Shown piece after piece: positions 1 through 40,000 of a stretch of DNA of 40,000 bases. Where the stretch lies: contig NZ_JAWDIR010000046.1 in the NCBI RefSeq assembly GCF_046156265.1, positions 91,358 through 131,357 of the forward strand, read 5' to 3'. The notes below the pieces were generated by a model, which saw only the letters and a program-made list of their open reading frames with translations, had not been told where the DNA came from and searched no databases. The stretch comes from Pseudoxanthobacter sp. M-2. GTDB lineage: Bacteria; Pseudomonadota; Alphaproteobacteria; Rhizobiales; Segnochrobactraceae. Position 1 is the first letter of the stretch. Every line of letters starts with the position of its first letter. Position numbers and translations under genes: made by a program.

Positions 1-372
1 CCGCTCGCGGTCGGTCACGTCGGCGGCCGGTTCTCCGCCGAACTCTCGCGCGCGGGCGAAGCCGCGATGATCGATCTCGGGCGTGCCGCCCTCGCCGACA
101 TCTTCGGAAGCGGCATCGCCCGGCGGATCGTTGCCGCCACCGTCACCACGTGGTCGGAGGACCCGGACATCGGTGGCGCCTACTCCAGCGCCCGGCCGGG
201 CAAGGCGGCGGCGCGCCAGCTGTTGACGCTTCCCGTCGGCGACCGCCTGCACCTCGCCGGCGAGGCCTCGGCCGGGCCGTTCTACTCCACCGCCCACGGC
301 GCGCATCTGTCTGGCCTCGCGGCGGCGGAGTGGGCGATCGGTCGCGTCGGAGAATCGCCGGCCGGCCGTTGA
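1..372 (+). CDS. FAD-dependent amine oxidase family protein, C-terminal fragment (5' end lies outside the window)
   Basis: Frame 1 is open from base 1 to the stop at 370-372. The C-terminus (TTWSEDPDIGGAYSS...HLAGEA...STAHGAHLSGLAAAEWAI) resembles the C-terminal FAD-binding segment of flavin amine oxidases. Third codon positions are strongly G/C. Confidence 0.7.
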   Translation, partial: PLAVGHVGGRFSAELSRAGEAAMIDLGRAALADIFGSGIARRIVAATVTTWSEDPDIGGAYSSARPGKAAARQLLTLPVGDRLHLAGEASAGPFYSTAHGAHLSGLAAAEWAIGRVGESPAGR

Positions 373-424
373 CGGGATGGGCCTTCGTGCCCATTTGCGG
401 CCGGGAACAGATCGGCGCCGTTCG

Positions 425-453
425 TTGAAAGGCCGGGGGGAAGCCCCTATAAC
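425..453 (+). promoter_or_regulatory. Candidate sigma70-type promoter for hflKC (TTGAAA-17 nt-TATAAC)
   Basis: TTGAAA at 425-430, an exact 17-nt spacer, then TATAAC at 448-453, about 90 nt upstream of the hflK ATG. Sequence match only; no transcript data. Confidence 0.35.
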
Positions 454-543
454 CGCGCTCTGCTCCGGACCCTGTCCGGGCCGCGGTCGAGGCTGAGAGA
501 CGCCGCGGTGCGGCACGGCACGGCCGACAGTTGAGGAGTGGGG

Positions 544-1752
544 ATGCCCTGGAGCAATCAGAACGGTGGCGGTCGCAAGGGTGGCGGCGGCCCATGGGGA
601 GCGGGTGGTGGCCCGTGGGGTAGTGGCGGTGGCGGTGGCGGCGGCGGCGGTGGTGGCGGCCCTTGGGGCAGCGGCCCGCAGCGTCCCGGCCCCGGTGGCG
701 GCGCCCCCGATCTGGAAGAGCTTCTGCGGCGCAGCCAGGATCGCCTGAAGCGCGCGCTGCCGGGTGGTGGCGGCTCGCTTGGTGTCAAGGGCCTGGCGAT
801 CGCCTTCGTCGCCATCGTTGTGCTGTGGCTGGCGACCGGCTTCTACCGCGTACAGCCGGGTGAAGTGGGCGTCGAGCTCGTGTTCGGCCGCTTCGTCGGC
901 CAGACGCAGCCGGGTCTCGATTACAACTGGCCCTATCCGATCGGCTCGGTCGAGACGCCGGACGTGCTGCGCGTGCGCGAAATCACGGTCGGCCTGCGCG
1001 AGAGCGAGGCGGCCCGCGGCACCCAGTCCGCCCGCGACGTTCCCGAAGAGAGCCTGATGCTGACGGGTGACGAGAACATCGTCGACGTCGACTTCAAGGT
1101 GTTCTGGCGGATCAACAACGCCCCCGACTTCCTGTTCAACATCCAGAACCCCGAGGGCACCGTGAAGGCGGTGGCCGAGGGCGCGATGCGCGAGGTGGTC
1201 GGCCGCAACAACATCCAGCGCGTCCTCACCGACCAGCGAGAGCGCATCCAGATCGACGTGCAGACGCTGATGCAGACCGTCCTCGACGGCTACGGCGCCG
1301 GCATCGAGATCACGCAGGTGCAGATGCTGACGGTAGATCCGCCACAGCAGGTCATCGACGCATTCCGTGACGTGCAGGCGGCCCGCGCCGACCAGGAGCG
1401 CGTGCAGAACGAGGCGCAGGCCTACGCCAACCGGGTGATCCCGGAAGCGCGAGGCGAGGCGGCGCGCATCCTCGAAGGCGCTGCCGGTTACCGTGACCGG
1501 ACCATCGCCGAAGCGCGCGGTCAGGCCGACCGCTTCATCAAGATCTACGAGCAGTACGCCGAGTCGCCGGCGATCACCCGCGAGCGCATCTATCTGGAGA
1601 CGATGGAGCAGGTGCTGGGCAAGACCGACAAGATCATCATCGACGGCAGCATGGGCGGCTCCGGTGTCGTGCCCTACCTGCCGCTCGACCGGCTGGACCG
1701 CGGTGCGCCGACGGCGCAGCCGGCCGCCCCGCGCAATGGGAGCCAGCCATGA
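544..1752 (+). CDS. hflK: FtsH protease modulator HflK (SPFH/band-7 domain) with a Gly-rich N-terminus
   Basis: GAGGAG at 533-538 lies 5 nt before the ATG at 544; the track's GTG at 538 sits inside the SD. Has a transmembrane segment and an SPFH domain (ESLMLTGDENIVDVDFKVFWRI...; VIDAFRDVQAARADQER). The stop overlaps the hflC start (ATGA). Confidence 0.9.
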   Translation: MPWSNQNGGGRKGGGGPWGAGGGPWGSGGGGGGGGGGGGPWGSGPQRPGPGGGAPDLEELLRRSQDRLKRALPGGGGSLGVKGLAIAFVAIVVLWLATGFYRVQPGEVGVELVFGRFVGQTQPGLDYNWPYPIGSVETPDVLRVREITVGLRESEAARGTQSARDVPEESLMLTGDENIVDVDFKVFWRINNAPDFLFNIQNPEGTVKAVAEGAMREVVGRNNIQRVLTDQRERIQIDVQTLMQTVLDGYGAGIEITQVQMLTVDPPQQVIDAFRDVQAARADQERVQNEAQAYANRVIPEARGEAARILEGAAGYRDRTIAEARGQADRFIKIYEQYAESPAITRERIYLETMEQVLGKTDKIIIDGSMGGSGVVPYLPLDRLDRGAPTAQPAAPRNGSQP

Positions 1753-2774
1753 GGTTCGGCGTCATCGGCATCGTCGTCGCCGCCGTCCTGGCGGTGCTCG
1801 CCTACGGCTCGCTGTTCATCGTCTATCCAACCCAGCAGGCCCTCGTGCTGCAGTTCGGTGAGGTCAAGCGCCCCATCACCGAGCCCGGCCTCTATTTCAA
1901 GGCGCCGTTCATCCAGAACGTCGTCTATCTCGACAAGCGCATCCTCGACCTCGACGTGAACTCGCTGGAGGCGATCGCCTCCGACCAGAAGCGCCTCGTC
2001 GTCGACGCCTTCGCCCGCTACCGCATCGACAATCCGGTGCTGTTCTTCCAGACCGTGAACAATGTCCAGGAAGGCAGCCGGAGGCTCGCGACGTTCGTGC
2101 AGTCGGCGGTGCGCGCGGTGCTGGCCGATACCACCTTCATCTCGGTGGTGCGCGACAGCCGTCCGCAGCTGATGGAGCGCATCCGCAGGGACGTCGAGGC
2201 CCGCGCCGAGGGCATCGGCATCAAGGTGGTGGACGTGCGGCTTCGCCGCGCCGACCTGCCGGAGGCGAACAGCCAGGCGATCTTCCGCCGCATGCAGACG
2301 GAGCGCCAGCGCGAGGCGACCGAGATCCGCGCCCAGGGCGAGGAGGCGGCCCGCCGCATCCGCGCCACCGCAGAGCGCCAGGCGATCGTCATCACCGCCG
2401 AGGCGAACCAGGAATCGGAGACGATCCGAGGCGATGGCGACAGCCAGCGCGGCCGCATCTTCGCCGAGGCCTATGGTCGGGATCCGGAGTTCTTCGCGTT
2501 CTTCCGCTCGATGCAGGCCTATGGCGCGACGCTCGCCGACGACGGCACGCGCTTCGTCATCTCGCCGGACACCGAGTTCTTCCGCTTCCTGAACGATCCG
2601 TCGGGATCGATCATGGCGGAGCCGGCGGCGCCGGTCACTCCGTCGGCGCCGTCGACGCCGGGTGACGCGGCGGCGACGCCGGGTGATGCGGCGGCTGCTC
2701 CGGCGGCGGCCGTGCCTGCGGCTGCCGAGCCGGCGGTGCCGGCCGAGCCGACGGCGACCGCCGCGGGGCAATGA
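1749..2774 (+). CDS. hflC: FtsH protease modulator HflC (SPFH domain) with an Ala/Pro-rich C-terminal tail
   Basis: N-terminal transmembrane segment and SPFH domain (LVVDAFARYRIDNPVLFFQTV; RRMQTERQREA). Translationally coupled to hflK upstream and to the DUF2065 gene downstream. Confidence 0.9.
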   Translation: MRFGVIGIVVAAVLAVLAYGSLFIVYPTQQALVLQFGEVKRPITEPGLYFKAPFIQNVVYLDKRILDLDVNSLEAIASDQKRLVVDAFARYRIDNPVLFFQTVNNVQEGSRRLATFVQSAVRAVLADTTFISVVRDSRPQLMERIRRDVEARAEGIGIKVVDVRLRRADLPEANSQAIFRRMQTERQREATEIRAQGEEAARRIRATAERQAIVITAEANQESETIRGDGDSQRGRIFAEAYGRDPEFFAFFRSMQAYGATLADDGTRFVISPDTEFFRFLNDPSGSIMAEPAAPVTPSAPSTPGDAAATPGDAAAAPAAAVPAAAEPAVPAEPTATAAGQ

Positions 2775-2956
2775 GCGACCTTCTGGTCGCGATCGGCCTC
2801 GTGCTGGCGATCGAGGGAACGCTCTACGCGTTGGCGCCGCAATCGCTGAAGGCGATGATGCGCGCCGTGCTCGATCTTCCCGACGCGCAACTGCGCGTCG
2901 CGGGCGTAGGGGCGCTGGCTGTCGGGGTGCTGGTGGTATGGTTCGTGCGTGGCTGA
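2771..2956 (+). CDS. DUF2065-like small two-helix membrane protein
   Basis: 61 aa with two hydrophobic helices (MSDLLVAIGLVLAIEGTLYALAP...VAGVGALAVGVLVVWFV). Start overlaps the hflC stop (ATGA). This small gene follows hflKC in many proteobacteria, from my recollection. Confidence 0.7.
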   Translation: MSDLLVAIGLVLAIEGTLYALAPQSLKAMMRAVLDLPDAQLRVAGVGALAVGVLVVWFVRG

Positions 2957-3008
2957 CGCCGCAGGTGGCGGCAGCGCTGCGCCGCGCCACGAGGAATGGA
3001 GACCGACG

Positions 3009-4535
3009 ATGACGCAGTTCTTTCGCCCCCGGGCGATGACAGGGGTGGCGTTGGCCCTCGTGCTGTCCGCCACGGCGGGCACGCCGCTGGCGATGGCACA
3101 GGATCAGGCGCCTGCCCAGGGACTGCCGCAGACGCCGGCGCTGTCGCAGACACCGCGCGGGGTACAGGGGCCGGAGTCGGTCGCCGACCTCGCCGAGGGG
3201 CTGCTCGACGCGGTCGTCAACATCTCGACCTCGCAGCGCGTCGAGGGGCGGCGGTCGGTTCCGATCCCGCAGGTGCCGGAAGGCTCGCCCTTCGAGGAAT
3301 TCTTCGACGAGTTCCTGAACCGCCAGGACCAGGGCCAGGACAACCAGCCGCGCCGGGTGCAGTCGCTCGGCTCGGGCTTCGTCATTGACCCGAGCGGCAT
3401 CATCGTCACCAACAACCACGTCATCGAGGGCGCCGACGAGATCACCGCCAACTTCTCGGACGGCAGCAAGCTCAAGGCCGAGCTGATCGGCACCGACAAG
3501 AAGACCGACCTCGCGGTGCTGAAGGTCAGCCCCGAGAAGCCGCTCGTGGCGGTGCCGTTCGGCAATTCGAACGAGATCCGCGTCGGCGACTGGGTGATGG
3601 CGATCGGCAACCCGTTCGGCCTTGGCGGCACGGTGACGGTCGGCATCGTCTCGGCGCGTAACCGCAACATCAACGCCGGCCCGTATGACGACTTCATCCA
3701 GACGGACGCGGCGATCAACCGGGGCAATTCCGGAGGCCCGCTGTTCGACATGGAAGGCCGTGTCGTCGGCATCAACACGGCGATCATCTCGCCCTCGGGC
3801 GGCTCGATCGGCATCGGCTTCGCCATTCCGGCCAACATCGCGACCTCCGTGATCGCGCAGCTGCGGCAGTTCGGCGAGACCCGCCGCGGCTGGCTCGGCG
3901 TTCGCATCCAGGAGGTCACCGACGACATCGCCGAGAGCCTGTCGATGCCGAAGGCGTCGGGCGCGCTGGTGGCCGGCGTCACCGAGGGCGGACCCGCCGC
4001 AGCCGCCGGGCTCGAGCCGGGCGACGTCATCGTCACCTTCGACGGCCGCGAGGTGCCGGAGATGGACGACCTGCCGCGGATGGTCGCCGACACCGCGATC
4101 GGCAAGGCCGTCGATGTCGAGGTGCTGCGCAAGGGCGAGCGCAAGACGATCAAGGTCGAGCTCGGCCGCCTCGAGGACGGCGAGACGGCAGCCGCCAGCC
4201 CCGCCTCCACCACGCCTGCAGAGCCCGCGGCACCGACTGCCGTGCTCGGGCTGAAGCTGTCGGAGCTGACGCCGGCGCTGAAGGAGCAGTTCAAGCTCGC
4301 CGACACCGTCAAGGGCGTCGTGGTCACCGAGGTCGACCCGGCGAGCGCAGCCGCCGAGAAGCGCATCCAGGCCGGCGACGTCATCGTCGAGGTCGCCCAG
4401 GAGGCGATCACGACGCCGGCCGATGTCGCCGCCAAGGTGGACGCGCTGAAGAAGGACGGCCGCAAGTCGGCGTTGTTCCTGCTCTCCAACGCCTCCGGCG
4501 AAGTGCGCTTCGTCGCGGTGCGTATCGACGGCTGA
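3009..4535 (+). CDS. DegP/DegQ/HtrA-family periplasmic serine endoprotease with two PDZ domains
   Basis: ATG at 3009 is preceded by GGAG (2996-2999). Signal peptide (ALALVLSATAGTPLAMAQ). Catalytic triad context is present (TNNHV; DLAVLK; GNSGGPLF), followed by two PDZ-like segments. The track's N-terminal extension from 2949 overlaps the DUF2065 gene. Confidence 0.9.
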   Translation: MTQFFRPRAMTGVALALVLSATAGTPLAMAQDQAPAQGLPQTPALSQTPRGVQGPESVADLAEGLLDAVVNISTSQRVEGRRSVPIPQVPEGSPFEEFFDEFLNRQDQGQDNQPRRVQSLGSGFVIDPSGIIVTNNHVIEGADEITANFSDGSKLKAELIGTDKKTDLAVLKVSPEKPLVAVPFGNSNEIRVGDWVMAIGNPFGLGGTVTVGIVSARNRNINAGPYDDFIQTDAAINRGNSGGPLFDMEGRVVGINTAIISPSGGSIGIGFAIPANIATSVIAQLRQFGETRRGWLGVRIQEVTDDIAESLSMPKASGALVAGVTEGGPAAAAGLEPGDVIVTFDGREVPEMDDLPRMVADTAIGKAVDVEVLRKGERKTIKVELGRLEDGETAAASPASTTPAEPAAPTAVLGLKLSELTPALKEQFKLADTVKGVVVTEVDPASAAAEKRIQAGDVIVEVAQEAITTPADVAAKVDALKKDGRKSALFLLSNASGEVRFVAVRIDG

Positions 4536-4636
4536 GCCGCGCACGCCACCGGCCGCCGGCGCGCTTCGCCCAATGGCGGGTTGCGCCGGCGCGGGGTTCC
4601 GGGCTGAGATGACGACTTCACCCTGACCCGGAGCCG

Positions 4637-5962
4637 ATGATGGCGAACTACGCGAATTTCGGCGGCCTCGTGGGCGCGTGCATCACCGGCGTGGCGCACT
4701 TCCTCACCGACCTGCGCAAGGGCCCGGCGCTCGCCGAGGAGGCGGGCTACGGCGCGGCGCCGAACCTGCCGAAGCCGAAGCCGACGCTGATCCCGATCAT
4801 GAAGATCGCCCCGGCCGTCGGCTGGCCGCCCGGCCGCAAGCCGAAGCCGGCCCCGGGCTTCACGGTCGAGGCCTTCGCCGGCGAGCTCGAGCATCCGCGC
4901 TGGGTCTACGAGCTGCCGAACGGCGACATCCTCGTCGCCGAGACGGCGGCGCCGCCCTCGAAGGCCACGGGCTTCAGCCTGCGCTGGTGGGCGCAGGGCT
5001 TCGTGATGACGCGTGCCGGCTCAGGCGTGAAGAGCGCCGACCGCATCACGCTCCTGCGCGACGCCGACGGCGACGGCGTCGCCGAGGTGAAGCTCCCCTT
5101 CCTCGAGCACCTGCACTCGCCGTTCGGCATGGCGCTCGTCGGCGACACGCTCTACGTCGCCAACGCCGATGCCGTCGTGCGCTTCCCCTACGAGGCGGGC
5201 ACCACCCGCATCACCGCTGCGCCGGTGAAGGTCTGCGACCTGCCGGCCGGGCGCAACCATCACTGGACGAAGAGCCTCGTCGCCAACAAGGCCGGCACGA
5301 AGCTCTATGTCGGCGTCGGCTCCAACTCCAACGTCGCCGAGTTCGGCATGGAGGAGGAGGAGATGCGCGCCAACATCCTCGAGGTGGACATCGCCTCGGG
5401 TGCCGTGCGCGTCTTCGCCGGCGGCCTGCGCAATCCGGTCGGCATGGACTGGAACCCGGTGACGGGCGAACTCTGGACCAGCGTCAACGAGCGCGACGAG
5501 ATCGGCGACGACCTCGTGCCCGACTACATGACCTCGGTGAAGGACGGCGCCTTCTACGGCTGGCCCTACAGCTACTGGGGGCAGGTGGTCGACGAGCGGG
5601 TGAAGCCGCAGCGTCCGGACCTCGTCGCAAAGGCCCTGAAGCCGGACTATGCGCTCGGCTGCCACACCGCCTCGCTCGGCCTCTGCTTCGTCGACGACGA
5701 CCGCTTCGGGGCGCGCTTCCGGAACGGCGCTTTCATCGGCCAGCACGGCTCGTGGAACCGCAATCCGCCGTCGGGCTACCGCGCGATCTTCATTCCCTTC
5801 GAGAACGGTGTCCCGGCGGGGCCGCCCGAGGAGATCCTCGGCGACTTCCGGGTGGACGGGAAGGCGCTCGGCCGGCCGGTCGGCGTCATCGTCGACCGCC
5901 GCGGCGGGCTCCTCGTCGTCGACGACGTCGGCGACTGCATCTGGCGCGTCACCCAGGCCTGA
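4637..5962 (+). CDS. PQQ-dependent sugar (sorbosone/glucose) dehydrogenase family protein, beta-propeller
   Basis: N-terminal hydrophobic anchor. Motifs typical of the sorbosone dehydrogenase family: LPNGDILVAE, LYVANADAVVRFPY, GRNHHWTKSL, LYVGVGSNSNV, GLRNPVGMDWNP, LWTSVNERDEIGDDLVPDY, GAFYGWPY. Confidence 0.8.
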   Translation: MMANYANFGGLVGACITGVAHFLTDLRKGPALAEEAGYGAAPNLPKPKPTLIPIMKIAPAVGWPPGRKPKPAPGFTVEAFAGELEHPRWVYELPNGDILVAETAAPPSKATGFSLRWWAQGFVMTRAGSGVKSADRITLLRDADGDGVAEVKLPFLEHLHSPFGMALVGDTLYVANADAVVRFPYEAGTTRITAAPVKVCDLPAGRNHHWTKSLVANKAGTKLYVGVGSNSNVAEFGMEEEEMRANILEVDIASGAVRVFAGGLRNPVGMDWNPVTGELWTSVNERDEIGDDLVPDYMTSVKDGAFYGWPYSYWGQVVDERVKPQRPDLVAKALKPDYALGCHTASLGLCFVDDDRFGARFRNGAFIGQHGSWNRNPPSGYRAIFIPFENGVPAGPPEEILGDFRVDGKALGRPVGVIVDRRGGLLVVDDVGDCIWRVTQA

Positions 5963-5972
5963 GCGGCGGCGG

Positions 5973-7160
5973 CTACGTCGTCTCGGTCGGGTCTTCGCCG
6001 ACCGGGACGGCCATCGCCTCGGGGCGCCGGGCGGCTTCCGCCAGACGGGCGGCGAGCGCCGGCCAGCGGCCGGTCAGGACGTTGAGATCGGCCTCCGGGA
6101 TCATCAGTAGCCGCACGCGCGTGGTCGCCCTGACCAGGAGGGCGCTGCGCTCGGCCTCCGGCGTCAGGAAGGCGCCGAAAGCCGAGCCGGGCGGGCGATT
6201 GTCGCGACCGGCGGGGCTCTCGATCTCGACCGTGCCGGCGGCCGTGACATAGAGCGAGGTCGCCGGTTCGCCGCGCCGGAGGATCAGGTTGCCGGCGTCG
6301 AAGGACTGCGCTCGGACCACCGCCAGCACCTCGCCGATGATCGCCGGCGAGAGACCGGCAAACAGCGGCAGCCGGGCGAGCGTCGCCCAGTTCACCACGA
6401 AGCCGCGGCGGCGGATCACCTCGGCGAACGAGGTCGCGACGATGGCGATCGGCAGCGCCAGCACGATCAGGCCGGCGACCATCGTCATGGCGCCGATCAT
6501 CCGGCCGAGCGGCGTCTGCGGGACGACGTCGCCGTAGCCGACCGTCGTCAGCGTCACGATCGCCCACCACATCGCCGCCGGGATCGAGCCGAACGCCGCC
6601 GGCTGGTTGTCGCCCTCGGTGATGTAGAGCAGCGTCGCCGCCGTGATCACGGCGACGAGCAGCACGAACAGGCACGAGATCAGCGTGTGGCGTTCGGCAT
6701 AGATCGCCTCGAACAGCGCCGTGATGCCGGTCGAGTAGCGCAGCAGCTTGAAGATCCGCAGCAGCCGCAGCAGCGCCAGTGTGCGCAGGTCGACGGAGAA
6801 CAGCCGCGCGATGATGAACGGCAGGATGGCGATGAGGTCGATGAGGGCGCTCGGCGAGCGCAGGAACCGCCAGCGCGCGCGCATCGCCGGCATCTCGCTG
6901 TAGCGCGGATCCTCGACGCTGACCCAGATGCGCACGGCGTACTCGATGGCGAAGATGACGAACGACACCGCCTCGACGCCGCGGAAGATGAGGGCGTGCT
7001 CGCCGGTCTGGAACTGCGGCAGCGTCTCGATGATGGCGAAGCCGACATTGATGACGATGGTGGCGATGATGACGAAGCGCGTCACCAGCGTGACGGGGTC
7101 GCGCGTGTCGTCGCCCTCGAGGATCTCGTAGAGCCTTCGTCTCAGTGTCACGCGCCTCAT
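5973..7160 (-). CDS. MloK1-like potassium channel: 6-TM ion-transport domain with TVGYGD filter plus a C-terminal cyclic-nucleotide-binding-like domain
   Basis: S4-like LRLLRIFKLLRY. K+ selectivity filter TLTTVGYGD. The C-terminal beta-roll resembles a CNB domain (RRGEPATSLYVTAAGTVEI...FGAF...ERSAL). Confidence 0.85.
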   Translation of the reverse strand: MRRVTLRRRLYEILEGDDTRDPVTLVTRFVIIATIVINVGFAIIETLPQFQTGEHALIFRGVEAVSFVIFAIEYAVRIWVSVEDPRYSEMPAMRARWRFLRSPSALIDLIAILPFIIARLFSVDLRTLALLRLLRIFKLLRYSTGITALFEAIYAERHTLISCLFVLLVAVITAATLLYITEGDNQPAAFGSIPAAMWWAIVTLTTVGYGDVVPQTPLGRMIGAMTMVAGLIVLALPIAIVATSFAEVIRRRGFVVNWATLARLPLFAGLSPAIIGEVLAVVRAQSFDAGNLILRRGEPATSLYVTAAGTVEIESPAGRDNRPPGSAFGAFLTPEAERSALLVRATTRVRLLMIPEADLNVLTGRWPALAARLAEAARRPEAMAVPVGEDPTETT

Positions 7161-7308
7161 CCCCCGCCCGGTACGCGGTGCGACGGTGGCGCGCCGGATG
7201 GCGGCGGGTCAAGCGGCGGACGCGGGGCGATCACGTTTGCCACCCGGCTTGCGCCGGCCGGGCGGGTGGAGGAAGGTCGGGGCGATTCCATGAACGGGGC
7301 GGCAGACG

Positions 7309-8460
7309 ATGACGGAGCGGACGATCGCGATCCTCGAGAAGCTCGTCTCGTTCGACACCACCAGCCGCAACTCGAACCTCGAGCTGATCGACTGGGTGGA
7401 GGCCGAACTCGCCGCGCAGGGCCTGTCGTCGGTGCGCACCTACGACGATGCCGGCGTCAAGGCGAACCTCCTCACCACCATCGGGCCGACCGAGGCGCCC
7501 GGTTTCGTGCTCTCCGGCCACACCGACGTCGTGCCGGTGGACGGCCAGGCGTGGACGAGCGACCCGTTCCGGCTGACGCGGCGCGGCGATCGCCTCTACG
7601 GACGCGGCGCCTGCGACATGAAGGGCTTCCTGGCGAGCTGCCTCGCCGGCGTGCCGCGGATGCTGGAACGGCCGCTGGCGCGCCCCATCCACATCGCCTT
7701 CTCCTATGACGAGGAGGTCGGCTGCCTCGGCGTGCCGCGGCTGATCGCGCGGATGGGCGAGGCGGGTCTGGCGCCGGCGGCGTGCTTCGTCGGCGAGCCG
7801 ACCAGCATGCAGGTGGTGGTCGCCCACAAGACGAAGGTGAGCTACCGCGCCGTCGTCACCGGCAAGTCGGTGCACTCGGCGCTGGCGCCGCAGGGCGTCA
7901 ATGCCGTCGACTATGCCGCACGGCTCGTTGTCCACCTCAACGAGATCGGCCGACGGCTCGCGGCCGGGCCTTCGGACGCTCTGTTCGACGTGCCGGTGTC
8001 GACCGCCCACACCGGCGTGATCGCCGGTGGCACGGCGCTCAACATCGTGCCAGAACACTGCGAATTCCTGTTCGAGTTCCGCACCTTGCCGGATGTCGAC
8101 GTCGACGCCCTCGTGGCCGAGGTGGCAGCCTACGCCCGCGACGTGCTGGAGCCGGAGATGCGGGCGGTCGATCCCGCGACCGGCATCCGCCTCGAGTGGC
8201 TGTCGGGCTTTCCAGGCCTCGACACCACGCCGGAGGCCGAGGTGGTCGGGCTCGCCAAGCGCCTCGCCGGCCGCAACGACCACGGCAAGGTGGCCTACGG
8301 GACGGAGGCCGGGCTGTTCTTCGCCGCCGGCGTGCCGACGGTGGTGGTGGGGCCGGGCTCGATCGAGCAGGCCCACAAGCCGGACGAGTACATCGAGGTC
8401 GGAGAGCTCGCGCGCTGCGACGCCTTCGTCGACCGGCTGATCGACCACTGCGCCGCCTGA
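7309..8460 (+). CDS. argE: Acetylornithine deacetylase (M20 peptidase family)
   Basis: N-terminus ILEKLVSFDTTSRNSNLELIDWV. Metal-binding contexts SGHTDVVPV, GRGACDMKG and YDEEVGC. C-terminus GPGSIEQAHKPDEY. This is the typical ArgE pattern. Confidence 0.8.
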   Translation: MTERTIAILEKLVSFDTTSRNSNLELIDWVEAELAAQGLSSVRTYDDAGVKANLLTTIGPTEAPGFVLSGHTDVVPVDGQAWTSDPFRLTRRGDRLYGRGACDMKGFLASCLAGVPRMLERPLARPIHIAFSYDEEVGCLGVPRLIARMGEAGLAPAACFVGEPTSMQVVVAHKTKVSYRAVVTGKSVHSALAPQGVNAVDYAARLVVHLNEIGRRLAAGPSDALFDVPVSTAHTGVIAGGTALNIVPEHCEFLFEFRTLPDVDVDALVAEVAAYARDVLEPEMRAVDPATGIRLEWLSGFPGLDTTPEAEVVGLAKRLAGRNDHGKVAYGTEAGLFFAAGVPTVVVGPGSIEQAHKPDEYIEVGELARCDAFVDRLIDHCAA

Positions 8461-8614
8461 CGCAGCGGCTGATCCGATTGGCGGTTTTCGCGTAGGGAAG
8501 GTGTGTGCGGTGCGATAGAGTGTACGGACCGCCTGTCCCAGCGGCCCGCAGCCTCTCGTTCTGCCGGCACTGCACCCTCGGCGCCGTCGGCCGCCGACCG
8601 AACCGGAGTACCGT

Positions 8615-9880
8615 ATGCGTCCGTCGGTCATCGCGATCGCCATCCTCGTCGCGTGCGGCGCCGGTGCCTATGCCTATATGAACGACCACCTGCCACCGGT
8701 GGTGAGCGACCGCATCGACGCGGCACTCGCCCAGGTGGCGGTGTTGCGTGGCGGTGACGCGTCCCGGCCGGCGGGCACGGGTGCACCCGGCGGTCAACCG
8801 CCGGCGGGCCAGGCTTCCACGGGCCAAGCGCCTGCGGGTCAGGCCCCAGTTGGCGGGCCTCCGGCGGCGGCAGCGGGCGGTGCGCCAGCCGCGGGCGGGC
8901 GTCCCGGCGGCCGCGGGCCGACACCGGTCGAGGTCGCGCAGGCCGAATCCGCCGAGCCGCTCGAGGAGATCCGCTCAGTCGGCAACCTGCTCGCCGACGA
9001 ATCCGTGCAGATCGCGCCCGAACAGGCCGGCCGCGTCGCCGCCATCCGCTTCGAAGAGGGCCAGGCCGTCGCCGAGGGCGAGGAACTCGTCAAGCTCGAC
9101 GACACCCTGCTCGCCGCCGAGGCGCAGGAAGTGCAGGCGCGCGCCGAACTCGCACAGGCGAACTACGACCGCGCGAGCTCGCTGTCGCGGACGGGTTCGG
9201 GCACACAGCGCACGCTCGACGAGGCGCTGGCCGACCGCCTCACCTCCAACGCTCTCCTGCTGCTCATCGAGTCGCGCCTGGAGAAGACGTCGATCAAGGC
9301 GCCGTTCCCCGGGATCATGGGGCTGCGGTCGGTGTCGGTCGGCGCCTATGTCGAGCCCGGCCGCAACATCGCGACGCTCGACAAGATCGACATCGTCAAG
9401 GTCGAGTTCACCATCCCGGAGCGCAATCTGACTGACGTGCGCGTCGGCTATGCCGTCGAGGTCCGCGTCGACGCCTATCCCGACCGCGTCTTCCGCGGCG
9501 AGATCTACGCGATCGACCCGCAGGTCGACGTCAACGGCCGCTCGCTCAAGGTGCGCGCGCGGCTGCCGAACCCGGACCTGTCGCTGCGGCCGGGCCTGTT
9601 CGCCCGCGTCGTCGTGCAGGGCGCCTCGCGCGGCGAGGTGGTGCTGGTGCCGGAGGGGGCAATCGTGCCGCGCGGCGGCGAGAGCTTCGTCTACAAGGTC
9701 AGCGACGGCAAGGTCGAGGAGGCGAAGGTCGAGCTCGGCCGCCGTCGCGCGGGTCTGGTGGAGCTGACGACCGGAATTGCCGCCGGCGACACCGTCGTCG
9801 TCGCCGGCCACGCCCGCCTGAGGAACGGCGCCCCGGTGGAGATCGTCGTCCGCCAGACGGACGCGGCGAGCGGCGGCTGA
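8615..9880 (+). CDS. Efflux RND transporter periplasmic adaptor (membrane fusion protein) with a low-complexity Gly/Pro/Ala/Gln linker
   Basis: GGAG SD before the ATG at 8615. N-terminal transmembrane segment. Coiled-coil hairpin (LLAAEAQEVQARAELAQANYDRASSL), lipoyl and beta-barrel segments (IKAPFPGIMG; FRGEIYAIDPQVD; LRPGLFARV). Lies immediately upstream of the RND pump. Confidence 0.85.
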   Translation: MRPSVIAIAILVACGAGAYAYMNDHLPPVVSDRIDAALAQVAVLRGGDASRPAGTGAPGGQPPAGQASTGQAPAGQAPVGGPPAAAAGGAPAAGGRPGGRGPTPVEVAQAESAEPLEEIRSVGNLLADESVQIAPEQAGRVAAIRFEEGQAVAEGEELVKLDDTLLAAEAQEVQARAELAQANYDRASSLSRTGSGTQRTLDEALADRLTSNALLLLIESRLEKTSIKAPFPGIMGLRSVSVGAYVEPGRNIATLDKIDIVKVEFTIPERNLTDVRVGYAVEVRVDAYPDRVFRGEIYAIDPQVDVNGRSLKVRARLPNPDLSLRPGLFARVVVQGASRGEVVLVPEGAIVPRGGESFVYKVSDGKVEEAKVELGRRRAGLVELTTGIAAGDTVVVAGHARLRNGAPVEIVVRQTDAASGG

Positions 9881-9898
9881 GCCGAGAGGGAGCCCGCC

Positions 9899-12800
9899 AT
9901 GCGCATCTCCGAGATCTGCATCGAGCGCCCCGTCTTCGCGACGGTGATGAGCCTCATCCTCGTGCTCGTCGGCATCGTCTCCTACGACCGCCTGAACGTG
10001 CGCGAGTACCCGGCGATCGAGGAGCCGACGGTGTCGGTGGTGTCGCGCTATCCCGGCGCCTCCGCCCGCATCATCGAGACCCAGGTGACGCAGGTGCTGG
10101 AAGGCTCGATCGCCGGCATCGAAGGCATCGACGTCCTCGAGTCGACCAGCCGCTCGGAGACGAGCCGCATCACGGTGCGCTTCAAGCTCGGCGTCGACCC
10201 CGACGTCGCCGCCTCGGACGTGCGCGACCGCGTCAGCCGCGTGCGCGGCCGCCTGCCCGACGAGATCGACGAGCCGGTCATCTCAAAGGTCGAGGCCGAC
10301 GCCCAGCCGGTGATGTTCCTCGCCTTCAACAGCGAGACGCTGAACCAGCTCGAGCTCACCGACTTCGTCGACCGCTTCGTGCTCGATCGCCTGAAGACGC
10401 TGCTCGGCGTCGCCGACGTGCAGATCTTCGGCGAGCGGCGCTACGCCATGCGCATCTGGGTCGATCGCGAGCGGCTCGCCGCCTACAACATGACCGTCCA
10501 GGAGGTCGAGAACGCCATCCGGGCGCAGAACGTCGAACTGCCGTCCGGGCGCATCGAGAGCGTCGACCGCGAATTCTCGGTGTTGTCGAAGACCGGGCTG
10601 ACGACGCCGGAGGAGTTCGGCGCGATCGTCGTCAAGCTCGCCGACGGCGGTCATCAGGTCCGCCTGCAGGATGTCGCGCGGGTGGCGCTCGGCGCCTATG
10701 ACGAGCGCCGCGCCAGCCGCTTCTCGGGCAAGCCGGCGGTGGCCGTCGGCATCATCAAGCAGGCGACCGCCAATCCGCTCGACGTCTCGAAGGCGGTGCG
10801 CGCCGAGCTGCCGGCGATCGAGGAACTGCTGCCCGAAGGCGTCAGCGTGACGATCGGCAACGACCAAGCCGTCTTCATCGACCGCTCGATCCAGGCGGTG
10901 TTCATCACCATCGCCGAGGCGACCGTGCTCGTCGTGCTGGTGATCTTCTTCTTCCTGCGGACGGTGCGCGCCTCGGTCATCCCGATCGTGACAATCCCGG
11001 TGTCGCTGATCGCCACCTTCACGCTGATGTTCGCGCTCGGCTTCTCGATCAACACGCTGACGCTGCTCGCGATGGTGCTCGCCATCGGCCTCGTCGTCGA
11101 CGACGCCATCGTCGTGCTCGAGAACATCTACCGCCACGTCGAGGAGGGCATGCCGCCGAAGAAGGCGGCCATGGTCGGTGCCAAGGAGATCGGCTTCGCC
11201 GTCGTGGCGATGACCCTGACGCTCGCGGCCGTCTATGCGCCGGTGGCGTTCGCGCCGGGGCGAACGGGGCGCCTGTTCCTCGAGTTCGCGCTGACGCTCG
11301 CCGGCGCGGTGCTCGTCTCCGGCTTCGTCGCGCTGACGCTGACGCCGATGATGTGCTCCAAGCTCCTGAAGCACAATCCGAAGCCGAGCCTGTTCTTCCG
11401 TGTGCTGGAGAGCGCCTTCCGCGGCCTCGAGCGCGGCTATCGCGGCGCGGTGAAGTTCGCCATCGCCGGCCGCTTCCTGGTGGTGCTGCTCGCCATCGGC
11501 GTCGCCGGTGCGGCGGCGTTCTACTACACGAGCCTGCGCTCTGAACTCGCGCCGATCGAGGACCGTGGCACCATCTCCGGCTTCGGCACGGCGCCGGAAG
11601 GCTCGACCATCCAGTACACCGAGCGCTATGCGCGCGACCTCGAGGCGATCCTCGCCGAGGTGCCGGAGGTGCGTGGCTATCTGACGGTGATCGGCTTCCC
11701 GCAGTCGACCAACATGATCGCCTACGCCAACCTCGAGGACTGGGAGGACCGCGACCGCAAGCAGCAGGACATCGTCGCCGAGCTGTTCCCGAAGGTGTCG
11801 CGCATTCCCGGCATGCAGGTGTTCGTCTCGAACCCGCCCTCGCTCGGCCAGCGCGGCTTCGGCAAGCCCGTGCAGCTCGTCATCCAGACCTCGGGCACCT
11901 ACGAGGAGCTCGACCAGTACGTCGACCGGGTGTTCGCCCGCGCCGCCGAGAACCCCGGCCTGACGGGTCTCGACACCGACCTCAAGCTGAACACGCCTGA
12001 GATCACCATCGGCATCGACCGCCAGAAGGTCGCCGACCTCGGCCTCGACGTCTCGGTGATCGGGCGGACGCTCGAGACGCTGCTCGGCGGCCGCCAGGTG
12101 ACGCGCTTCGAGCGCGATGGCGAGCAGTACGACGTGATGGTGCAGCTCGATGCCGACGCCCGCACGACGCCGCAGGCGCTCGAGACGATCTACGTGCGGG
12201 CGCCGACCGGCGAGATGGTGCAGCTCTCGAACGTCGTCACCATCGAGGAGACGGTGTCGCCGCGCGAGCTGAAGCGCTTCAACCAGCTGCGCTCGGCGGA
12301 GGTGCAGGCGAACCTCGCCCCCGGCTACACGATGGGCGAGGCACTGGAGTTCCTGACGACGGTCGCCCGCGAGGAGCTGCCGCAGACCGTCCAGCTCGAC
12401 TATTCCGGCCAGAGCCGCGAGTTCGTCTCCACCGGCCAGAGCCTCGCCTTCGTCTTCGTGCTGGCGCTGGTGTTCATCTATCTCGTGCTCGCCGCGCAGT
12501 TCGAGAGCTTCGTCGACCCGTTCATCATCCTGTTGACCGTGCCCCTCTCGATGACGGGGGCGCTCGCGGCGCTCTACTACACGGGCGGGACGCTGAACGT
12601 TTACTCGCAGATAGGACTGATCACACTCGTTGGGCTGATCACCAAGCACGGCATCCTGATCGTCGAGTTCACCAACCAGCTGCAGGAGCAGGGCCGGGAG
12701 CGTCGCGAGGCGATCATCGAGGCGGCGACGCTGCGCCTGCGCCCGATCCTGATGACGACGGGCGCGATGGTGCTCGGCGCGGTGCCACTGGCGCTCGCCA

Positions 12801-12979
12801 CCGGCGCCGGTGCCGAGAGCCGCCAGCAGATCGGCTGGGTGATCGTCGGCGGCATGACCTTCGGGACGCTGCTGACGCTGTTCGTCGTGCCGGCGGTGCT
12901 GGCGATCGTCGGCCGGAGGCGCAAGCATGCCGTGACACCGGCGGCGCCCGCGGAGCCGCACCCCGCCCCGGCGGAGTGA
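9899..12979 (+). CDS. Efflux RND transporter permease (AcrB/HAE1-type, 12 TM)
   Basis: 1026 aa. N-terminus MRISEICIERPVFATVMSLILVLVG. Internal-repeat architecture with conserved VVDDAIVVLENI and GLITKHGILIVEF motifs. Confidence 0.92.
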   Translation: MRISEICIERPVFATVMSLILVLVGIVSYDRLNVREYPAIEEPTVSVVSRYPGASARIIETQVTQVLEGSIAGIEGIDVLESTSRSETSRITVRFKLGVDPDVAASDVRDRVSRVRGRLPDEIDEPVISKVEADAQPVMFLAFNSETLNQLELTDFVDRFVLDRLKTLLGVADVQIFGERRYAMRIWVDRERLAAYNMTVQEVENAIRAQNVELPSGRIESVDREFSVLSKTGLTTPEEFGAIVVKLADGGHQVRLQDVARVALGAYDERRASRFSGKPAVAVGIIKQATANPLDVSKAVRAELPAIEELLPEGVSVTIGNDQAVFIDRSIQAVFITIAEATVLVVLVIFFFLRTVRASVIPIVTIPVSLIATFTLMFALGFSINTLTLLAMVLAIGLVVDDAIVVLENIYRHVEEGMPPKKAAMVGAKEIGFAVVAMTLTLAAVYAPVAFAPGRTGRLFLEFALTLAGAVLVSGFVALTLTPMMCSKLLKHNPKPSLFFRVLESAFRGLERGYRGAVKFAIAGRFLVVLLAIGVAGAAAFYYTSLRSELAPIEDRGTISGFGTAPEGSTIQYTERYARDLEAILAEVPEVRGYLTVIGFPQSTNMIAYANLEDWEDRDRKQQDIVAELFPKVSRIPGMQVFVSNPPSLGQRGFGKPVQLVIQTSGTYEELDQYVDRVFARAAENPGLTGLDTDLKLNTPEITIGIDRQKVADLGLDVSVIGRTLETLLGGRQVTRFERDGEQYDVMVQLDADARTTPQALETIYVRAPTGEMVQLSNVVTIEETVSPRELKRFNQLRSAEVQANLAPGYTMGEALEFLTTVAREELPQTVQLDYSGQSREFVSTGQSLAFVFVLALVFIYLVLAAQFESFVDPFIILLTVPLSMTGALAALYYTGGTLNVYSQIGLITLVGLITKHGILIVEFTNQLQEQGRERREAIIEAATLRLRPILMTTGAMVLGAVPLALATGAGAESRQQIGWVIVGGMTFGTLLTLFVVPAVLAIVGRRRKHAVTPAAPAEPHPAPAE

Positions 12980-13027
12980 GGGCGGGGACGCTTTAGCTCG
13001 GGCCGTCTTCGCCCCGTTCAACCCTCT

Positions 13028-13100
13028 CGAGCGCAATCGCTCGTGTTGAGCGCCGCGCGCGCGGACAGGGATGGGTTCCCGGGACAAGCCCGGGAATGAC
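13028..13100. repeat. REP-like intergenic palindromic element (two hairpins)
   Basis: CGAGCG-CAAT-CGCTCG at 13028-13043. TTCCCGGG-ACAAG-CCCGGGAA at 13076-13096, followed by TGAC. Motifs of the form ...TTCCCGGG...CCCGGGAATGAC recur in intergenic regions of many Rhizobiales genomes, from my recollection. Only one copy occurs in this window. Confidence 0.3.
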
Positions 13101-13207
13101 TACGGAGAGGGAGGAGGGGAAGGGCGGACGCGAGAGCAGTCGTCGCCGGGGTTGGGCGTGCGGGAGGAGAGGCGGGTCGGGCCGGTCAAGCGGCCTTGCG
13201 CCGCCGC

Positions 13208-14125
13208 TCAGGCCGCTTCCGACACCGGGCTCGACTCGTCGTCGGAGTCGCCTGCCATCACCTCGACCACCACTTCCATGCCGGTGAAGGCGCCGGCCGG
13301 GCCGCTGTAGCTGCCTGCAATCGGGATCGCCTGCGACGGGTCGCGGGTGACGGCGACGCGGATCAGGCTGTTCGAGCCGATCAGGCCGTTCGTCGGGTCG
13401 TATTCGACCCAGCCGGCGCCCGGCAGGTAGACCTCGAGCCAGGCGTGCGTCGCGCCCGAGCCCTGGATGCCGCTGTTGGCGGCGGAATCGAGGGCCGGGT
13501 CGTAGAGATAGCCAGAGACGAAGCGCGTCGCGAAGCCGAGCGAGCGCAGCGCCTCCATCATCAGGAGCGCGAAGTCGCGGCAGGTGCCACTGCCGAGGTG
13601 CAGCGTCTCGAGCGGCGCCTGCGTGCCCTCGTCGGCGCGGGCCTGGTAGGTGAAGCCCTTGTGGATGCCCGAGTTGATGTCGGCGAGCAGGGCGAGCGTG
13701 TCAGTGACGTCGCTCGCCACGAACCCCTTCGCCCACGTCGCCACTTCGCCCTTGGGATCGGAGTGCTGCAGCTCGAGCAACCGGCCGAGATCGGCGCGGT
13801 CGTCGGCGCTGTAGATGAACGGGTAGCGCTCGGCCGCCGGGTCGATCGGCGGGCGGGGCCCCTCCAGCGCGTAGCGGTCGAGGACGAGGACGCTCTCGAC
13901 GAGCAGCTCCGTCGCCGGCTCGTCGAAGGTCATGAAGGCGACCGAGTTGCCGAAGACGTCGTGCGCCCAGCGCACGTGGGCGCCCGGCGACAGCGTCATG
14001 CGCGCGTCGACGAGGCGCAGGTCGTGGCTGTCGCGCGGGCGCAGCATCATGCGGTGCTCGCCGAACTCGACGGGCACCGCGTAGGAGTAGGTGGTCCGGT
14101 GGCGGACGGTGAGGCGCTTGGCCAT
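13208..14125 (-). CDS. Transglutaminase-like cysteine protease family protein (N-terminal Bact_transglu_N-like domain plus transglutaminase core)
   Basis: N-terminus MAKRLTVRHRTTYSY is typical of the family. Catalytic Cys context GSGTCRDFALLMMEALRSLG, then HAWLEVYLPGAGWVEYDPTN (His/Asp). Confidence 0.85.
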   Translation of the reverse strand: MAKRLTVRHRTTYSYAVPVEFGEHRMMLRPRDSHDLRLVDARMTLSPGAHVRWAHDVFGNSVAFMTFDEPATELLVESVLVLDRYALEGPRPPIDPAAERYPFIYSADDRADLGRLLELQHSDPKGEVATWAKGFVASDVTDTLALLADINSGIHKGFTYQARADEGTQAPLETLHLGSGTCRDFALLMMEALRSLGFATRFVSGYLYDPALDSAANSGIQGSGATHAWLEVYLPGAGWVEYDPTNGLIGSNSLIRVAVTRDPSQAIPIAGSYSGPAGAFTGMEVVVEVMAGDSDDESSPVSEAA

Positions 14126-14209
14126 GGGAAGAGACTTTCGTTGCGGCGGGCGGAGGCCGATGCTCTCCGCCCATATGGGGTCCCTCGACCCCGTTTGCCT
14201 GCGCCCGGA

Positions 14210-14398
14210 CTACTTCGGCCCGAACAGCAGCCAGAGCAGCAGGCCGAGAACCGGCAGCACCAGAATGACGAGCACCCAGATGACCTTGGCCATCGTCGAC
14301 GCGCCGGAGTTGATGATCTTGATGATGGCGTAGATGTCGAACGCCAGAATGATGAGGCCGAGCAGGCCTCCGACTTCGATCCCCATGATGATCTCCAT
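14210..14398 (-). CDS. PLDc_N-like small membrane protein (two TM helices)
   Basis: GLLGLIILAFDIYAIIKIINS...KVIWVLVILVLPVLGLLLWLLFGPK matches the PLD-nuclease N-terminal small-protein pattern. The true start may be the internal ATG at 14386, which has a GGAG 6 nt upstream. Confidence 0.6.
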   Translation of the reverse strand: MEIIMGIEVGGLLGLIILAFDIYAIIKIINSGASTMAKVIWVLVILVLPVLGLLLWLLFGPK

Positions 14399-14808
14399 GC
14401 ACCGGGTCGGCGCGAGGTGCGCCGTCAGAGCCCCGTTAACGCCGCCGGGCCGCGCCGGTTCCGGCCTTTCGCTTGCCCCCGGCCGGGGAAGAAGTTAAGA
14501 GAGCCGCGTCGCGACCCGCTGCCGAGCCATCGGCGGCGGATGCGGCGTTGCGGTGGTCTTCGCCAAGGCGGAGCGGGCCGCGGTGCCGCGCGGGTGGTGG
14601 GACGGCCGGGCCGTCCGTTGCCGCCGGTCGCGACGAGACTGAGCGCCGCCTCGTCAGATCGCACGCGCCGGGCCGCCGGGAGAACCGGCGGCTGCCCCGC
14701 GGCCGCCGCGTCCCGTCAAGGGACGGCGGGCGCCGGGCCGGTTCGACGGACGGCCCCATCAACGCGAACCCAGCCGGCGCCTGGCCGACAGTGGCCTACG
14801 GAGACCGA

Positions 14809-16515
14809 ATGCCCGCTCTTTCCACCATGAACCCCTCCCGCGACGATTTCGCGGCCCTGCTCGACGAGTCCTTCACCCGCAACGAGATGCACGAAGGCTC
14901 GGTGGTCAAGGGCATCGTCGTCGCGATCGAGAAGGACCTCGCCGTCATCGACGTCGGCCTGAAGGTCGAGGGCCGCGTCGCCCTCAAGGAATTCGGAACG
15001 AAGGCCCGCGACGGCCTGCTCAACGTCGGCGACGAGGTCGAGGTCTACCTGGAGCGCGTCGAGAATGCGCTCGGCGAGGCCGTGCTGTCGCGCGAGAAGG
15101 CGCGGCGCGAGGAGAGCTGGGTCCGCCTCGAGGAGTTCTTCAACAAGGGCGAGAAGGTCACCGGCCAGATCTTCAACCAGGTCAAGGGCGGCTTCACCGT
15201 CGACCTCGACGGCGCCGTGGCGTTCCTGCCGCGCTCCCAGGTCGACATCCGCCCGGTGCGCGACGTCGGCCCGCTGATGAACACGCCGCAGCCCTTCCAG
15301 ATCCTCAAGATGGACAAGCGGCGCGGCAACATCGTCGTCTCCCGCCGCGTCGTGCTGGAAGAGACCCGCGCCGAGCAGCGCTCGGAGCTCGTCCAGAGCC
15401 TCGAGGAAGGCCAGATCATCGAGGGCGTCGTCAAGAACATCACCGACTACGGTGCGTTCGTCGACCTCGGCGGCATCGACGGCCTGCTGCATGTCACCGA
15501 CATGGCCTGGCGCCGCGTCAACCATCCGTCCGAGATCCTGACGATCGGCCAGACGGTCCGGGTGCAGATCATCCGCGTCAACCACGAGACGCACCGCATC
15601 TCGCTCGGCATGAAGCAGCTGATGGCCGATCCGTGGGACGGCATCGAGGCGAAGTATCCGGTGGATGCGCGCTTCAAGGGCCGCGTCACCAACATCACCG
15701 ACTACGGCGCGTTCGTCGAGCTGGAGCCGGGGATCGAGGGCCTCATCCACGTCTCCGAGATGAGCTGGACGAAGAAGAACGTCCACCCCGGCAAGATCGT
15801 CTCCACCTCCCAGGAGGTCGAGGTGATGATCCTCGAGGTGGATCCGGTGAAGCGCCGCATCTCGCTCGGCCTGAAGCAGACCCTGCACAACCCGTGGGAG
15901 GTCTTCATCGAGAAGTACCCGCCGGGCACGGTGGTCGAGGGCGAGGTCAAGAACAAGACCGAGTTCGGCCTGTTCCTGGGCCTCGACGGCGACGTCGACG
16001 GCATGGTGCACCTCTCCGACCTCGACTGGAACCGTCCGGGCGAGCAGGTCATCGAGGAGTTCCGCAAGGGCGAGATGGTCAAGGCGCAGGTCCTCGACGT
16101 CGACGTCGAGAAGGAGCGCATCTCGCTGGGCATCAAGCAGCTCGCCGGGGACCCCTTCGCCGACGCCGGCGAGATCAAGAAGGGCCAGATCGTCACCTGC
16201 GAGATCACCGACGTGAAGGAAGGCGGCATCGAGGTGAAGCTGATCGGGACCGATCTCTCCACCTTCATCCGTCGCTCCGATCTCGCCCGTGATCGTGGCG
16301 ACCAGCGGCCGGAGCGGTTCGCCGCCGGCGAGAAGGTCGACGCCCGCGTCATCCAGTTCGACCGCCGCGCCCGCAAGGTGCAGGTGTCGATCAAGGCGCT
16401 GGAGATCGCCGAGGAGAAGGAGGCCGTCGCGCAGTTCGGTTCGTCCGACTCGGGCGCCTCGCTCGGCGACATCCTGGGTGCTGCCCTGAAGGCCCGCCAG
16501 GAAGGCGAGAAGTAA
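14809..16515 (+). CDS. rpsA: 30S ribosomal protein S1 (six S1 domains)
   Basis: GGAG at 14800-14803 lies 5 nt before the ATG at 14809, giving about 568 aa. Contains repeated S1 motifs (ITDYGAFVDLGGIDGLLHVTDM; ITDYGAFVELEPGIEGLIHVSEM). The track's extension back to 14473 is Arg/Pro-rich non-coding-like sequence. Confidence 0.95.
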   Translation: MPALSTMNPSRDDFAALLDESFTRNEMHEGSVVKGIVVAIEKDLAVIDVGLKVEGRVALKEFGTKARDGLLNVGDEVEVYLERVENALGEAVLSREKARREESWVRLEEFFNKGEKVTGQIFNQVKGGFTVDLDGAVAFLPRSQVDIRPVRDVGPLMNTPQPFQILKMDKRRGNIVVSRRVVLEETRAEQRSELVQSLEEGQIIEGVVKNITDYGAFVDLGGIDGLLHVTDMAWRRVNHPSEILTIGQTVRVQIIRVNHETHRISLGMKQLMADPWDGIEAKYPVDARFKGRVTNITDYGAFVELEPGIEGLIHVSEMSWTKKNVHPGKIVSTSQEVEVMILEVDPVKRRISLGLKQTLHNPWEVFIEKYPPGTVVEGEVKNKTEFGLFLGLDGDVDGMVHLSDLDWNRPGEQVIEEFRKGEMVKAQVLDVDVEKERISLGIKQLAGDPFADAGEIKKGQIVTCEITDVKEGGIEVKLIGTDLSTFIRRSDLARDRGDQRPERFAAGEKVDARVIQFDRRARKVQVSIKALEIAEEKEAVAQFGSSDSGASLGDILGAALKARQEGEK

Positions 16516-16529
16516 GATCCGACGACAAG

Positions 16530-16565
16530 GCGGCGGCCGGGCACCCCGGCCGCCGCTGCTTTCCC
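16530..16565 (+). terminator. Rho-independent terminator-like hairpin after rpsA
   Basis: GCGGCGGCCGGG (16530-16541), a CAC loop, then CCCGGCCGCCGC (16545-16556): a perfect 12-bp GC stem followed by TGCTTTCCCC. The T-tract is short. Confidence 0.55.
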
Positions 16566-16591
16566 CTGAGTTATTGCGGAGCTAGCGCCCG

Positions 16592-17590
16592 ATGGCCCTC
16601 GACGCCGATGCGATCGTCGACCGGCGGCGCCTGCGGCGCTCGCTGACCCTCTGGCGGACCCTCGCCATCCTGCTCGTCGCCGCCGCGATCGGCGTCGCCG
16701 CCTTCGCCTTCGGCGGCAGCGACTGGCTGGCGCGGCACGAGCCGCACATCGCCCGCCTCACCATTTCCGGCGTCATCACCGACGATCGCCGCCAGGTCCG
16801 GCTCATCGAGCGGATGGCCGAGAGCCCCTCGGTTGCCGGCGTCATCGTCTCGATCAACAGTCCCGGCGGCACCACGGTCGGCGGCGAGGTGCTCTACGAG
16901 GCGCTGCGCAAACTGGCTGAGAAGAAGCCGGTCGTCGCCCACATCGCCACCCTCGGCGCCTCCGCCGGCTACCTCACCGCGATCGCCGCCGACCACATCG
17001 TCGCTCGCCGCAATGCCATCACCGGATCGATCGGCGTCCTCTTCCAGTACGGCGACGCCGCCGGCCTGCTCGACACCCTCGGCATCCGCCTCGACGCCGC
17101 CAAGAGCGGCAGCCTGAAGGCCGAGCCCGCCCCGTGGGCGCCGGCGAGCGAGGAGGCGAAGGCAGTGCTGCAGGGCGTCGTCGAGGACAGCTTCGTCTGG
17201 TTCCGGGACCTCGTCGTCGAGCGGCGCGGCCTCGACGCGGCCGATGTCACCCTGTTCTCCGACGGCCGCATCTTCACCGGCCACCAGGCGGTCGAAGCCG
17301 GCCTCGTCGACGCTCTCGGTGGCGAGGACGCGGCGGTCGACTGGATGGAGCGCGAACGTGGCGTCAACGCCGACCTGCCAGTGCGCGACTGGCGCCTGCC
17401 GTCGGAAGGCTCGGGCGTGCCGTTCCTCTCGGCCCTCGGCGAGGGCTTCGGCCGCTCGCTCGCGCGGACGTTGCTGGAATCGGCGGGATTTCCGATCGTC
17501 GAGGGGGAGGGCCGCCTTGACGGTCTGAGGTCGCTTTGGCAGGCTCCGGCCCTGGAGCGAGGCGATCGCTTCGAGGGGGCGACACGATGA
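16592..17590 (+). CDS. sppA: Signal peptide peptidase SppA, 36K type (S49 family)
   Basis: N-terminal transmembrane segment. Motifs [19 protein letters not shown] and [27 protein letters not shown] (catalytic Ser context). Confidence 0.85.
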
Positions 17591-17877
17591 TCAAGTCCGA
17601 GCTCGTCCAGAAGATCGCCGAACGCAACCCCCACCTCTACCAGCGCGACGTCGAGAACATCGTCAACGCCATCCTCGACGAGGTGGTGAATGCGATGGCG
17701 CGCGGCGACCGGGTGGAGCTGCGCGGCTTCGGAGCGTTCTCGGTGAAGAACCGGCCGGCGCGCACCGGGCGGAACCCCCGCACCGGTACGCAAGTTTCGG
17801 TGGCGGAGAAGTACGTGCCGTTCTTCAAGACCGGCAAGGAAATGCGCGAGCGCCTCAACGGCGGCCGCGACGATTGA
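17587..17877 (+). CDS. ihfB: Integration host factor subunit beta
   Basis: [33 protein letters not shown]...[26 protein letters not shown] is a near-textbook IHF-beta sequence. The ATG overlaps the sppA stop (ATGA). The track ORF from 17536 is an upstream extension. Confidence 0.92.
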
Positions 17878-17935
17878 CCCCGTGCCGGCGGCCGCGCGTG
17901 CCGCCGACGGCGGAACGCAGGGAGAGACGATCGGC

Positions 17936-18316
17936 ATGAAACGCTTCCTCGCCGTCCTCATCTTCGGACCGCTGGCGATCCTGCTGGTCGTTCTCGCCGT
18001 GGCGAACCGGGCGCCGGTGCGCCTGTCCATCGACCCGTTCAACCCCGGCTCCGACGCGCTCTCGGTCGACCTGCCGCTGTTCTTCGTCGCCTTCGGTGCG
18101 CTCGCGATCGGTGTCATCCTCGGCGGCGTCGCGGTGTGGCTGAACCAGGGCCGCTATCGCCGCTCCGCCCGCCGCGAGCACAATGATGCCGTGCGCTGGC
18201 AGCGCCAGGCCGAGCGTGCCGAGGCGCGCGCCGCCGCGGCGCCGGCATCCACACCCGCCGGGCCGGCGCTGCCGGCTCCTGCCGGGCCGCCCGCCCTCGG
18301 CCGCCGCGCCGCCTGA
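17936..18316 (+). CDS. LapA/DUF1049-like inner-membrane protein
   Basis: MKRFLAVLIFGPLAILLVVLAVANRAPVRLSIDPF plus a second transmembrane segment and a basic/Ala-rich tail. This is the usual position downstream of ihfB. Start chosen at the ATG 17936, after GGAGAG at 17920-17925. Confidence 0.7.
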   Translation: MKRFLAVLIFGPLAILLVVLAVANRAPVRLSIDPFNPGSDALSVDLPLFFVAFGALAIGVILGGVAVWLNQGRYRRSARREHNDAVRWQRQAERAEARAAAAPASTPAGPALPAPAGPPALGRRAA

Positions 18317-18327
18317 CCGGCCCGCGC

Positions 18328-19278
18328 GTGCGCTTCTTCACCGCCGCGGATCTAGACCGCCTGATCCCGCCCACCGTTCTGGTGGAGGCGCTCGCCGATG
18401 CGTTCCGCTCCGGCGCCGTTTCACCCGAGCGTCATCATCACGCCGTCGAGCGTCCCGGCGCCGCCACCGCGACGCTGCTGCTGATGCCGGCCTGGCGCTA
18501 CGGTGACAGCGCCGAGGACGGCGTCATCGGCGTCAAGGTGGTCACCGTCGTCCCCGACAATGCGAGCCGCGGCCGACCCGCCGTCGCCGGGACCTACATG
18601 CTGATGTCGGGTGCCACCGGCGAGCCGATCGCGCAGTTCGATGGCCTCGCCCTGACCGTGCGGCGCACCGCCGCCGCCTCGGCGCTCGCCGCGAGCCATC
18701 TCGCCCGCGCCGACGCCTATCGCATGGTGATGGTCGGCGCCGGCGCGCTCGCGCCTTTCCTGATCGCCGCCCACGCCAGCGTCCGCCCGATCGCCGAGGT
18801 TGCAATCTGGAACCGCTCGCCGGCGGCGGCTGAGGCGCTGGTGGGGCGCTTCCACCGGCCCGGTCTCACCGTGCAGGCCGTCACCGATCTCGAGGCGGCG
18901 GTGCGCGAGGCCGACCTCGTCTCCTGCGCCACCCTCTCCACCGCACCGCTGGTGCGGGGCGACTGGCTGAAGCCGGGCGTCCACCTCGACCTCGTCGGCG
19001 GTTTCCGCCCCGACATGCGCGAGGCCGACGACGCCGCCGTGGCGCGGGCGACGGTGTTCGTCGACACCCGCGCCGGGGCGCTCGCCGAGGCGGGCGACCT
19101 GTTGCAGCCGATCGAGCGGGGCGTGTTCCGGCACGAAGACATCGCCGCCGAGCTCGCGGAGCTCTGCGGCGGTGGCCACCCGGGCCGGCGTCACGCCGAA
19201 GAGGTGACGCTGTTCAAGTCCGTCGGTGCGGCGATCGAGGACCTCGCTGCTGCCGAGGCGGCGCTCGCCGCGGCCTGA
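18328..19278 (+). CDS. Ornithine cyclodeaminase / mu-crystallin family NAD(P)-binding protein
   Basis: GVKVVTVVPDN, LTVRRTAAASALAA, Rossmann segment MVGAGALAP, and C-terminal LFKSVGAAIEDLAAA are typical of the OCD/mu-crystallin family. GTG start. Confidence 0.8.
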   Translation: MRFFTAADLDRLIPPTVLVEALADAFRSGAVSPERHHHAVERPGAATATLLLMPAWRYGDSAEDGVIGVKVVTVVPDNASRGRPAVAGTYMLMSGATGEPIAQFDGLALTVRRTAAASALAASHLARADAYRMVMVGAGALAPFLIAAHASVRPIAEVAIWNRSPAAAEALVGRFHRPGLTVQAVTDLEAAVREADLVSCATLSTAPLVRGDWLKPGVHLDLVGGFRPDMREADDAAVARATVFVDTRAGALAEAGDLLQPIERGVFRHEDIAAELAELCGGGHPGRRHAEEVTLFKSVGAAIEDLAAAEAALAAA

Positions 19279-19300
19279 GCGGCCGGGCGGCGCCGCCGCT

Positions 19301-20137
19301 TCAGCCGCCGAGCCGCTCGGCGAACAGCGTCGCCACCACCAGATCAGCCGTCGTGCCGGGATTGAGGCCGCGTCGCTTCAGGTCGGTGTCGAAGGCGAGC
19401 AGGCCGACCTCGTGCGGCCGCGGATCGCGCCCGATCACCCGCAGTATGTCTGCCGCCTCCGCCCTCAGCGCCTCCGCCGCCGCCGTACCGTGCTTGCGGG
19501 CGACGTGGGTGTCGGGGATCGCCGCGAGCAGGCCGAGATGCAGGAGCGTCGTCGCCGCCGCCCGGTCGCGCAGGACGGTGACGGCGGTGCGGAACAACGG
19601 CAGGGCGGTGGAGAACACGTCGGCGAAGCCGGTGACGTACTGGTGGGCGATGCGGTCGCGCGGCGCCGCCACCGCCATTGCGGCGCGCAGGTCGATGGTC
19701 GCGGCATCTGCAACGTCGTAGCCGGGCACCTCGCCGAGGCCGGCCGGGGCGGCGAGCCGGATCGCCCGGAAGGCCGCGTCGGCATCGTCGACCGTCAGGG
19801 CGGCGAGCACCGCCTTCAGCCGCTCGCGCAGCAGGCCGGGGCCTTCCGCCGCGGCGGCGAGCGGCGCGCACAGCAGCACGATGCCGAGGTTGGTGTTGGT
19901 GCCGACGGCCGCCCGGGTCGCCTCGACGGCGGCGAGGATGCGGGTCCCGACCGAGGTGCCCGCAGTTGCGAGTACCGGTGCTGCCGCCTGGGCCGAGGCC
20001 TCGAAGTCGGCCACGGTCATGCGGTGGCCGTCTGCGAAGCGGTGGACGTTGCCGGGCTTCAGCGCCGCGAGTTCGTCCTCGCAGGCCGCGACGAAGGCGG
20101 CGGCGATGATCTCCGGGGCGAGGGCGGGACGGCGCAT
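19301..20137 (-). CDS. Triphosphoribosyl-dephospho-CoA synthase (CitG/MdcB)-like protein of the H4MPT-linked C1 cluster
   Basis: Motifs LKPGNVHRF, GTNTNLGIVLLCAPLA and LNPGTTADLVVATLF match the CitG family. Start chosen at the ATG 20137, 10 nt after the upstream gene's stop. The ORF-track start at 20218 would overlap that gene by 71 nt. Confidence 0.8.
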   Translation of the reverse strand: MRRPALAPEIIAAAFVAACEDELAALKPGNVHRFADGHRMTVADFEASAQAAAPVLATAGTSVGTRILAAVEATRAAVGTNTNLGIVLLCAPLAAAAEGPGLLRERLKAVLAALTVDDADAAFRAIRLAAPAGLGEVPGYDVADAATIDLRAAMAVAAPRDRIAHQYVTGFADVFSTALPLFRTAVTVLRDRAAATTLLHLGLLAAIPDTHVARKHGTAAAEALRAEAADILRVIGRDPRPHEVGLLAFDTDLKRRGLNPGTTADLVVATLFAERLGG

Positions 20138-20147
20138 CGGCGTGGGC

Positions 20148-21089
20148 TCACGGGCCGACGGCGCGCAGCGGTGCGCGACCGAGGCCGGTGCGGGCGGCGA
20201 CGTCGGCGAGGAACGCATCCACCATCGCCCCGGTGAGGTCGAAGCCGGTGACGGTCTGCAGGCCCGACCAGGCCGGCATGGAATTCACCTCGAGCACCAG
20301 ATAGCCGCCCGCGCCGTCGGCGATGAGATCGACGCCGGCATAGTCGGCGCCGACCGCGGCGGCGGCGGCGACCGCCAGGCGCTCCGCCTCGGCGTCGGGC
20401 GCCCACCCTTCGGCCCTGGCACCCTGCTTGATGTTGGTGATCCAGCCGGTGCCGCGGCGGATCATGCCGGCGAGCGAGCGGCCGCCGGCGACGAGGACGC
20501 GGTGGTCGTGGAAGCCTGCCGTGCCGGACGCCGGCCCGATGAAGCGCTGCAGATAGTAGACGCCGGAGACTGCCTCCGGCGGAGGCAGGTCGTCGGCCCC
20601 GGTCACGAGCCGGAGCGCCTTGCCCTGCGAGCCGAACAGCGGCTTCAGCACCAGCGGCCGGTCCGCCGTCGCCTCCGCCGCCACCAGCGCGCTCGCCGCT
20701 TCGTGGGACTCGAGCGCCCAGGTGGCAGGCGTCGGCAGGCCGGAACGCTGCAGGCGCCAGGTGGTCTGGGCCTTGTCGACACACGCCTCGATCGCCCGCG
20801 GCGCGTTCCACACTGGAACGCCCGCGGTGGCGAGCGCGTGCAGCAGCCCGAGGCGCAGCGTCACCGCCTCGAAGCTGCCGGCGTCGATGGTGCGCACGAA
20901 CACGGCGTCCGGAAGCCGATCCGGGAAGCCGGGGATGTCGAGGCCGGCGGGATGATTGGTCGAGAAGCGGCAGCGCGTCAGCGACGTGCGCGTCACCGCG
21001 GCGCCGGCGGCGCGCAGCGCCAGCACGAGCCGGCGGGCGTGCCAGTCGGCCCCCGAGATGAACAGTGCGACGTCCGGCCCGGTGCCCAT
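20148..21089 (-). CDS. RimK-type ATP-grasp ligase (alpha-L-glutamate ligase-like) of the H4MPT/methylofuran cluster
   Basis: DVALFISGADWHARRL..., PLVLKPLFGSQGKALRLV, YYLQRFI, and GADYAGVDLIADGAGGYLVLEVNSMPAW show RimK-family ATP-grasp architecture. The start lies 2 nt after the mch stop. Confidence 0.8.
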   Translation of the reverse strand: MGTGPDVALFISGADWHARRLVLALRAAGAAVTRTSLTRCRFSTNHPAGLDIPGFPDRLPDAVFVRTIDAGSFEAVTLRLGLLHALATAGVPVWNAPRAIEACVDKAQTTWRLQRSGLPTPATWALESHEAASALVAAEATADRPLVLKPLFGSQGKALRLVTGADDLPPPEAVSGVYYLQRFIGPASGTAGFHDHRVLVAGGRSLAGMIRRGTGWITNIKQGARAEGWAPDAEAERLAVAAAAAVGADYAGVDLIADGAGGYLVLEVNSMPAWSGLQTVTGFDLTGAMVDAFLADVAARTGLGRAPLRAVGP

Positions 21090-21091
21090 CG

Positions 21092-22093
21092 TCAGCCGAA
21101 GGAGGCGTCGAGAAGGGCGAGGTCGATCGCGCCGGCGTGGTGGCTGACGCCGCTGTCGAGGTTGGTCACGATCACCGAGGCCGGGCTGAACAGCATCGGG
21201 TCGATCTTGTAGAAATCGCCGCCGAAGCGCTTGAAGATCTCGGCGAAGGGCGCGCCGTAGTCGCTCGCCGTCCGGCTCGGCAGGCGGGCGGCGAGGTCGG
21301 CCGCCGCCACGTCGTCACCGGTGACGAAGAGCTGCACGCGGCCGCCATAGATGATGGCGTCGTTGGTGCGCCCCATCGCGGCGACGAAGTCCGGCACCGG
21401 CGGCGCCATCGGCGCCGAGGCGATCCCGTCGACGATCCGCTCCAGCGGGAAGTGCAGCGTGTGGGCCTTGTGGAGCGCCACCTCGAGCACCCGCGCCACC
21501 ACCTGCACGGAGCCCGCGAGGCTCTGGGTGGGGGCGTAGAGGAAGGTCAGCCGGTCCGGCGTCAGGCCCGTCTCGGCAGCGATCTTCTCGACCAGCGGCG
21601 GCGGCGGCGGGGCGTCGGACTCCAGCACCAGCACGGCACGATCGGAGTCGTCGCGGTAGCCGAGCTCGGCGAAGAGGTCCTCCACCGCGGCACGGGCGCG
21701 GCCGGGGCCGGAGCCGAGGACGAAGTAGTTCTCGTGCGACAGGCTCCAGCCGGCATACTGGCTGCCGAGGCAGGCCAGCACAGGATCGAAGGTGCGCACC
21801 GTCAGGGTGAACGGCCAGCGCGGCGTCGCCGAGGAGCTTTCGACCGTGACGCGGCCGAGCCCGCCGAGGCAGATCTCGGCGAGGCGGAGGCCGGCCTCGA
21901 TGCCGCCCGGGGCTTTCGCGCCGGCGTCGATCAGCGTCTCGCCGAGCAAACCCCTGGAGACCGCGACGCGCAGCCGCGCGGCGTCGGCGACGAGCGTGGC
22001 GACCAGCGGCGCGACGCTCTCTCCGACGCTCGGCCGGTCGCCGCGCCCGCTCGGACGCGGTCGGCTCTCGGCCCCTTCATGCGCTTCTGCCAC
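21092..22093 (-). CDS. mch: Methenyl-tetrahydromethanopterin cyclohydrolase
   Basis: [67 protein letters not shown], and [10 protein letters not shown] closely resemble Mch of Methylobacterium extorquens as I recall it. Confidence 0.9.
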
Positions 22094-22134
22094 GGTCGTC
22101 TCCCTCGAGTGTCTCGTTGTTCTTCTAGGGCGCT

Positions 22135-23322
22135 CTAGTGCTTGGTCTTTTCGCCGAACGCCAACGTCATGGCGGAGCGGGCGCGGAGTTCAAGAAGGGT
22201 GGTGCGTGCGCCGGCGTCGTCGCCCTCCGCCCGCACGGTGCAGATCGGTGCGCCGGCCGGGATGGCCGTGCCGGGAAGCGGGCGGTCGGCAACCCAGTCG
22301 GGCCAGTCGGCGGCGACGGTGACGCCGTCCGCCGGCGCGTAGACGAGGGCGGTGGCGGCCGTCGTCGCGGGCGGTGTCCAGGCGGGCGCCGCGGGTGTCG
22401 CCGATCCCTCACCGGTCGCGGATGTCGCCTCGCACGCCGCGATGTGCAGCGCCATCAGCGGCGGCATACCGCGGTCGAGCACGTCCAGCGCCACGGTCGG
22501 GCGGGGGTTCACCTCGATCAGCCACCAGCGCGCGCCGTCGACGACGAGGTCGAGGCCGACCAGGCCACGCAGGCCTGCGGTCCGCGCCAGCCGATCGGCG
22601 GCGGCGGTGATCTCTGCGGCAAGGGTGGTGGCGACGGCGACGGGGCCGGCGAGGCCGCCGAAACGGTAGGGCGCTGCTGGCGTCGGGGCGAAGGCGGCGG
22701 CGCAGACGCCGATGAGGCGAGCACCAACACGGTCGCAGAGGATCGTCGCCGACATCGACCGGCCGTCGACGCGACGCTGCCAGTAATGGCCGTCGGCAAA
22801 GCCGGTTGCCGCCACTACCGTCGCTGGCACGACGTGCGCCCCGCCGCTGCCGCCGGCGCGTTTGACGACCCAGCCGTTGGGGTCCGCCGGCGACGTCGCG
22901 GCGATCTCCGGGTGCGGGATCGACAGGTCAGCGCAGAGGGTGGCGAGACGGCCCGGGTTCTTCACCGCCGCAACCGCATCCGGCGGGCAGCCGAGGAGGG
23001 GCCAGCGCTCGCCGAGTGCCGCCAGCGCGTCCGGCCGGTGCTCGAAGCCCGAGCCGACGACGACGCCGGCCGGTTCGCCGTGCGCGGCAGCGAGGCGCTC
23101 GCCGGCGGCGATCACGGCGGCGAGGTCCGGCCCGTCGTCGAGCGAGCCCGGCACCACGGCGTGCGCGGTCGCAGCGGCGCGCGTGTCCGCGTCGCCGAAC
23201 AGGTCGACGGCGATGACGGGGCGGCCGCTTCGGACGACGGCCTCGGTCAGGGCGCGGGCGGACACGGCGACGACCAGGATCGGCCCGTCAGCCGACGATC
23301 TCGCGGGCGAGCGCGAAGGCAT
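22135..23322 (-). CDS. ATP-grasp superfamily protein (archaeal-type predicted carboligase) of the H4MPT/methylofuran cluster
   Basis: N-terminal [47 protein letters not shown], and [11 protein letters not shown] (ATP-grasp C-terminal motif). It sits between mtdB and mch. The only in-frame start codon (23322) overlaps the mtdB 3' end by 35 nt. Confidence 0.75.
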
Positions 23323-24184
23323 CGCGGAAGTCCAGGTTGAGCACCTCGTCGGACGCGATCATGCGCTTGAACAGGCCGGATTCGGTCTTGTACTTGACGT
23401 CGCCGATGGCGAGCGGCCCGACGCCGACGGCCTTCGAGCCTGGGATCGGCGCGCCGCGCGCGTCGATGGCGAGACCCTCGATGCCGGCTGGCGGCACGGC
23501 GTTGACGTCGGCTGCGACGAGCAGGTTCGGCGCGGCGGCGAGATCGGCGGCCGATAGCACCTGCACGCCGGCGGCGGCGGCGCAGAACACCACGTCGGCC
23601 TCGGCGACCACGGCGCGTTTCTTCTCGGCGCTCGATCCGTCGGCGCCGCGCGCGGGCGCGCCGAAGCGGATCTTGATCTCGTCGGCGAGGCGGCCGACGC
23701 GGGTCGGGCCGTCGTAGCCGACGAGCGTCACGTCGGCGCCCTCGAGCGCGGCGATGACGCCCGACGAGGTGCCGACGACGCCGGTCGCCCCGAAGATCGC
23801 GATCTTGGCGCCCTTCAGGCTGCGGCCGTGGCGGCTCTTCAGCTCCGCCTCGACGATCGCCACCATCGCGGCCGCCGTGGTGAAGGAGCCGGCCGGGTCG
23901 GCGAAGATCGACAGCTGGAACGGCCCGACCATCGCCTCCTGGGCGGCCTCCGCCATGTCGAGGGCGAGGCTGGCGTTCTTGCCGGCGATGAACAGGCCGG
24001 TGCGGGAGGCGTCGGACGGCGAGCGCGAGAAGATCGCGTCCTGGACGAGGCCGCGCACCTCCTCGAGCGTCACCTGGGTGTAGGGGATGACCGCGTCGAA
24101 GCCGGCATCGAGCGCCATGTTCACGTCGAACGGGCTCATGTGCTTCAAGGGCGTGATCATGTGAAGGATGTGGGGATTGCCCAT
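23288..24184 (-). CDS. mtdB: NAD(P)-dependent methylene-tetrahydromethanopterin dehydrogenase
   Basis: ILHMITPLKHMSPFDVNMALDAGFDAVIPYTQVTLEEVRGLVQDAIFSR and FADPAGSFTTAAAMVA match the MtdB branch rather than MtdA, by comparison with the M. extorquens sequences as I remember them. Confidence 0.85.
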   Translation of the reverse strand: MGNPHILHMITPLKHMSPFDVNMALDAGFDAVIPYTQVTLEEVRGLVQDAIFSRSPSDASRTGLFIAGKNASLALDMAEAAQEAMVGPFQLSIFADPAGSFTTAAAMVAIVEAELKSRHGRSLKGAKIAIFGATGVVGTSSGVIAALEGADVTLVGYDGPTRVGRLADEIKIRFGAPARGADGSSAEKKRAVVAEADVVFCAAAAGVQVLSAADLAAAPNLLVAADVNAVPPAGIEGLAIDARGAPIPGSKAVGVGPLAIGDVKYKTESGLFKRMIASDEVLNLDFRDAFALAREIVG

Positions 24185-24355
24185 CGAACGCCTCCCGTCG
24201 GCCGAACGATTGGACCCGCGCGTGCGAGCCCAGCGCTGCTGGTGATTTTCTGGTTGCGACAGGCGGTCCGGCCGAAATCGGCCGCGCCGCTCGCCTGTCG
24301 GCCGCCGGCTGCACGCCGGCGGTGGTGCGGTTTCGAAGGTGGAGCCGGGGAGGCC

Positions 24356-25441
24356 CTACCGGACGGTGATGCGTGCGCCGGTATTGCGGCCGCGCACCAC
24401 CGCGAACGAAAGCTGAGGCCGATGTGCGTAACGGCCCCGCGCCGTCTCCGCAAGTCGTTCGGCCGCCGCGGCGTCTGGGACGAGGCAGAATCCCGTCGGT
24501 CCCCACGAGGTCTGGCCGAGGCCGGCGTGACCCTCGCGGCCGAGCCAGGCGAGGACCTCGGCGACGTCGGCGCTGGCGAAGCGGCCGCCGCCCTGGGCGG
24601 GGGCGAAGTGGTCGCCGACGCGCGCCTGCAGTTCGCCGATGACGGCGGCGAAAGCGGGGAAGTCCTCCTCCGCGAGGGCGGGAAGGGCGCGCACCAGCAC
24701 CAGACGGCAGAGCGCCGCGCTCGCTTCCTCGGGGAAGGGCGGCAGCGTCGCGAAGGCGGCACGCTCCTCCTCGCCGTGCACGCCGACGCGGGCGCCGTCG
24801 AAGATCAGCAGAACGCGCCAGTCGTCCGGGAAGGGGAGCCGCGAGATGATCGGCGGCACCTCGGTGGCGGGGCCTCGGCCGCCGTCCAGCACGACGCCGC
24901 CGGCGCGGAAGGCGGCGAAGCCGATCGCCGAGCGCTCGGCGCGGCCGAGCTCGCGGGCGAGATGGGTCGCCTCGGCGGCCGGAGCCTCGAGCGCCGCATA
25001 GGCGGCGGCCACCGCGAGCGCGAGCTGCGTGCCGGAGCCGAGTCCCGCGTGCGGCGGAATGGCGCGCTCGATCGTCAGGCGGAAGCCTGAGCGGGCGCCG
25101 TGCTCGGCAACGAGGCGGGCGAGATGGTCGCGGGCGCGCAGGCTTTCCGGCCCCTCGGCGCTCAGTGTCCCGTCGGGGGCGCGGGCGAGCGACAGCACGG
25201 TCGCGGGCGAGTCCACCGCCATGCCGAGCCCGACGAAGCGGCGGCCGAGCGAGAAGTTGAGGTCGAGGAAGCCGAAATGCAGCCGCGCCGGCGCGCTGAC
25301 GCGGGCGGTGGTGGCACGCCTGGCGGCGCGGTCGGTGAGGTCCGGTACGAAGCCGCGCGCGAGCCGGCGCAGCAGCGCCATCGGGTCGGATTCGGTGGCG
25401 TCCGGCGCCGCGTCGGCGGCCGGGGCGGCGATGTCGTCCAT
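24356..25441 (-). CDS. mptG: Beta-ribofuranosylaminobenzene 5'-phosphate (beta-RFAP) synthase, first committed step of methanopterin biosynthesis
   Basis: VSAPARLHFGFLDL and IPPHAGLGSGTQLALAVAAA (GHMP-kinase-like P-loop) are characteristic of MptG. The N-terminal ~45 aa is low complexity, so the start may be the internal Met. Confidence 0.82.
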   Translation of the reverse strand: MDDIAAPAADAAPDATESDPMALLRRLARGFVPDLTDRAARRATTARVSAPARLHFGFLDLNFSLGRRFVGLGMAVDSPATVLSLARAPDGTLSAEGPESLRARDHLARLVAEHGARSGFRLTIERAIPPHAGLGSGTQLALAVAAAYAALEAPAAEATHLARELGRAERSAIGFAAFRAGGVVLDGGRGPATEVPPIISRLPFPDDWRVLLIFDGARVGVHGEEERAAFATLPPFPEEASAALCRLVLVRALPALAEEDFPAFAAVIGELQARVGDHFAPAQGGGRFASADVAEVLAWLGREGHAGLGQTSWGPTGFCLVPDAAAAERLAETARGRYAHRPQLSFAVVRGRNTGARITVR

Positions 25442-25673
25442 GGGTGTCGTCGACCTCGCTCCGCCGTCGGTGCTCGCCTCGACCCGACGTCGCGGCCCGG
25501 GATCACCCTAGACGGCTTGCGACGAACGACTAAGATCGGCCGGCAACAATGCCCGTCCGCGGGCGCCACGAGTGTGGCAAAGCCGCGGGCGCGAGGCAAA
25601 TCACGGCCGCCGGGCGTTTGGGAGCGTCCGTCGTCCGTGCAGCCGGCGCCAGGCCGAGGGAGGATGGATCGCG

Positions 25674-26057
25674 ATGTCCGACGCGAGGAAAGAACGCGTC
25701 TACACGCCGGAGGAGGTGACGGCGAAGCTCGCCGCCGAGCTGCCGCAGTGGCGCTTCGAGGACGGCTGGATCCGCCGCACCTACAAGACCGCCTCGTGGA
25801 AGGGGACGCTGATGGTGATCAACACCGTCGGCCACCTCGCCGAGGCCGCCTGGCACCATCCCGACCTCACCGCGTCCTATGCGTGGGTGGAGGTGCGGCT
25901 GCAGACCCACTCGGCCAAGGGCATCACCGACAAGGATTTCGCGCTCGCGAAGAAGATCGAGGAGGTGGTGCAGTGGCAGCCCGGCACCGAGGGATCGGGC
26001 CTCGAGGGCACCCCGCAGGGCGACCTCCGCTTCGCCTACGTCAAGTACGACACATGA
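25674..26057 (+). CDS. Pterin-4a-carbinolamine dehydratase (PCD/DCoH)-like protein
   Basis: GAGGGAGGA SD precedes the ATG at 25674. LPQWRFEDGWIRRTYKT...LMVINTVGHLAEAAWHHPDLTASYAWVEVRLQTHSAKGITDKDFALAKKIE shows the PCD fold signature (HHPD). About 30 extra residues follow at the C-terminus. The track ORF from 25572 is an extension. Confidence 0.8.
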   Translation: MSDARKERVYTPEEVTAKLAAELPQWRFEDGWIRRTYKTASWKGTLMVINTVGHLAEAAWHHPDLTASYAWVEVRLQTHSAKGITDKDFALAKKIEEVVQWQPGTEGSGLEGTPQGDLRFAYVKYDT

Positions 26058-26139
26058 CCGGCCTCCGAGATGCGGGCGCGGGCGCCCGGCCACGGGCGCC
26101 CCACCGCTGCGCGTGCACCGCGGGGAGCCCGCGCCTGCC

Positions 26140-27249
26140 ATGAGCGTGCGCATCGACGGCGAGGCGGCGAGCTTCGAGGACGCGATCGAGCGGGCGGCGG
26201 CGGTGCTGTCGGCCGGGCGCGCGCCCGTCGTCGCCGGGCTCGGCACCGACATTGCCGGCGTGCGGGCGGCGCTCAAGCTCGCCGAGCACCTGCGCGCCGC
26301 CGTCGGCCACAGCGCCGGTCCGGCGCTGGCGCGCGACATCGCCGTGCTGTCCGAGACCGGGCTCCTGTTCGCCACCCCGACCGAGGCCGGACGGCGAGCC
26401 GACACCGTGCTGCTCGTCGGCGATCTCGCCGCCCGCGCCGGCTGGCTCGCCGAGGTGTTCGGCCGGGATGGTGCGCCGACGCGGACGGTCGTGAGCCTCG
26501 CCGCCTCGGCGAAGGCTGCGGCGGCGCTGGACGCGGGGGGAACGCTGCTCGCGCTCGACATCAAGGGTCTCGGCGTGCGCGACACGCTGCTGGCGCTGAA
26601 GGCCCGCGTCGGCGGGCGACCGGTGGACGCGGCGCGTCTCGGTCGCACCGGCCTGCGTGATCTCGACAAGGCGGTGAAGACGCTCGCGGCCGCCCAGTAC
26701 GGCGTCGTCGTCTGGGACGCGGCCGATCTCGACGGTCTCGCCGTGGAGGCCGCCGCCGGCCTCGTGCGTGATCTCAACGCCGCCACGCGCTTTGCCGCCG
26801 TGCCATTCCCAGGCGACGACAACGCCGCCGGGACCGTGCTCGCCTGCGCCTGGACGACCGGCTTCCCGCCGCCGCTCGGCTTTCCCGGCGGCATCGCCAC
26901 CCATGATCCGTGGCGCTTCGACGTCGACCGCATGGTGGCGAGCGGCGAGGCCGACGCGGCGCTGTGGATTTCCGCGATGACGCCCGGCGCACCGACGTGG
27001 ACGCAGTCGCCGCCGACGGTGGCGCTGGTCGCCGCCGGCACCCGCTTCGCCACGCCGCCGGCCGTCGTCATCGAGGTGCGCCGGCCCGACCGCACCGCTG
27101 ACGCCGTTCTCCACGACGCCCGCACCAACACGCTCACGCCGGTGGCGGCGCCGCGCGGCAAGGCCGCCGCCGATGGCGCGCCGACGGTGGCGGCGGTGAT
27201 CGAGGCGATCCATCTCCGGCTCTCCGGCAAGGGTGGCGCGCCATGCTGA
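26140..27249 (+). CDS. fhcB: Formyltransferase/hydrolase complex subunit B (FmdB/FwdB homolog)
   Basis: MSVRIDGEAASFEDAIERAAAVLSAGRAPVVAGLGTDIAG...; about 369 aa. The stop overlaps the fhcA start (ATGCTGA). The upstream part of the track ORF (25879-26139) is Arg-rich and overlaps the PCD-like gene. Confidence 0.85.
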   Translation: MSVRIDGEAASFEDAIERAAAVLSAGRAPVVAGLGTDIAGVRAALKLAEHLRAAVGHSAGPALARDIAVLSETGLLFATPTEAGRRADTVLLVGDLAARAGWLAEVFGRDGAPTRTVVSLAASAKAAAALDAGGTLLALDIKGLGVRDTLLALKARVGGRPVDAARLGRTGLRDLDKAVKTLAAAQYGVVVWDAADLDGLAVEAAAGLVRDLNAATRFAAVPFPGDDNAAGTVLACAWTTGFPPPLGFPGGIATHDPWRFDVDRMVASGEADAALWISAMTPGAPTWTQSPPTVALVAAGTRFATPPAVVIEVRRPDRTADAVLHDARTNTLTPVAAPRGKAAADGAPTVAAVIEAIHLRLSGKGGAPC

Positions 27250-28880
27250 TCCGATTGAAGGGCGGCCGCGTCATCGATCCGGCGCATGACCGCGACGAGA
27301 TCGATGACATCTGGATGCAGGACGGCCGCATCGTCGCGCGGCCGCCGCGCGGGACCGAGCCGGATGCCGTCCACGACGTCTCCGGCAAGGTCGTCATGGC
27401 CGGCGGCATCGACATCCACAGTCACGTCGCCGGCGGCAACGTCACGCTGTCGCGGCTGCTGCTGCCGGAGCTGCACGAGGGCACCGAGGCGCCGCCGGAG
27501 GGCCAGCCGTTCGGCACCGCCCGCTGGTCGAGCTACGAGACCGGCCGGCTCTATGCCCGCATGGGCTTCACCACGGTCGTCGAGCCGGCCGTCGCCCCGT
27601 CGCAGGCGCTGCAGGCGCACCTCGAGCTCGCCGACCTGCCGATCCTCGACAAGGCGACCCTGTCGGTGCTCGGCAACGACGAGGTGCTGCTCGGGTTGAT
27701 GCGCGACAAGGCCGGCCGCGACGCCATCGCCGACTATGTCGGGCTGGTGGTGGCGAAGAGCCGGGCGATCGGCGTCAAGTGCATCAACGCCGGCGGCTCG
27801 GCCGCCTTCAAGGACAACGTCCGCACCTTCGGCCTCGACGACGTCATCCCGTCCTACGGGCTGTCGTCGCGGCAGATCTTCAAGGCGCTGCAGCAGGCGG
27901 TGGTCGACCTGCGCATCCGCCATCCGCTGCACCTGCACTGCAACAATCTCGGCGTCGCCGGCGCCATCGAGACGCTGACCGAGACGATCGAGGCGGCGGA
28001 CGGGTTGCCGCTGCACCTCGCCCACGTGCAGTTCTACGCCTATGGGCGCGAGGGCAAGCGCGGCTTCTCCTCCGGCGCGCAGCAACTGATCCGCTCCCTC
28101 AACCTCAACCCGAACGTCACGGTCGACGTCGGTCAGGTGATGTTCGGCCAGACGGTGACGATCTCGTCGGATTCGCTGCGGCAATACTCCGCCCACGCGC
28201 TCGCCAGCCCGAACAAGTGGATCGTCTGGGACGGCGAGGGCAACGGCGGCGGCATCGTGCCGTTCCACTACAAGGCCTCGAACGTCATCAACGCCCTGCA
28301 GTGGGCGATCGGGCTCGAGATCTTCCTGTCGGCGCACGACCCCTGGCAGGTGTTCTTCACCACCGACCATCCGAACGGCGCGCCGTTCACCACCTACCCG
28401 AAGATCCTGCACCTCCTGATGGACCGCGACGAGCGCGCCCGCTACATCGCCGGCCTGCCGAAGGCGGCGATGGCGCTGTCGGCGCTGCCCTCGATCACCC
28501 GCGAGTTCACGCTTCAGGAAGTGGCGATCATGACGCGCGCGGCACCGGCGCGCCTGCTCGGCCTGACCGACCGCGGCCACCTCGCGCCCGGCTCGATCGC
28601 CGACGTGTCGGTCTACACCGACACTGCCGACCGCACCGCGATGTTCGAGAGGGCGGCGCTGGTCTTCAAGGACGGTCATCTCGTCGTCCGCGATGGCGAG
28701 GTGACCGAGTACCGCTTCGGCCGCGCCGAGACCGTCGAGCCCGGCTTCGACAAGGGGATCGTGCGAAAGATCGACGGCCGGCTCGGCGACCTCTACGGCA
28801 CCGACACGCGGCAGTTCACGGTGCCGGCCGGCGCGATCGGCCGCGACGAACCGTTCCGGGTGCATCCATGCCGAAGCTGA
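27243..28880 (+). CDS. fhcA: Formyltransferase/hydrolase complex subunit A (FmdA/FwdA homolog, amidohydrolase fold)
   Basis: MLIRLKGGRVIDPAH...VVMAGGIDIHSHVAGG (metal-binding HxH context) ...HLHCNNLG...LHLAHVQFY...FFTTDHPNG is the typical FhcA/FwdA pattern. Confidence 0.9.
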   Translation: MLIRLKGGRVIDPAHDRDEIDDIWMQDGRIVARPPRGTEPDAVHDVSGKVVMAGGIDIHSHVAGGNVTLSRLLLPELHEGTEAPPEGQPFGTARWSSYETGRLYARMGFTTVVEPAVAPSQALQAHLELADLPILDKATLSVLGNDEVLLGLMRDKAGRDAIADYVGLVVAKSRAIGVKCINAGGSAAFKDNVRTFGLDDVIPSYGLSSRQIFKALQQAVVDLRIRHPLHLHCNNLGVAGAIETLTETIEAADGLPLHLAHVQFYAYGREGKRGFSSGAQQLIRSLNLNPNVTVDVGQVMFGQTVTISSDSLRQYSAHALASPNKWIVWDGEGNGGGIVPFHYKASNVINALQWAIGLEIFLSAHDPWQVFFTTDHPNGAPFTTYPKILHLLMDRDERARYIAGLPKAAMALSALPSITREFTLQEVAIMTRAAPARLLGLTDRGHLAPGSIADVSVYTDTADRTAMFERAALVFKDGHLVVRDGEVTEYRFGRAETVEPGFDKGIVRKIDGRLGDLYGTDTRQFTVPAGAIGRDEPFRVHPCRS

Positions 28881-29773
28881 AGGTCAACGGCATTGGCATC
28901 GACGAGGGCTTCGCCGAGGCCTTCGATATGGCCGCCACCGGCGTCGTCATCACCGCCGACACCCTCGAGTGGGCGCGCGTCGCCGCGGTCTCGATGACGG
29001 GCTTCGCCACCTCCGTCATCGCCTGCGGCTGCGAGGCCGGCATCGAGCGCGAGCTTACGCCCGACGAGACGCCGGACGGCCGCCCGGGTGTGCGGGTGCT
29101 CCTGTTCGGCTTCTCGCCGCAGATCTGCGAGACGCAGATCGTCACCCGCGTCGGCCAGTGCGTGCTCACCTGCGCCGGCACCGCCTGCTTCGCCGGCCTG
29201 CCCGACGGCACGCCGATCAAGCTCGGGGCGAGCCTGCGCTACTTCGGCGACGGCCACCAGATCGCCAAGCAGATCGCCGGCCGCCGCTACTGGCGCGTGC
29301 CGGTGATGGACGGCGAGTTCCTCGTCGAGCACCACACGTTTGCGGTCGAAGGCGCTGTCGGCGGCGGCAACCTCCTGTTCCTCGCCACCTCGCGGGCCGG
29401 CGCCCGCGCCGCCGCGGAAGCGGCGGTGACGGCGATGCGCGACGTGCCGGACGTCATCATGCCGTTCCCCGGCGGCGTGGTGCGGTCGGGCTCCAAGGTC
29501 GGCTCGAAGTACAAGGGCCAACCCGCGTCCACCAACGACGCCTACTGCCCGACGCTGAAGGGCGGCGTCAAAAGCGCCCTCGATCCGGAGATCGAGGCGG
29601 TGCTCGAAATCGTCATCGACGGGCTGTCGTTCGCTGCCGTGCAGGAGGCGATGCGCGCCGGGCTGCACGCGGCGGCGGCCCTTGGCCGTGAATCGGGTCT
29701 GCGCCGCATCGCCGCCGGCAACTATGGCGGCAAGCTCGGTCGCCACCACTTCCATCTGAAGGACCTCGTCTGA
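28868..29773 (+). CDS. fhcD: Formylmethanofuran:tetrahydromethanopterin N-formyltransferase (Ftr homolog)
   Basis: MPKLKVNGIGIDEGFAEAFDMAATGVVITA...MTGFATSVIACGCEAGIE...VRVLLFGFS; about 301 aa. Overlaps the fhcA 3' end by 13 nt. The remainder of the 27779-29773 track ORF is off-frame over fhcA. Confidence 0.9.
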   Translation: MPKLKVNGIGIDEGFAEAFDMAATGVVITADTLEWARVAAVSMTGFATSVIACGCEAGIERELTPDETPDGRPGVRVLLFGFSPQICETQIVTRVGQCVLTCAGTACFAGLPDGTPIKLGASLRYFGDGHQIAKQIAGRRYWRVPVMDGEFLVEHHTFAVEGAVGGGNLLFLATSRAGARAAAEAAVTAMRDVPDVIMPFPGGVVRSGSKVGSKYKGQPASTNDAYCPTLKGGVKSALDPEIEAVLEIVIDGLSFAAVQEAMRAGLHAAAALGRESGLRRIAAGNYGGKLGRHHFHLKDLV

Positions 29774-30576
29774 TGGGCGCGCTCACCTTCACCCTGAAGG
29801 CGCCCCCGGCGGTCCGGGTCGACCTCGCACCGCTGACGCCGGAAAAGCTCGCGGGGCTGAAGCCGCGGGAGATCGCGAAGTGGCCGCTGGTCGGCGGTCG
29901 CGACGGCCTCACCGTCGGCGATCTCTTCACCGTCCGCGCCGGTGACGCCGAGACCATCGTCATCGACGGCGGCTCGCTGCTGTTCGATTCGGTCGGCGCC
30001 GGCATGGGTGGCGGCGCGATCCGCGTCGTCGGCGACGTCGGCGCCCGCGCCGGCGCGGGCATGCGCGGCGGGCGTCTCGATGTCGAGGGCTCGGCCGGAC
30101 CCTGGCTCGCCGCCGGGCTCACGGAGGGGCGGGTGTCGGTCGCGGGCGATGCTGCAGAGCGCGCCGGCGGGGCGCTGCCCGGTCGCATGGCCGGCATGGC
30201 CGGCGGCATCCTCACCATCGGCGGCACGGCGGGGCCGCGCTGCGGCGACCGCATGCGCCGCGGCCTGATCGTCGCCGGCGCCTGTGGGCCCGAGGCCGGA
30301 TCGCGGATGATCGCCGGCACCATCCTCGCCACGCGCTTCGGAGCCGACGCCGGGGTGCTGATGAAGCGTGGCACGCTCATCGCCGGCGCTCTCGATGCAC
30401 CGCCGCTGCCGACCTTCGTGTCCTGCGGCGAGCACGACCTGCAGGTGCTGCCGATGCTCGCCGCCTGGGTCGCGACGCTCGGCCTCGCCGCTCCGCCGGC
30501 GGTGCCCCGCCGCGTGCTGCGCCTGCAGGGCGACATGGCTGCCCTGGGCCTGGGCGAGATTCTGCTCGCCGCCTGA
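29773..30576 (+). CDS. fhcC: Formyltransferase/hydrolase complex subunit C (FmdC/FwdC homolog, beta-helix Gly repeats)
   Basis: Repeated G-x-x-G-x-x-M-x-G-G units (GAGMGGGAIRVVGDVGARAGAGMRGGRLDVEG...MAGGILTIGG). The start overlaps the fhcD stop (TGATG). Confidence 0.88.
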   Translation: MGALTFTLKAPPAVRVDLAPLTPEKLAGLKPREIAKWPLVGGRDGLTVGDLFTVRAGDAETIVIDGGSLLFDSVGAGMGGGAIRVVGDVGARAGAGMRGGRLDVEGSAGPWLAAGLTEGRVSVAGDAAERAGGALPGRMAGMAGGILTIGGTAGPRCGDRMRRGLIVAGACGPEAGSRMIAGTILATRFGADAGVLMKRGTLIAGALDAPPLPTFVSCGEHDLQVLPMLAAWVATLGLAAPPAVPRRVLRLQGDMAALGLGEILLAA

Positions 30577-30776
30577 GCATCCGGGACGCCTTCGGCAGAG
30601 ATCCCGCGACGGCATCACCCCCGTGGCGCTCCGGCCGGGCCCGGGACCCAATCCGTCCACCTCGCATCCGCCCCAGGCGACACCGTGCGCGGCGATGCAG
30701 CGCCGTCGCCCGCGGCCGGTCTGCTGCCGCACGGTGACGGTTGCTGCAGGCTGCTCGCGCGATCGTGAGGGCTAGC

Positions 30777-30792
30777 TGGCATTCTTCCTGCA
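30777..30792 (+). promoter_or_regulatory. Sigma54-like -24/-12 element (TGGCATTCTTCCTGCA)
   Basis: GG and GC dinucleotides have exactly the canonical spacing of TGGCAC-N5-TTGCW. The motif lies in a locally AT-richer patch about 150 nt upstream of the first small Cys-protein ORF. No enhancer-binding protein gene is in the window. Confidence 0.3.
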
Positions 30793-30943
30793 GGTTCTTA
30801 GGCACGAGACAGCGGTTCCCGCGAAGAACGGGGCCGTCGTGGCGGGGCGGTCTTGGACCAGCCCCCCGGGGGAGCGAGACGCGCGAGGTCAACCCGGCCG
30901 CCGAGGCTGTTCGACCAGCCGGCGGTCCATGGAGCGACCTGCC

Positions 30944-31153
30944 GTGGAAATCGTCATCACCGTCTGTGCCCTGCTCGCCGCCCACCCCTGCGAGGACCGC
31001 TCGATCGGCCTCGATCCGGAGGCGCGAATCACGCCGGCCACCTGCATGATGCAGGCGATGCCGATCGTCGCGCAGTGGGCGAGCGAGCATCCGAAGCTCG
31101 TGGTCAAGCGCTGGCGCTGCGCCGACCGCTCACGCAAGGAGTGGCCGGTCTGA
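30944..31153 (+). CDS. Small (about 69 aa) conserved-Cys hypothetical protein, paralog A
   Basis: GTG at 30944, with GGAG at 30931-30934; an alternative in-frame ATG is at 30929. It aligns along its length with the next ORF: VEIVITVC...C-ED...C-M..AMP..AQWA..HP..V.K.WRCA. G/C-rich third positions. Confidence 0.6.
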   Translation: MEIVITVCALLAAHPCEDRSIGLDPEARITPATCMMQAMPIVAQWASEHPKLVVKRWRCADRSRKEWPV

Positions 31154-31310
31154 CGGTCCAGTCGCAGGGATGTGATGTCGCAGAGGGCATCCATTCCCGC
31201 CGAGGCGCGTAAAAGTTCCCGTCAAACCCGGCGATCGGCGGGCTTCGGCGCGGCACTCACGGCTAGCCGCGCCCGCTCCGCGCAGCGACCGCTGCCCGAG
31301 GGGAAAGCCC

Positions 31311-31517
31311 GTGGAACTCATCGTCTTCGTCTGCCTCGTCGCCAATGCCGCCGTCTGCGAGGAACAGCACCTCTCGGTCGCGCTGGAGCCCGTGCCGCAG
31401 TCGCTCTGCATGGCGAAGGCGATGCCCCATCTCGCCCAGTGGGCCGGGGATCATCCGCAGTTCGTCATCAAGAAATGGCGTTGCGCCATTCCCGGCATGG
31501 ACGGCCGCGAGATCTGA
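31311..31517 (+). CDS. Small (68 aa) conserved-Cys hypothetical protein, paralog B
   Basis: GTG at 31311 with GAGGGGA 6 nt upstream. MELIVFVCLVANAAVCEEQ...LCMAKAMPHLAQWAGDHPQFVIKKWRCA is paralogous to 30944-31153. Protein-level conservation despite diverged DNA supports coding. Confidence 0.65.
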   Translation: MELIVFVCLVANAAVCEEQHLSVALEPVPQSLCMAKAMPHLAQWAGDHPQFVIKKWRCAIPGMDGREI

Positions 31518-31788
31518 GACGCCCGATCGTCGCCCGGTGACTCGGCGGGTGAGGCGGGGCCTGGCAGGCTCGACCGTCGTTTGCGGGCGCTCGGCACGGT
31601 GATCTTCGGGGCATTGTTCCCGGGGGGCTTGGCGTGACGGCCGCTTTCGGCCTCTACTGCGCCGCGGGTGACGATCGCCGCCGCCGGCGGTGATACCCCC
31701 ACGGATCGGGAGCCGTGCGGCACGCACCACGAACCTGGCCTCGCCGCGTCCCGGCGACGGAGCGCCCCTGCGCGGGTGGCCGGCGGCG

Positions 31789-33531
31789 ATGAGGCGCGCG
31801 CTCACCCTGCTGCGCTCGCTGCGCGCCCGCTTCCTGCTCGCCGTCGGCCTGCTCGCGCTGGTCGCCATGGCGGCGGCGGTGGCGCTCGTCGTCGGCATCT
31901 CGGCGGCGACGCGCGACATCGACACGGCGGCGGCGGCGCACCGCCGGGTCGAGCTCCTCGGTGCGCTGTCGGCCCGCGTCTCCGACTATGCGGTGCTGCT
32001 GCTGCAAGCGCTGGCGCCGGCCGCCACGGCGCCGCAGGGCGGCGGTGCCGACGTCGCCGGGACGCGCCTCGACAGCGCCCGCGTCCAGGTCGAGCGCGCC
32101 TTCGTCGACCTCGACGGCGCCCTGCGCGCCGAGATCGACCGCACCCCGGACGCCGACGGCAAGACGATGGTCGCGACGCGCTCGATCGTACTCGCCCGAA
32201 TGCGCGCCCGCTTCCAGTCGCTCGACCGCCAGGTACAGCCGCTGGTGTTCGGCCACGCCGGCGACCCCGCCGCCGATGCCGGCCGGCTGCGCGCCATGCT
32301 CGACACCTTCGCCACCTCGTTCGCGCCGCTGCTCGCCGAACTCATCGATGAGGAGCGCCGCACCTCATCGCTCGCACAGACCGAGACGAAGTCTCTGCGC
32401 GGCCGGCTGACGATGCTCGGCGTCGCCGCCGTCTGCGCCGTGCTGCTGCTCGCCGGCTTCGTCTATCTCGGCATCGTGCGGCCGGTGGCCACGCGCGCCG
32501 CCGCCGTCGCGCGGGCGGTGGGCGACATCGGCGCGGGCCGCTTCGACACCCGCCTCGCGATCGGCGGCCGCGACGAGCTCAGCCTGCTGATGCTCAGCGT
32601 CAACCGCATGGCGTCGCGCCTCGCCCGGCGCGAGGCCCGCGTCGACGCCGACCGGGCGCGGCTCACCGAGATCATCGAGGCGAACACCGCCGACCTGCGC
32701 GCCGCCAACCGCGCGCTCGAGGAGACCGACACCGCCCGCCGGCGCTTCTTCGCCGATGTCAGCCACGAGTTGCGCACGCCGCTCACCGTCATCCTCGGCG
32801 AGGCTGACGTGACGCTGCGCGCCGCCCAGAACCCGGAGCCGGTCTACCGGGCGGCGCTGACGACGATCCGTCAGCGCGGCCGCCGCCTCCGCCGCCGCGT
32901 CGAGGACCTGTTGCGCGTGGCGCGCTCGGAGAGTGGCCAGATCGAGCTCGCCGACGCCGATTTCGACGTAGCCCGGATGGTGTCGGAGGCCGTCGAGGAC
33001 GTCTCGGCCCTTGCGCGGGCCGCCGGCGTCCGGCTCGAGGCGACGCTGCCGCATAGCGGCTGCACCGCTCACGGCGATGCCGACTGGCTGCGGCAAGTCG
33101 TCGCCGGGGTGCTGGAGAATGCCGTCCGCCACTCGCCGCCGGGAGGCACCGTCGGGGTCCTCGCGCGCGCGGGCGGGGATACCATCGCGGTGACTGTCGT
33201 CGACGAGGGACCCGGCATCGCCGCGGAGGTGCTGCCGCACGTCTTCGAGCGGTTCTATCGGGGCGGCGACAGTGCCGAGCGCGGGCTCGGCTATGGCATC
33301 GGCCTGTCGCTTGCCAAGTGGATCGTCGATCAACATCATGGCGCCGTCGAAATCGAGAGCCCCGCGCGCCCGGATGGGTCGCAGGCGGGGACCGGGACGG
33401 ACGGCGCGCAGTCCGTGTCCTCCGGCGAAGCGGGATTGGGAGCCCGCCCGCCGGGAACACGGGTCACACTGCGGCTGCCGGCAGTCCGTCCGGCCGATCC
33501 GTCGGTCATGGTGATGGGAGGACAGGCGTGA
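31789..33531 (+). CDS. Sensor histidine kinase (TM - periplasmic domain - TM - HAMP - HisKA - HATPase_c)
   Basis: MRRALTLLRSLRARFLLAVGLLALVAMAAAV (TM1). Second transmembrane segment LTMLGVAAVCAVLLLAGFVYLGIV. HAMP domain. H-box FFADVSHELRTPLTVILGE. N, G1 and G2 boxes (ENAVRHSPPGG; VVDEGPGI; GYGIGLSLA). Start chosen at the ATG 31789 rather than 31690. Confidence 0.85.
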   Translation: MRRALTLLRSLRARFLLAVGLLALVAMAAAVALVVGISAATRDIDTAAAAHRRVELLGALSARVSDYAVLLLQALAPAATAPQGGGADVAGTRLDSARVQVERAFVDLDGALRAEIDRTPDADGKTMVATRSIVLARMRARFQSLDRQVQPLVFGHAGDPAADAGRLRAMLDTFATSFAPLLAELIDEERRTSSLAQTETKSLRGRLTMLGVAAVCAVLLLAGFVYLGIVRPVATRAAAVARAVGDIGAGRFDTRLAIGGRDELSLLMLSVNRMASRLARREARVDADRARLTEIIEANTADLRAANRALEETDTARRRFFADVSHELRTPLTVILGEADVTLRAAQNPEPVYRAALTTIRQRGRRLRRRVEDLLRVARSESGQIELADADFDVARMVSEAVEDVSALARAAGVRLEATLPHSGCTAHGDADWLRQVVAGVLENAVRHSPPGGTVGVLARAGGDTIAVTVVDEGPGIAAEVLPHVFERFYRGGDSAERGLGYGIGLSLAKWIVDQHHGAVEIESPARPDGSQAGTGTDGAQSVSSGEAGLGARPPGTRVTLRLPAVRPADPSVMVMGGQA

Positions 33532-34322
33532 TGAGCGTTTCCGGCATCGGTCCGGGGGCTTCGGCGCGCGCGGACGTCCGGTCGGATCAGGCCGGACCGA
33601 CGCTCGGCGGTGGCCGTTCTGTGCCGCCCGTCGCGGGCGATACCGCCGCCATCCTCGTCGTCGAGGACGATCCGGACATCGGCGGCTTCCTGCAGCGCGG
33701 CTTCCGGGCCGAGGGCTTCGCCGTCGAGCTCGTCGAGAGCGCCGACGCGGCGCTGGCGCTGGCGCTGCACCAGTCCTTCGACGCCGTCATCCTCGACGTC
33801 ATGCTGCAGGGCTCGTCGGGCCTCGATCTCTGCCGTTCGCTGCGCCAGATCGGCGTGACGAGCCCGATCCTGATGCTGTCAGCGCGCACCGCCGTTCCCG
33901 ACCGGGTGGAGGGGCTCGCGGCCGGGGCGGACGACTACATCGCCAAGCCCTTCGATTTCGACGAGCTGCTCGCCCGCCTCGCCGTCCAGCAGGTGCGCCG
34001 TCGCGACGACGATACCGGGCGGCTCGCGGTCGGCGACCTCGTGCTCGAGCTCGGCACCCGCACGGTCGTCAGCGGTGAGCATCGGGCGACGCTCACCGAA
34101 CGCGAGGCGGAGCTCTTGGCGCTGCTGATGCGCAACGCCGGCAAGCCGCTGACGCGCGGCCAGATCTTCGAGACGATGTGGGCGGGCCAGGGCGGCGCCG
34201 CCGTCAACGTCGTCGACGTCTACATCGGCTACCTGCGCCGCAAGCTCAGCCCCAACGGCGGCTCCGGCGAAACCCCGATCCGCACCATCCGCGGCCGCGG
34301 CTTCCTGCTCGCCGCCGACTGA
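33531..34322 (+). CDS. OmpR/PhoB-family response regulator (receiver plus winged-helix)
   Basis: ILVVEDDPDIGGFLQRGFRAEGF...AVILDVMLQGSSGLDLC...PILMLSAR...GADDYIAKPFDFDELLAR, then LTEREAELLALLMRNAGKPLTR...YIGYLRRKL...IRTIRGRGF. The ATG overlaps the kinase stop (TGATG). An alternative GTG start at 33621 would remove a ~30-aa low-complexity leader. Confidence 0.88.
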   Translation: MSVSGIGPGASARADVRSDQAGPTLGGGRSVPPVAGDTAAILVVEDDPDIGGFLQRGFRAEGFAVELVESADAALALALHQSFDAVILDVMLQGSSGLDLCRSLRQIGVTSPILMLSARTAVPDRVEGLAAGADDYIAKPFDFDELLARLAVQQVRRRDDDTGRLAVGDLVLELGTRTVVSGEHRATLTEREAELLALLMRNAGKPLTRGQIFETMWAGQGGAAVNVVDVYIGYLRRKLSPNGGSGETPIRTIRGRGFLLAAD

Positions 34323-34403
34323 ACCGCGGGCGGCCCGGCCGCAGCGAGCGCACGCGCGCCCGCTGCGATGCCGACCGCTCGACCTGTCCGACTGGAGTAC
34401 CCG

Positions 34404-35090
34404 ATGCGCCTGACGATGAGCACCCTGATCGCCGCCGCCCTCGCCGCCACGTTCGCGGCGGCGCCGGCGAAGGCCGCGGAGGCGACGGCGACGTCGCTCC
34501 TGTTCGAGAATGCACACTTCAACACGCTGCCGGACGGCACGGTGCTGTCCTACCGTTATGAGCGCGACACCGTCGACCCGGCCAAGCTCGGCGGCGCCTT
34601 CGAGGACGACATCAAGCTGACGCTCGGCACGCCGGGTCCCGACGGTCGGCGGGAGATCGTCGTGCAACTGTTCTCCGGCGATCGCCGCAAGCCGGCCGGG
34701 CCGTTCTCGCAGATGCTCGGCAATCCGCTGGTGATGCTGTTCCTCGAGGCGGACGTGAACGTCATGAAGGAACTCGTCGGCGGCAATCCGCGCTATCTGC
34801 GCAACAAGATCCGCGCGGCCTTCCGCGACGCCGGCAACGTCGAGGCGACGACGGTCACCGTCGACGGCGTCGAGGTGCCGGCGGAGCGCATCCGCCTGAA
34901 GCCGTTCGCCGACGACGTCCATCGCGCCGAGCTCGGGGCCTTCGTGGAGAAGACCTATGAGTTCGTCGTGTCCGACAAGGTGCCGGGCTCGCTCGTGCTC
35001 CTGCGCGCCGTCACCCCCCAGCTCGCCGGAACGGGCGAGCCCTATCTCGAGGAGGAGATCCGCTATGTCGGTGCCGCTCCCAAAGGCTGA
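34404..35090 (+). CDS. Secreted hypothetical protein (signal peptide, no domain recognised)
   Basis: GGAG at 34394-34397 before the ATG at 34404. Signal peptide MRLTMSTLIAAALAATFAAAPAKA|AE. Balanced, non-low-complexity composition with G/C-rich third positions. Confidence 0.65.
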   Translation: MRLTMSTLIAAALAATFAAAPAKAAEATATSLLFENAHFNTLPDGTVLSYRYERDTVDPAKLGGAFEDDIKLTLGTPGPDGRREIVVQLFSGDRRKPAGPFSQMLGNPLVMLFLEADVNVMKELVGGNPRYLRNKIRAAFRDAGNVEATTVTVDGVEVPAERIRLKPFADDVHRAELGAFVEKTYEFVVSDKVPGSLVLLRAVTPQLAGTGEPYLEEEIRYVGAAPKG

Positions 35091-35442
35091 GGCGCTCGGC
35101 GCCGTCCTCGTCGCGCTGGCCCTCGCCATCGCCGCACCCGCGTCCGCCCAGTCCCCGACGGACTTGCCGAACGACTATCCGACCATCACCCGCGCCGACT
35201 ATGTGTTCGGCTGCATGGCAGCGAACGGCGAGACGCGGACGGCGCTCGAGCGTTGCTCGTGCTCGATCGACGTCATCGCCTCGGTGCTGCCCTATGATCG
35301 CTACGTGCAGGCCGAGACGATCCTCAGCGTCGGCCGCGTCGGGGGCGAGAAGACGTCGATGTTCAAGTCTTCGCCGGTGATGAACAAGATCGTCGCCGAA
35401 CTGCGCCGGGCCCAGGCGGAGGCGGAGATCCGCTGCTTCTGA
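35065..35442 (+). CDS. Secreted 4-Cys hypothetical protein (signal peptide)
   Basis: GGAGGAG at 35051-35057 lies 7 nt before the ATG at 35065. Signal peptide ...LALAIAAPASA|QS. The mature part has YVFGCMAANG...CSCSIDVIAS...and a C-terminal RCF. Overlaps the preceding gene by 26 nt. Confidence 0.65.
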   Translation: MSVPLPKAEALGAVLVALALAIAAPASAQSPTDLPNDYPTITRADYVFGCMAANGETRTALERCSCSIDVIASVLPYDRYVQAETILSVGRVGGEKTSMFKSSPVMNKIVAELRRAQAEAEIRCF

Positions 35443-35557
35443 CGCCCATCGCCGCTCCTCCGCCTCCACGGCGCCGCCGGCCTCCTCCGGCGGTGGCCGT
35501 GCCCTGCCTTCGCCCCGAGCCGCCGCCCGCCGCCGGGCCGCGGCACAGGATTTCCCC

Positions 35558-36403
35558 ATGACCCGCATCCTGCGGCTCGGCCGGCTGGATCATCCGGTCG
35601 GAACGCGCACCCTCCTGATGGGCATCCTCAACGTCACGCCGGACTCGTTTTCCGACGGCGGCCGCCACGCCGGCGTCGAGGCGGCCGTGGCGCACGCGCG
35701 GCAGATGGTGGGCGAGGGTGCCGACATCATCGACGTCGGTGGCGAATCGACCCGCCCTGGCGCGACCGAGGTCGGTCCCGAGGAAGAACTCGCCCGCATC
35801 ACTCCGGTCATTCCGGCCGTCGCGGCCGCCGTTTCCGTGCCGATCTCGATCGACACCTACAAGGCGGCGGTGGCCGAGCGGGCGCTGTCCTTGGGGGCGA
35901 GCGTTGTCAACGACGTCTGGGGCCTGCAGCGCGAGCCGGAGATCGCCCGCGTCGCGGCCGCCCACGGCGCCGCCGTGATGATCATGCACAACCGCACGAC
36001 GGTCGACGCCACCCTCGACATCGTCGACGAGGTGCGCCGCTTCTTCCTGCGCTCGCTCGTCATCGCCGAGAAGGCGGGCATTCCCGACGACCGGATCGTG
36101 CTCGACCCCGGCATCGGCTTCGGCAAGACGCTCGAGCAGAACGTCGAGCTGATCGCCCGCCTGCCGGCGATCCGCGCCCTCGGGCTGCCGGTGCTGGTGG
36201 GCGCCTCGCGCAAGTCGCTGATCGGCAAGCTGCTCGACCAGCCGATCGGCGACCGGCTCCATGGCACGCTCGCGACCCACATCCTCGCGGTCGCCGGCGG
36301 CGCCGACATCGTGCGCATCCACGACGTGCGGGCCCACTTCGAGGCCTGCCGTATCGCCGACGTGATCTCGCGCGGTGACTTCAAGGGAACACACGCGCGA
36401 TGA
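35558..36403 (+). CDS. folP: Dihydropteroate synthase (bacterial FolP type)
   Basis: LMGILNVTPDSFSDGG, ADIIDVGGESTRPGA, ISIDTYK, VNDVWG, LDPGIGFGKT, and GASRKS are the canonical DHPS motifs. Confidence 0.9.
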   Translation: MTRILRLGRLDHPVGTRTLLMGILNVTPDSFSDGGRHAGVEAAVAHARQMVGEGADIIDVGGESTRPGATEVGPEEELARITPVIPAVAAAVSVPISIDTYKAAVAERALSLGASVVNDVWGLQREPEIARVAAAHGAAVMIMHNRTTVDATLDIVDEVRRFFLRSLVIAEKAGIPDDRIVLDPGIGFGKTLEQNVELIARLPAIRALGLPVLVGASRKSLIGKLLDQPIGDRLHGTLATHILAVAGGADIVRIHDVRAHFEACRIADVISRGDFKGTHAR

Positions 36404-36801
36404 GCGACCAGATCACAGACCAGATCACCCTTGCCAACGTCGCCTACTTCGCCCGCCACGGCCTGCACCCGGAGGAAGAGCGGCTCGGCCAGCGCTTCTA
36501 TGTCGACCTGACGGTGGACATCGACCTGTCGGCGGTGGGGCGAAGCGACGATTTCGCCGACACCGTCGGCTACGACAAGCTGCTCGACGTCGTCGGCGAG
36601 GTGGTCGCGGGCGAGCGGGTGAGCCTCATCGAGGTCCTGGCCGACCGTATCGCCCGCGCGGTGCTCCTGCGCTTCGACAAGATCACCGCGAGCGTCGTCA
36701 CCGTGCGCAAGCCGAGCGCACCGGTCGAGGGCATCCTCGACCACGTCGCCGTGACGGTCCGCCGGCGGCGCGAGGCTCCGGGCGGCTCCGATGCCGCCTG
36801 A
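36400..36801 (+). CDS. folB: Dihydroneopterin aldolase
   Basis: FARHGLHPEEERLGQRFYVDL...DTVGYDKL...LIEVLADRIA...V.VRKPSAP shows the FolB pattern. The start overlaps the folP stop (ATGA). Confidence 0.85.
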   Translation: MSDQITDQITLANVAYFARHGLHPEEERLGQRFYVDLTVDIDLSAVGRSDDFADTVGYDKLLDVVGEVVAGERVSLIEVLADRIARAVLLRFDKITASVVTVRKPSAPVEGILDHVAVTVRRRREAPGGSDAA

Positions 36802-37303
36802 GCCGGTGAAGGTGGAGGCGGCGATCGGGCTCGGCGGCAACGTCGGCGACAAGCGGGCGAACATCGACCGTGCCGTCGAGCGGCTGGCGGCGGTGCCGGG
36901 CGTGCGCGTCGTCGCCCGCTCCGGCTACTACCGGACCGAGCCGTGGGGCATCACCGAGCAGGACTGGTTCCTCAACGCCTGCCTCGTCGTCGAGACGACT
37001 TTGTCGCCGGCCGACCTGCTCGCCGCCTGCCTGGCGGTCGAGACTTCGCTCGGGCGCCGGCGCGCCGAGCGCTGGGGGCCGCGCATCATCGACCTCGACA
37101 TCCTCACCTTCGGCGGCCGCACGATCGACGAGCCAGGTCTCGAGGTCCCACATCCGCGACTGATGGAACGCGCCTTCGTGCTGGCGCCGCTCGCCGAGCT
37201 GCGGCCGGATCTCAGCGTCGGCGGTGTGCGCGTCGCCGATGCGCTCGCCACCGTCGGCGCCGGCGGCGTCGAGCGCCTCGACTGGGACGTGCCGCCGGCG
37301 TGA
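36791..37303 (+). CDS. folK: 2-amino-4-hydroxy-6-hydroxymethyldihydropteridine diphosphokinase (HPPK)
   Basis: IGLGGNVGD...SGYYRTEPWG...FLNACLVVET...WGPRIIDLDIL...LEVPHPRLMERAFVLAPL matches the HPPK signature. Overlaps the folB 3' end by 11 nt. Confidence 0.88.
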   Translation: MPPEPVKVEAAIGLGGNVGDKRANIDRAVERLAAVPGVRVVARSGYYRTEPWGITEQDWFLNACLVVETTLSPADLLAACLAVETSLGRRRAERWGPRIIDLDILTFGGRTIDEPGLEVPHPRLMERAFVLAPLAELRPDLSVGGVRVADALATVGAGGVERLDWDVPPA

Positions 37304-37428
37304 ACCACCGTGCCTTCCCGGATGTCAGCCCGTCGTGATTCGGGCACAATGACGGGACGTGATAGGAATAACTCCACGACAACGACGACGACCGGGGCAG
37401 TGGCATCCCGGCGCGAGGAGGGAACATC

Positions 37429-38346
37429 ATGACGGCGACCGGGCGAAACCTTCAGAGTGCAGCTCTGGCGCTGGCGCTGGTCGCCGGTGGCCTCGGCACG
37501 ACCCTTCTCGTGGCACCCGCCTCGGCCCAGGAGGTAGCTCAGCCGGCCGCCCAGGAGCCGGCCGAGACGACTTGGGAGGCGATCCGGGCCGATGTCGTCG
37601 GCGACACGGCGATCACCGCCGGCGAGGGCATCGTCGAGATCGAGGCGCCCTACCGCGCCCATGACGCCGCCATCGTGCCGATCGACGTCACCGCCCGGCT
37701 GCCCGAGGGGCGGACGGTGAAGCGGATGACGCTCGTCATCGACGAGAACCCGGCCCCCGTCGCCGCCACCTTCACCTTCGGCGAGCCGCAGGCGGAGATG
37801 GCGGTGTCGACGCGCGTGCGCATCAACTCCTACTCGTGGGTGCGCGCCATCGTCGAGGCGGATGACGGCTCGCTCTACATGTCGCGGCGCTATGTGAAGG
37901 CCTCCGGCGGCTGCTCGGCGCCGGCCCTGAAGGACGCCGACGCGGCGCTCGCCCAACTCGGCAAGATGAAGGTCCGCTTCCCCGAGGGCGCGGAAAAGGC
38001 GGCGACCTCGACGCCGGTTGCGGTGCCGTCCGCCAGCACCACGGCGGATGCGGGCGGAGCCAAGCGCCTGAAGGCGCAGATCATGATCCGCCACCCGAAC
38101 TATTCGGGCCTGCAGATGAACCAGCTGACCCAGCTCTACATCCCGGCCCATTTCGTCAACGACATCGAGATCAGCCAGGGCGGCCAGATGCTCCTGAAGA
38201 TGGAGGGCGGCATCTCGCTGAGCGAGGATCCGACCATCGCCTTCGATTTCGTCTCGAACGGCTCGCCGGTGCTGGACGTGAAGGCGATCGACACCGACGG
38301 CCAGGTCTTCTCCGGCGCCTTCCCGGTGGACACGGGCCGCTCGTGA
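37429..38346 (+). CDS. Quinoprotein-dehydrogenase-associated fused SoxY-SoxZ-like carrier protein (periplasmic)
   Basis: Signal peptide ...LLVAPASA|QE. SoxY-like Ig fold (IVEIEAPYRAHDAAIVPIDV; MTLVIDENPAPVAATF) ending in ASGGCSAP (Cys codon 37912-37914). A linker follows, then a SoxZ-like domain (IMIRHPNYSGLQMNQLTQLYIPAHFVNDIEISQGG). Confidence 0.8.
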   Translation: MTATGRNLQSAALALALVAGGLGTTLLVAPASAQEVAQPAAQEPAETTWEAIRADVVGDTAITAGEGIVEIEAPYRAHDAAIVPIDVTARLPEGRTVKRMTLVIDENPAPVAATFTFGEPQAEMAVSTRVRINSYSWVRAIVEADDGSLYMSRRYVKASGGCSAPALKDADAALAQLGKMKVRFPEGAEKAATSTPVAVPSASTTADAGGAKRLKAQIMIRHPNYSGLQMNQLTQLYIPAHFVNDIEISQGGQMLLKMEGGISLSEDPTIAFDFVSNGSPVLDVKAIDTDGQVFSGAFPVDTGRS

Positions 38347-39347
38347 GGCACGCTCTCGCCGCCGCCTCCCTGGCGGCGGCGCTGATGGCGGTGGCGCCGG
38401 TCGAGGCCGTCGCCGCCGCGGACGGCGCCCCGGCCGCCGGCACAGCGAGCCCCCCGGGGGCGTCCGCCCCTCCCACTTCAACCACCGTCGCCCCTCTCGC
38501 GGTCGCAGAGGTGGCGCCCGGCGTGTTCGTCCATGAGGCGCCGTTCGCGCTGATTGCGCCGGCAAACCGCGGCGACATCGCCAACCTCGGCTTCATCATC
38601 GGCGACGACGCGGTCGCGGTGATCGACACCGGCGGCAGCGTCGCCGTGGGACAGGGGCTGCTGGCGGCGGTGCGCGCTCGCACCGACAAGCCAGTGCGCT
38701 ACGTCGTCAACACCCACGTCCACCCGGACCACCTCGCCGGCAACGCCGCCTTCACGGCCGAGGGGGCGAAGATCGTCGGTCACCACAAGCTCGCCCGTGC
38801 GCTGGCCGCCCGCGCGCCCTTCTACCGCGAGCAGGCCGACCGCCAGCTCGCCCCCGCGGATGCTGCGCAGAGCGACTTCCTGCCCCCCGACCTCGCCGTG
38901 GAGGGAACGATGCGCCTCGATCTCGGCGGGCGCGAACTGGTGCTCGAGGCTCATCCGACGGCGCACACCGACGCCGACCTCTCCGTGCTGGACGTCGAGA
39001 CCGGCACCTGGTTCCTCGGGGACCTGCTGTTCGCCGGCCACCTGCCGACGATCGACGGCTCGCTGACCGGCTGGCTGGCCGAGATGGACCGCCTCGCCGA
39101 ACGCCCGGTGGCGCGTGTCGTGCCCGGCCACGGCCCGCGCGTGATGGCCTGGCCGGAGGCGCTGGCGCCACAGCGGCGCTACCTCGCGCGAATCGCCTCC
39201 GACGTCCGGACGCTGATCGCCGAAGGCCGTTCGATCTCTGCTGCGGCGGAGACCGCCGGCCTCAGCGAACGCGAGATGTGGGCGCTGTTCGAGGAGTTCA
39301 ATCCGCGCAATGCGACGGCGGCTTTCCAAGAGCTGGAGTGGGAGTAG
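38343..39347 (+). CDS. Periplasmic metallo-beta-lactamase-fold zinc hydrolase ('quinoprotein relay system' type)
   Basis: GTG start overlaps the carrier gene's stop (GTGA). Signal peptide AAALMAVAPVEA. HVHPDH (HxHxDH) at 38715-38732. Later His/Asp ligand contexts (EAHPTAHTDAD; VVPGHG). Confidence 0.8.
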   Translation: MRHALAAASLAAALMAVAPVEAVAAADGAPAAGTASPPGASAPPTSTTVAPLAVAEVAPGVFVHEAPFALIAPANRGDIANLGFIIGDDAVAVIDTGGSVAVGQGLLAAVRARTDKPVRYVVNTHVHPDHLAGNAAFTAEGAKIVGHHKLARALAARAPFYREQADRQLAPADAAQSDFLPPDLAVEGTMRLDLGGRELVLEAHPTAHTDADLSVLDVETGTWFLGDLLFAGHLPTIDGSLTGWLAEMDRLAERPVARVVPGHGPRVMAWPEALAPQRRYLARIASDVRTLIAEGRSISAAAETAGLSEREMWALFEEFNPRNATAAFQELEWE

Positions 39348-39399
39348 TTCCCGTGCTGAAAGGCAAGAACCCCTCGATTTCAGAGCCGATATAAGGGGA

Positions 39400-39428
39400 T
39401 TGTCACCGGCCTAAGCCTACCATAAGAT
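39400..39428 (+). promoter_or_regulatory. Candidate sigma70-type promoter for the PQQ dehydrogenase gene (TTGTCA-17 nt-TAAGAT)
   Basis: TTGTCA at 39400-39405, a 17-nt spacer, then TAAGAT at 39423-39428, in the only clearly AT-enriched stretch of the 296-bp intergenic region. Implies a 5' leader of about 210 nt. Sequence match only. Confidence 0.3.
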
Positions 39429-39643
39429 CGCTTCAGTTTCCGACTGCAGCGGCGACCCGTTTGGGAGCGGGCCGTCCGGTTCGAAGGCCGAGCGGGCGCC
39501 ATGCCCAGCGACAATGACCGGACAAAGTCCGGCAGGCCGTGACACGCTGTCGGGAGCGTTGGTCCCAATAACAGGAAGTCGGCGGGTGTGCGCCTGTGCG
39601 TACGCGCGTGTCGACTCTCGGGAAAACGCAAGGAGGAACTGGC

Positions 39644-40000
39644 ATGAGGCGATCCGCTTGGTCGTCCATGGTGGCGGCCCTGCCGCTCATGGTCACCGCG
39701 CCTGCTCTGGCGAACGACGACCTGATGAAGCTGATCGACGACCCCAACCAGTGGGTCATCCAGACCGGCGACTACGCCAACACCCGCTACTCGAAGCTCG
39801 ACCAGATCAACAAGAGCAACGTCAAGGATCTTCAGGTCGCCTGGACGTTCTCGACGGGTGTGCTGCGCGGTCACGAGGGCTCGCCTCTCGTCATCGGCAA
39901 CATGATGTACGTCCATACGCCGTTCCCCAACATCGTCTATGCGCTCGACCTCGACAAGGAAGCGCAGATCGTCTGGAAGTATGAGCCCAAGCAGGATCCG
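39644..40000 (+). CDS. PQQ-dependent methanol/ethanol-family dehydrogenase (XoxF/MxaF family), N-terminal fragment running off the window
   Basis: This ORF is absent from the track because it has no stop in the window. AAGGAGGA SD precedes the ATG at 39644. MRRSAWSSMVAALPLMVTAPALA|NDDLMKLIDDPNQWVIQTGDYANTRYSKLDQINKSNVKDLQVAWTFSTGVLRGHEGSPLVIGNMMYVHTPFPNIVYALDL matches the N-terminal propeller blades of XoxF/MxaF. Confidence 0.9.
   Translation, partial: MRRSAWSSMVAALPLMVTAPALANDDLMKLIDDPNQWVIQTGDYANTRYSKLDQINKSNVKDLQVAWTFSTGVLRGHEGSPLVIGNMMYVHTPFPNIVYALDLDKEAQIVWKYEPKQDP

Follow-up and report, generated by a model that had tools for sequence, protein, structure and literature searches.

Tandem four-cysteine mini-proteins beside the fhc operon of Pseudoxanthobacter sp. 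M-2 belong to an alphaproteobacterial family recurrent in methanol- and formaldehyde-oxidation islands

Results

Gene content of the window

Two short open reading frames on the same strand, here called copy A and copy B, lie in a 40,000-nucleotide stretch of the Pseudoxanthobacter sp. M-2 genome (the window) among genes for one-carbon (C1) oxidation and signal transduction (Table 1). The first-pass annotation of this DNA placed the pair between the fhc operon and a two-component system, a location that holds, with fhcC ending at 30576 and the kinase gene starting near 31690; the start of fhcB is uncertain. The sensor histidine kinase has two predicted transmembrane segments and a periplasmic loop, and NCBIfam yields only generic kinase matches for it, with no identification as MxbD or MxcQ. 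Downstream of the response regulator are genes for two exported proteins, exp230 and exp115. In many related loci exp230 comes after the regulator genes, and exp115 is the commonest unannotated companion of the small gene (25 of 83 loci), found also in Sinorhizobium, Azospirillum, Roseomonas, Rhizobium and Microvirga. The end of the window cuts the PQQ-dependent dehydrogenase gene, of which only the first ~160 codons lie inside. Promoter, terminator and Rfam scans of positions 30400–31800 found nothing.

Table 1. Features surrounding copies A and B, in window coordinates.
Feature	Position	Strand	Basis
fhcB-fhcA-fhcD-fhcC (formyltransferase/hydrolase complex)	25879..30576	+	Pfam Amidohydro_3, FTR/FTR_C, GXGXG; TIGR03129, TIGR03122
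GGAG, putative Shine-Dalgarno-like sequence, 9 nt 5′ of the GTG of A	30931..30934	+	Read from sequence
Copy A, four-Cys small protein, 69 aa (Cys8, 16, 34, 59)	30944..31153	+	ORF list, GTG start
GAGGGG, putative Shine-Dalgarno-like sequence, 7 nt 5′ of the GTG of B	31298..31303	+	Read from sequence
Copy B, paralogue of A, 68 aa	31311..31517	+	ORF list, GTG start
Sensor histidine kinase, HAMP-HisKA-HATPase	31690..33531	+	Pfam; start codon uncertain
OmpR-type response regulator	33630..34322	+	Response_reg + Trans_reg_C
exp230, exported protein, ~230 aa	34368..35090	+	No Pfam/NCBIfam match; position conserved
exp115, exported four-Cys protein, ~115 aa (FGCMAANG...ERCSCSID)	35062..35442	+	Translation; start approximate
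Quinoprotein dehydrogenase-associated SoxYZ-like carrier	37429..38346	+	TIGR04557, 270 bits (cut-off 140)
Quinoprotein relay system zinc metallohydrolase 2	38343..39347	+	TIGR04559, 403 bits (cut-off 280)
PQQ-dependent (methanol/ethanol family) dehydrogenase, N-terminal part	39514..39984	+	tblastn with PQQ-dehydrogenase references

Coding status of copies A and B

Both frames are found on the positive strand where the first-pass annotation had located them, each opening with GTG-GAA and each preceded, by reading, by the Shine-Dalgarno-like sequence reported for it (GGAG for A, GAGGGG for B). An ATG at 30929, which had been entertained as an alternative start for A, is unsupported, since the copy A orthologues (88–96% identity) are called at 69 aa and members of the wider family begin 1–4 residues before the ‘EL’ of strand 1. 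The identity of roughly 40% estimated by eye between the two copies becomes 42% over 62 residues by BLASTP (E 2e-17), a sequence similarity that is far above chance level, and the alignment pairs all four cysteines, the AMP..AQWA..HP block and the K.WRC end of the two copies.

Selection on the encoded proteins, also claimed earlier, is borne out by dN/dS values of 0.1–0.3, i.e., purifying: 0.10–0.21 for A and 0.22–0.32 for B among three Pseudoxanthobacter genomes, and a median of 0.10 over 158 Methylocystis ortholog pairs. In the same three Pseudoxanthobacter genomes the two frames are 93–96% identical and free of gaps, whereas the flanking spacers are only 35–82% identical and contain indels. 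The GC content at codon positions 1/2/3 (0.64/0.51/0.90 in A and 0.68/0.41/0.86 in B) resembles that of adjoining genes, and the intergenic stretches are flat by position at ~0.7. Ribosome and peptide evidence comes from a homologue in S. meliloti, SM2011_b20161, which is among the Ribo-seq-translated ORFs of that organism and was detected by mass spectrometry with 2 PSMs past filters (PMC10117765 Table S4).

That A and B are non-genes, either chance open frames in GC-rich DNA or the remnant of one, might be argued from the 71% GC content, at which open frames are often found, and from the removal of the S. meliloti homologue from RefSeq in 2017. This reading has practically no probability left and is already refuted by the score of A against B, the residues that are invariant across hundreds of homologues, the dN/dS values, the coding-type GC pattern, the conservation of the frames above their flanks, the confident AlphaFold (AF2) folds of both copies and the mass-spectrometric detection of one homologue. 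Sequence analysis thus confirms A and B as genuine divergent paralogous genes.

A large family of four-cysteine proteins

An exhaustive profile search (E ≤ 1e-3) returned 909 clusters at 50% identity, with a homologue length of consistently 66–72 aa. Conservation of the cysteine pattern among homologues had been set as a test of the pair, and all four cysteines are retained in 331 of 335 distinct sequences, at the invariant spacing C-x7-C-x17-C-x24-C and with no CxxC. Trp45, His49-Pro50 and Trp57 are likewise invariant, residue 58, immediately before Cys59, is always Arg, Lys or His, and the N-terminus is short and constant in length. Several paralogues per genome occur, many of them carried on chromids or plasmids. 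Members are named “hypothetical” in the sources, except for one automatic ‘Secreted protein’ label.

The earlier failure to assign the pair to any named family stands after database searches. Neither A nor B has an NCBIfam match at E ≤ 10, their sole Pfam match is a spurious TM-domain at E 0.098, none of 94 diverse members matches Pfam at E ≤ 0.01, and the PDB yields no match by sequence profile and no significant fold match. The CxxC knuckles of zinc-ribbon or rubredoxin-like proteins and the CxxCxxCxxxCP motif of 4Fe-4S ferredoxins, including the FwdG type, are absent; metal binding via another, non-CxxC geometry may occur. No member matches the Pfam models of MxaI (the MDH beta-subunit), PqqA or PqqD, and true PqqA and PqqD have annotated genes of their own in adjoining positions. 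Literature searches returned no functional description of the family, of SMb20161, or of small proteins near fhc. Judged by these searches, A and B belong to a large alphaproteobacterial family of ~68-residue proteins that has yet to be described.

Three further relationships were considered and rejected. A phage origin found little in a tblastn search of 50,697 phage records, which gave one marginal match (E 0.04); fold matches in BFVD to uncharacterised phage mini-proteins are weak (best E 2.7e-3). Extra small ORFs between the small gene and the kinase gene in Methylopila and Hansschlegelia, tried as distant paralogues, have no HMM match. The assignment of A as the ‘fhc-type’ and B as the ‘kinase-type’ orthologue disagrees with a neighbour-joining tree of 87 members, a weak tree built on 68 residues, in which neither copy joins the kinase-adjacent clade; an Acuticoccus member is placed close to A, and B has a long branch close to the Methylocystis clade.

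Predicted fold, cysteine pairing and localisation

The AF2 models of A and B (mean pLDDT 87.2 and 86.6) share one beta-beta-alpha-beta topology, with predicted strands at residues 2–9, 17–22 and 52–60 and a helix at 31–48. The top Foldseek match in the PDB, YkzG, is non-significant (probability 0.6, TM 0.51–0.65, E 0.7, 7% identity), and the small fold is probably new. Mean-field covariation over the 335 sequences (Meff 226) recovers the register of the strand 1–strand 2 hairpin and one strand 2–strand 3 contact, and gives only artefacts at invariant columns, the cysteines included. Secondary-structure order and these few contacts suggest that the cysteines pair up, with one pair at each end of the fold: Cys8/Cys16 would sit near His49 and Trp45, and Cys34/Cys59 near Met35, Trp57 and Arg/Lys58.

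The hydrophobic N-terminus had been read as a possible weak signal peptide, which these data speak against. Residues 2–9 form a core strand in both models (pLDDT ~92), and the hydrophobic stretch includes the invariant Cys8, which has only 7 residues ahead of it. Asp or Glu occurs within the first 5 residues of 239 of the 335 members, and Lys or Arg within the first 8 residues of just 3. A lipobox (L-[AS]-[GA]-C) is absent, the sequence at Cys8 being L-T-V-C, 7 residues from the start and with no basic n-region. Nor is there a conserved N-terminal extension anywhere in the family, the longer database versions being mis-called starts (the P0094 cluster, for example, is 64–67 aa in RefSeq). A buried N-terminal strand of this kind, acidic in character and only exceptionally basic, is not a signal peptide, and family members are therefore most simply placed in the cytoplasm.

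Genomic context of the family

The sample of genomes was seeded by a scan with a single peptide pattern, is therefore biased, and is phylogenetically redundant. In ~70 of its ~90 loci, with at least four orders of Alphaproteobacteria represented, the small gene has one of three C1 settings: it lies directly 3′ of fhcBADC; it heads a two-component module, whose kinase is of either of two unrelated types, with fae or GSH-formaldehyde genes alongside; or it falls within an XoxF-type PQQ-dehydrogenase/SoxYZ-like “quinoprotein relay” cluster. The position of A and B within a C1 island, to which the first-pass annotation had attached its functional suggestion, is thus no accident, since across many lineages relatives accompany fhc and fae as well as genes for XoxF-type PQQ dehydrogenases and for sensor kinases.

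The first setting, in which the small gene adjoins fhcC, accounts for 38 loci in at least five lineages, with the order fhcBADC then small gene in Methylocystis (23 loci), Aurantimonadaceae, Pseudoxanthobacter, Prosthecomicrobium and two MAGs. Genes further 3′ vary (putA versus AhpC/HAD), so fhc and the small gene form a conserved unit. This adjacency makes the small protein a candidate fifth subunit of the Fhc complex, yet the family also occurs without fhc nearby.

In the second setting, as seen in Methylopila, Ancylobacter, Hansschlegelia and MAGs, a HAMP kinase and an OmpR regulator come after the small gene and a divergent fae lies upstream of it; the small-gene-then-kinase order of the window recurs in Prosthecomicrobium and in the first three of these genera. 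On pSymB of S. meliloti the small gene precedes genes for a response regulator, a FIST protein and a hybrid kinase, beside GSH-formaldehyde dehydrogenase, fghA and xoxF, a different kinase architecture with the position of the small gene unchanged; fhc is missing from this neighbourhood and probably from the genome. Salipiger has the small gene divergent from HAMP kinase-RR-pqqABCDE, and the kinase-RR-pqqABCDE order, shared with Ancylobacter and Prosthecomicrobium, resembles mxbDM-pqq of M. extorquens.

Elsewhere, xoxF-xoxG-xoxJ lies directly downstream of the small gene in Roseomonas, the small gene is inside an H4MPT/fhc island in Azospirillum, and it belongs to PQQ-dehydrogenase clusters in Phyllobacterium, Bradyrhizobium, Acidisphaera and Mesorhizobium. 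Many members, as in Methylocystis, Aurantimonadaceae and Phyllobacterium, have no regulator nearby. The ~20 loci in non-C1 contexts, among housekeeping or otherwise unrelated genes, include a Hyphomicrobium-like group beside parC/ate/phaC, as well as Oharaeibacter, Paracoccus sp. MA, Cereibacter and M. bullatum, and on account of these loci the core biochemical role may be more general than C1 metabolism.

These loci would also favour a general small cytoplasmic protein with a non-C1 role, merely travelling with mobile C1 islands or chromids, such as a modulator that binds other proteins in the manner of the RNA-polymerase epsilon/Gp2-type mini-proteins. Multiple paralogues per genome, the chromid or plasmid location of many copies, the RNAP-binding YkzG as weak top fold match (E 0.7) and the weak matches to phage mini-proteins would be consistent with such a role, which is nevertheless unlikely. 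At least four orders show the adjacency, with varied gene orders and with partner sets as different as fhc, fae, two-component systems and xoxF, which makes passive hitchhiking a poor explanation, and the unit of fhc and small gene is kept despite changing downstream genes. The fold matches are non-significant and sequence comparison yields essentially no phage homologue; YkzG and T7 Gp2 have a similar size and a comparable beta/alpha mini-fold, but lack the cysteine pattern and are found in Gram-positive bacteria and phages. The family has been recruited repeatedly into methanol/formaldehyde-oxidation islands, and its recurrent adjacency to the genes of these pathways makes it a candidate for a missing part of C1 metabolism or its regulation.

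Discussion

The first-pass annotation had suggested a ‘thiol- or metal-based accessory or signalling’ role for the pair, which would fit both the invariant cysteines and the recurrent adjacency to regulators. We propose, tentatively and as a possibility short of a probable one, that the family protein is a cytoplasmic thiol-based sensor or adaptor at the formaldehyde node. The cysteine pairs would respond to a rise in free formaldehyde, or in the linked thiol/redox state, by a change of state that might be a methylene bridge, an S-hydroxymethyl adduct or a disulfide. In this altered form the protein could then bind a partner, whether the neighbouring kinase, a regulator or the Fhc complex, and this binding would tune the capacity for C1 oxidation. 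The tandem A and B would represent two modules with diverged surfaces, set between the enzyme operon and the kinase. Several points weigh against such a sensor: sensing through a periplasmic loop, as expected of the window kinase, does not obviously need a cytoplasmic co-sensor, many members lack a nearby regulator, ~20 loci have non-C1 contexts, the four invariant cytoplasmic cysteines could fit a structural metal site equally well, and the operon partners in PQQ clusters are mostly periplasmic.

The known formaldehyde sensors FrmR (of the CsoR/RcnR family), HxlR and NmlR/AdhR all use reactive cysteines, placed near a second nucleophile, and their genes lie beside formaldehyde-detoxification genes; in the family described here, Cys59 is always preceded by Arg, Lys or His, and the brief N-terminus does not vary in length. 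These sensors are transcription factors that bind DNA, and their folds and Pfam families are known, whereas A and B have no DNA-binding domain, no Pfam match to any of them and a predicted beta-beta-alpha-beta fold instead. A and B are not members of these families, and any likeness, which would be chemical only, is a lead. The connectors PmrD, SafA and MzrA offer another comparison, being tiny proteins encoded, like the small gene, beside a kinase and response regulator; the small gene keeps its position even where the kinase type changes. They differ in having no sequence or fold relation to the family, and known connectors are mostly enterobacterial and several are membrane peptides. Many members of the present family have no regulator nearby.

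A stronger form of the sensor proposal, which we regard as quite improbable, would make the family the missing cytoplasmic receptor for free formaldehyde or C1 load, switching FlhSR-, MxbDM- and MxcQE-like systems and/or Fhc. Formaldehyde would bridge or modify one cysteine pair, and the modified mini-protein would switch adjacent two-component systems. If true, this would explain formaldehyde sensing by regulators whose signals are without identification: no signal has been identified biochemically for the formaldehyde-responsive FlhSR, whose FlhS is predicted to reside in the cytoplasm (bioRxiv 10.1101/2023.12.12.567942), and MxcQE and MxbDM lack known ligands (PMC9260416). The same gap leaves room for the milder sensor or adaptor proposed above.

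The four cysteines, with His49 and Met35/36, might instead hold Zn, an Fe-S cluster or Cu(I), at a site that could lie in one chain or across a dimer, in a structural adaptor, assembly factor or metallochaperone that serves C1 oxidation, with Fhc and the relay zinc hydrolase as examples of its client enzymes. This metal-binding accessory is doubtful, though by no means negligible. It accords with the invariant cysteines and histidine and conserved Met and Trp in a leaderless protein, hence one of a reducing compartment, with the terminal position of the small gene in fhc clusters of several lineages and with the zinc metallohydrolase genes often nearby. Production of the protein in minimal medium without C1 substrate fits a constitutive structural factor (PMC10117765). 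The cysteine spacing, lacking CxxC knuckles and a ferredoxin motif, argues against a metal site, as does the predicted topology, which suggests two separate cysteine pairs and not a single site. Moreover, the M. extorquens Fhc complex was reportedly purified and solved as FhcABCD, with no fifth subunit, and the family is present in contexts, and probably in genomes, without fhc.

Two separate pairs would equally match two structural disulfides, as in a periplasmic, disulfide-stabilised component of the ‘quinoprotein relay’ that folds in the cytoplasm, is exported leaderless by Tat hitchhiking, and works with the SoxYZ-like carrier, the relay hydrolase and exp115/exp230. The commonest neighbours of the small gene are exported proteins, namely these four together with cytochrome c, solute-binding proteins and the PQQ dehydrogenase, and one member carries the label ‘Secreted protein’. 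SoxZ provides a precedent, as it is exported leaderless by Tat hitchhiking on SoxY, and the small gene likewise encodes a small leaderless protein beside a SoxY/SoxZ-like carrier; no family member, however, matches the SoxZ Pfam model. We give this periplasmic reading a low probability: hitchhiking export is rare, the ‘Secreted protein’ name is automatic, the family has neither a signal peptide nor a conserved N-terminal extension, and the fhc- and fae-adjacent genes have a cytoplasmic setting. The PQQ-dehydrogenase accessory set (TIGR04557, TIGR04558/9, the beta-propeller TIGR03866 and the binding protein TIGR03863) shares neighbourhoods with the small gene, and for both the role is inferred from conserved context. 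Unlike that set, the small family has no curated model and no export signal, and its genes also follow fhcBADC far from PQQ genes.

What is new here is the genomic context of the four-cysteine family; a function as thiol sensor or adaptor is what we infer from it, with the metal-binding accessory and the Tat-hitchhiking periplasmic protein as live rivals. Methylotrophs must balance the making of toxic formaldehyde against its removal, and an overlooked, conserved and translated four-cysteine mini-protein is a genetically tractable candidate for a missing component of this balance. Even as a metal accessory or relay component, it would represent a new protein family with, probably, a new small fold, and the ‘quinoprotein relay’ set, itself poorly understood, gains two more unannotated exported families in exp115 and exp230.

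Paired small genes in the C1 island

In the window, an H4MPT-linked C1 island, the small genes A and B lie between the fhc operon and a two-component module (see table). The same-strand ORFs, GTG-GAA starts and Shine-Dalgarno-like sequences described in the first-pass annotation are present, and its by-eye estimate of ~40% identity agrees with BLASTP (42%, E 2e-17), in an alignment that matches all four cysteines as well as the AMP..AQWA..HP block and the K.WRC end. An ATG at 30929 was rejected as the start of A, as orthologues are 69 aa long and family members start 1-4 residues before the first strand.

Features of the window and of comparison loci (exp115 and exp230, exported proteins; L-handles, comparison loci)
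Feature	Position	Strand	Remarks
citG-like gene, mptN, mch, mptG, pterin-carbinolamine-dehydratase-like gene			first in order, before fhcB
fhcB-A-D-C	25879-30576		before A and B
GGAG	9 nt 5′ of A start	+	Shine-Dalgarno-like, purine-rich, read from sequence
ORF A	30944-31153	+	69 aa, start GTG-GAA
GAGGGG	7 nt 5′ of B start	+	Shine-Dalgarno-like, purine-rich, read from sequence
ORF B	31311-31517	+	68 aa, start GTG-GAA
HAMP-HisKA-HATPase kinase	31690-33531		two predicted TM segments, after B
OmpR-type regulator	33630-34322		after kinase
exp230	34368-35090	+	~230-240 aa, exported, no family match
exp115	~35062-35442, inside ORF 34957-35442	+	~115 aa, exported, no Pfam/NCBIfam family
folP-folB-folK	35558-37303	+	between regulator module and SoxYZ-like carrier
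Quinoprotein-dehydrogenase-associated SoxYZ-like carrier	after folK		TIGR04557
Quinoprotein relay zinc metallohydrolase 2	after SoxYZ-like carrier		TIGR04559
PQQ dehydrogenase, methanol/ethanol family	39514-39984	+	N-terminal part, cut by window end
S. meliloti 1021 member (L083)	NC_003078.1 179642-179851		pSymB
S. meliloti 2011 member, SM2011_b20161	pSymB 179642-179851		69 aa, by translation
S. meliloti entry L084	11992-12201
Two extra exported proteins	L074 7543-8273; L080 7434-8161; L081 7348-8216; L082 7543-8240

At codon positions 1/2/3, A has a GC fraction of 0.64/0.51/0.90 and B one of 0.68/0.41/0.86, resembling fhcC, fhcD and the kinase, while spacers are flat at ~0.7. Across three Pseudoxanthobacter genomes both ORFs are gap-free and 93-96% identical, and their flanking spacers share 35-82% identity with indels. 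The dN/dS values among these genomes (A, 0.10-0.21; B, 0.22-0.32) and Methylocystis orthologues (median 0.10, 158 pairs) bear out the earlier proposal that selection acts on the protein. A and B are coding, and there is practically no chance that they are not genes. Tandem pairs were found only in Pseudoxanthobacter and one MAG among the loci examined; an admittedly weak tree does not group A with B as sisters, so the pair is old.

Elsewhere in the island, the first ~25 codons of the kinase ORF (31690-31760) share 71% identity, with indels, with loci L001/L002, below the rest of the gene, and the true start is probably downstream of 31690. The folP-folB-folK genes presumably supply the pterin branch in the synthesis of H4MPT or dephospho-H4MPT. 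With only its N-terminal part in the window, the PQQ dehydrogenase is at most a candidate lanthanide-type XoxF.

A family without described relatives

The first-pass annotation could not assign A and B to a named family, and they belong to none: neither matches Pfam or NCBIfam, and 94 diverse relatives have no Pfam match. Word-index searches returned few close relatives, every one named 'hypothetical'. A search of the sensitive kind proposed earlier, in which a profile was run exhaustively against 1.84 billion cluster representatives, recovered 909 proteins with E<=1e-3, 194 of them with E<=1e-10. Length is almost always 63-75 aa, longer versions being mis-called starts. Named members are Alphaproteobacteria only, comprising Methylocystis, Methylopila, Hansschlegelia, Ancylobacter, Prosthecomicrobium, Oharaeibacter, Mesorhizobium, Rhodomicrobium, Sinorhizobium, Rhizobium, Bradyrhizobium, Phyllobacterium, Microvirga, Azospirillum, Roseomonas, Acidisphaera, Paracoccus, Salipiger and Cereibacter; Pseudoxanthobacter soli MAGs match the window at 94-96%.

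All four cysteines are kept in 331 of 335 distinct sequences, in which Trp45 (99%), Pro50 (96%), Ala43 (95%), Trp57 (94%), His49 (92%) and Arg/Lys58 (75%) are also conserved, as are, strongly, Pro14, Pro40 and Met35/36. The family motif is [IMV]-[ED]-L-[VI]-L-T-V-C-x4-P-x2-C-x-E ... C-M-M-x-A-x-P-x-I-A-x-W-x3-H-P-x-W-x-V-x-R-W-R-C.

AlphaFold2 models built with a 102-sequence alignment are confident for both A (pLDDT 87.2, pTM 0.72) and B (pLDDT 86.6) and share one topology: strand 2-9, strand 17-22, helix 31-48 and strand 52-60. Foldseek gave no significant match in the PDB (best E 0.65); the most probable was the RNA polymerase epsilon subunit YkzG (TM ~0.5-0.65, non-significant), and among viral models the matches, to uncharacterised phage mini-proteins, were all weak. 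The family profile did not match PDB sequences, and no paper describing a function was found in the literature. Neither its sequence nor its fold has a described relative and its function is unpublished; it is thus new as a protein family, with a mechanism that is still hypothetical.

Of the two options raised earlier for the hydrophobic N-terminus, it is a buried core strand and not a signal peptide. Lys or Arg occurs in the first eight residues of 3/335 members, Asp or Glu in the first five of 239/335, and the invariant Cys8 lies inside the hydrophobic stretch; the protein is therefore most simply read as cytoplasmic. An unlikely alternative is a relay component of the periplasm that lacks its own leader and is exported by hitchhiking on Tat, which would suit the PQQ-dehydrogenase neighborhoods described below. 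Strand order and a few covariation contacts would place Cys8 and Cys16 close to His49/Pro50 and Trp45 at one end of the sheet, and Cys34 and Cys59 close to Met35, Trp57 and Arg58 at the opposite end. Four invariant cysteines would also suit a metal-binding accessory or assembly factor, a role that we regard as only slightly less likely than the thiol switch proposed below.

Translation is supported in S. meliloti 2011, where SM2011_b20161 is among 3758 Ribo-seq-translated ORFs (Table S4, Hadjeras et al. 2023) and 58 small proteins passing mass-spectrometry filters (2 PSMs); it is marked 'not in RefSeq 2017 anymore' and is absent from the manually curated set of 85 (PMC10117765). A PhaR study (PMC12542648) reports co-regulation of its neighbors SMb20163/20164 with fdh, fghA and gfa. 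S. meliloti has a second paralogue, protein cluster P0094, with annotated lengths from 64 to 186 aa across records.

Genomic settings of the small gene

Some 90 loci were compared. A genome scan that took the pattern A[QK]W[AS][GS][ED]HP[KQN] as its seed supplied 73, exact-protein look-ups nine, and plasmid or chromid records ten. The small gene recurs beside fhc, xoxF and the kinase, the three neighbors suggested for mapping, in three settings: after fhc, heading a signaling module, or inside a PQQ-dehydrogenase cluster.

In the first, it lies 0.1-0.5 kb 3′ of fhcB-A-D-C on the same strand, in 23/23 Methylocystis/Methylocystaceae loci, Aurantimonadaceae (Jiella, Fulvimarina, Aurantimonas, Antarcticirhabdus), Pseudoxanthobacter, Prosthecomicrobium and two MAGs. 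Because the genes that follow vary (putA in Methylocystis, AhpC/HAD in Jiella), fhc and the small gene form a conserved unit.

The second setting (Methylopila, Hansschlegelia, Ancylobacter and related MAGs) has the order divergent fae, small gene, (two exported proteins), HAMP kinase, OmpR regulator, exp230 and exp115, with a PQQ-associated beta-propeller/binding protein set and an SsuA-like ABC transporter upstream and SoxYZ-like or pqqABCDE genes downstream. On S. meliloti pSymB the gene holds the same position with a different kinase architecture, preceding a response regulator, FIST, hybrid kinase, exp230 and exp115, then the SoxYZ-like carrier, relay hydrolase 2, GSH-dependent formaldehyde dehydrogenase, fghA, cytochrome c and xoxF. 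In Salipiger it is divergent from a HAMP kinase-response regulator-pqqABCDE set.

The third setting is exemplified by Phyllobacterium (cytochrome c, small gene, SsuA-like ABC transporter, relay hydrolase, SoxYZ, PQQ dehydrogenase) and occurs in Bradyrhizobium, Acidisphaera, Mesorhizobium xinjiangense, Rhizobium gallicum and Microvirga. The small gene is immediately 5′ of xoxF-xoxG-xoxJ in Roseomonas, and in Azospirillum is followed by exp115, adjoining SoxYZ, relay hydrolase and H4MPT/fhc genes.

About 20 loci have none of these C1, PQQ or signaling genes within ~8 kb, including a Hyphomicrobium-like group (beside parC, arginyl-transferase and phaC), Oharaeibacter, Paracoccus sp. MA, Cereibacter, M. 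bullatum and a few more. These would fit a general mini-protein with a role outside C1 metabolism, which is improbable given the recurrence of the other settings.

Several companions were observed. The four-cysteine exp115 (motif DYPT..ADYVFGCMAANGxTRE..ERCSCSID) lies beside the small gene, SoxYZ-like carrier and PQQ dehydrogenases in 25/83 loci, is also found in Sinorhizobium, Azospirillum, Roseomonas, Rhizobium and Microvirga, and looks like a further undescribed member of the quinoprotein-relay gene set. In Pseudoxanthobacter, Methylopila, Hansschlegelia, Ancylobacter, S. meliloti and Roseomonas, exp230 always comes just behind the response regulator and is followed by exp115. Between small gene and kinase, Methylopila-/Hansschlegelia-type loci carry two extra unannotated exported proteins (144-147 aa and 81-88 aa), rejected as relatives of the small family. 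In several lineages (L075, L080, L082 and the P0228 place), a DUF3280 (PF11684) ORF of ~0.5 kb lies 5′ of the SsuA/NMT1-like binding protein of the transporter accompanying the small gene.

Possible role

The small protein is a conserved, translated, leaderless four-cysteine protein of a fold with no known relative, repeatedly recruited to formaldehyde- and methanol-oxidation gene sets, including directly before two unrelated kinds of two-component system. The putative thiol- or metal-based accessory or signaling role first suggested from location is supported in its general form by this recurrent adjacency to C1 and regulatory genes, and not in its signal-peptide detail. We infer that formaldehyde is the common denominator of fhc, fae, the GSH-formaldehyde genes and XoxF and, to our knowledge, all characterised formaldehyde sensors use reactive cysteines. 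The signal of FlhSR is unidentified, FlhS being predicted to be cytoplasmic (bioRxiv 10.1101/2023.12.12.567942), and no ligand is known for MxcQE or MxbDM (PMC9260416). On these grounds we tentatively propose that the family may serve the formaldehyde node from the cytoplasm, as a thiol-switch sensor or adaptor. Against this proposal, the window kinase senses via a periplasmic loop, many members have no nearby regulator, some are in non-C1 contexts, and the arrangement of the cysteines is a prediction. S. meliloti and Methylocystis are model organisms in which the small family is readily testable.

Follow-up and report, generated by a model that had tools for sequence, protein, structure and literature searches.

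What does a SoxYZ-like carrier, paired with a metallo-β-lactamase (MBL)-fold hydrolase, do immediately upstream of a lanthanide-type alcohol dehydrogenase? The question is raised by the 3′ end of a 40,000-nucleotide stretch of DNA from Pseudoxanthobacter sp. M-2, referred to here as the window; coordinates are counted from its first letter, and every gene feature placed by coordinates below, apart from one rejected antisense frame, lies on the plus strand. In soils, in oceans, and in bacteria associated with plants, lanthanide-dependent PQQ alcohol dehydrogenases play a central part in oxidizing methanol and alcohols, and they also matter for rare-earth biotechnology. The cargo of the carrier's cysteine, once known, would indicate whether these dehydrogenases depend on a system of their own for protection, repair, or maturation; such a system would have consequences for heterologous expression and might account for their sensitivity to sulfur compounds. 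The pair belongs to already named, widespread families found alongside lanthanide-dependent alcohol dehydrogenases and does not represent a new system. Its association with PQQ dehydrogenases is already described (NCBIfam; PMC12997753; PMC11237559; PMC11582611). A covalent carrier with a hydrolase acting upon it is the obvious reading, and the one that the name "quinoprotein relay system" expresses. Possibly new is an extended parts list, including two cysteine-rich families without a name, one of which occurs in fusion with the hydrolase.

The carrier gene (ORF A, 37429..38346, 305 aa) starts at an ATG with an AGGAGG-like site 6 nt 5′ of it and encodes a SoxY–SoxZ-like fusion. It scores 269.9 bits (E 1.4e-80) against the NCBIfam model TIGR04557, whose curated cut-off is 140, and is 100% identical to an NCBI protein of Pseudoxanthobacter sp. 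M-2 that bears the same family name; it is near certain that ORF A is the Pseudoxanthobacter ortholog of this fused SoxYZ-like carrier. The SoxY-like domain (residues 54–162, 37588..37914; Pfam SoxY, 119 bits) closes with a GGC motif, and in the AF2 model Foldseek matches it to SoxY at TM 0.77–0.84. The SoxZ-like domain (residues 214–296, 38068..38316; Pfam SoxZ, 77.7 bits) matches SoxZ structures 1v8h and 2ox5_A at TM 0.75–0.84 and contains an invariant RHPN motif, with H222 in 150 of 151 family representatives and P223 in all 151. Between the two lies a poorly conserved, probably disordered linker (residues 190–208, 37996..38052) that varies in length and sequence across the alignment and has pLDDT below 50 at residues 190–201 and 203–208. 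Both Sox folds are recovered by structure prediction, as had been anticipated for the fusion. A database search for TIGR04557-type carriers returned more than 7000 sequences, which formed 425 clusters at 50% identity (E ≤ 1e-30).

Both folds, the carrier cysteine, and the SoxZ HP motif are common to ORF A and canonical SoxYZ (Paracoccus pantotrophus, PDB 2ox5), but the canonical protein consists of two polypeptides and ORF A of one. ORF A also falls under the cut-offs of the "true" SoxY and SoxZ models (TIGR04488, 81.7 vs. 125 bits; TIGR04490, 47.2 vs. 76 bits). Canonical SoxY carries a Tat leader, whereas the leader of ORF A (residues 1–33, 37429..37527, ending VAPASA/QE) is of the Sec type as read from the translation and has no twin-arginine motif; the model is of low confidence at residues 1–29. 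Nor are soxXAB or soxCD found nearby. Between ORF A and the TIGR04557 family there is no essential difference: the SoxY–SoxZ fusion, the internal GGC cysteine, and the neighborhood of PQQ dehydrogenase and SoxH-like hydrolase are the same, and only the carrier–hydrolase gene order is rare. An origin of ORFs A and B by chance or artifact is ruled out by HMM E-values of approximately 1e-80 and 1e-121 and by a coding-type GC pattern at third codon positions. A 545-aa antisense frame at 36928..38565 is a typical spurious ORF of 71% GC DNA.

The most informative residue of the carrier is Cys162, the presumed covalent attachment site, encoded in frame by TGC at 37912..37914 within VKASGGCSAP. In a profile alignment, its GGC lines up with the C-terminal GGC of solved SoxY chains; Pfam, this alignment, and the fold matches agree on the secreted fusion with an internal GGC cysteine that the first-pass annotation had described. 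In canonical SoxY the cysteine sits on a free C-terminal GGCGG, whereas in ORF A it is internal, in the context GGCSAPALKD, with a helix, the linker, and in all 143 residues after it. The model places it on a loop right after the last Y-domain strand, where confidence falls (pLDDT 63 for residues 161–170, against 89–98 and 90 in the flanking blocks). Cys162 is invariant in 80 of 80 close homologs and is kept in 150 of the 151 representatives of the 50%-identity clusters; in 121 of these it is the sole cysteine of the mature protein. The expected conservation among orthologs is thus borne out, and its extent across 151 diverse representatives is new in this analysis.

The start codon of the hydrolase gene (ORF B, 38343..39347, 334 aa) is a GTG that overlaps the TGA of ORF A (GTGA, 38343–38346), and the product is a secreted MBL-fold protein with a predicted two-metal site. 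Against TIGR04559, "quinoprotein relay system zinc metallohydrolase 2," it scores 402.7 bits (E 9e-121; curated cut-off 280), against the paralogous TIGR04558 166.1 bits, under the cut-off of 300, and against Pfam Lactamase_B 91 bits. ORF B is, near certainly, the Pseudoxanthobacter ortholog of TIGR04559, a SoxH-related two-metal hydrolase. Both NCBIfam names given by the first-pass annotation are exactly right, each model being matched above its cut-off, and sequence and HMM evidence likewise bear out the overlap with a secreted HxHxDH protein. The metal-binding motif HVHPDH (residues 125–130, 38715..38732) supplies H125, H127, D129, and H130, which, together with H208, D227, and H263, are invariant in 47 hydrolase orthologs; the latter three are the remaining metal-ligand candidates. 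The predicted ligand set appears complete, and the fold model (pLDDT 90), for which Foldseek returns MBL-fold hydrolases, confirms the MBL site. TIGR04559 members share this HxHxDH...H...D...H site and the adjoining carrier and xoxF; the SoxH-like PP_2678 of P. putida is a relative. TIGR04559 orthologs of other lineages begin with a four-cysteine domain of approximately 65 aa that is separately encoded, twice, in the window, whereas the N-terminus of ORF B reads as an ordinary Sec-type signal peptide (ending APVEA/VAA). An alternative ATG start at 38384 was rejected: it would cut the charged N-region of this signal peptide, and the GTG is the start called on independent contigs.

The nearest solved folds to ORF B are a dehalogenase, alkylsulfatases, and B2 lactamases. 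Chlorothalonil dehalogenase Chd (6uxu) and the B. cenocepacia MBL protein 8d2z are closest (TM 0.74 to 0.82), with the alkylsulfatases SdsA1 and Pisa1 also among the closest, and the C-terminal helical extension of ORF B is common to these structures. Identity to Chd, 8d2z, and SdsA1/Pisa1 is only 17–24%. Their substrates are not transferable, and no action on an adduct attached to a protein is known for any of the four. Alkylsulfatases hydrolyze sulfate esters, which was counted for a sulfur cargo on the carrier; the closest solved relative is a dehalogenase and no sulfur enzyme, which was counted against it. Among the top 50 Foldseek matches there is no glyoxalase II and no persulfide dioxygenase of the ETHE1/PDO type; PqsE appears at ranks 41 and 49.

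Downstream of ORF B, a relatively AT-rich spacer of 296 bp (39348..39643) contains one sigma-70-like match, TTGTCA-17-TAAGAT at 39400–39428 (one found vs. 0.4 expected in shuffles), and because of this match xoxF probably has its own promoter, if on weak evidence. An Rfam scan of positions 30000–40000 recovered no RNA family at its gathering score. The 5′ part of the dehydrogenase gene (39644..40000, from an ATG at 39644) runs off the window and matches the N-terminus of TIGR03075, in agreement with the XoxF-type gene previously placed 296 bp downstream. The full gene on an identical metagenome contig encodes 602 aa, scores 786 bits to TIGR03075 (PQQ methanol/ethanol dehydrogenase), and contains EWDYDG, with the DYD lanthanide signature, and MCCD, with a vicinal cysteine pair. 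Family, DYD, and CC together point to a XoxF-type lanthanide-dependent PQQ dehydrogenase. Downstream of xoxF on the same contig are xoxG, xoxJ, and a gene for a rhodanese-like "CXXCW" protein.

Proximity to xoxF could in principle be incidental, two unrelated periplasmic proteins having come to lie there by chance. The synteny of 80 species loci, which are the closest relatives only, all Alphaproteobacteria and phylogenetically non-independent, bears on this directly. The hydrolase lies within 1.5 kb of the carrier in 42/80 loci and 2–8 kb away in 12 more, and XoxF lies within 10 kb in 39/80, compared with approximately 1/80 estimated at random for a one-to-three-copy gene in a 4–6 Mb genome; the proposed linkage to PQQ dehydrogenases across genomes thus held. 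Orientation and order do vary, as chance would predict, and 26/80 loci have no MBL hydrolase within 10 kb of the carrier, but the linkage survives the changes of orientation, and Pseudomonas and gammaproteobacterial symbionts have the same trio. Because of the synteny counts, incidental adjacency is effectively refuted. The overlapping carrier-then-hydrolase order of the window is found in only 2/80 loci, the usual arrangement being divergent or hydrolase-first; two hydrolase subtypes were considered as an explanation and rejected, since all seven hydrolases tested from differing layouts belong to TIGR04559.

The conserved accessory module to which carrier and hydrolase belong has further members. 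The carrier's commonest immediate neighbor across species belongs to an unnamed family of secreted proteins, represented in the window by a 125-aa protein (35065..35442) with four cysteines that are invariant in the homolog alignment (FGC, CxC, and a C-terminal CF); its more than 7900 homologs are all labeled "hypothetical." This gene is found within 10 kb of the carrier in 63/80 loci and within 600 bp in 51/80, convergent with it in 59/63, and reciprocal look-ups succeeded in 3/3 cases; in the window, folP-folB-folK lie between it and the carrier gene. Directly upstream of the four-cysteine gene, always on the same strand and in 54/54 loci, is a gene for a secreted, cysteine-free protein of another unnamed family (34404..35090, 228 aa; motifs GNP, GGsPfY.rNr, PF..Dp, and vPG). 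A second unnamed four-cysteine family, with the consensus mel....Cl.a.p..C.ee.l....e...p.qCmm.a.P.iA.W.e.HPkw.v.rWrC, is present as two tandem paralogs with GTG starts, small ORF 1 (30944..31153, 69 aa) and small ORF 2 (31311..31517, 68 aa). In a count over the 80 species loci, loci L083–L086, and the window, free-standing homologs of this small domain are present in 32 loci. In 6 loci the domain is the N-terminal part of a fusion with the TIGR04559 hydrolase. The 125-aa and 228-aa proteins and the small ORFs have no match in Pfam, NCBIfam, or PDB sequences. Also conserved is the CXXCW gene, which lies directly 3′ of xoxJ in 36/36 loci. Most module proteins have signal peptides, and several are cysteine-rich.

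Regulatory and cofactor genes accompany these components. Domain matches identify a HAMP-HisKA histidine kinase (31789–33531) and an OmpR-type response regulator (33531–34322), with kinases in 35/80 and regulators in 36/80 carrier loci; they are probably mxbD/mxbM, given their position beside pqq genes in Methylobacterium loci. In M. extorquens AM1, mxbM and mxbD are META1p1752 and 1753, beside pqq (PMC6414531). The genes pqqB and pqqE occur near the carrier in 22–24/80 loci. Among Alphaproteobacteria, the module is found together with xoxFGJ of the lanthanide type, genes for PQQ biosynthesis, and mxbDM-like regulators.

Could the module handle the product of XoxF? Among the adducts that the first-pass annotation had proposed are a thiohemiacetal and an S-formyl group, with the hydrolase as a thioesterase. 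In such a periplasmic route Cys162 would trap the aldehyde as a thiohemiacetal, which would be oxidized to an S-formyl or S-acyl thioester from which the hydrolase would free formate. The pair does sit right beside xoxF in the window, as it lies within reach of xoxF in the 39 loci counted above; the MBL superfamily includes thioesterases, with PqsE among the fold matches; a role in carbon metabolism has been suggested (PMC11237559); and in Rhodobacterales (clusters 24 and 26) ORFs that read as a glutathione-dependent formaldehyde dehydrogenase and an S-formylglutathione hydrolase lie between xoxF and the pair. None of this speaks specifically for an aldehyde-derived adduct or for a thioesterase. 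ORF B scores 24.6 bits against the glyoxalase II model TIGR03413, where the cut-off is 200.8, and its best fold matches are the dehalogenase, alkylsulfatases, and B2 lactamases. In 41/80 loci there is no xoxF within 10 kb of the carrier, yet the cysteine-rich partners and pqq genes are retained, and in the 26/80 loci that lack the MBL protein within that distance the carrier likewise keeps other partners. The M. extorquens AM1 homologs, as named by a review, are not induced by La, under which xoxFGJ rise 16–21 fold (PMC6414531 supplement), and the formaldehyde made by XoxF1 reaches the Fae/H4MPT route in free form in vivo (PMC6414531). The window is itself a methylotrophy island that carries the H4MPT route (mch and fhcABCD). 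In P. putida, moreover, genes for a rhodanese protein, SoxYZ-like carrier, and SoxH-like hydrolase are found with pedH (PMC12997753), the substrates of PedH not being C1 compounds, and transposon mutants assayed by RB-TnSeq showed only minimal effects on alcohols, though without rare-earth elements (PMC12997753), a result counted against the aldehyde route and against a relay alike. An aldehyde route is accordingly judged improbable.

The Sox-like features of the pair raise instead the question of dissimilatory sulfur metabolism, in which a ThdT-like XoxF-type enzyme would pass thiosulfate or tetrathionate to a thiol, here the fused carrier, and the SoxH-like hydrolase would replace SoxB. ThdT, a XoxF homolog of Advenella kashmirensis, is a XoxF-type PQQ protein handling thiol-linked sulfur compounds; it reportedly joins tetrathionate to glutathione and also oxidizes thiosulfate (Pyne et al., 2018, as cited in bioRxiv 10.1101/683490, bioRxiv 10.1101/708438, and PMC6548844). 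SoxH has been suggested as a replacement for SoxB in a Sulfurimonas strain (PMC11237559), and Methylophaga thiooxydans, which lacks soxAB, encodes two soxYZ fusions together with XoxF enzymes. ThdT, however, uses glutathione and canonical SoxB/SoxCD, with no fused-carrier link among the published statements, and in Paracoccus thiocyanatus the claim failed to replicate, a xoxF knock-out having wild-type sulfur phenotypes there. The H. denitrificans PQQ-dehydrogenase cluster, where the Sox(YZ) fusion and SoxH adjoin YeeE-like pmpAB, shows no response to thiosulfate (PMC11582611), and the family is present in bacteria unable to oxidize thiosulfate (PMC11237559); both observations were also counted against a sulfur cargo in general. 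No soxXA, soxB, or soxCD was found in the 10 kb flanking the carrier to each side on the identical contig or among the window ORFs scanned, which lay beyond positions 1–16585. Finally, the adjacent enzyme is 75–97% identical to carrier-adjacent XoxF-type enzymes of known methylotroph genera. That the locus serves dissimilatory sulfur oxidation is very improbable.

A maturation role is somewhat better placed, if still unlikely: the cysteine proteins would form or isomerize the vicinal disulfide, or would work with XoxJ to bring PQQ to the apo-enzyme, for example in the form of a reversible hemithioketal on Cys162; the hydrolase would serve for release or proofreading. The linkage of the carrier beyond xoxF, to pqqB, pqqE, and the regulator pair, is what such a role would predict, as is the CC pair kept in all neighboring dehydrogenases (39/39 of the XoxF within 10 kb have both D-[YF]-D and CC). 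In AM1, the homologs follow the pqq genes in their response to La, with a slight decrease that is not significant for the homologs themselves, and do not follow xoxF (PMC6414531 supplement). On the other hand, the Ca-dependent ExaA of P. aeruginosa shares the disulfide and PQQ without these genes (PMC12997753), disulfide formation has no obvious need of a hydrolase, a PQQ–thiol carrier is without known precedent, and general Dsb systems are present in these bacteria. Disulfide formation, cofactor stabilization, and protection of PQQ from sulfur nucleophiles have each been proposed in a review (PMC12997753).

We tentatively favor, short of confidence, a Sox-like cysteine relay in which a sulfur or thiol adduct serves to keep the PQQ dehydrogenase working. 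Cys162 would be the covalent attachment site, as in SoxY, on a loop tethered at both ends, and a carbon adduct would be a less likely cargo than a sulfur or thiol adduct, whether persulfide, thiosulfonate, or mixed disulfide. This sulfur or thiol adduct may pass between cysteine proteins, namely the CXXCW protein after xoxJ, the four-cysteine protein with the C-terminal CF, and the small four-cysteine domain, and the hydrolase would take it off, in the way that SoxB clears adducts from SoxY and that SoxH has been suggested to act. The partner families (rhodanese-like, YeeE-like PmpAB, thioredoxin-related, and cysteine-rich small proteins) handle sulfur or thiols; in M. extorquens a thioredoxin-like gene is also found with this set (PMC12997753). 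The small four-cysteine domain has no classical signal peptide, which was counted against the relay because it puts the compartment of the fused hydrolases in doubt. The module would thereby mature, protect, or repair the dehydrogenase against sulfur nucleophiles, the likely targets being the electrophilic C5 carbonyl of PQQ and the strained vicinal Cys–Cys disulfide, while the main carbon flux would not be carried by it. The absence of La induction of the AM1 homologs with xoxFGJ fits such a housekeeping role.

A more specific form of this cysteine relay is doubtful: that the pair is the visible part of a dedicated, mostly secreted system of at least six components, comprising the SoxYZ carrier, the SoxH-like hydrolase, the CXXCW protein, the four-cysteine protein with its partner of approximately 230 aa, and the four-cysteine domain of approximately 65 aa. 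It would represent an undescribed covalent maintenance or maturation of PQQ dehydrogenases, for example by taking sulfur adducts off PQQ or the vicinal disulfide, or by delivering thiol-bound PQQ. The literature on the phenotypes and biochemistry of these families consists of context-based remarks, one RB-TnSeq summary, and one RNA-seq table, and no adduct, activity, or phenotype is shown in it for any family member. At the level of expression, the "SoxZ-like" Snov_1060 of Starkeya, which we infer to be the SoxYZ fusion, was detected under all growth conditions (PMC3797975).

The carrier gene (ORF A, 37429..38346, + strand, 305 aa), a SoxY-SoxZ fusion, and the hydrolase gene (ORF B, 38343..39347, + strand, 334 aa, GTG start), encoding a metallo-beta-lactamase (MBL)-fold protein, are laid out as the first-pass annotation described them. 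The TGA of the former and the GTG of the latter share GTGA at 38343-38346; Cys162 of the carrier is encoded by the TGC codon at 37912-37914, within VKASGGCSAP; residues 125-130 of the hydrolase read HVHPDH; and a XoxF-type gene, resembling the N-terminus of the PQQ methanol/ethanol dehydrogenase family, begins with the ATG at 39644, 296 bp past the hydrolase. By inspection of the sequence, each protein starts with what looks like a Sec-type signal peptide. The family names given at that stage were also right: the carrier matches its NCBIfam model (TIGR04557) and the hydrolase TIGR04559, 'quinoprotein relay system zinc metallohydrolase 2' (402.7 bits by HMM, cut-off 280), both above cut-off. 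Pfam places SoxY at residues 54-162 and SoxZ at 214-296 of the carrier, and Lactamase_B on the hydrolase. The finding is correct, yet already known: the family pair has been named from genomic context and its association noted in the literature. The carrier has 100% identity to a Pseudoxanthobacter sp. M-2 protein already so named by NCBI, and database searches recover more than 7000 homologues of each protein. A 545-aa antisense ORF across the entire carrier gene (36928-38565, - strand) was rejected; it is Arg/Pro/Gly-rich, a typical spurious ORF of DNA with 71% GC, the content of this window.

When one genome per species was scanned, at least 595 loci matched; the best 80, all from Alphaproteobacteria, were analysed by tblastn and unbiased ORF clustering. 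The hydrolase lies within 1.5 kb of the carrier in 42/80 of these (divergent in 26, upstream and co-oriented in 14 and, as in the window, downstream in 2) and 2-8 kb off, beside xoxF, in 12/80; no hydrolase was found within 10 kb in 26/80. XoxF is encoded within 10 kb in 39/80, with D-[YF]-D and CC present in all. Gene linkage in these loci is strong and persists through changes of orientation. The closest partner of the carrier is not the hydrolase but a secreted four-cysteine (4-Cys) protein, encoded in the window at 35065-35442 (+ strand, 125 aa), with four invariant Cys in FGC, CxC and a C-terminal CF. Members of this ~125-aa family are found no more than 10 kb from the carrier in 63/80 loci, no more than 600 bp from it in 51, and convergent with it in 59/63, and a Cys-free secreted partner of ~230 aa (228 aa in the window, 34404-35090, + strand) directly precedes the 4-Cys gene on the same strand in 54/54. 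This unnamed secreted pair comprises the most constant neighbours of the carrier across the 80 species, ahead of the hydrolase and xoxF. The 23 examined loci lacking a hydrolase or XoxF-type neighbour, which include Ancylobacter, Methylopila, Starkeya and Hansschlegelia, mostly keep both genes of the pair, along with pqqB, pqqE, fae and a kinase-regulator pair, and in three of three look-ups from distant 4-Cys members a SoxY-SoxZ fusion gene was found convergent alongside. Neither family matched a Pfam or NCBIfam model, and the homologues of the 4-Cys protein that database search recovers, more than 7900, are all labelled 'hypothetical'. The parts list, extended in this way, may contribute to the real and testable question of what the carrier and hydrolase families do.

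In a profile built from 26 homologues, the GGC of the carrier falls opposite the GGC at the C-terminus of solved SoxY chains, and the AlphaFold model (pLDDT 80.7, pTM 0.76) comprises two beta-sandwich domains, for which Foldseek recovers SoxY (2nnc, 2ox5; TM 0.77-0.84) and SoxZ (1v8h, 2ox5_A; TM 0.75-0.84), respectively. Cys162 is placed right after the last Y-domain strand (149-157), where model confidence drops (pLDDT 63). Because a short helix, a strand and then a disordered linker (190-208) follow it, it is, in the model, a loop cysteine anchored at both ends, with no free swinging tail. When 1.84 billion cluster representatives were scanned in full with HMMER, 425 carrier clusters came out at E <= 1e-30. 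Among the best 150 of these plus the query (n=151), the Cys is kept in 150/151, and the mature protein has no other Cys in 121/151; N107, P108, R131, H222 and P223 are as conserved as Cys162. The sole exception (P0475) carries Phe, with GGF for GGC, and may be a natural loss-of-function or non-catalytic variant. The carrier scores under the cut-offs of the 'true' SoxY and SoxZ models, and is a relative rather than a member of the Sox thiosulfate system.

Seven of seven hydrolases tested, from loci of differing layout, belong to TIGR04559. Residues H125, H127, D129, H130, H208, D227 and H263 are kept in 47 orthologues, a predicted metal site that is complete. The closest solved structures to the confident model (pLDDT 90.1) are chlorothalonil dehalogenase (6uxu) and a Burkholderia MBL protein that is itself uncharacterised (8d2z); the alkylsulfatases SdsA1 and Pisa1 and B2 carbapenemases are also near, with the thioesterase PqsE lower in the list. 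Kinship with glyoxalase II was not found by HMM (24.6 bits, cut-off 200.8). The first-pass annotation had suggested a periplasmic relay in which the carrier Cys would hold an aldehyde-derived adduct and the MBL protein would act as a thioesterase or persulfide-processing enzyme. This proposal is not new in spirit, and the evidence, including the distance from glyoxalase II, does not favour it; an aldehyde carrier seems improbable, and ranks third among the readings considered.

The hydrolase has a further candidate associate in a second unnamed family. Two small ORFs (30944-31153 and 31311-31517, both + strand, GTG start, four Cys) are tandem paralogues of ~69 aa, each with a Shine-Dalgarno-like site upstream and neither with a Pfam or NCBIfam match. 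Their domain opens with M-x-E, five hydrophobic residues and Cys, and it lacks a classical signal peptide. A profile of homologues of both ORFs, run on the 80 species loci, L083-L086 and the window, recovers the domain free-standing in 32 loci and at the head of the TIGR04559 hydrolase in at least six (L007, L008, L011, L024, L031, L038; E-values 3e-13 to 6.5e-5), a fusion by which the small proteins are connected with the hydrolase. Rhodobacterales and Agrobacterium loci carry a more divergent Cys-rich N-terminal extension of the same pattern. Many hydrolase orthologues begin MFE(A/V)..., with a Cys-rich extension of ~65 aa where the window copy has its signal peptide (e.g., L083 9337-9600; L019 13081-13300; Rhodobacterales L064, L069, L072, L074, L082).

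The identical carrier gene occurs on two metagenome contigs, where the order is carrier, hydrolase, a 602-aa XoxF-type enzyme (786 bits on TIGR03075; EWDYDG and MCCD present), xoxG (TIGR03874), an xoxJ-like gene for a binding protein (TIGR03871), and the rhodanese-like 'PQQ-dependent catabolism-associated CXXCW motif protein' (TIGR03865). The last lies immediately 3' of xoxJ in 36/36 cases across the species loci. In the copy on one of these contigs (L001, 15664-16275) and its relatives, the motif is really F-F-C-x3-C-W-M-S (e.g., CEPECW, CLEDCW), three residues separating the two Cys in the rhodanese-like active-site loop. The sole sigma-70-like match in 34200-39800 (39400-39428, + strand) falls in an AT-richer spacer ahead of xoxF, which suggests that xoxF may be transcribed apart from the carrier-hydrolase pair. 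A HAMP/HisKA histidine kinase and OmpR-type response regulator (31789-34322, + strand) are probably mxbDM: such genes are close to the carrier in 35-36/80 loci, and in Methylobacterium loci the pair adjoins the pqq genes, the site of mxbD and mxbM in AM1.

Related arrangements have been described elsewhere. In Pseudomonas putida, a rhodanese (PP_2666), a fused SoxYZ-like protein (PP_2677) and a SoxH-like protein (PP_2678) adjoin pedH, with META1p1703-1705 as Methylobacterium extorquens homologues; RB-TnSeq phenotypes were minimal, rare-earth elements being absent from the tests, and a 2026 review covering the ped cluster puts forward disulfide formation, stabilisation of the cofactor, or shielding of PQQ from sulfur nucleophiles (PMC12997753). 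Fused SoxYZ clades of lucinid symbionts occur with a PQQ dehydrogenase and soxH, or with xoxF, and a role in carbon metabolism was suggested (PMC11237559). In H. denitrificans, a PQQ-dehydrogenase cluster combines SoxH and a Sox(YZ) fusion with the YeeE-like pmpAB, whose transcription is unresponsive to thiosulfate (PMC11582611). In M. extorquens AM1, La raises xoxFGJ 16-21 fold, and META1p1702-1705 and META1p1746/1747 (beside pqqE) change by log2 -0.5 to -1.0, not significantly (PMC6414531 and supplement); from their position, META1p1746 and 1747 would be the two unnamed secreted proteins. The 'SoxZ-like' Snov_1060 of Starkeya novella, detected in all growth conditions (PMC3797975), is presumably a SoxYZ fusion.

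As to the cargo and purpose of the carrier, we tentatively favour, at rather less than an even chance, a cysteine relay that would mature, protect or repair the PQQ enzyme, with the hydrolase stripping the adduct from the carrier. It is favoured because relatives of the carrier bear sulfur adducts on the equivalent Cys; because the partners (rhodanese-like, YeeE-like, thioredoxin-related, cysteine-rich) are of sulfur- or thiol-handling kinds; because pqq genes and regulators are tied to the module no less than xoxF is; and because the AM1 module is not induced along with xoxF. A maturation role without sulfur cargo is possible and ranks second, though we consider it unlikely. Least probable, after the aldehyde carrier, is a sulfur-oxidation role like that of ThdT, the XoxF homologue of Advenella kashmirensis: tetrathionate-glutathione coupling is reported for ThdT, but a Paracoccus thiocyanatus xoxF knock-out showed no sulfur phenotype.

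Upstream of the carrier, the window is a methylotrophy island. Tetrahydromethanopterin-linked formaldehyde oxidation occupies 19301-30576, with CitG-like, MptN-like ligase, mch, beta-RFAP synthase, pterin-4a-carbinolamine dehydratase-like, fhcB, fhcA, fhcD and fhcC genes; two ORFs within it (22135-23358 and 23288-24355, both - strand) had no NCBIfam match. The island also takes in the two small ORFs, the kinase and regulator genes and the unnamed secreted pair, and it includes folP, folB and folK (35558-37303, + strand; TIGR01496, TIGR00525, TIGR01498), which part that pair from the carrier. In M. extorquens AM1 (META1p1743-1745) and in other Methylobacterium loci, this trio has xoxJ on one side and the pqq genes on the other, a placement that hints at a dedicated pterin supply inside the island.
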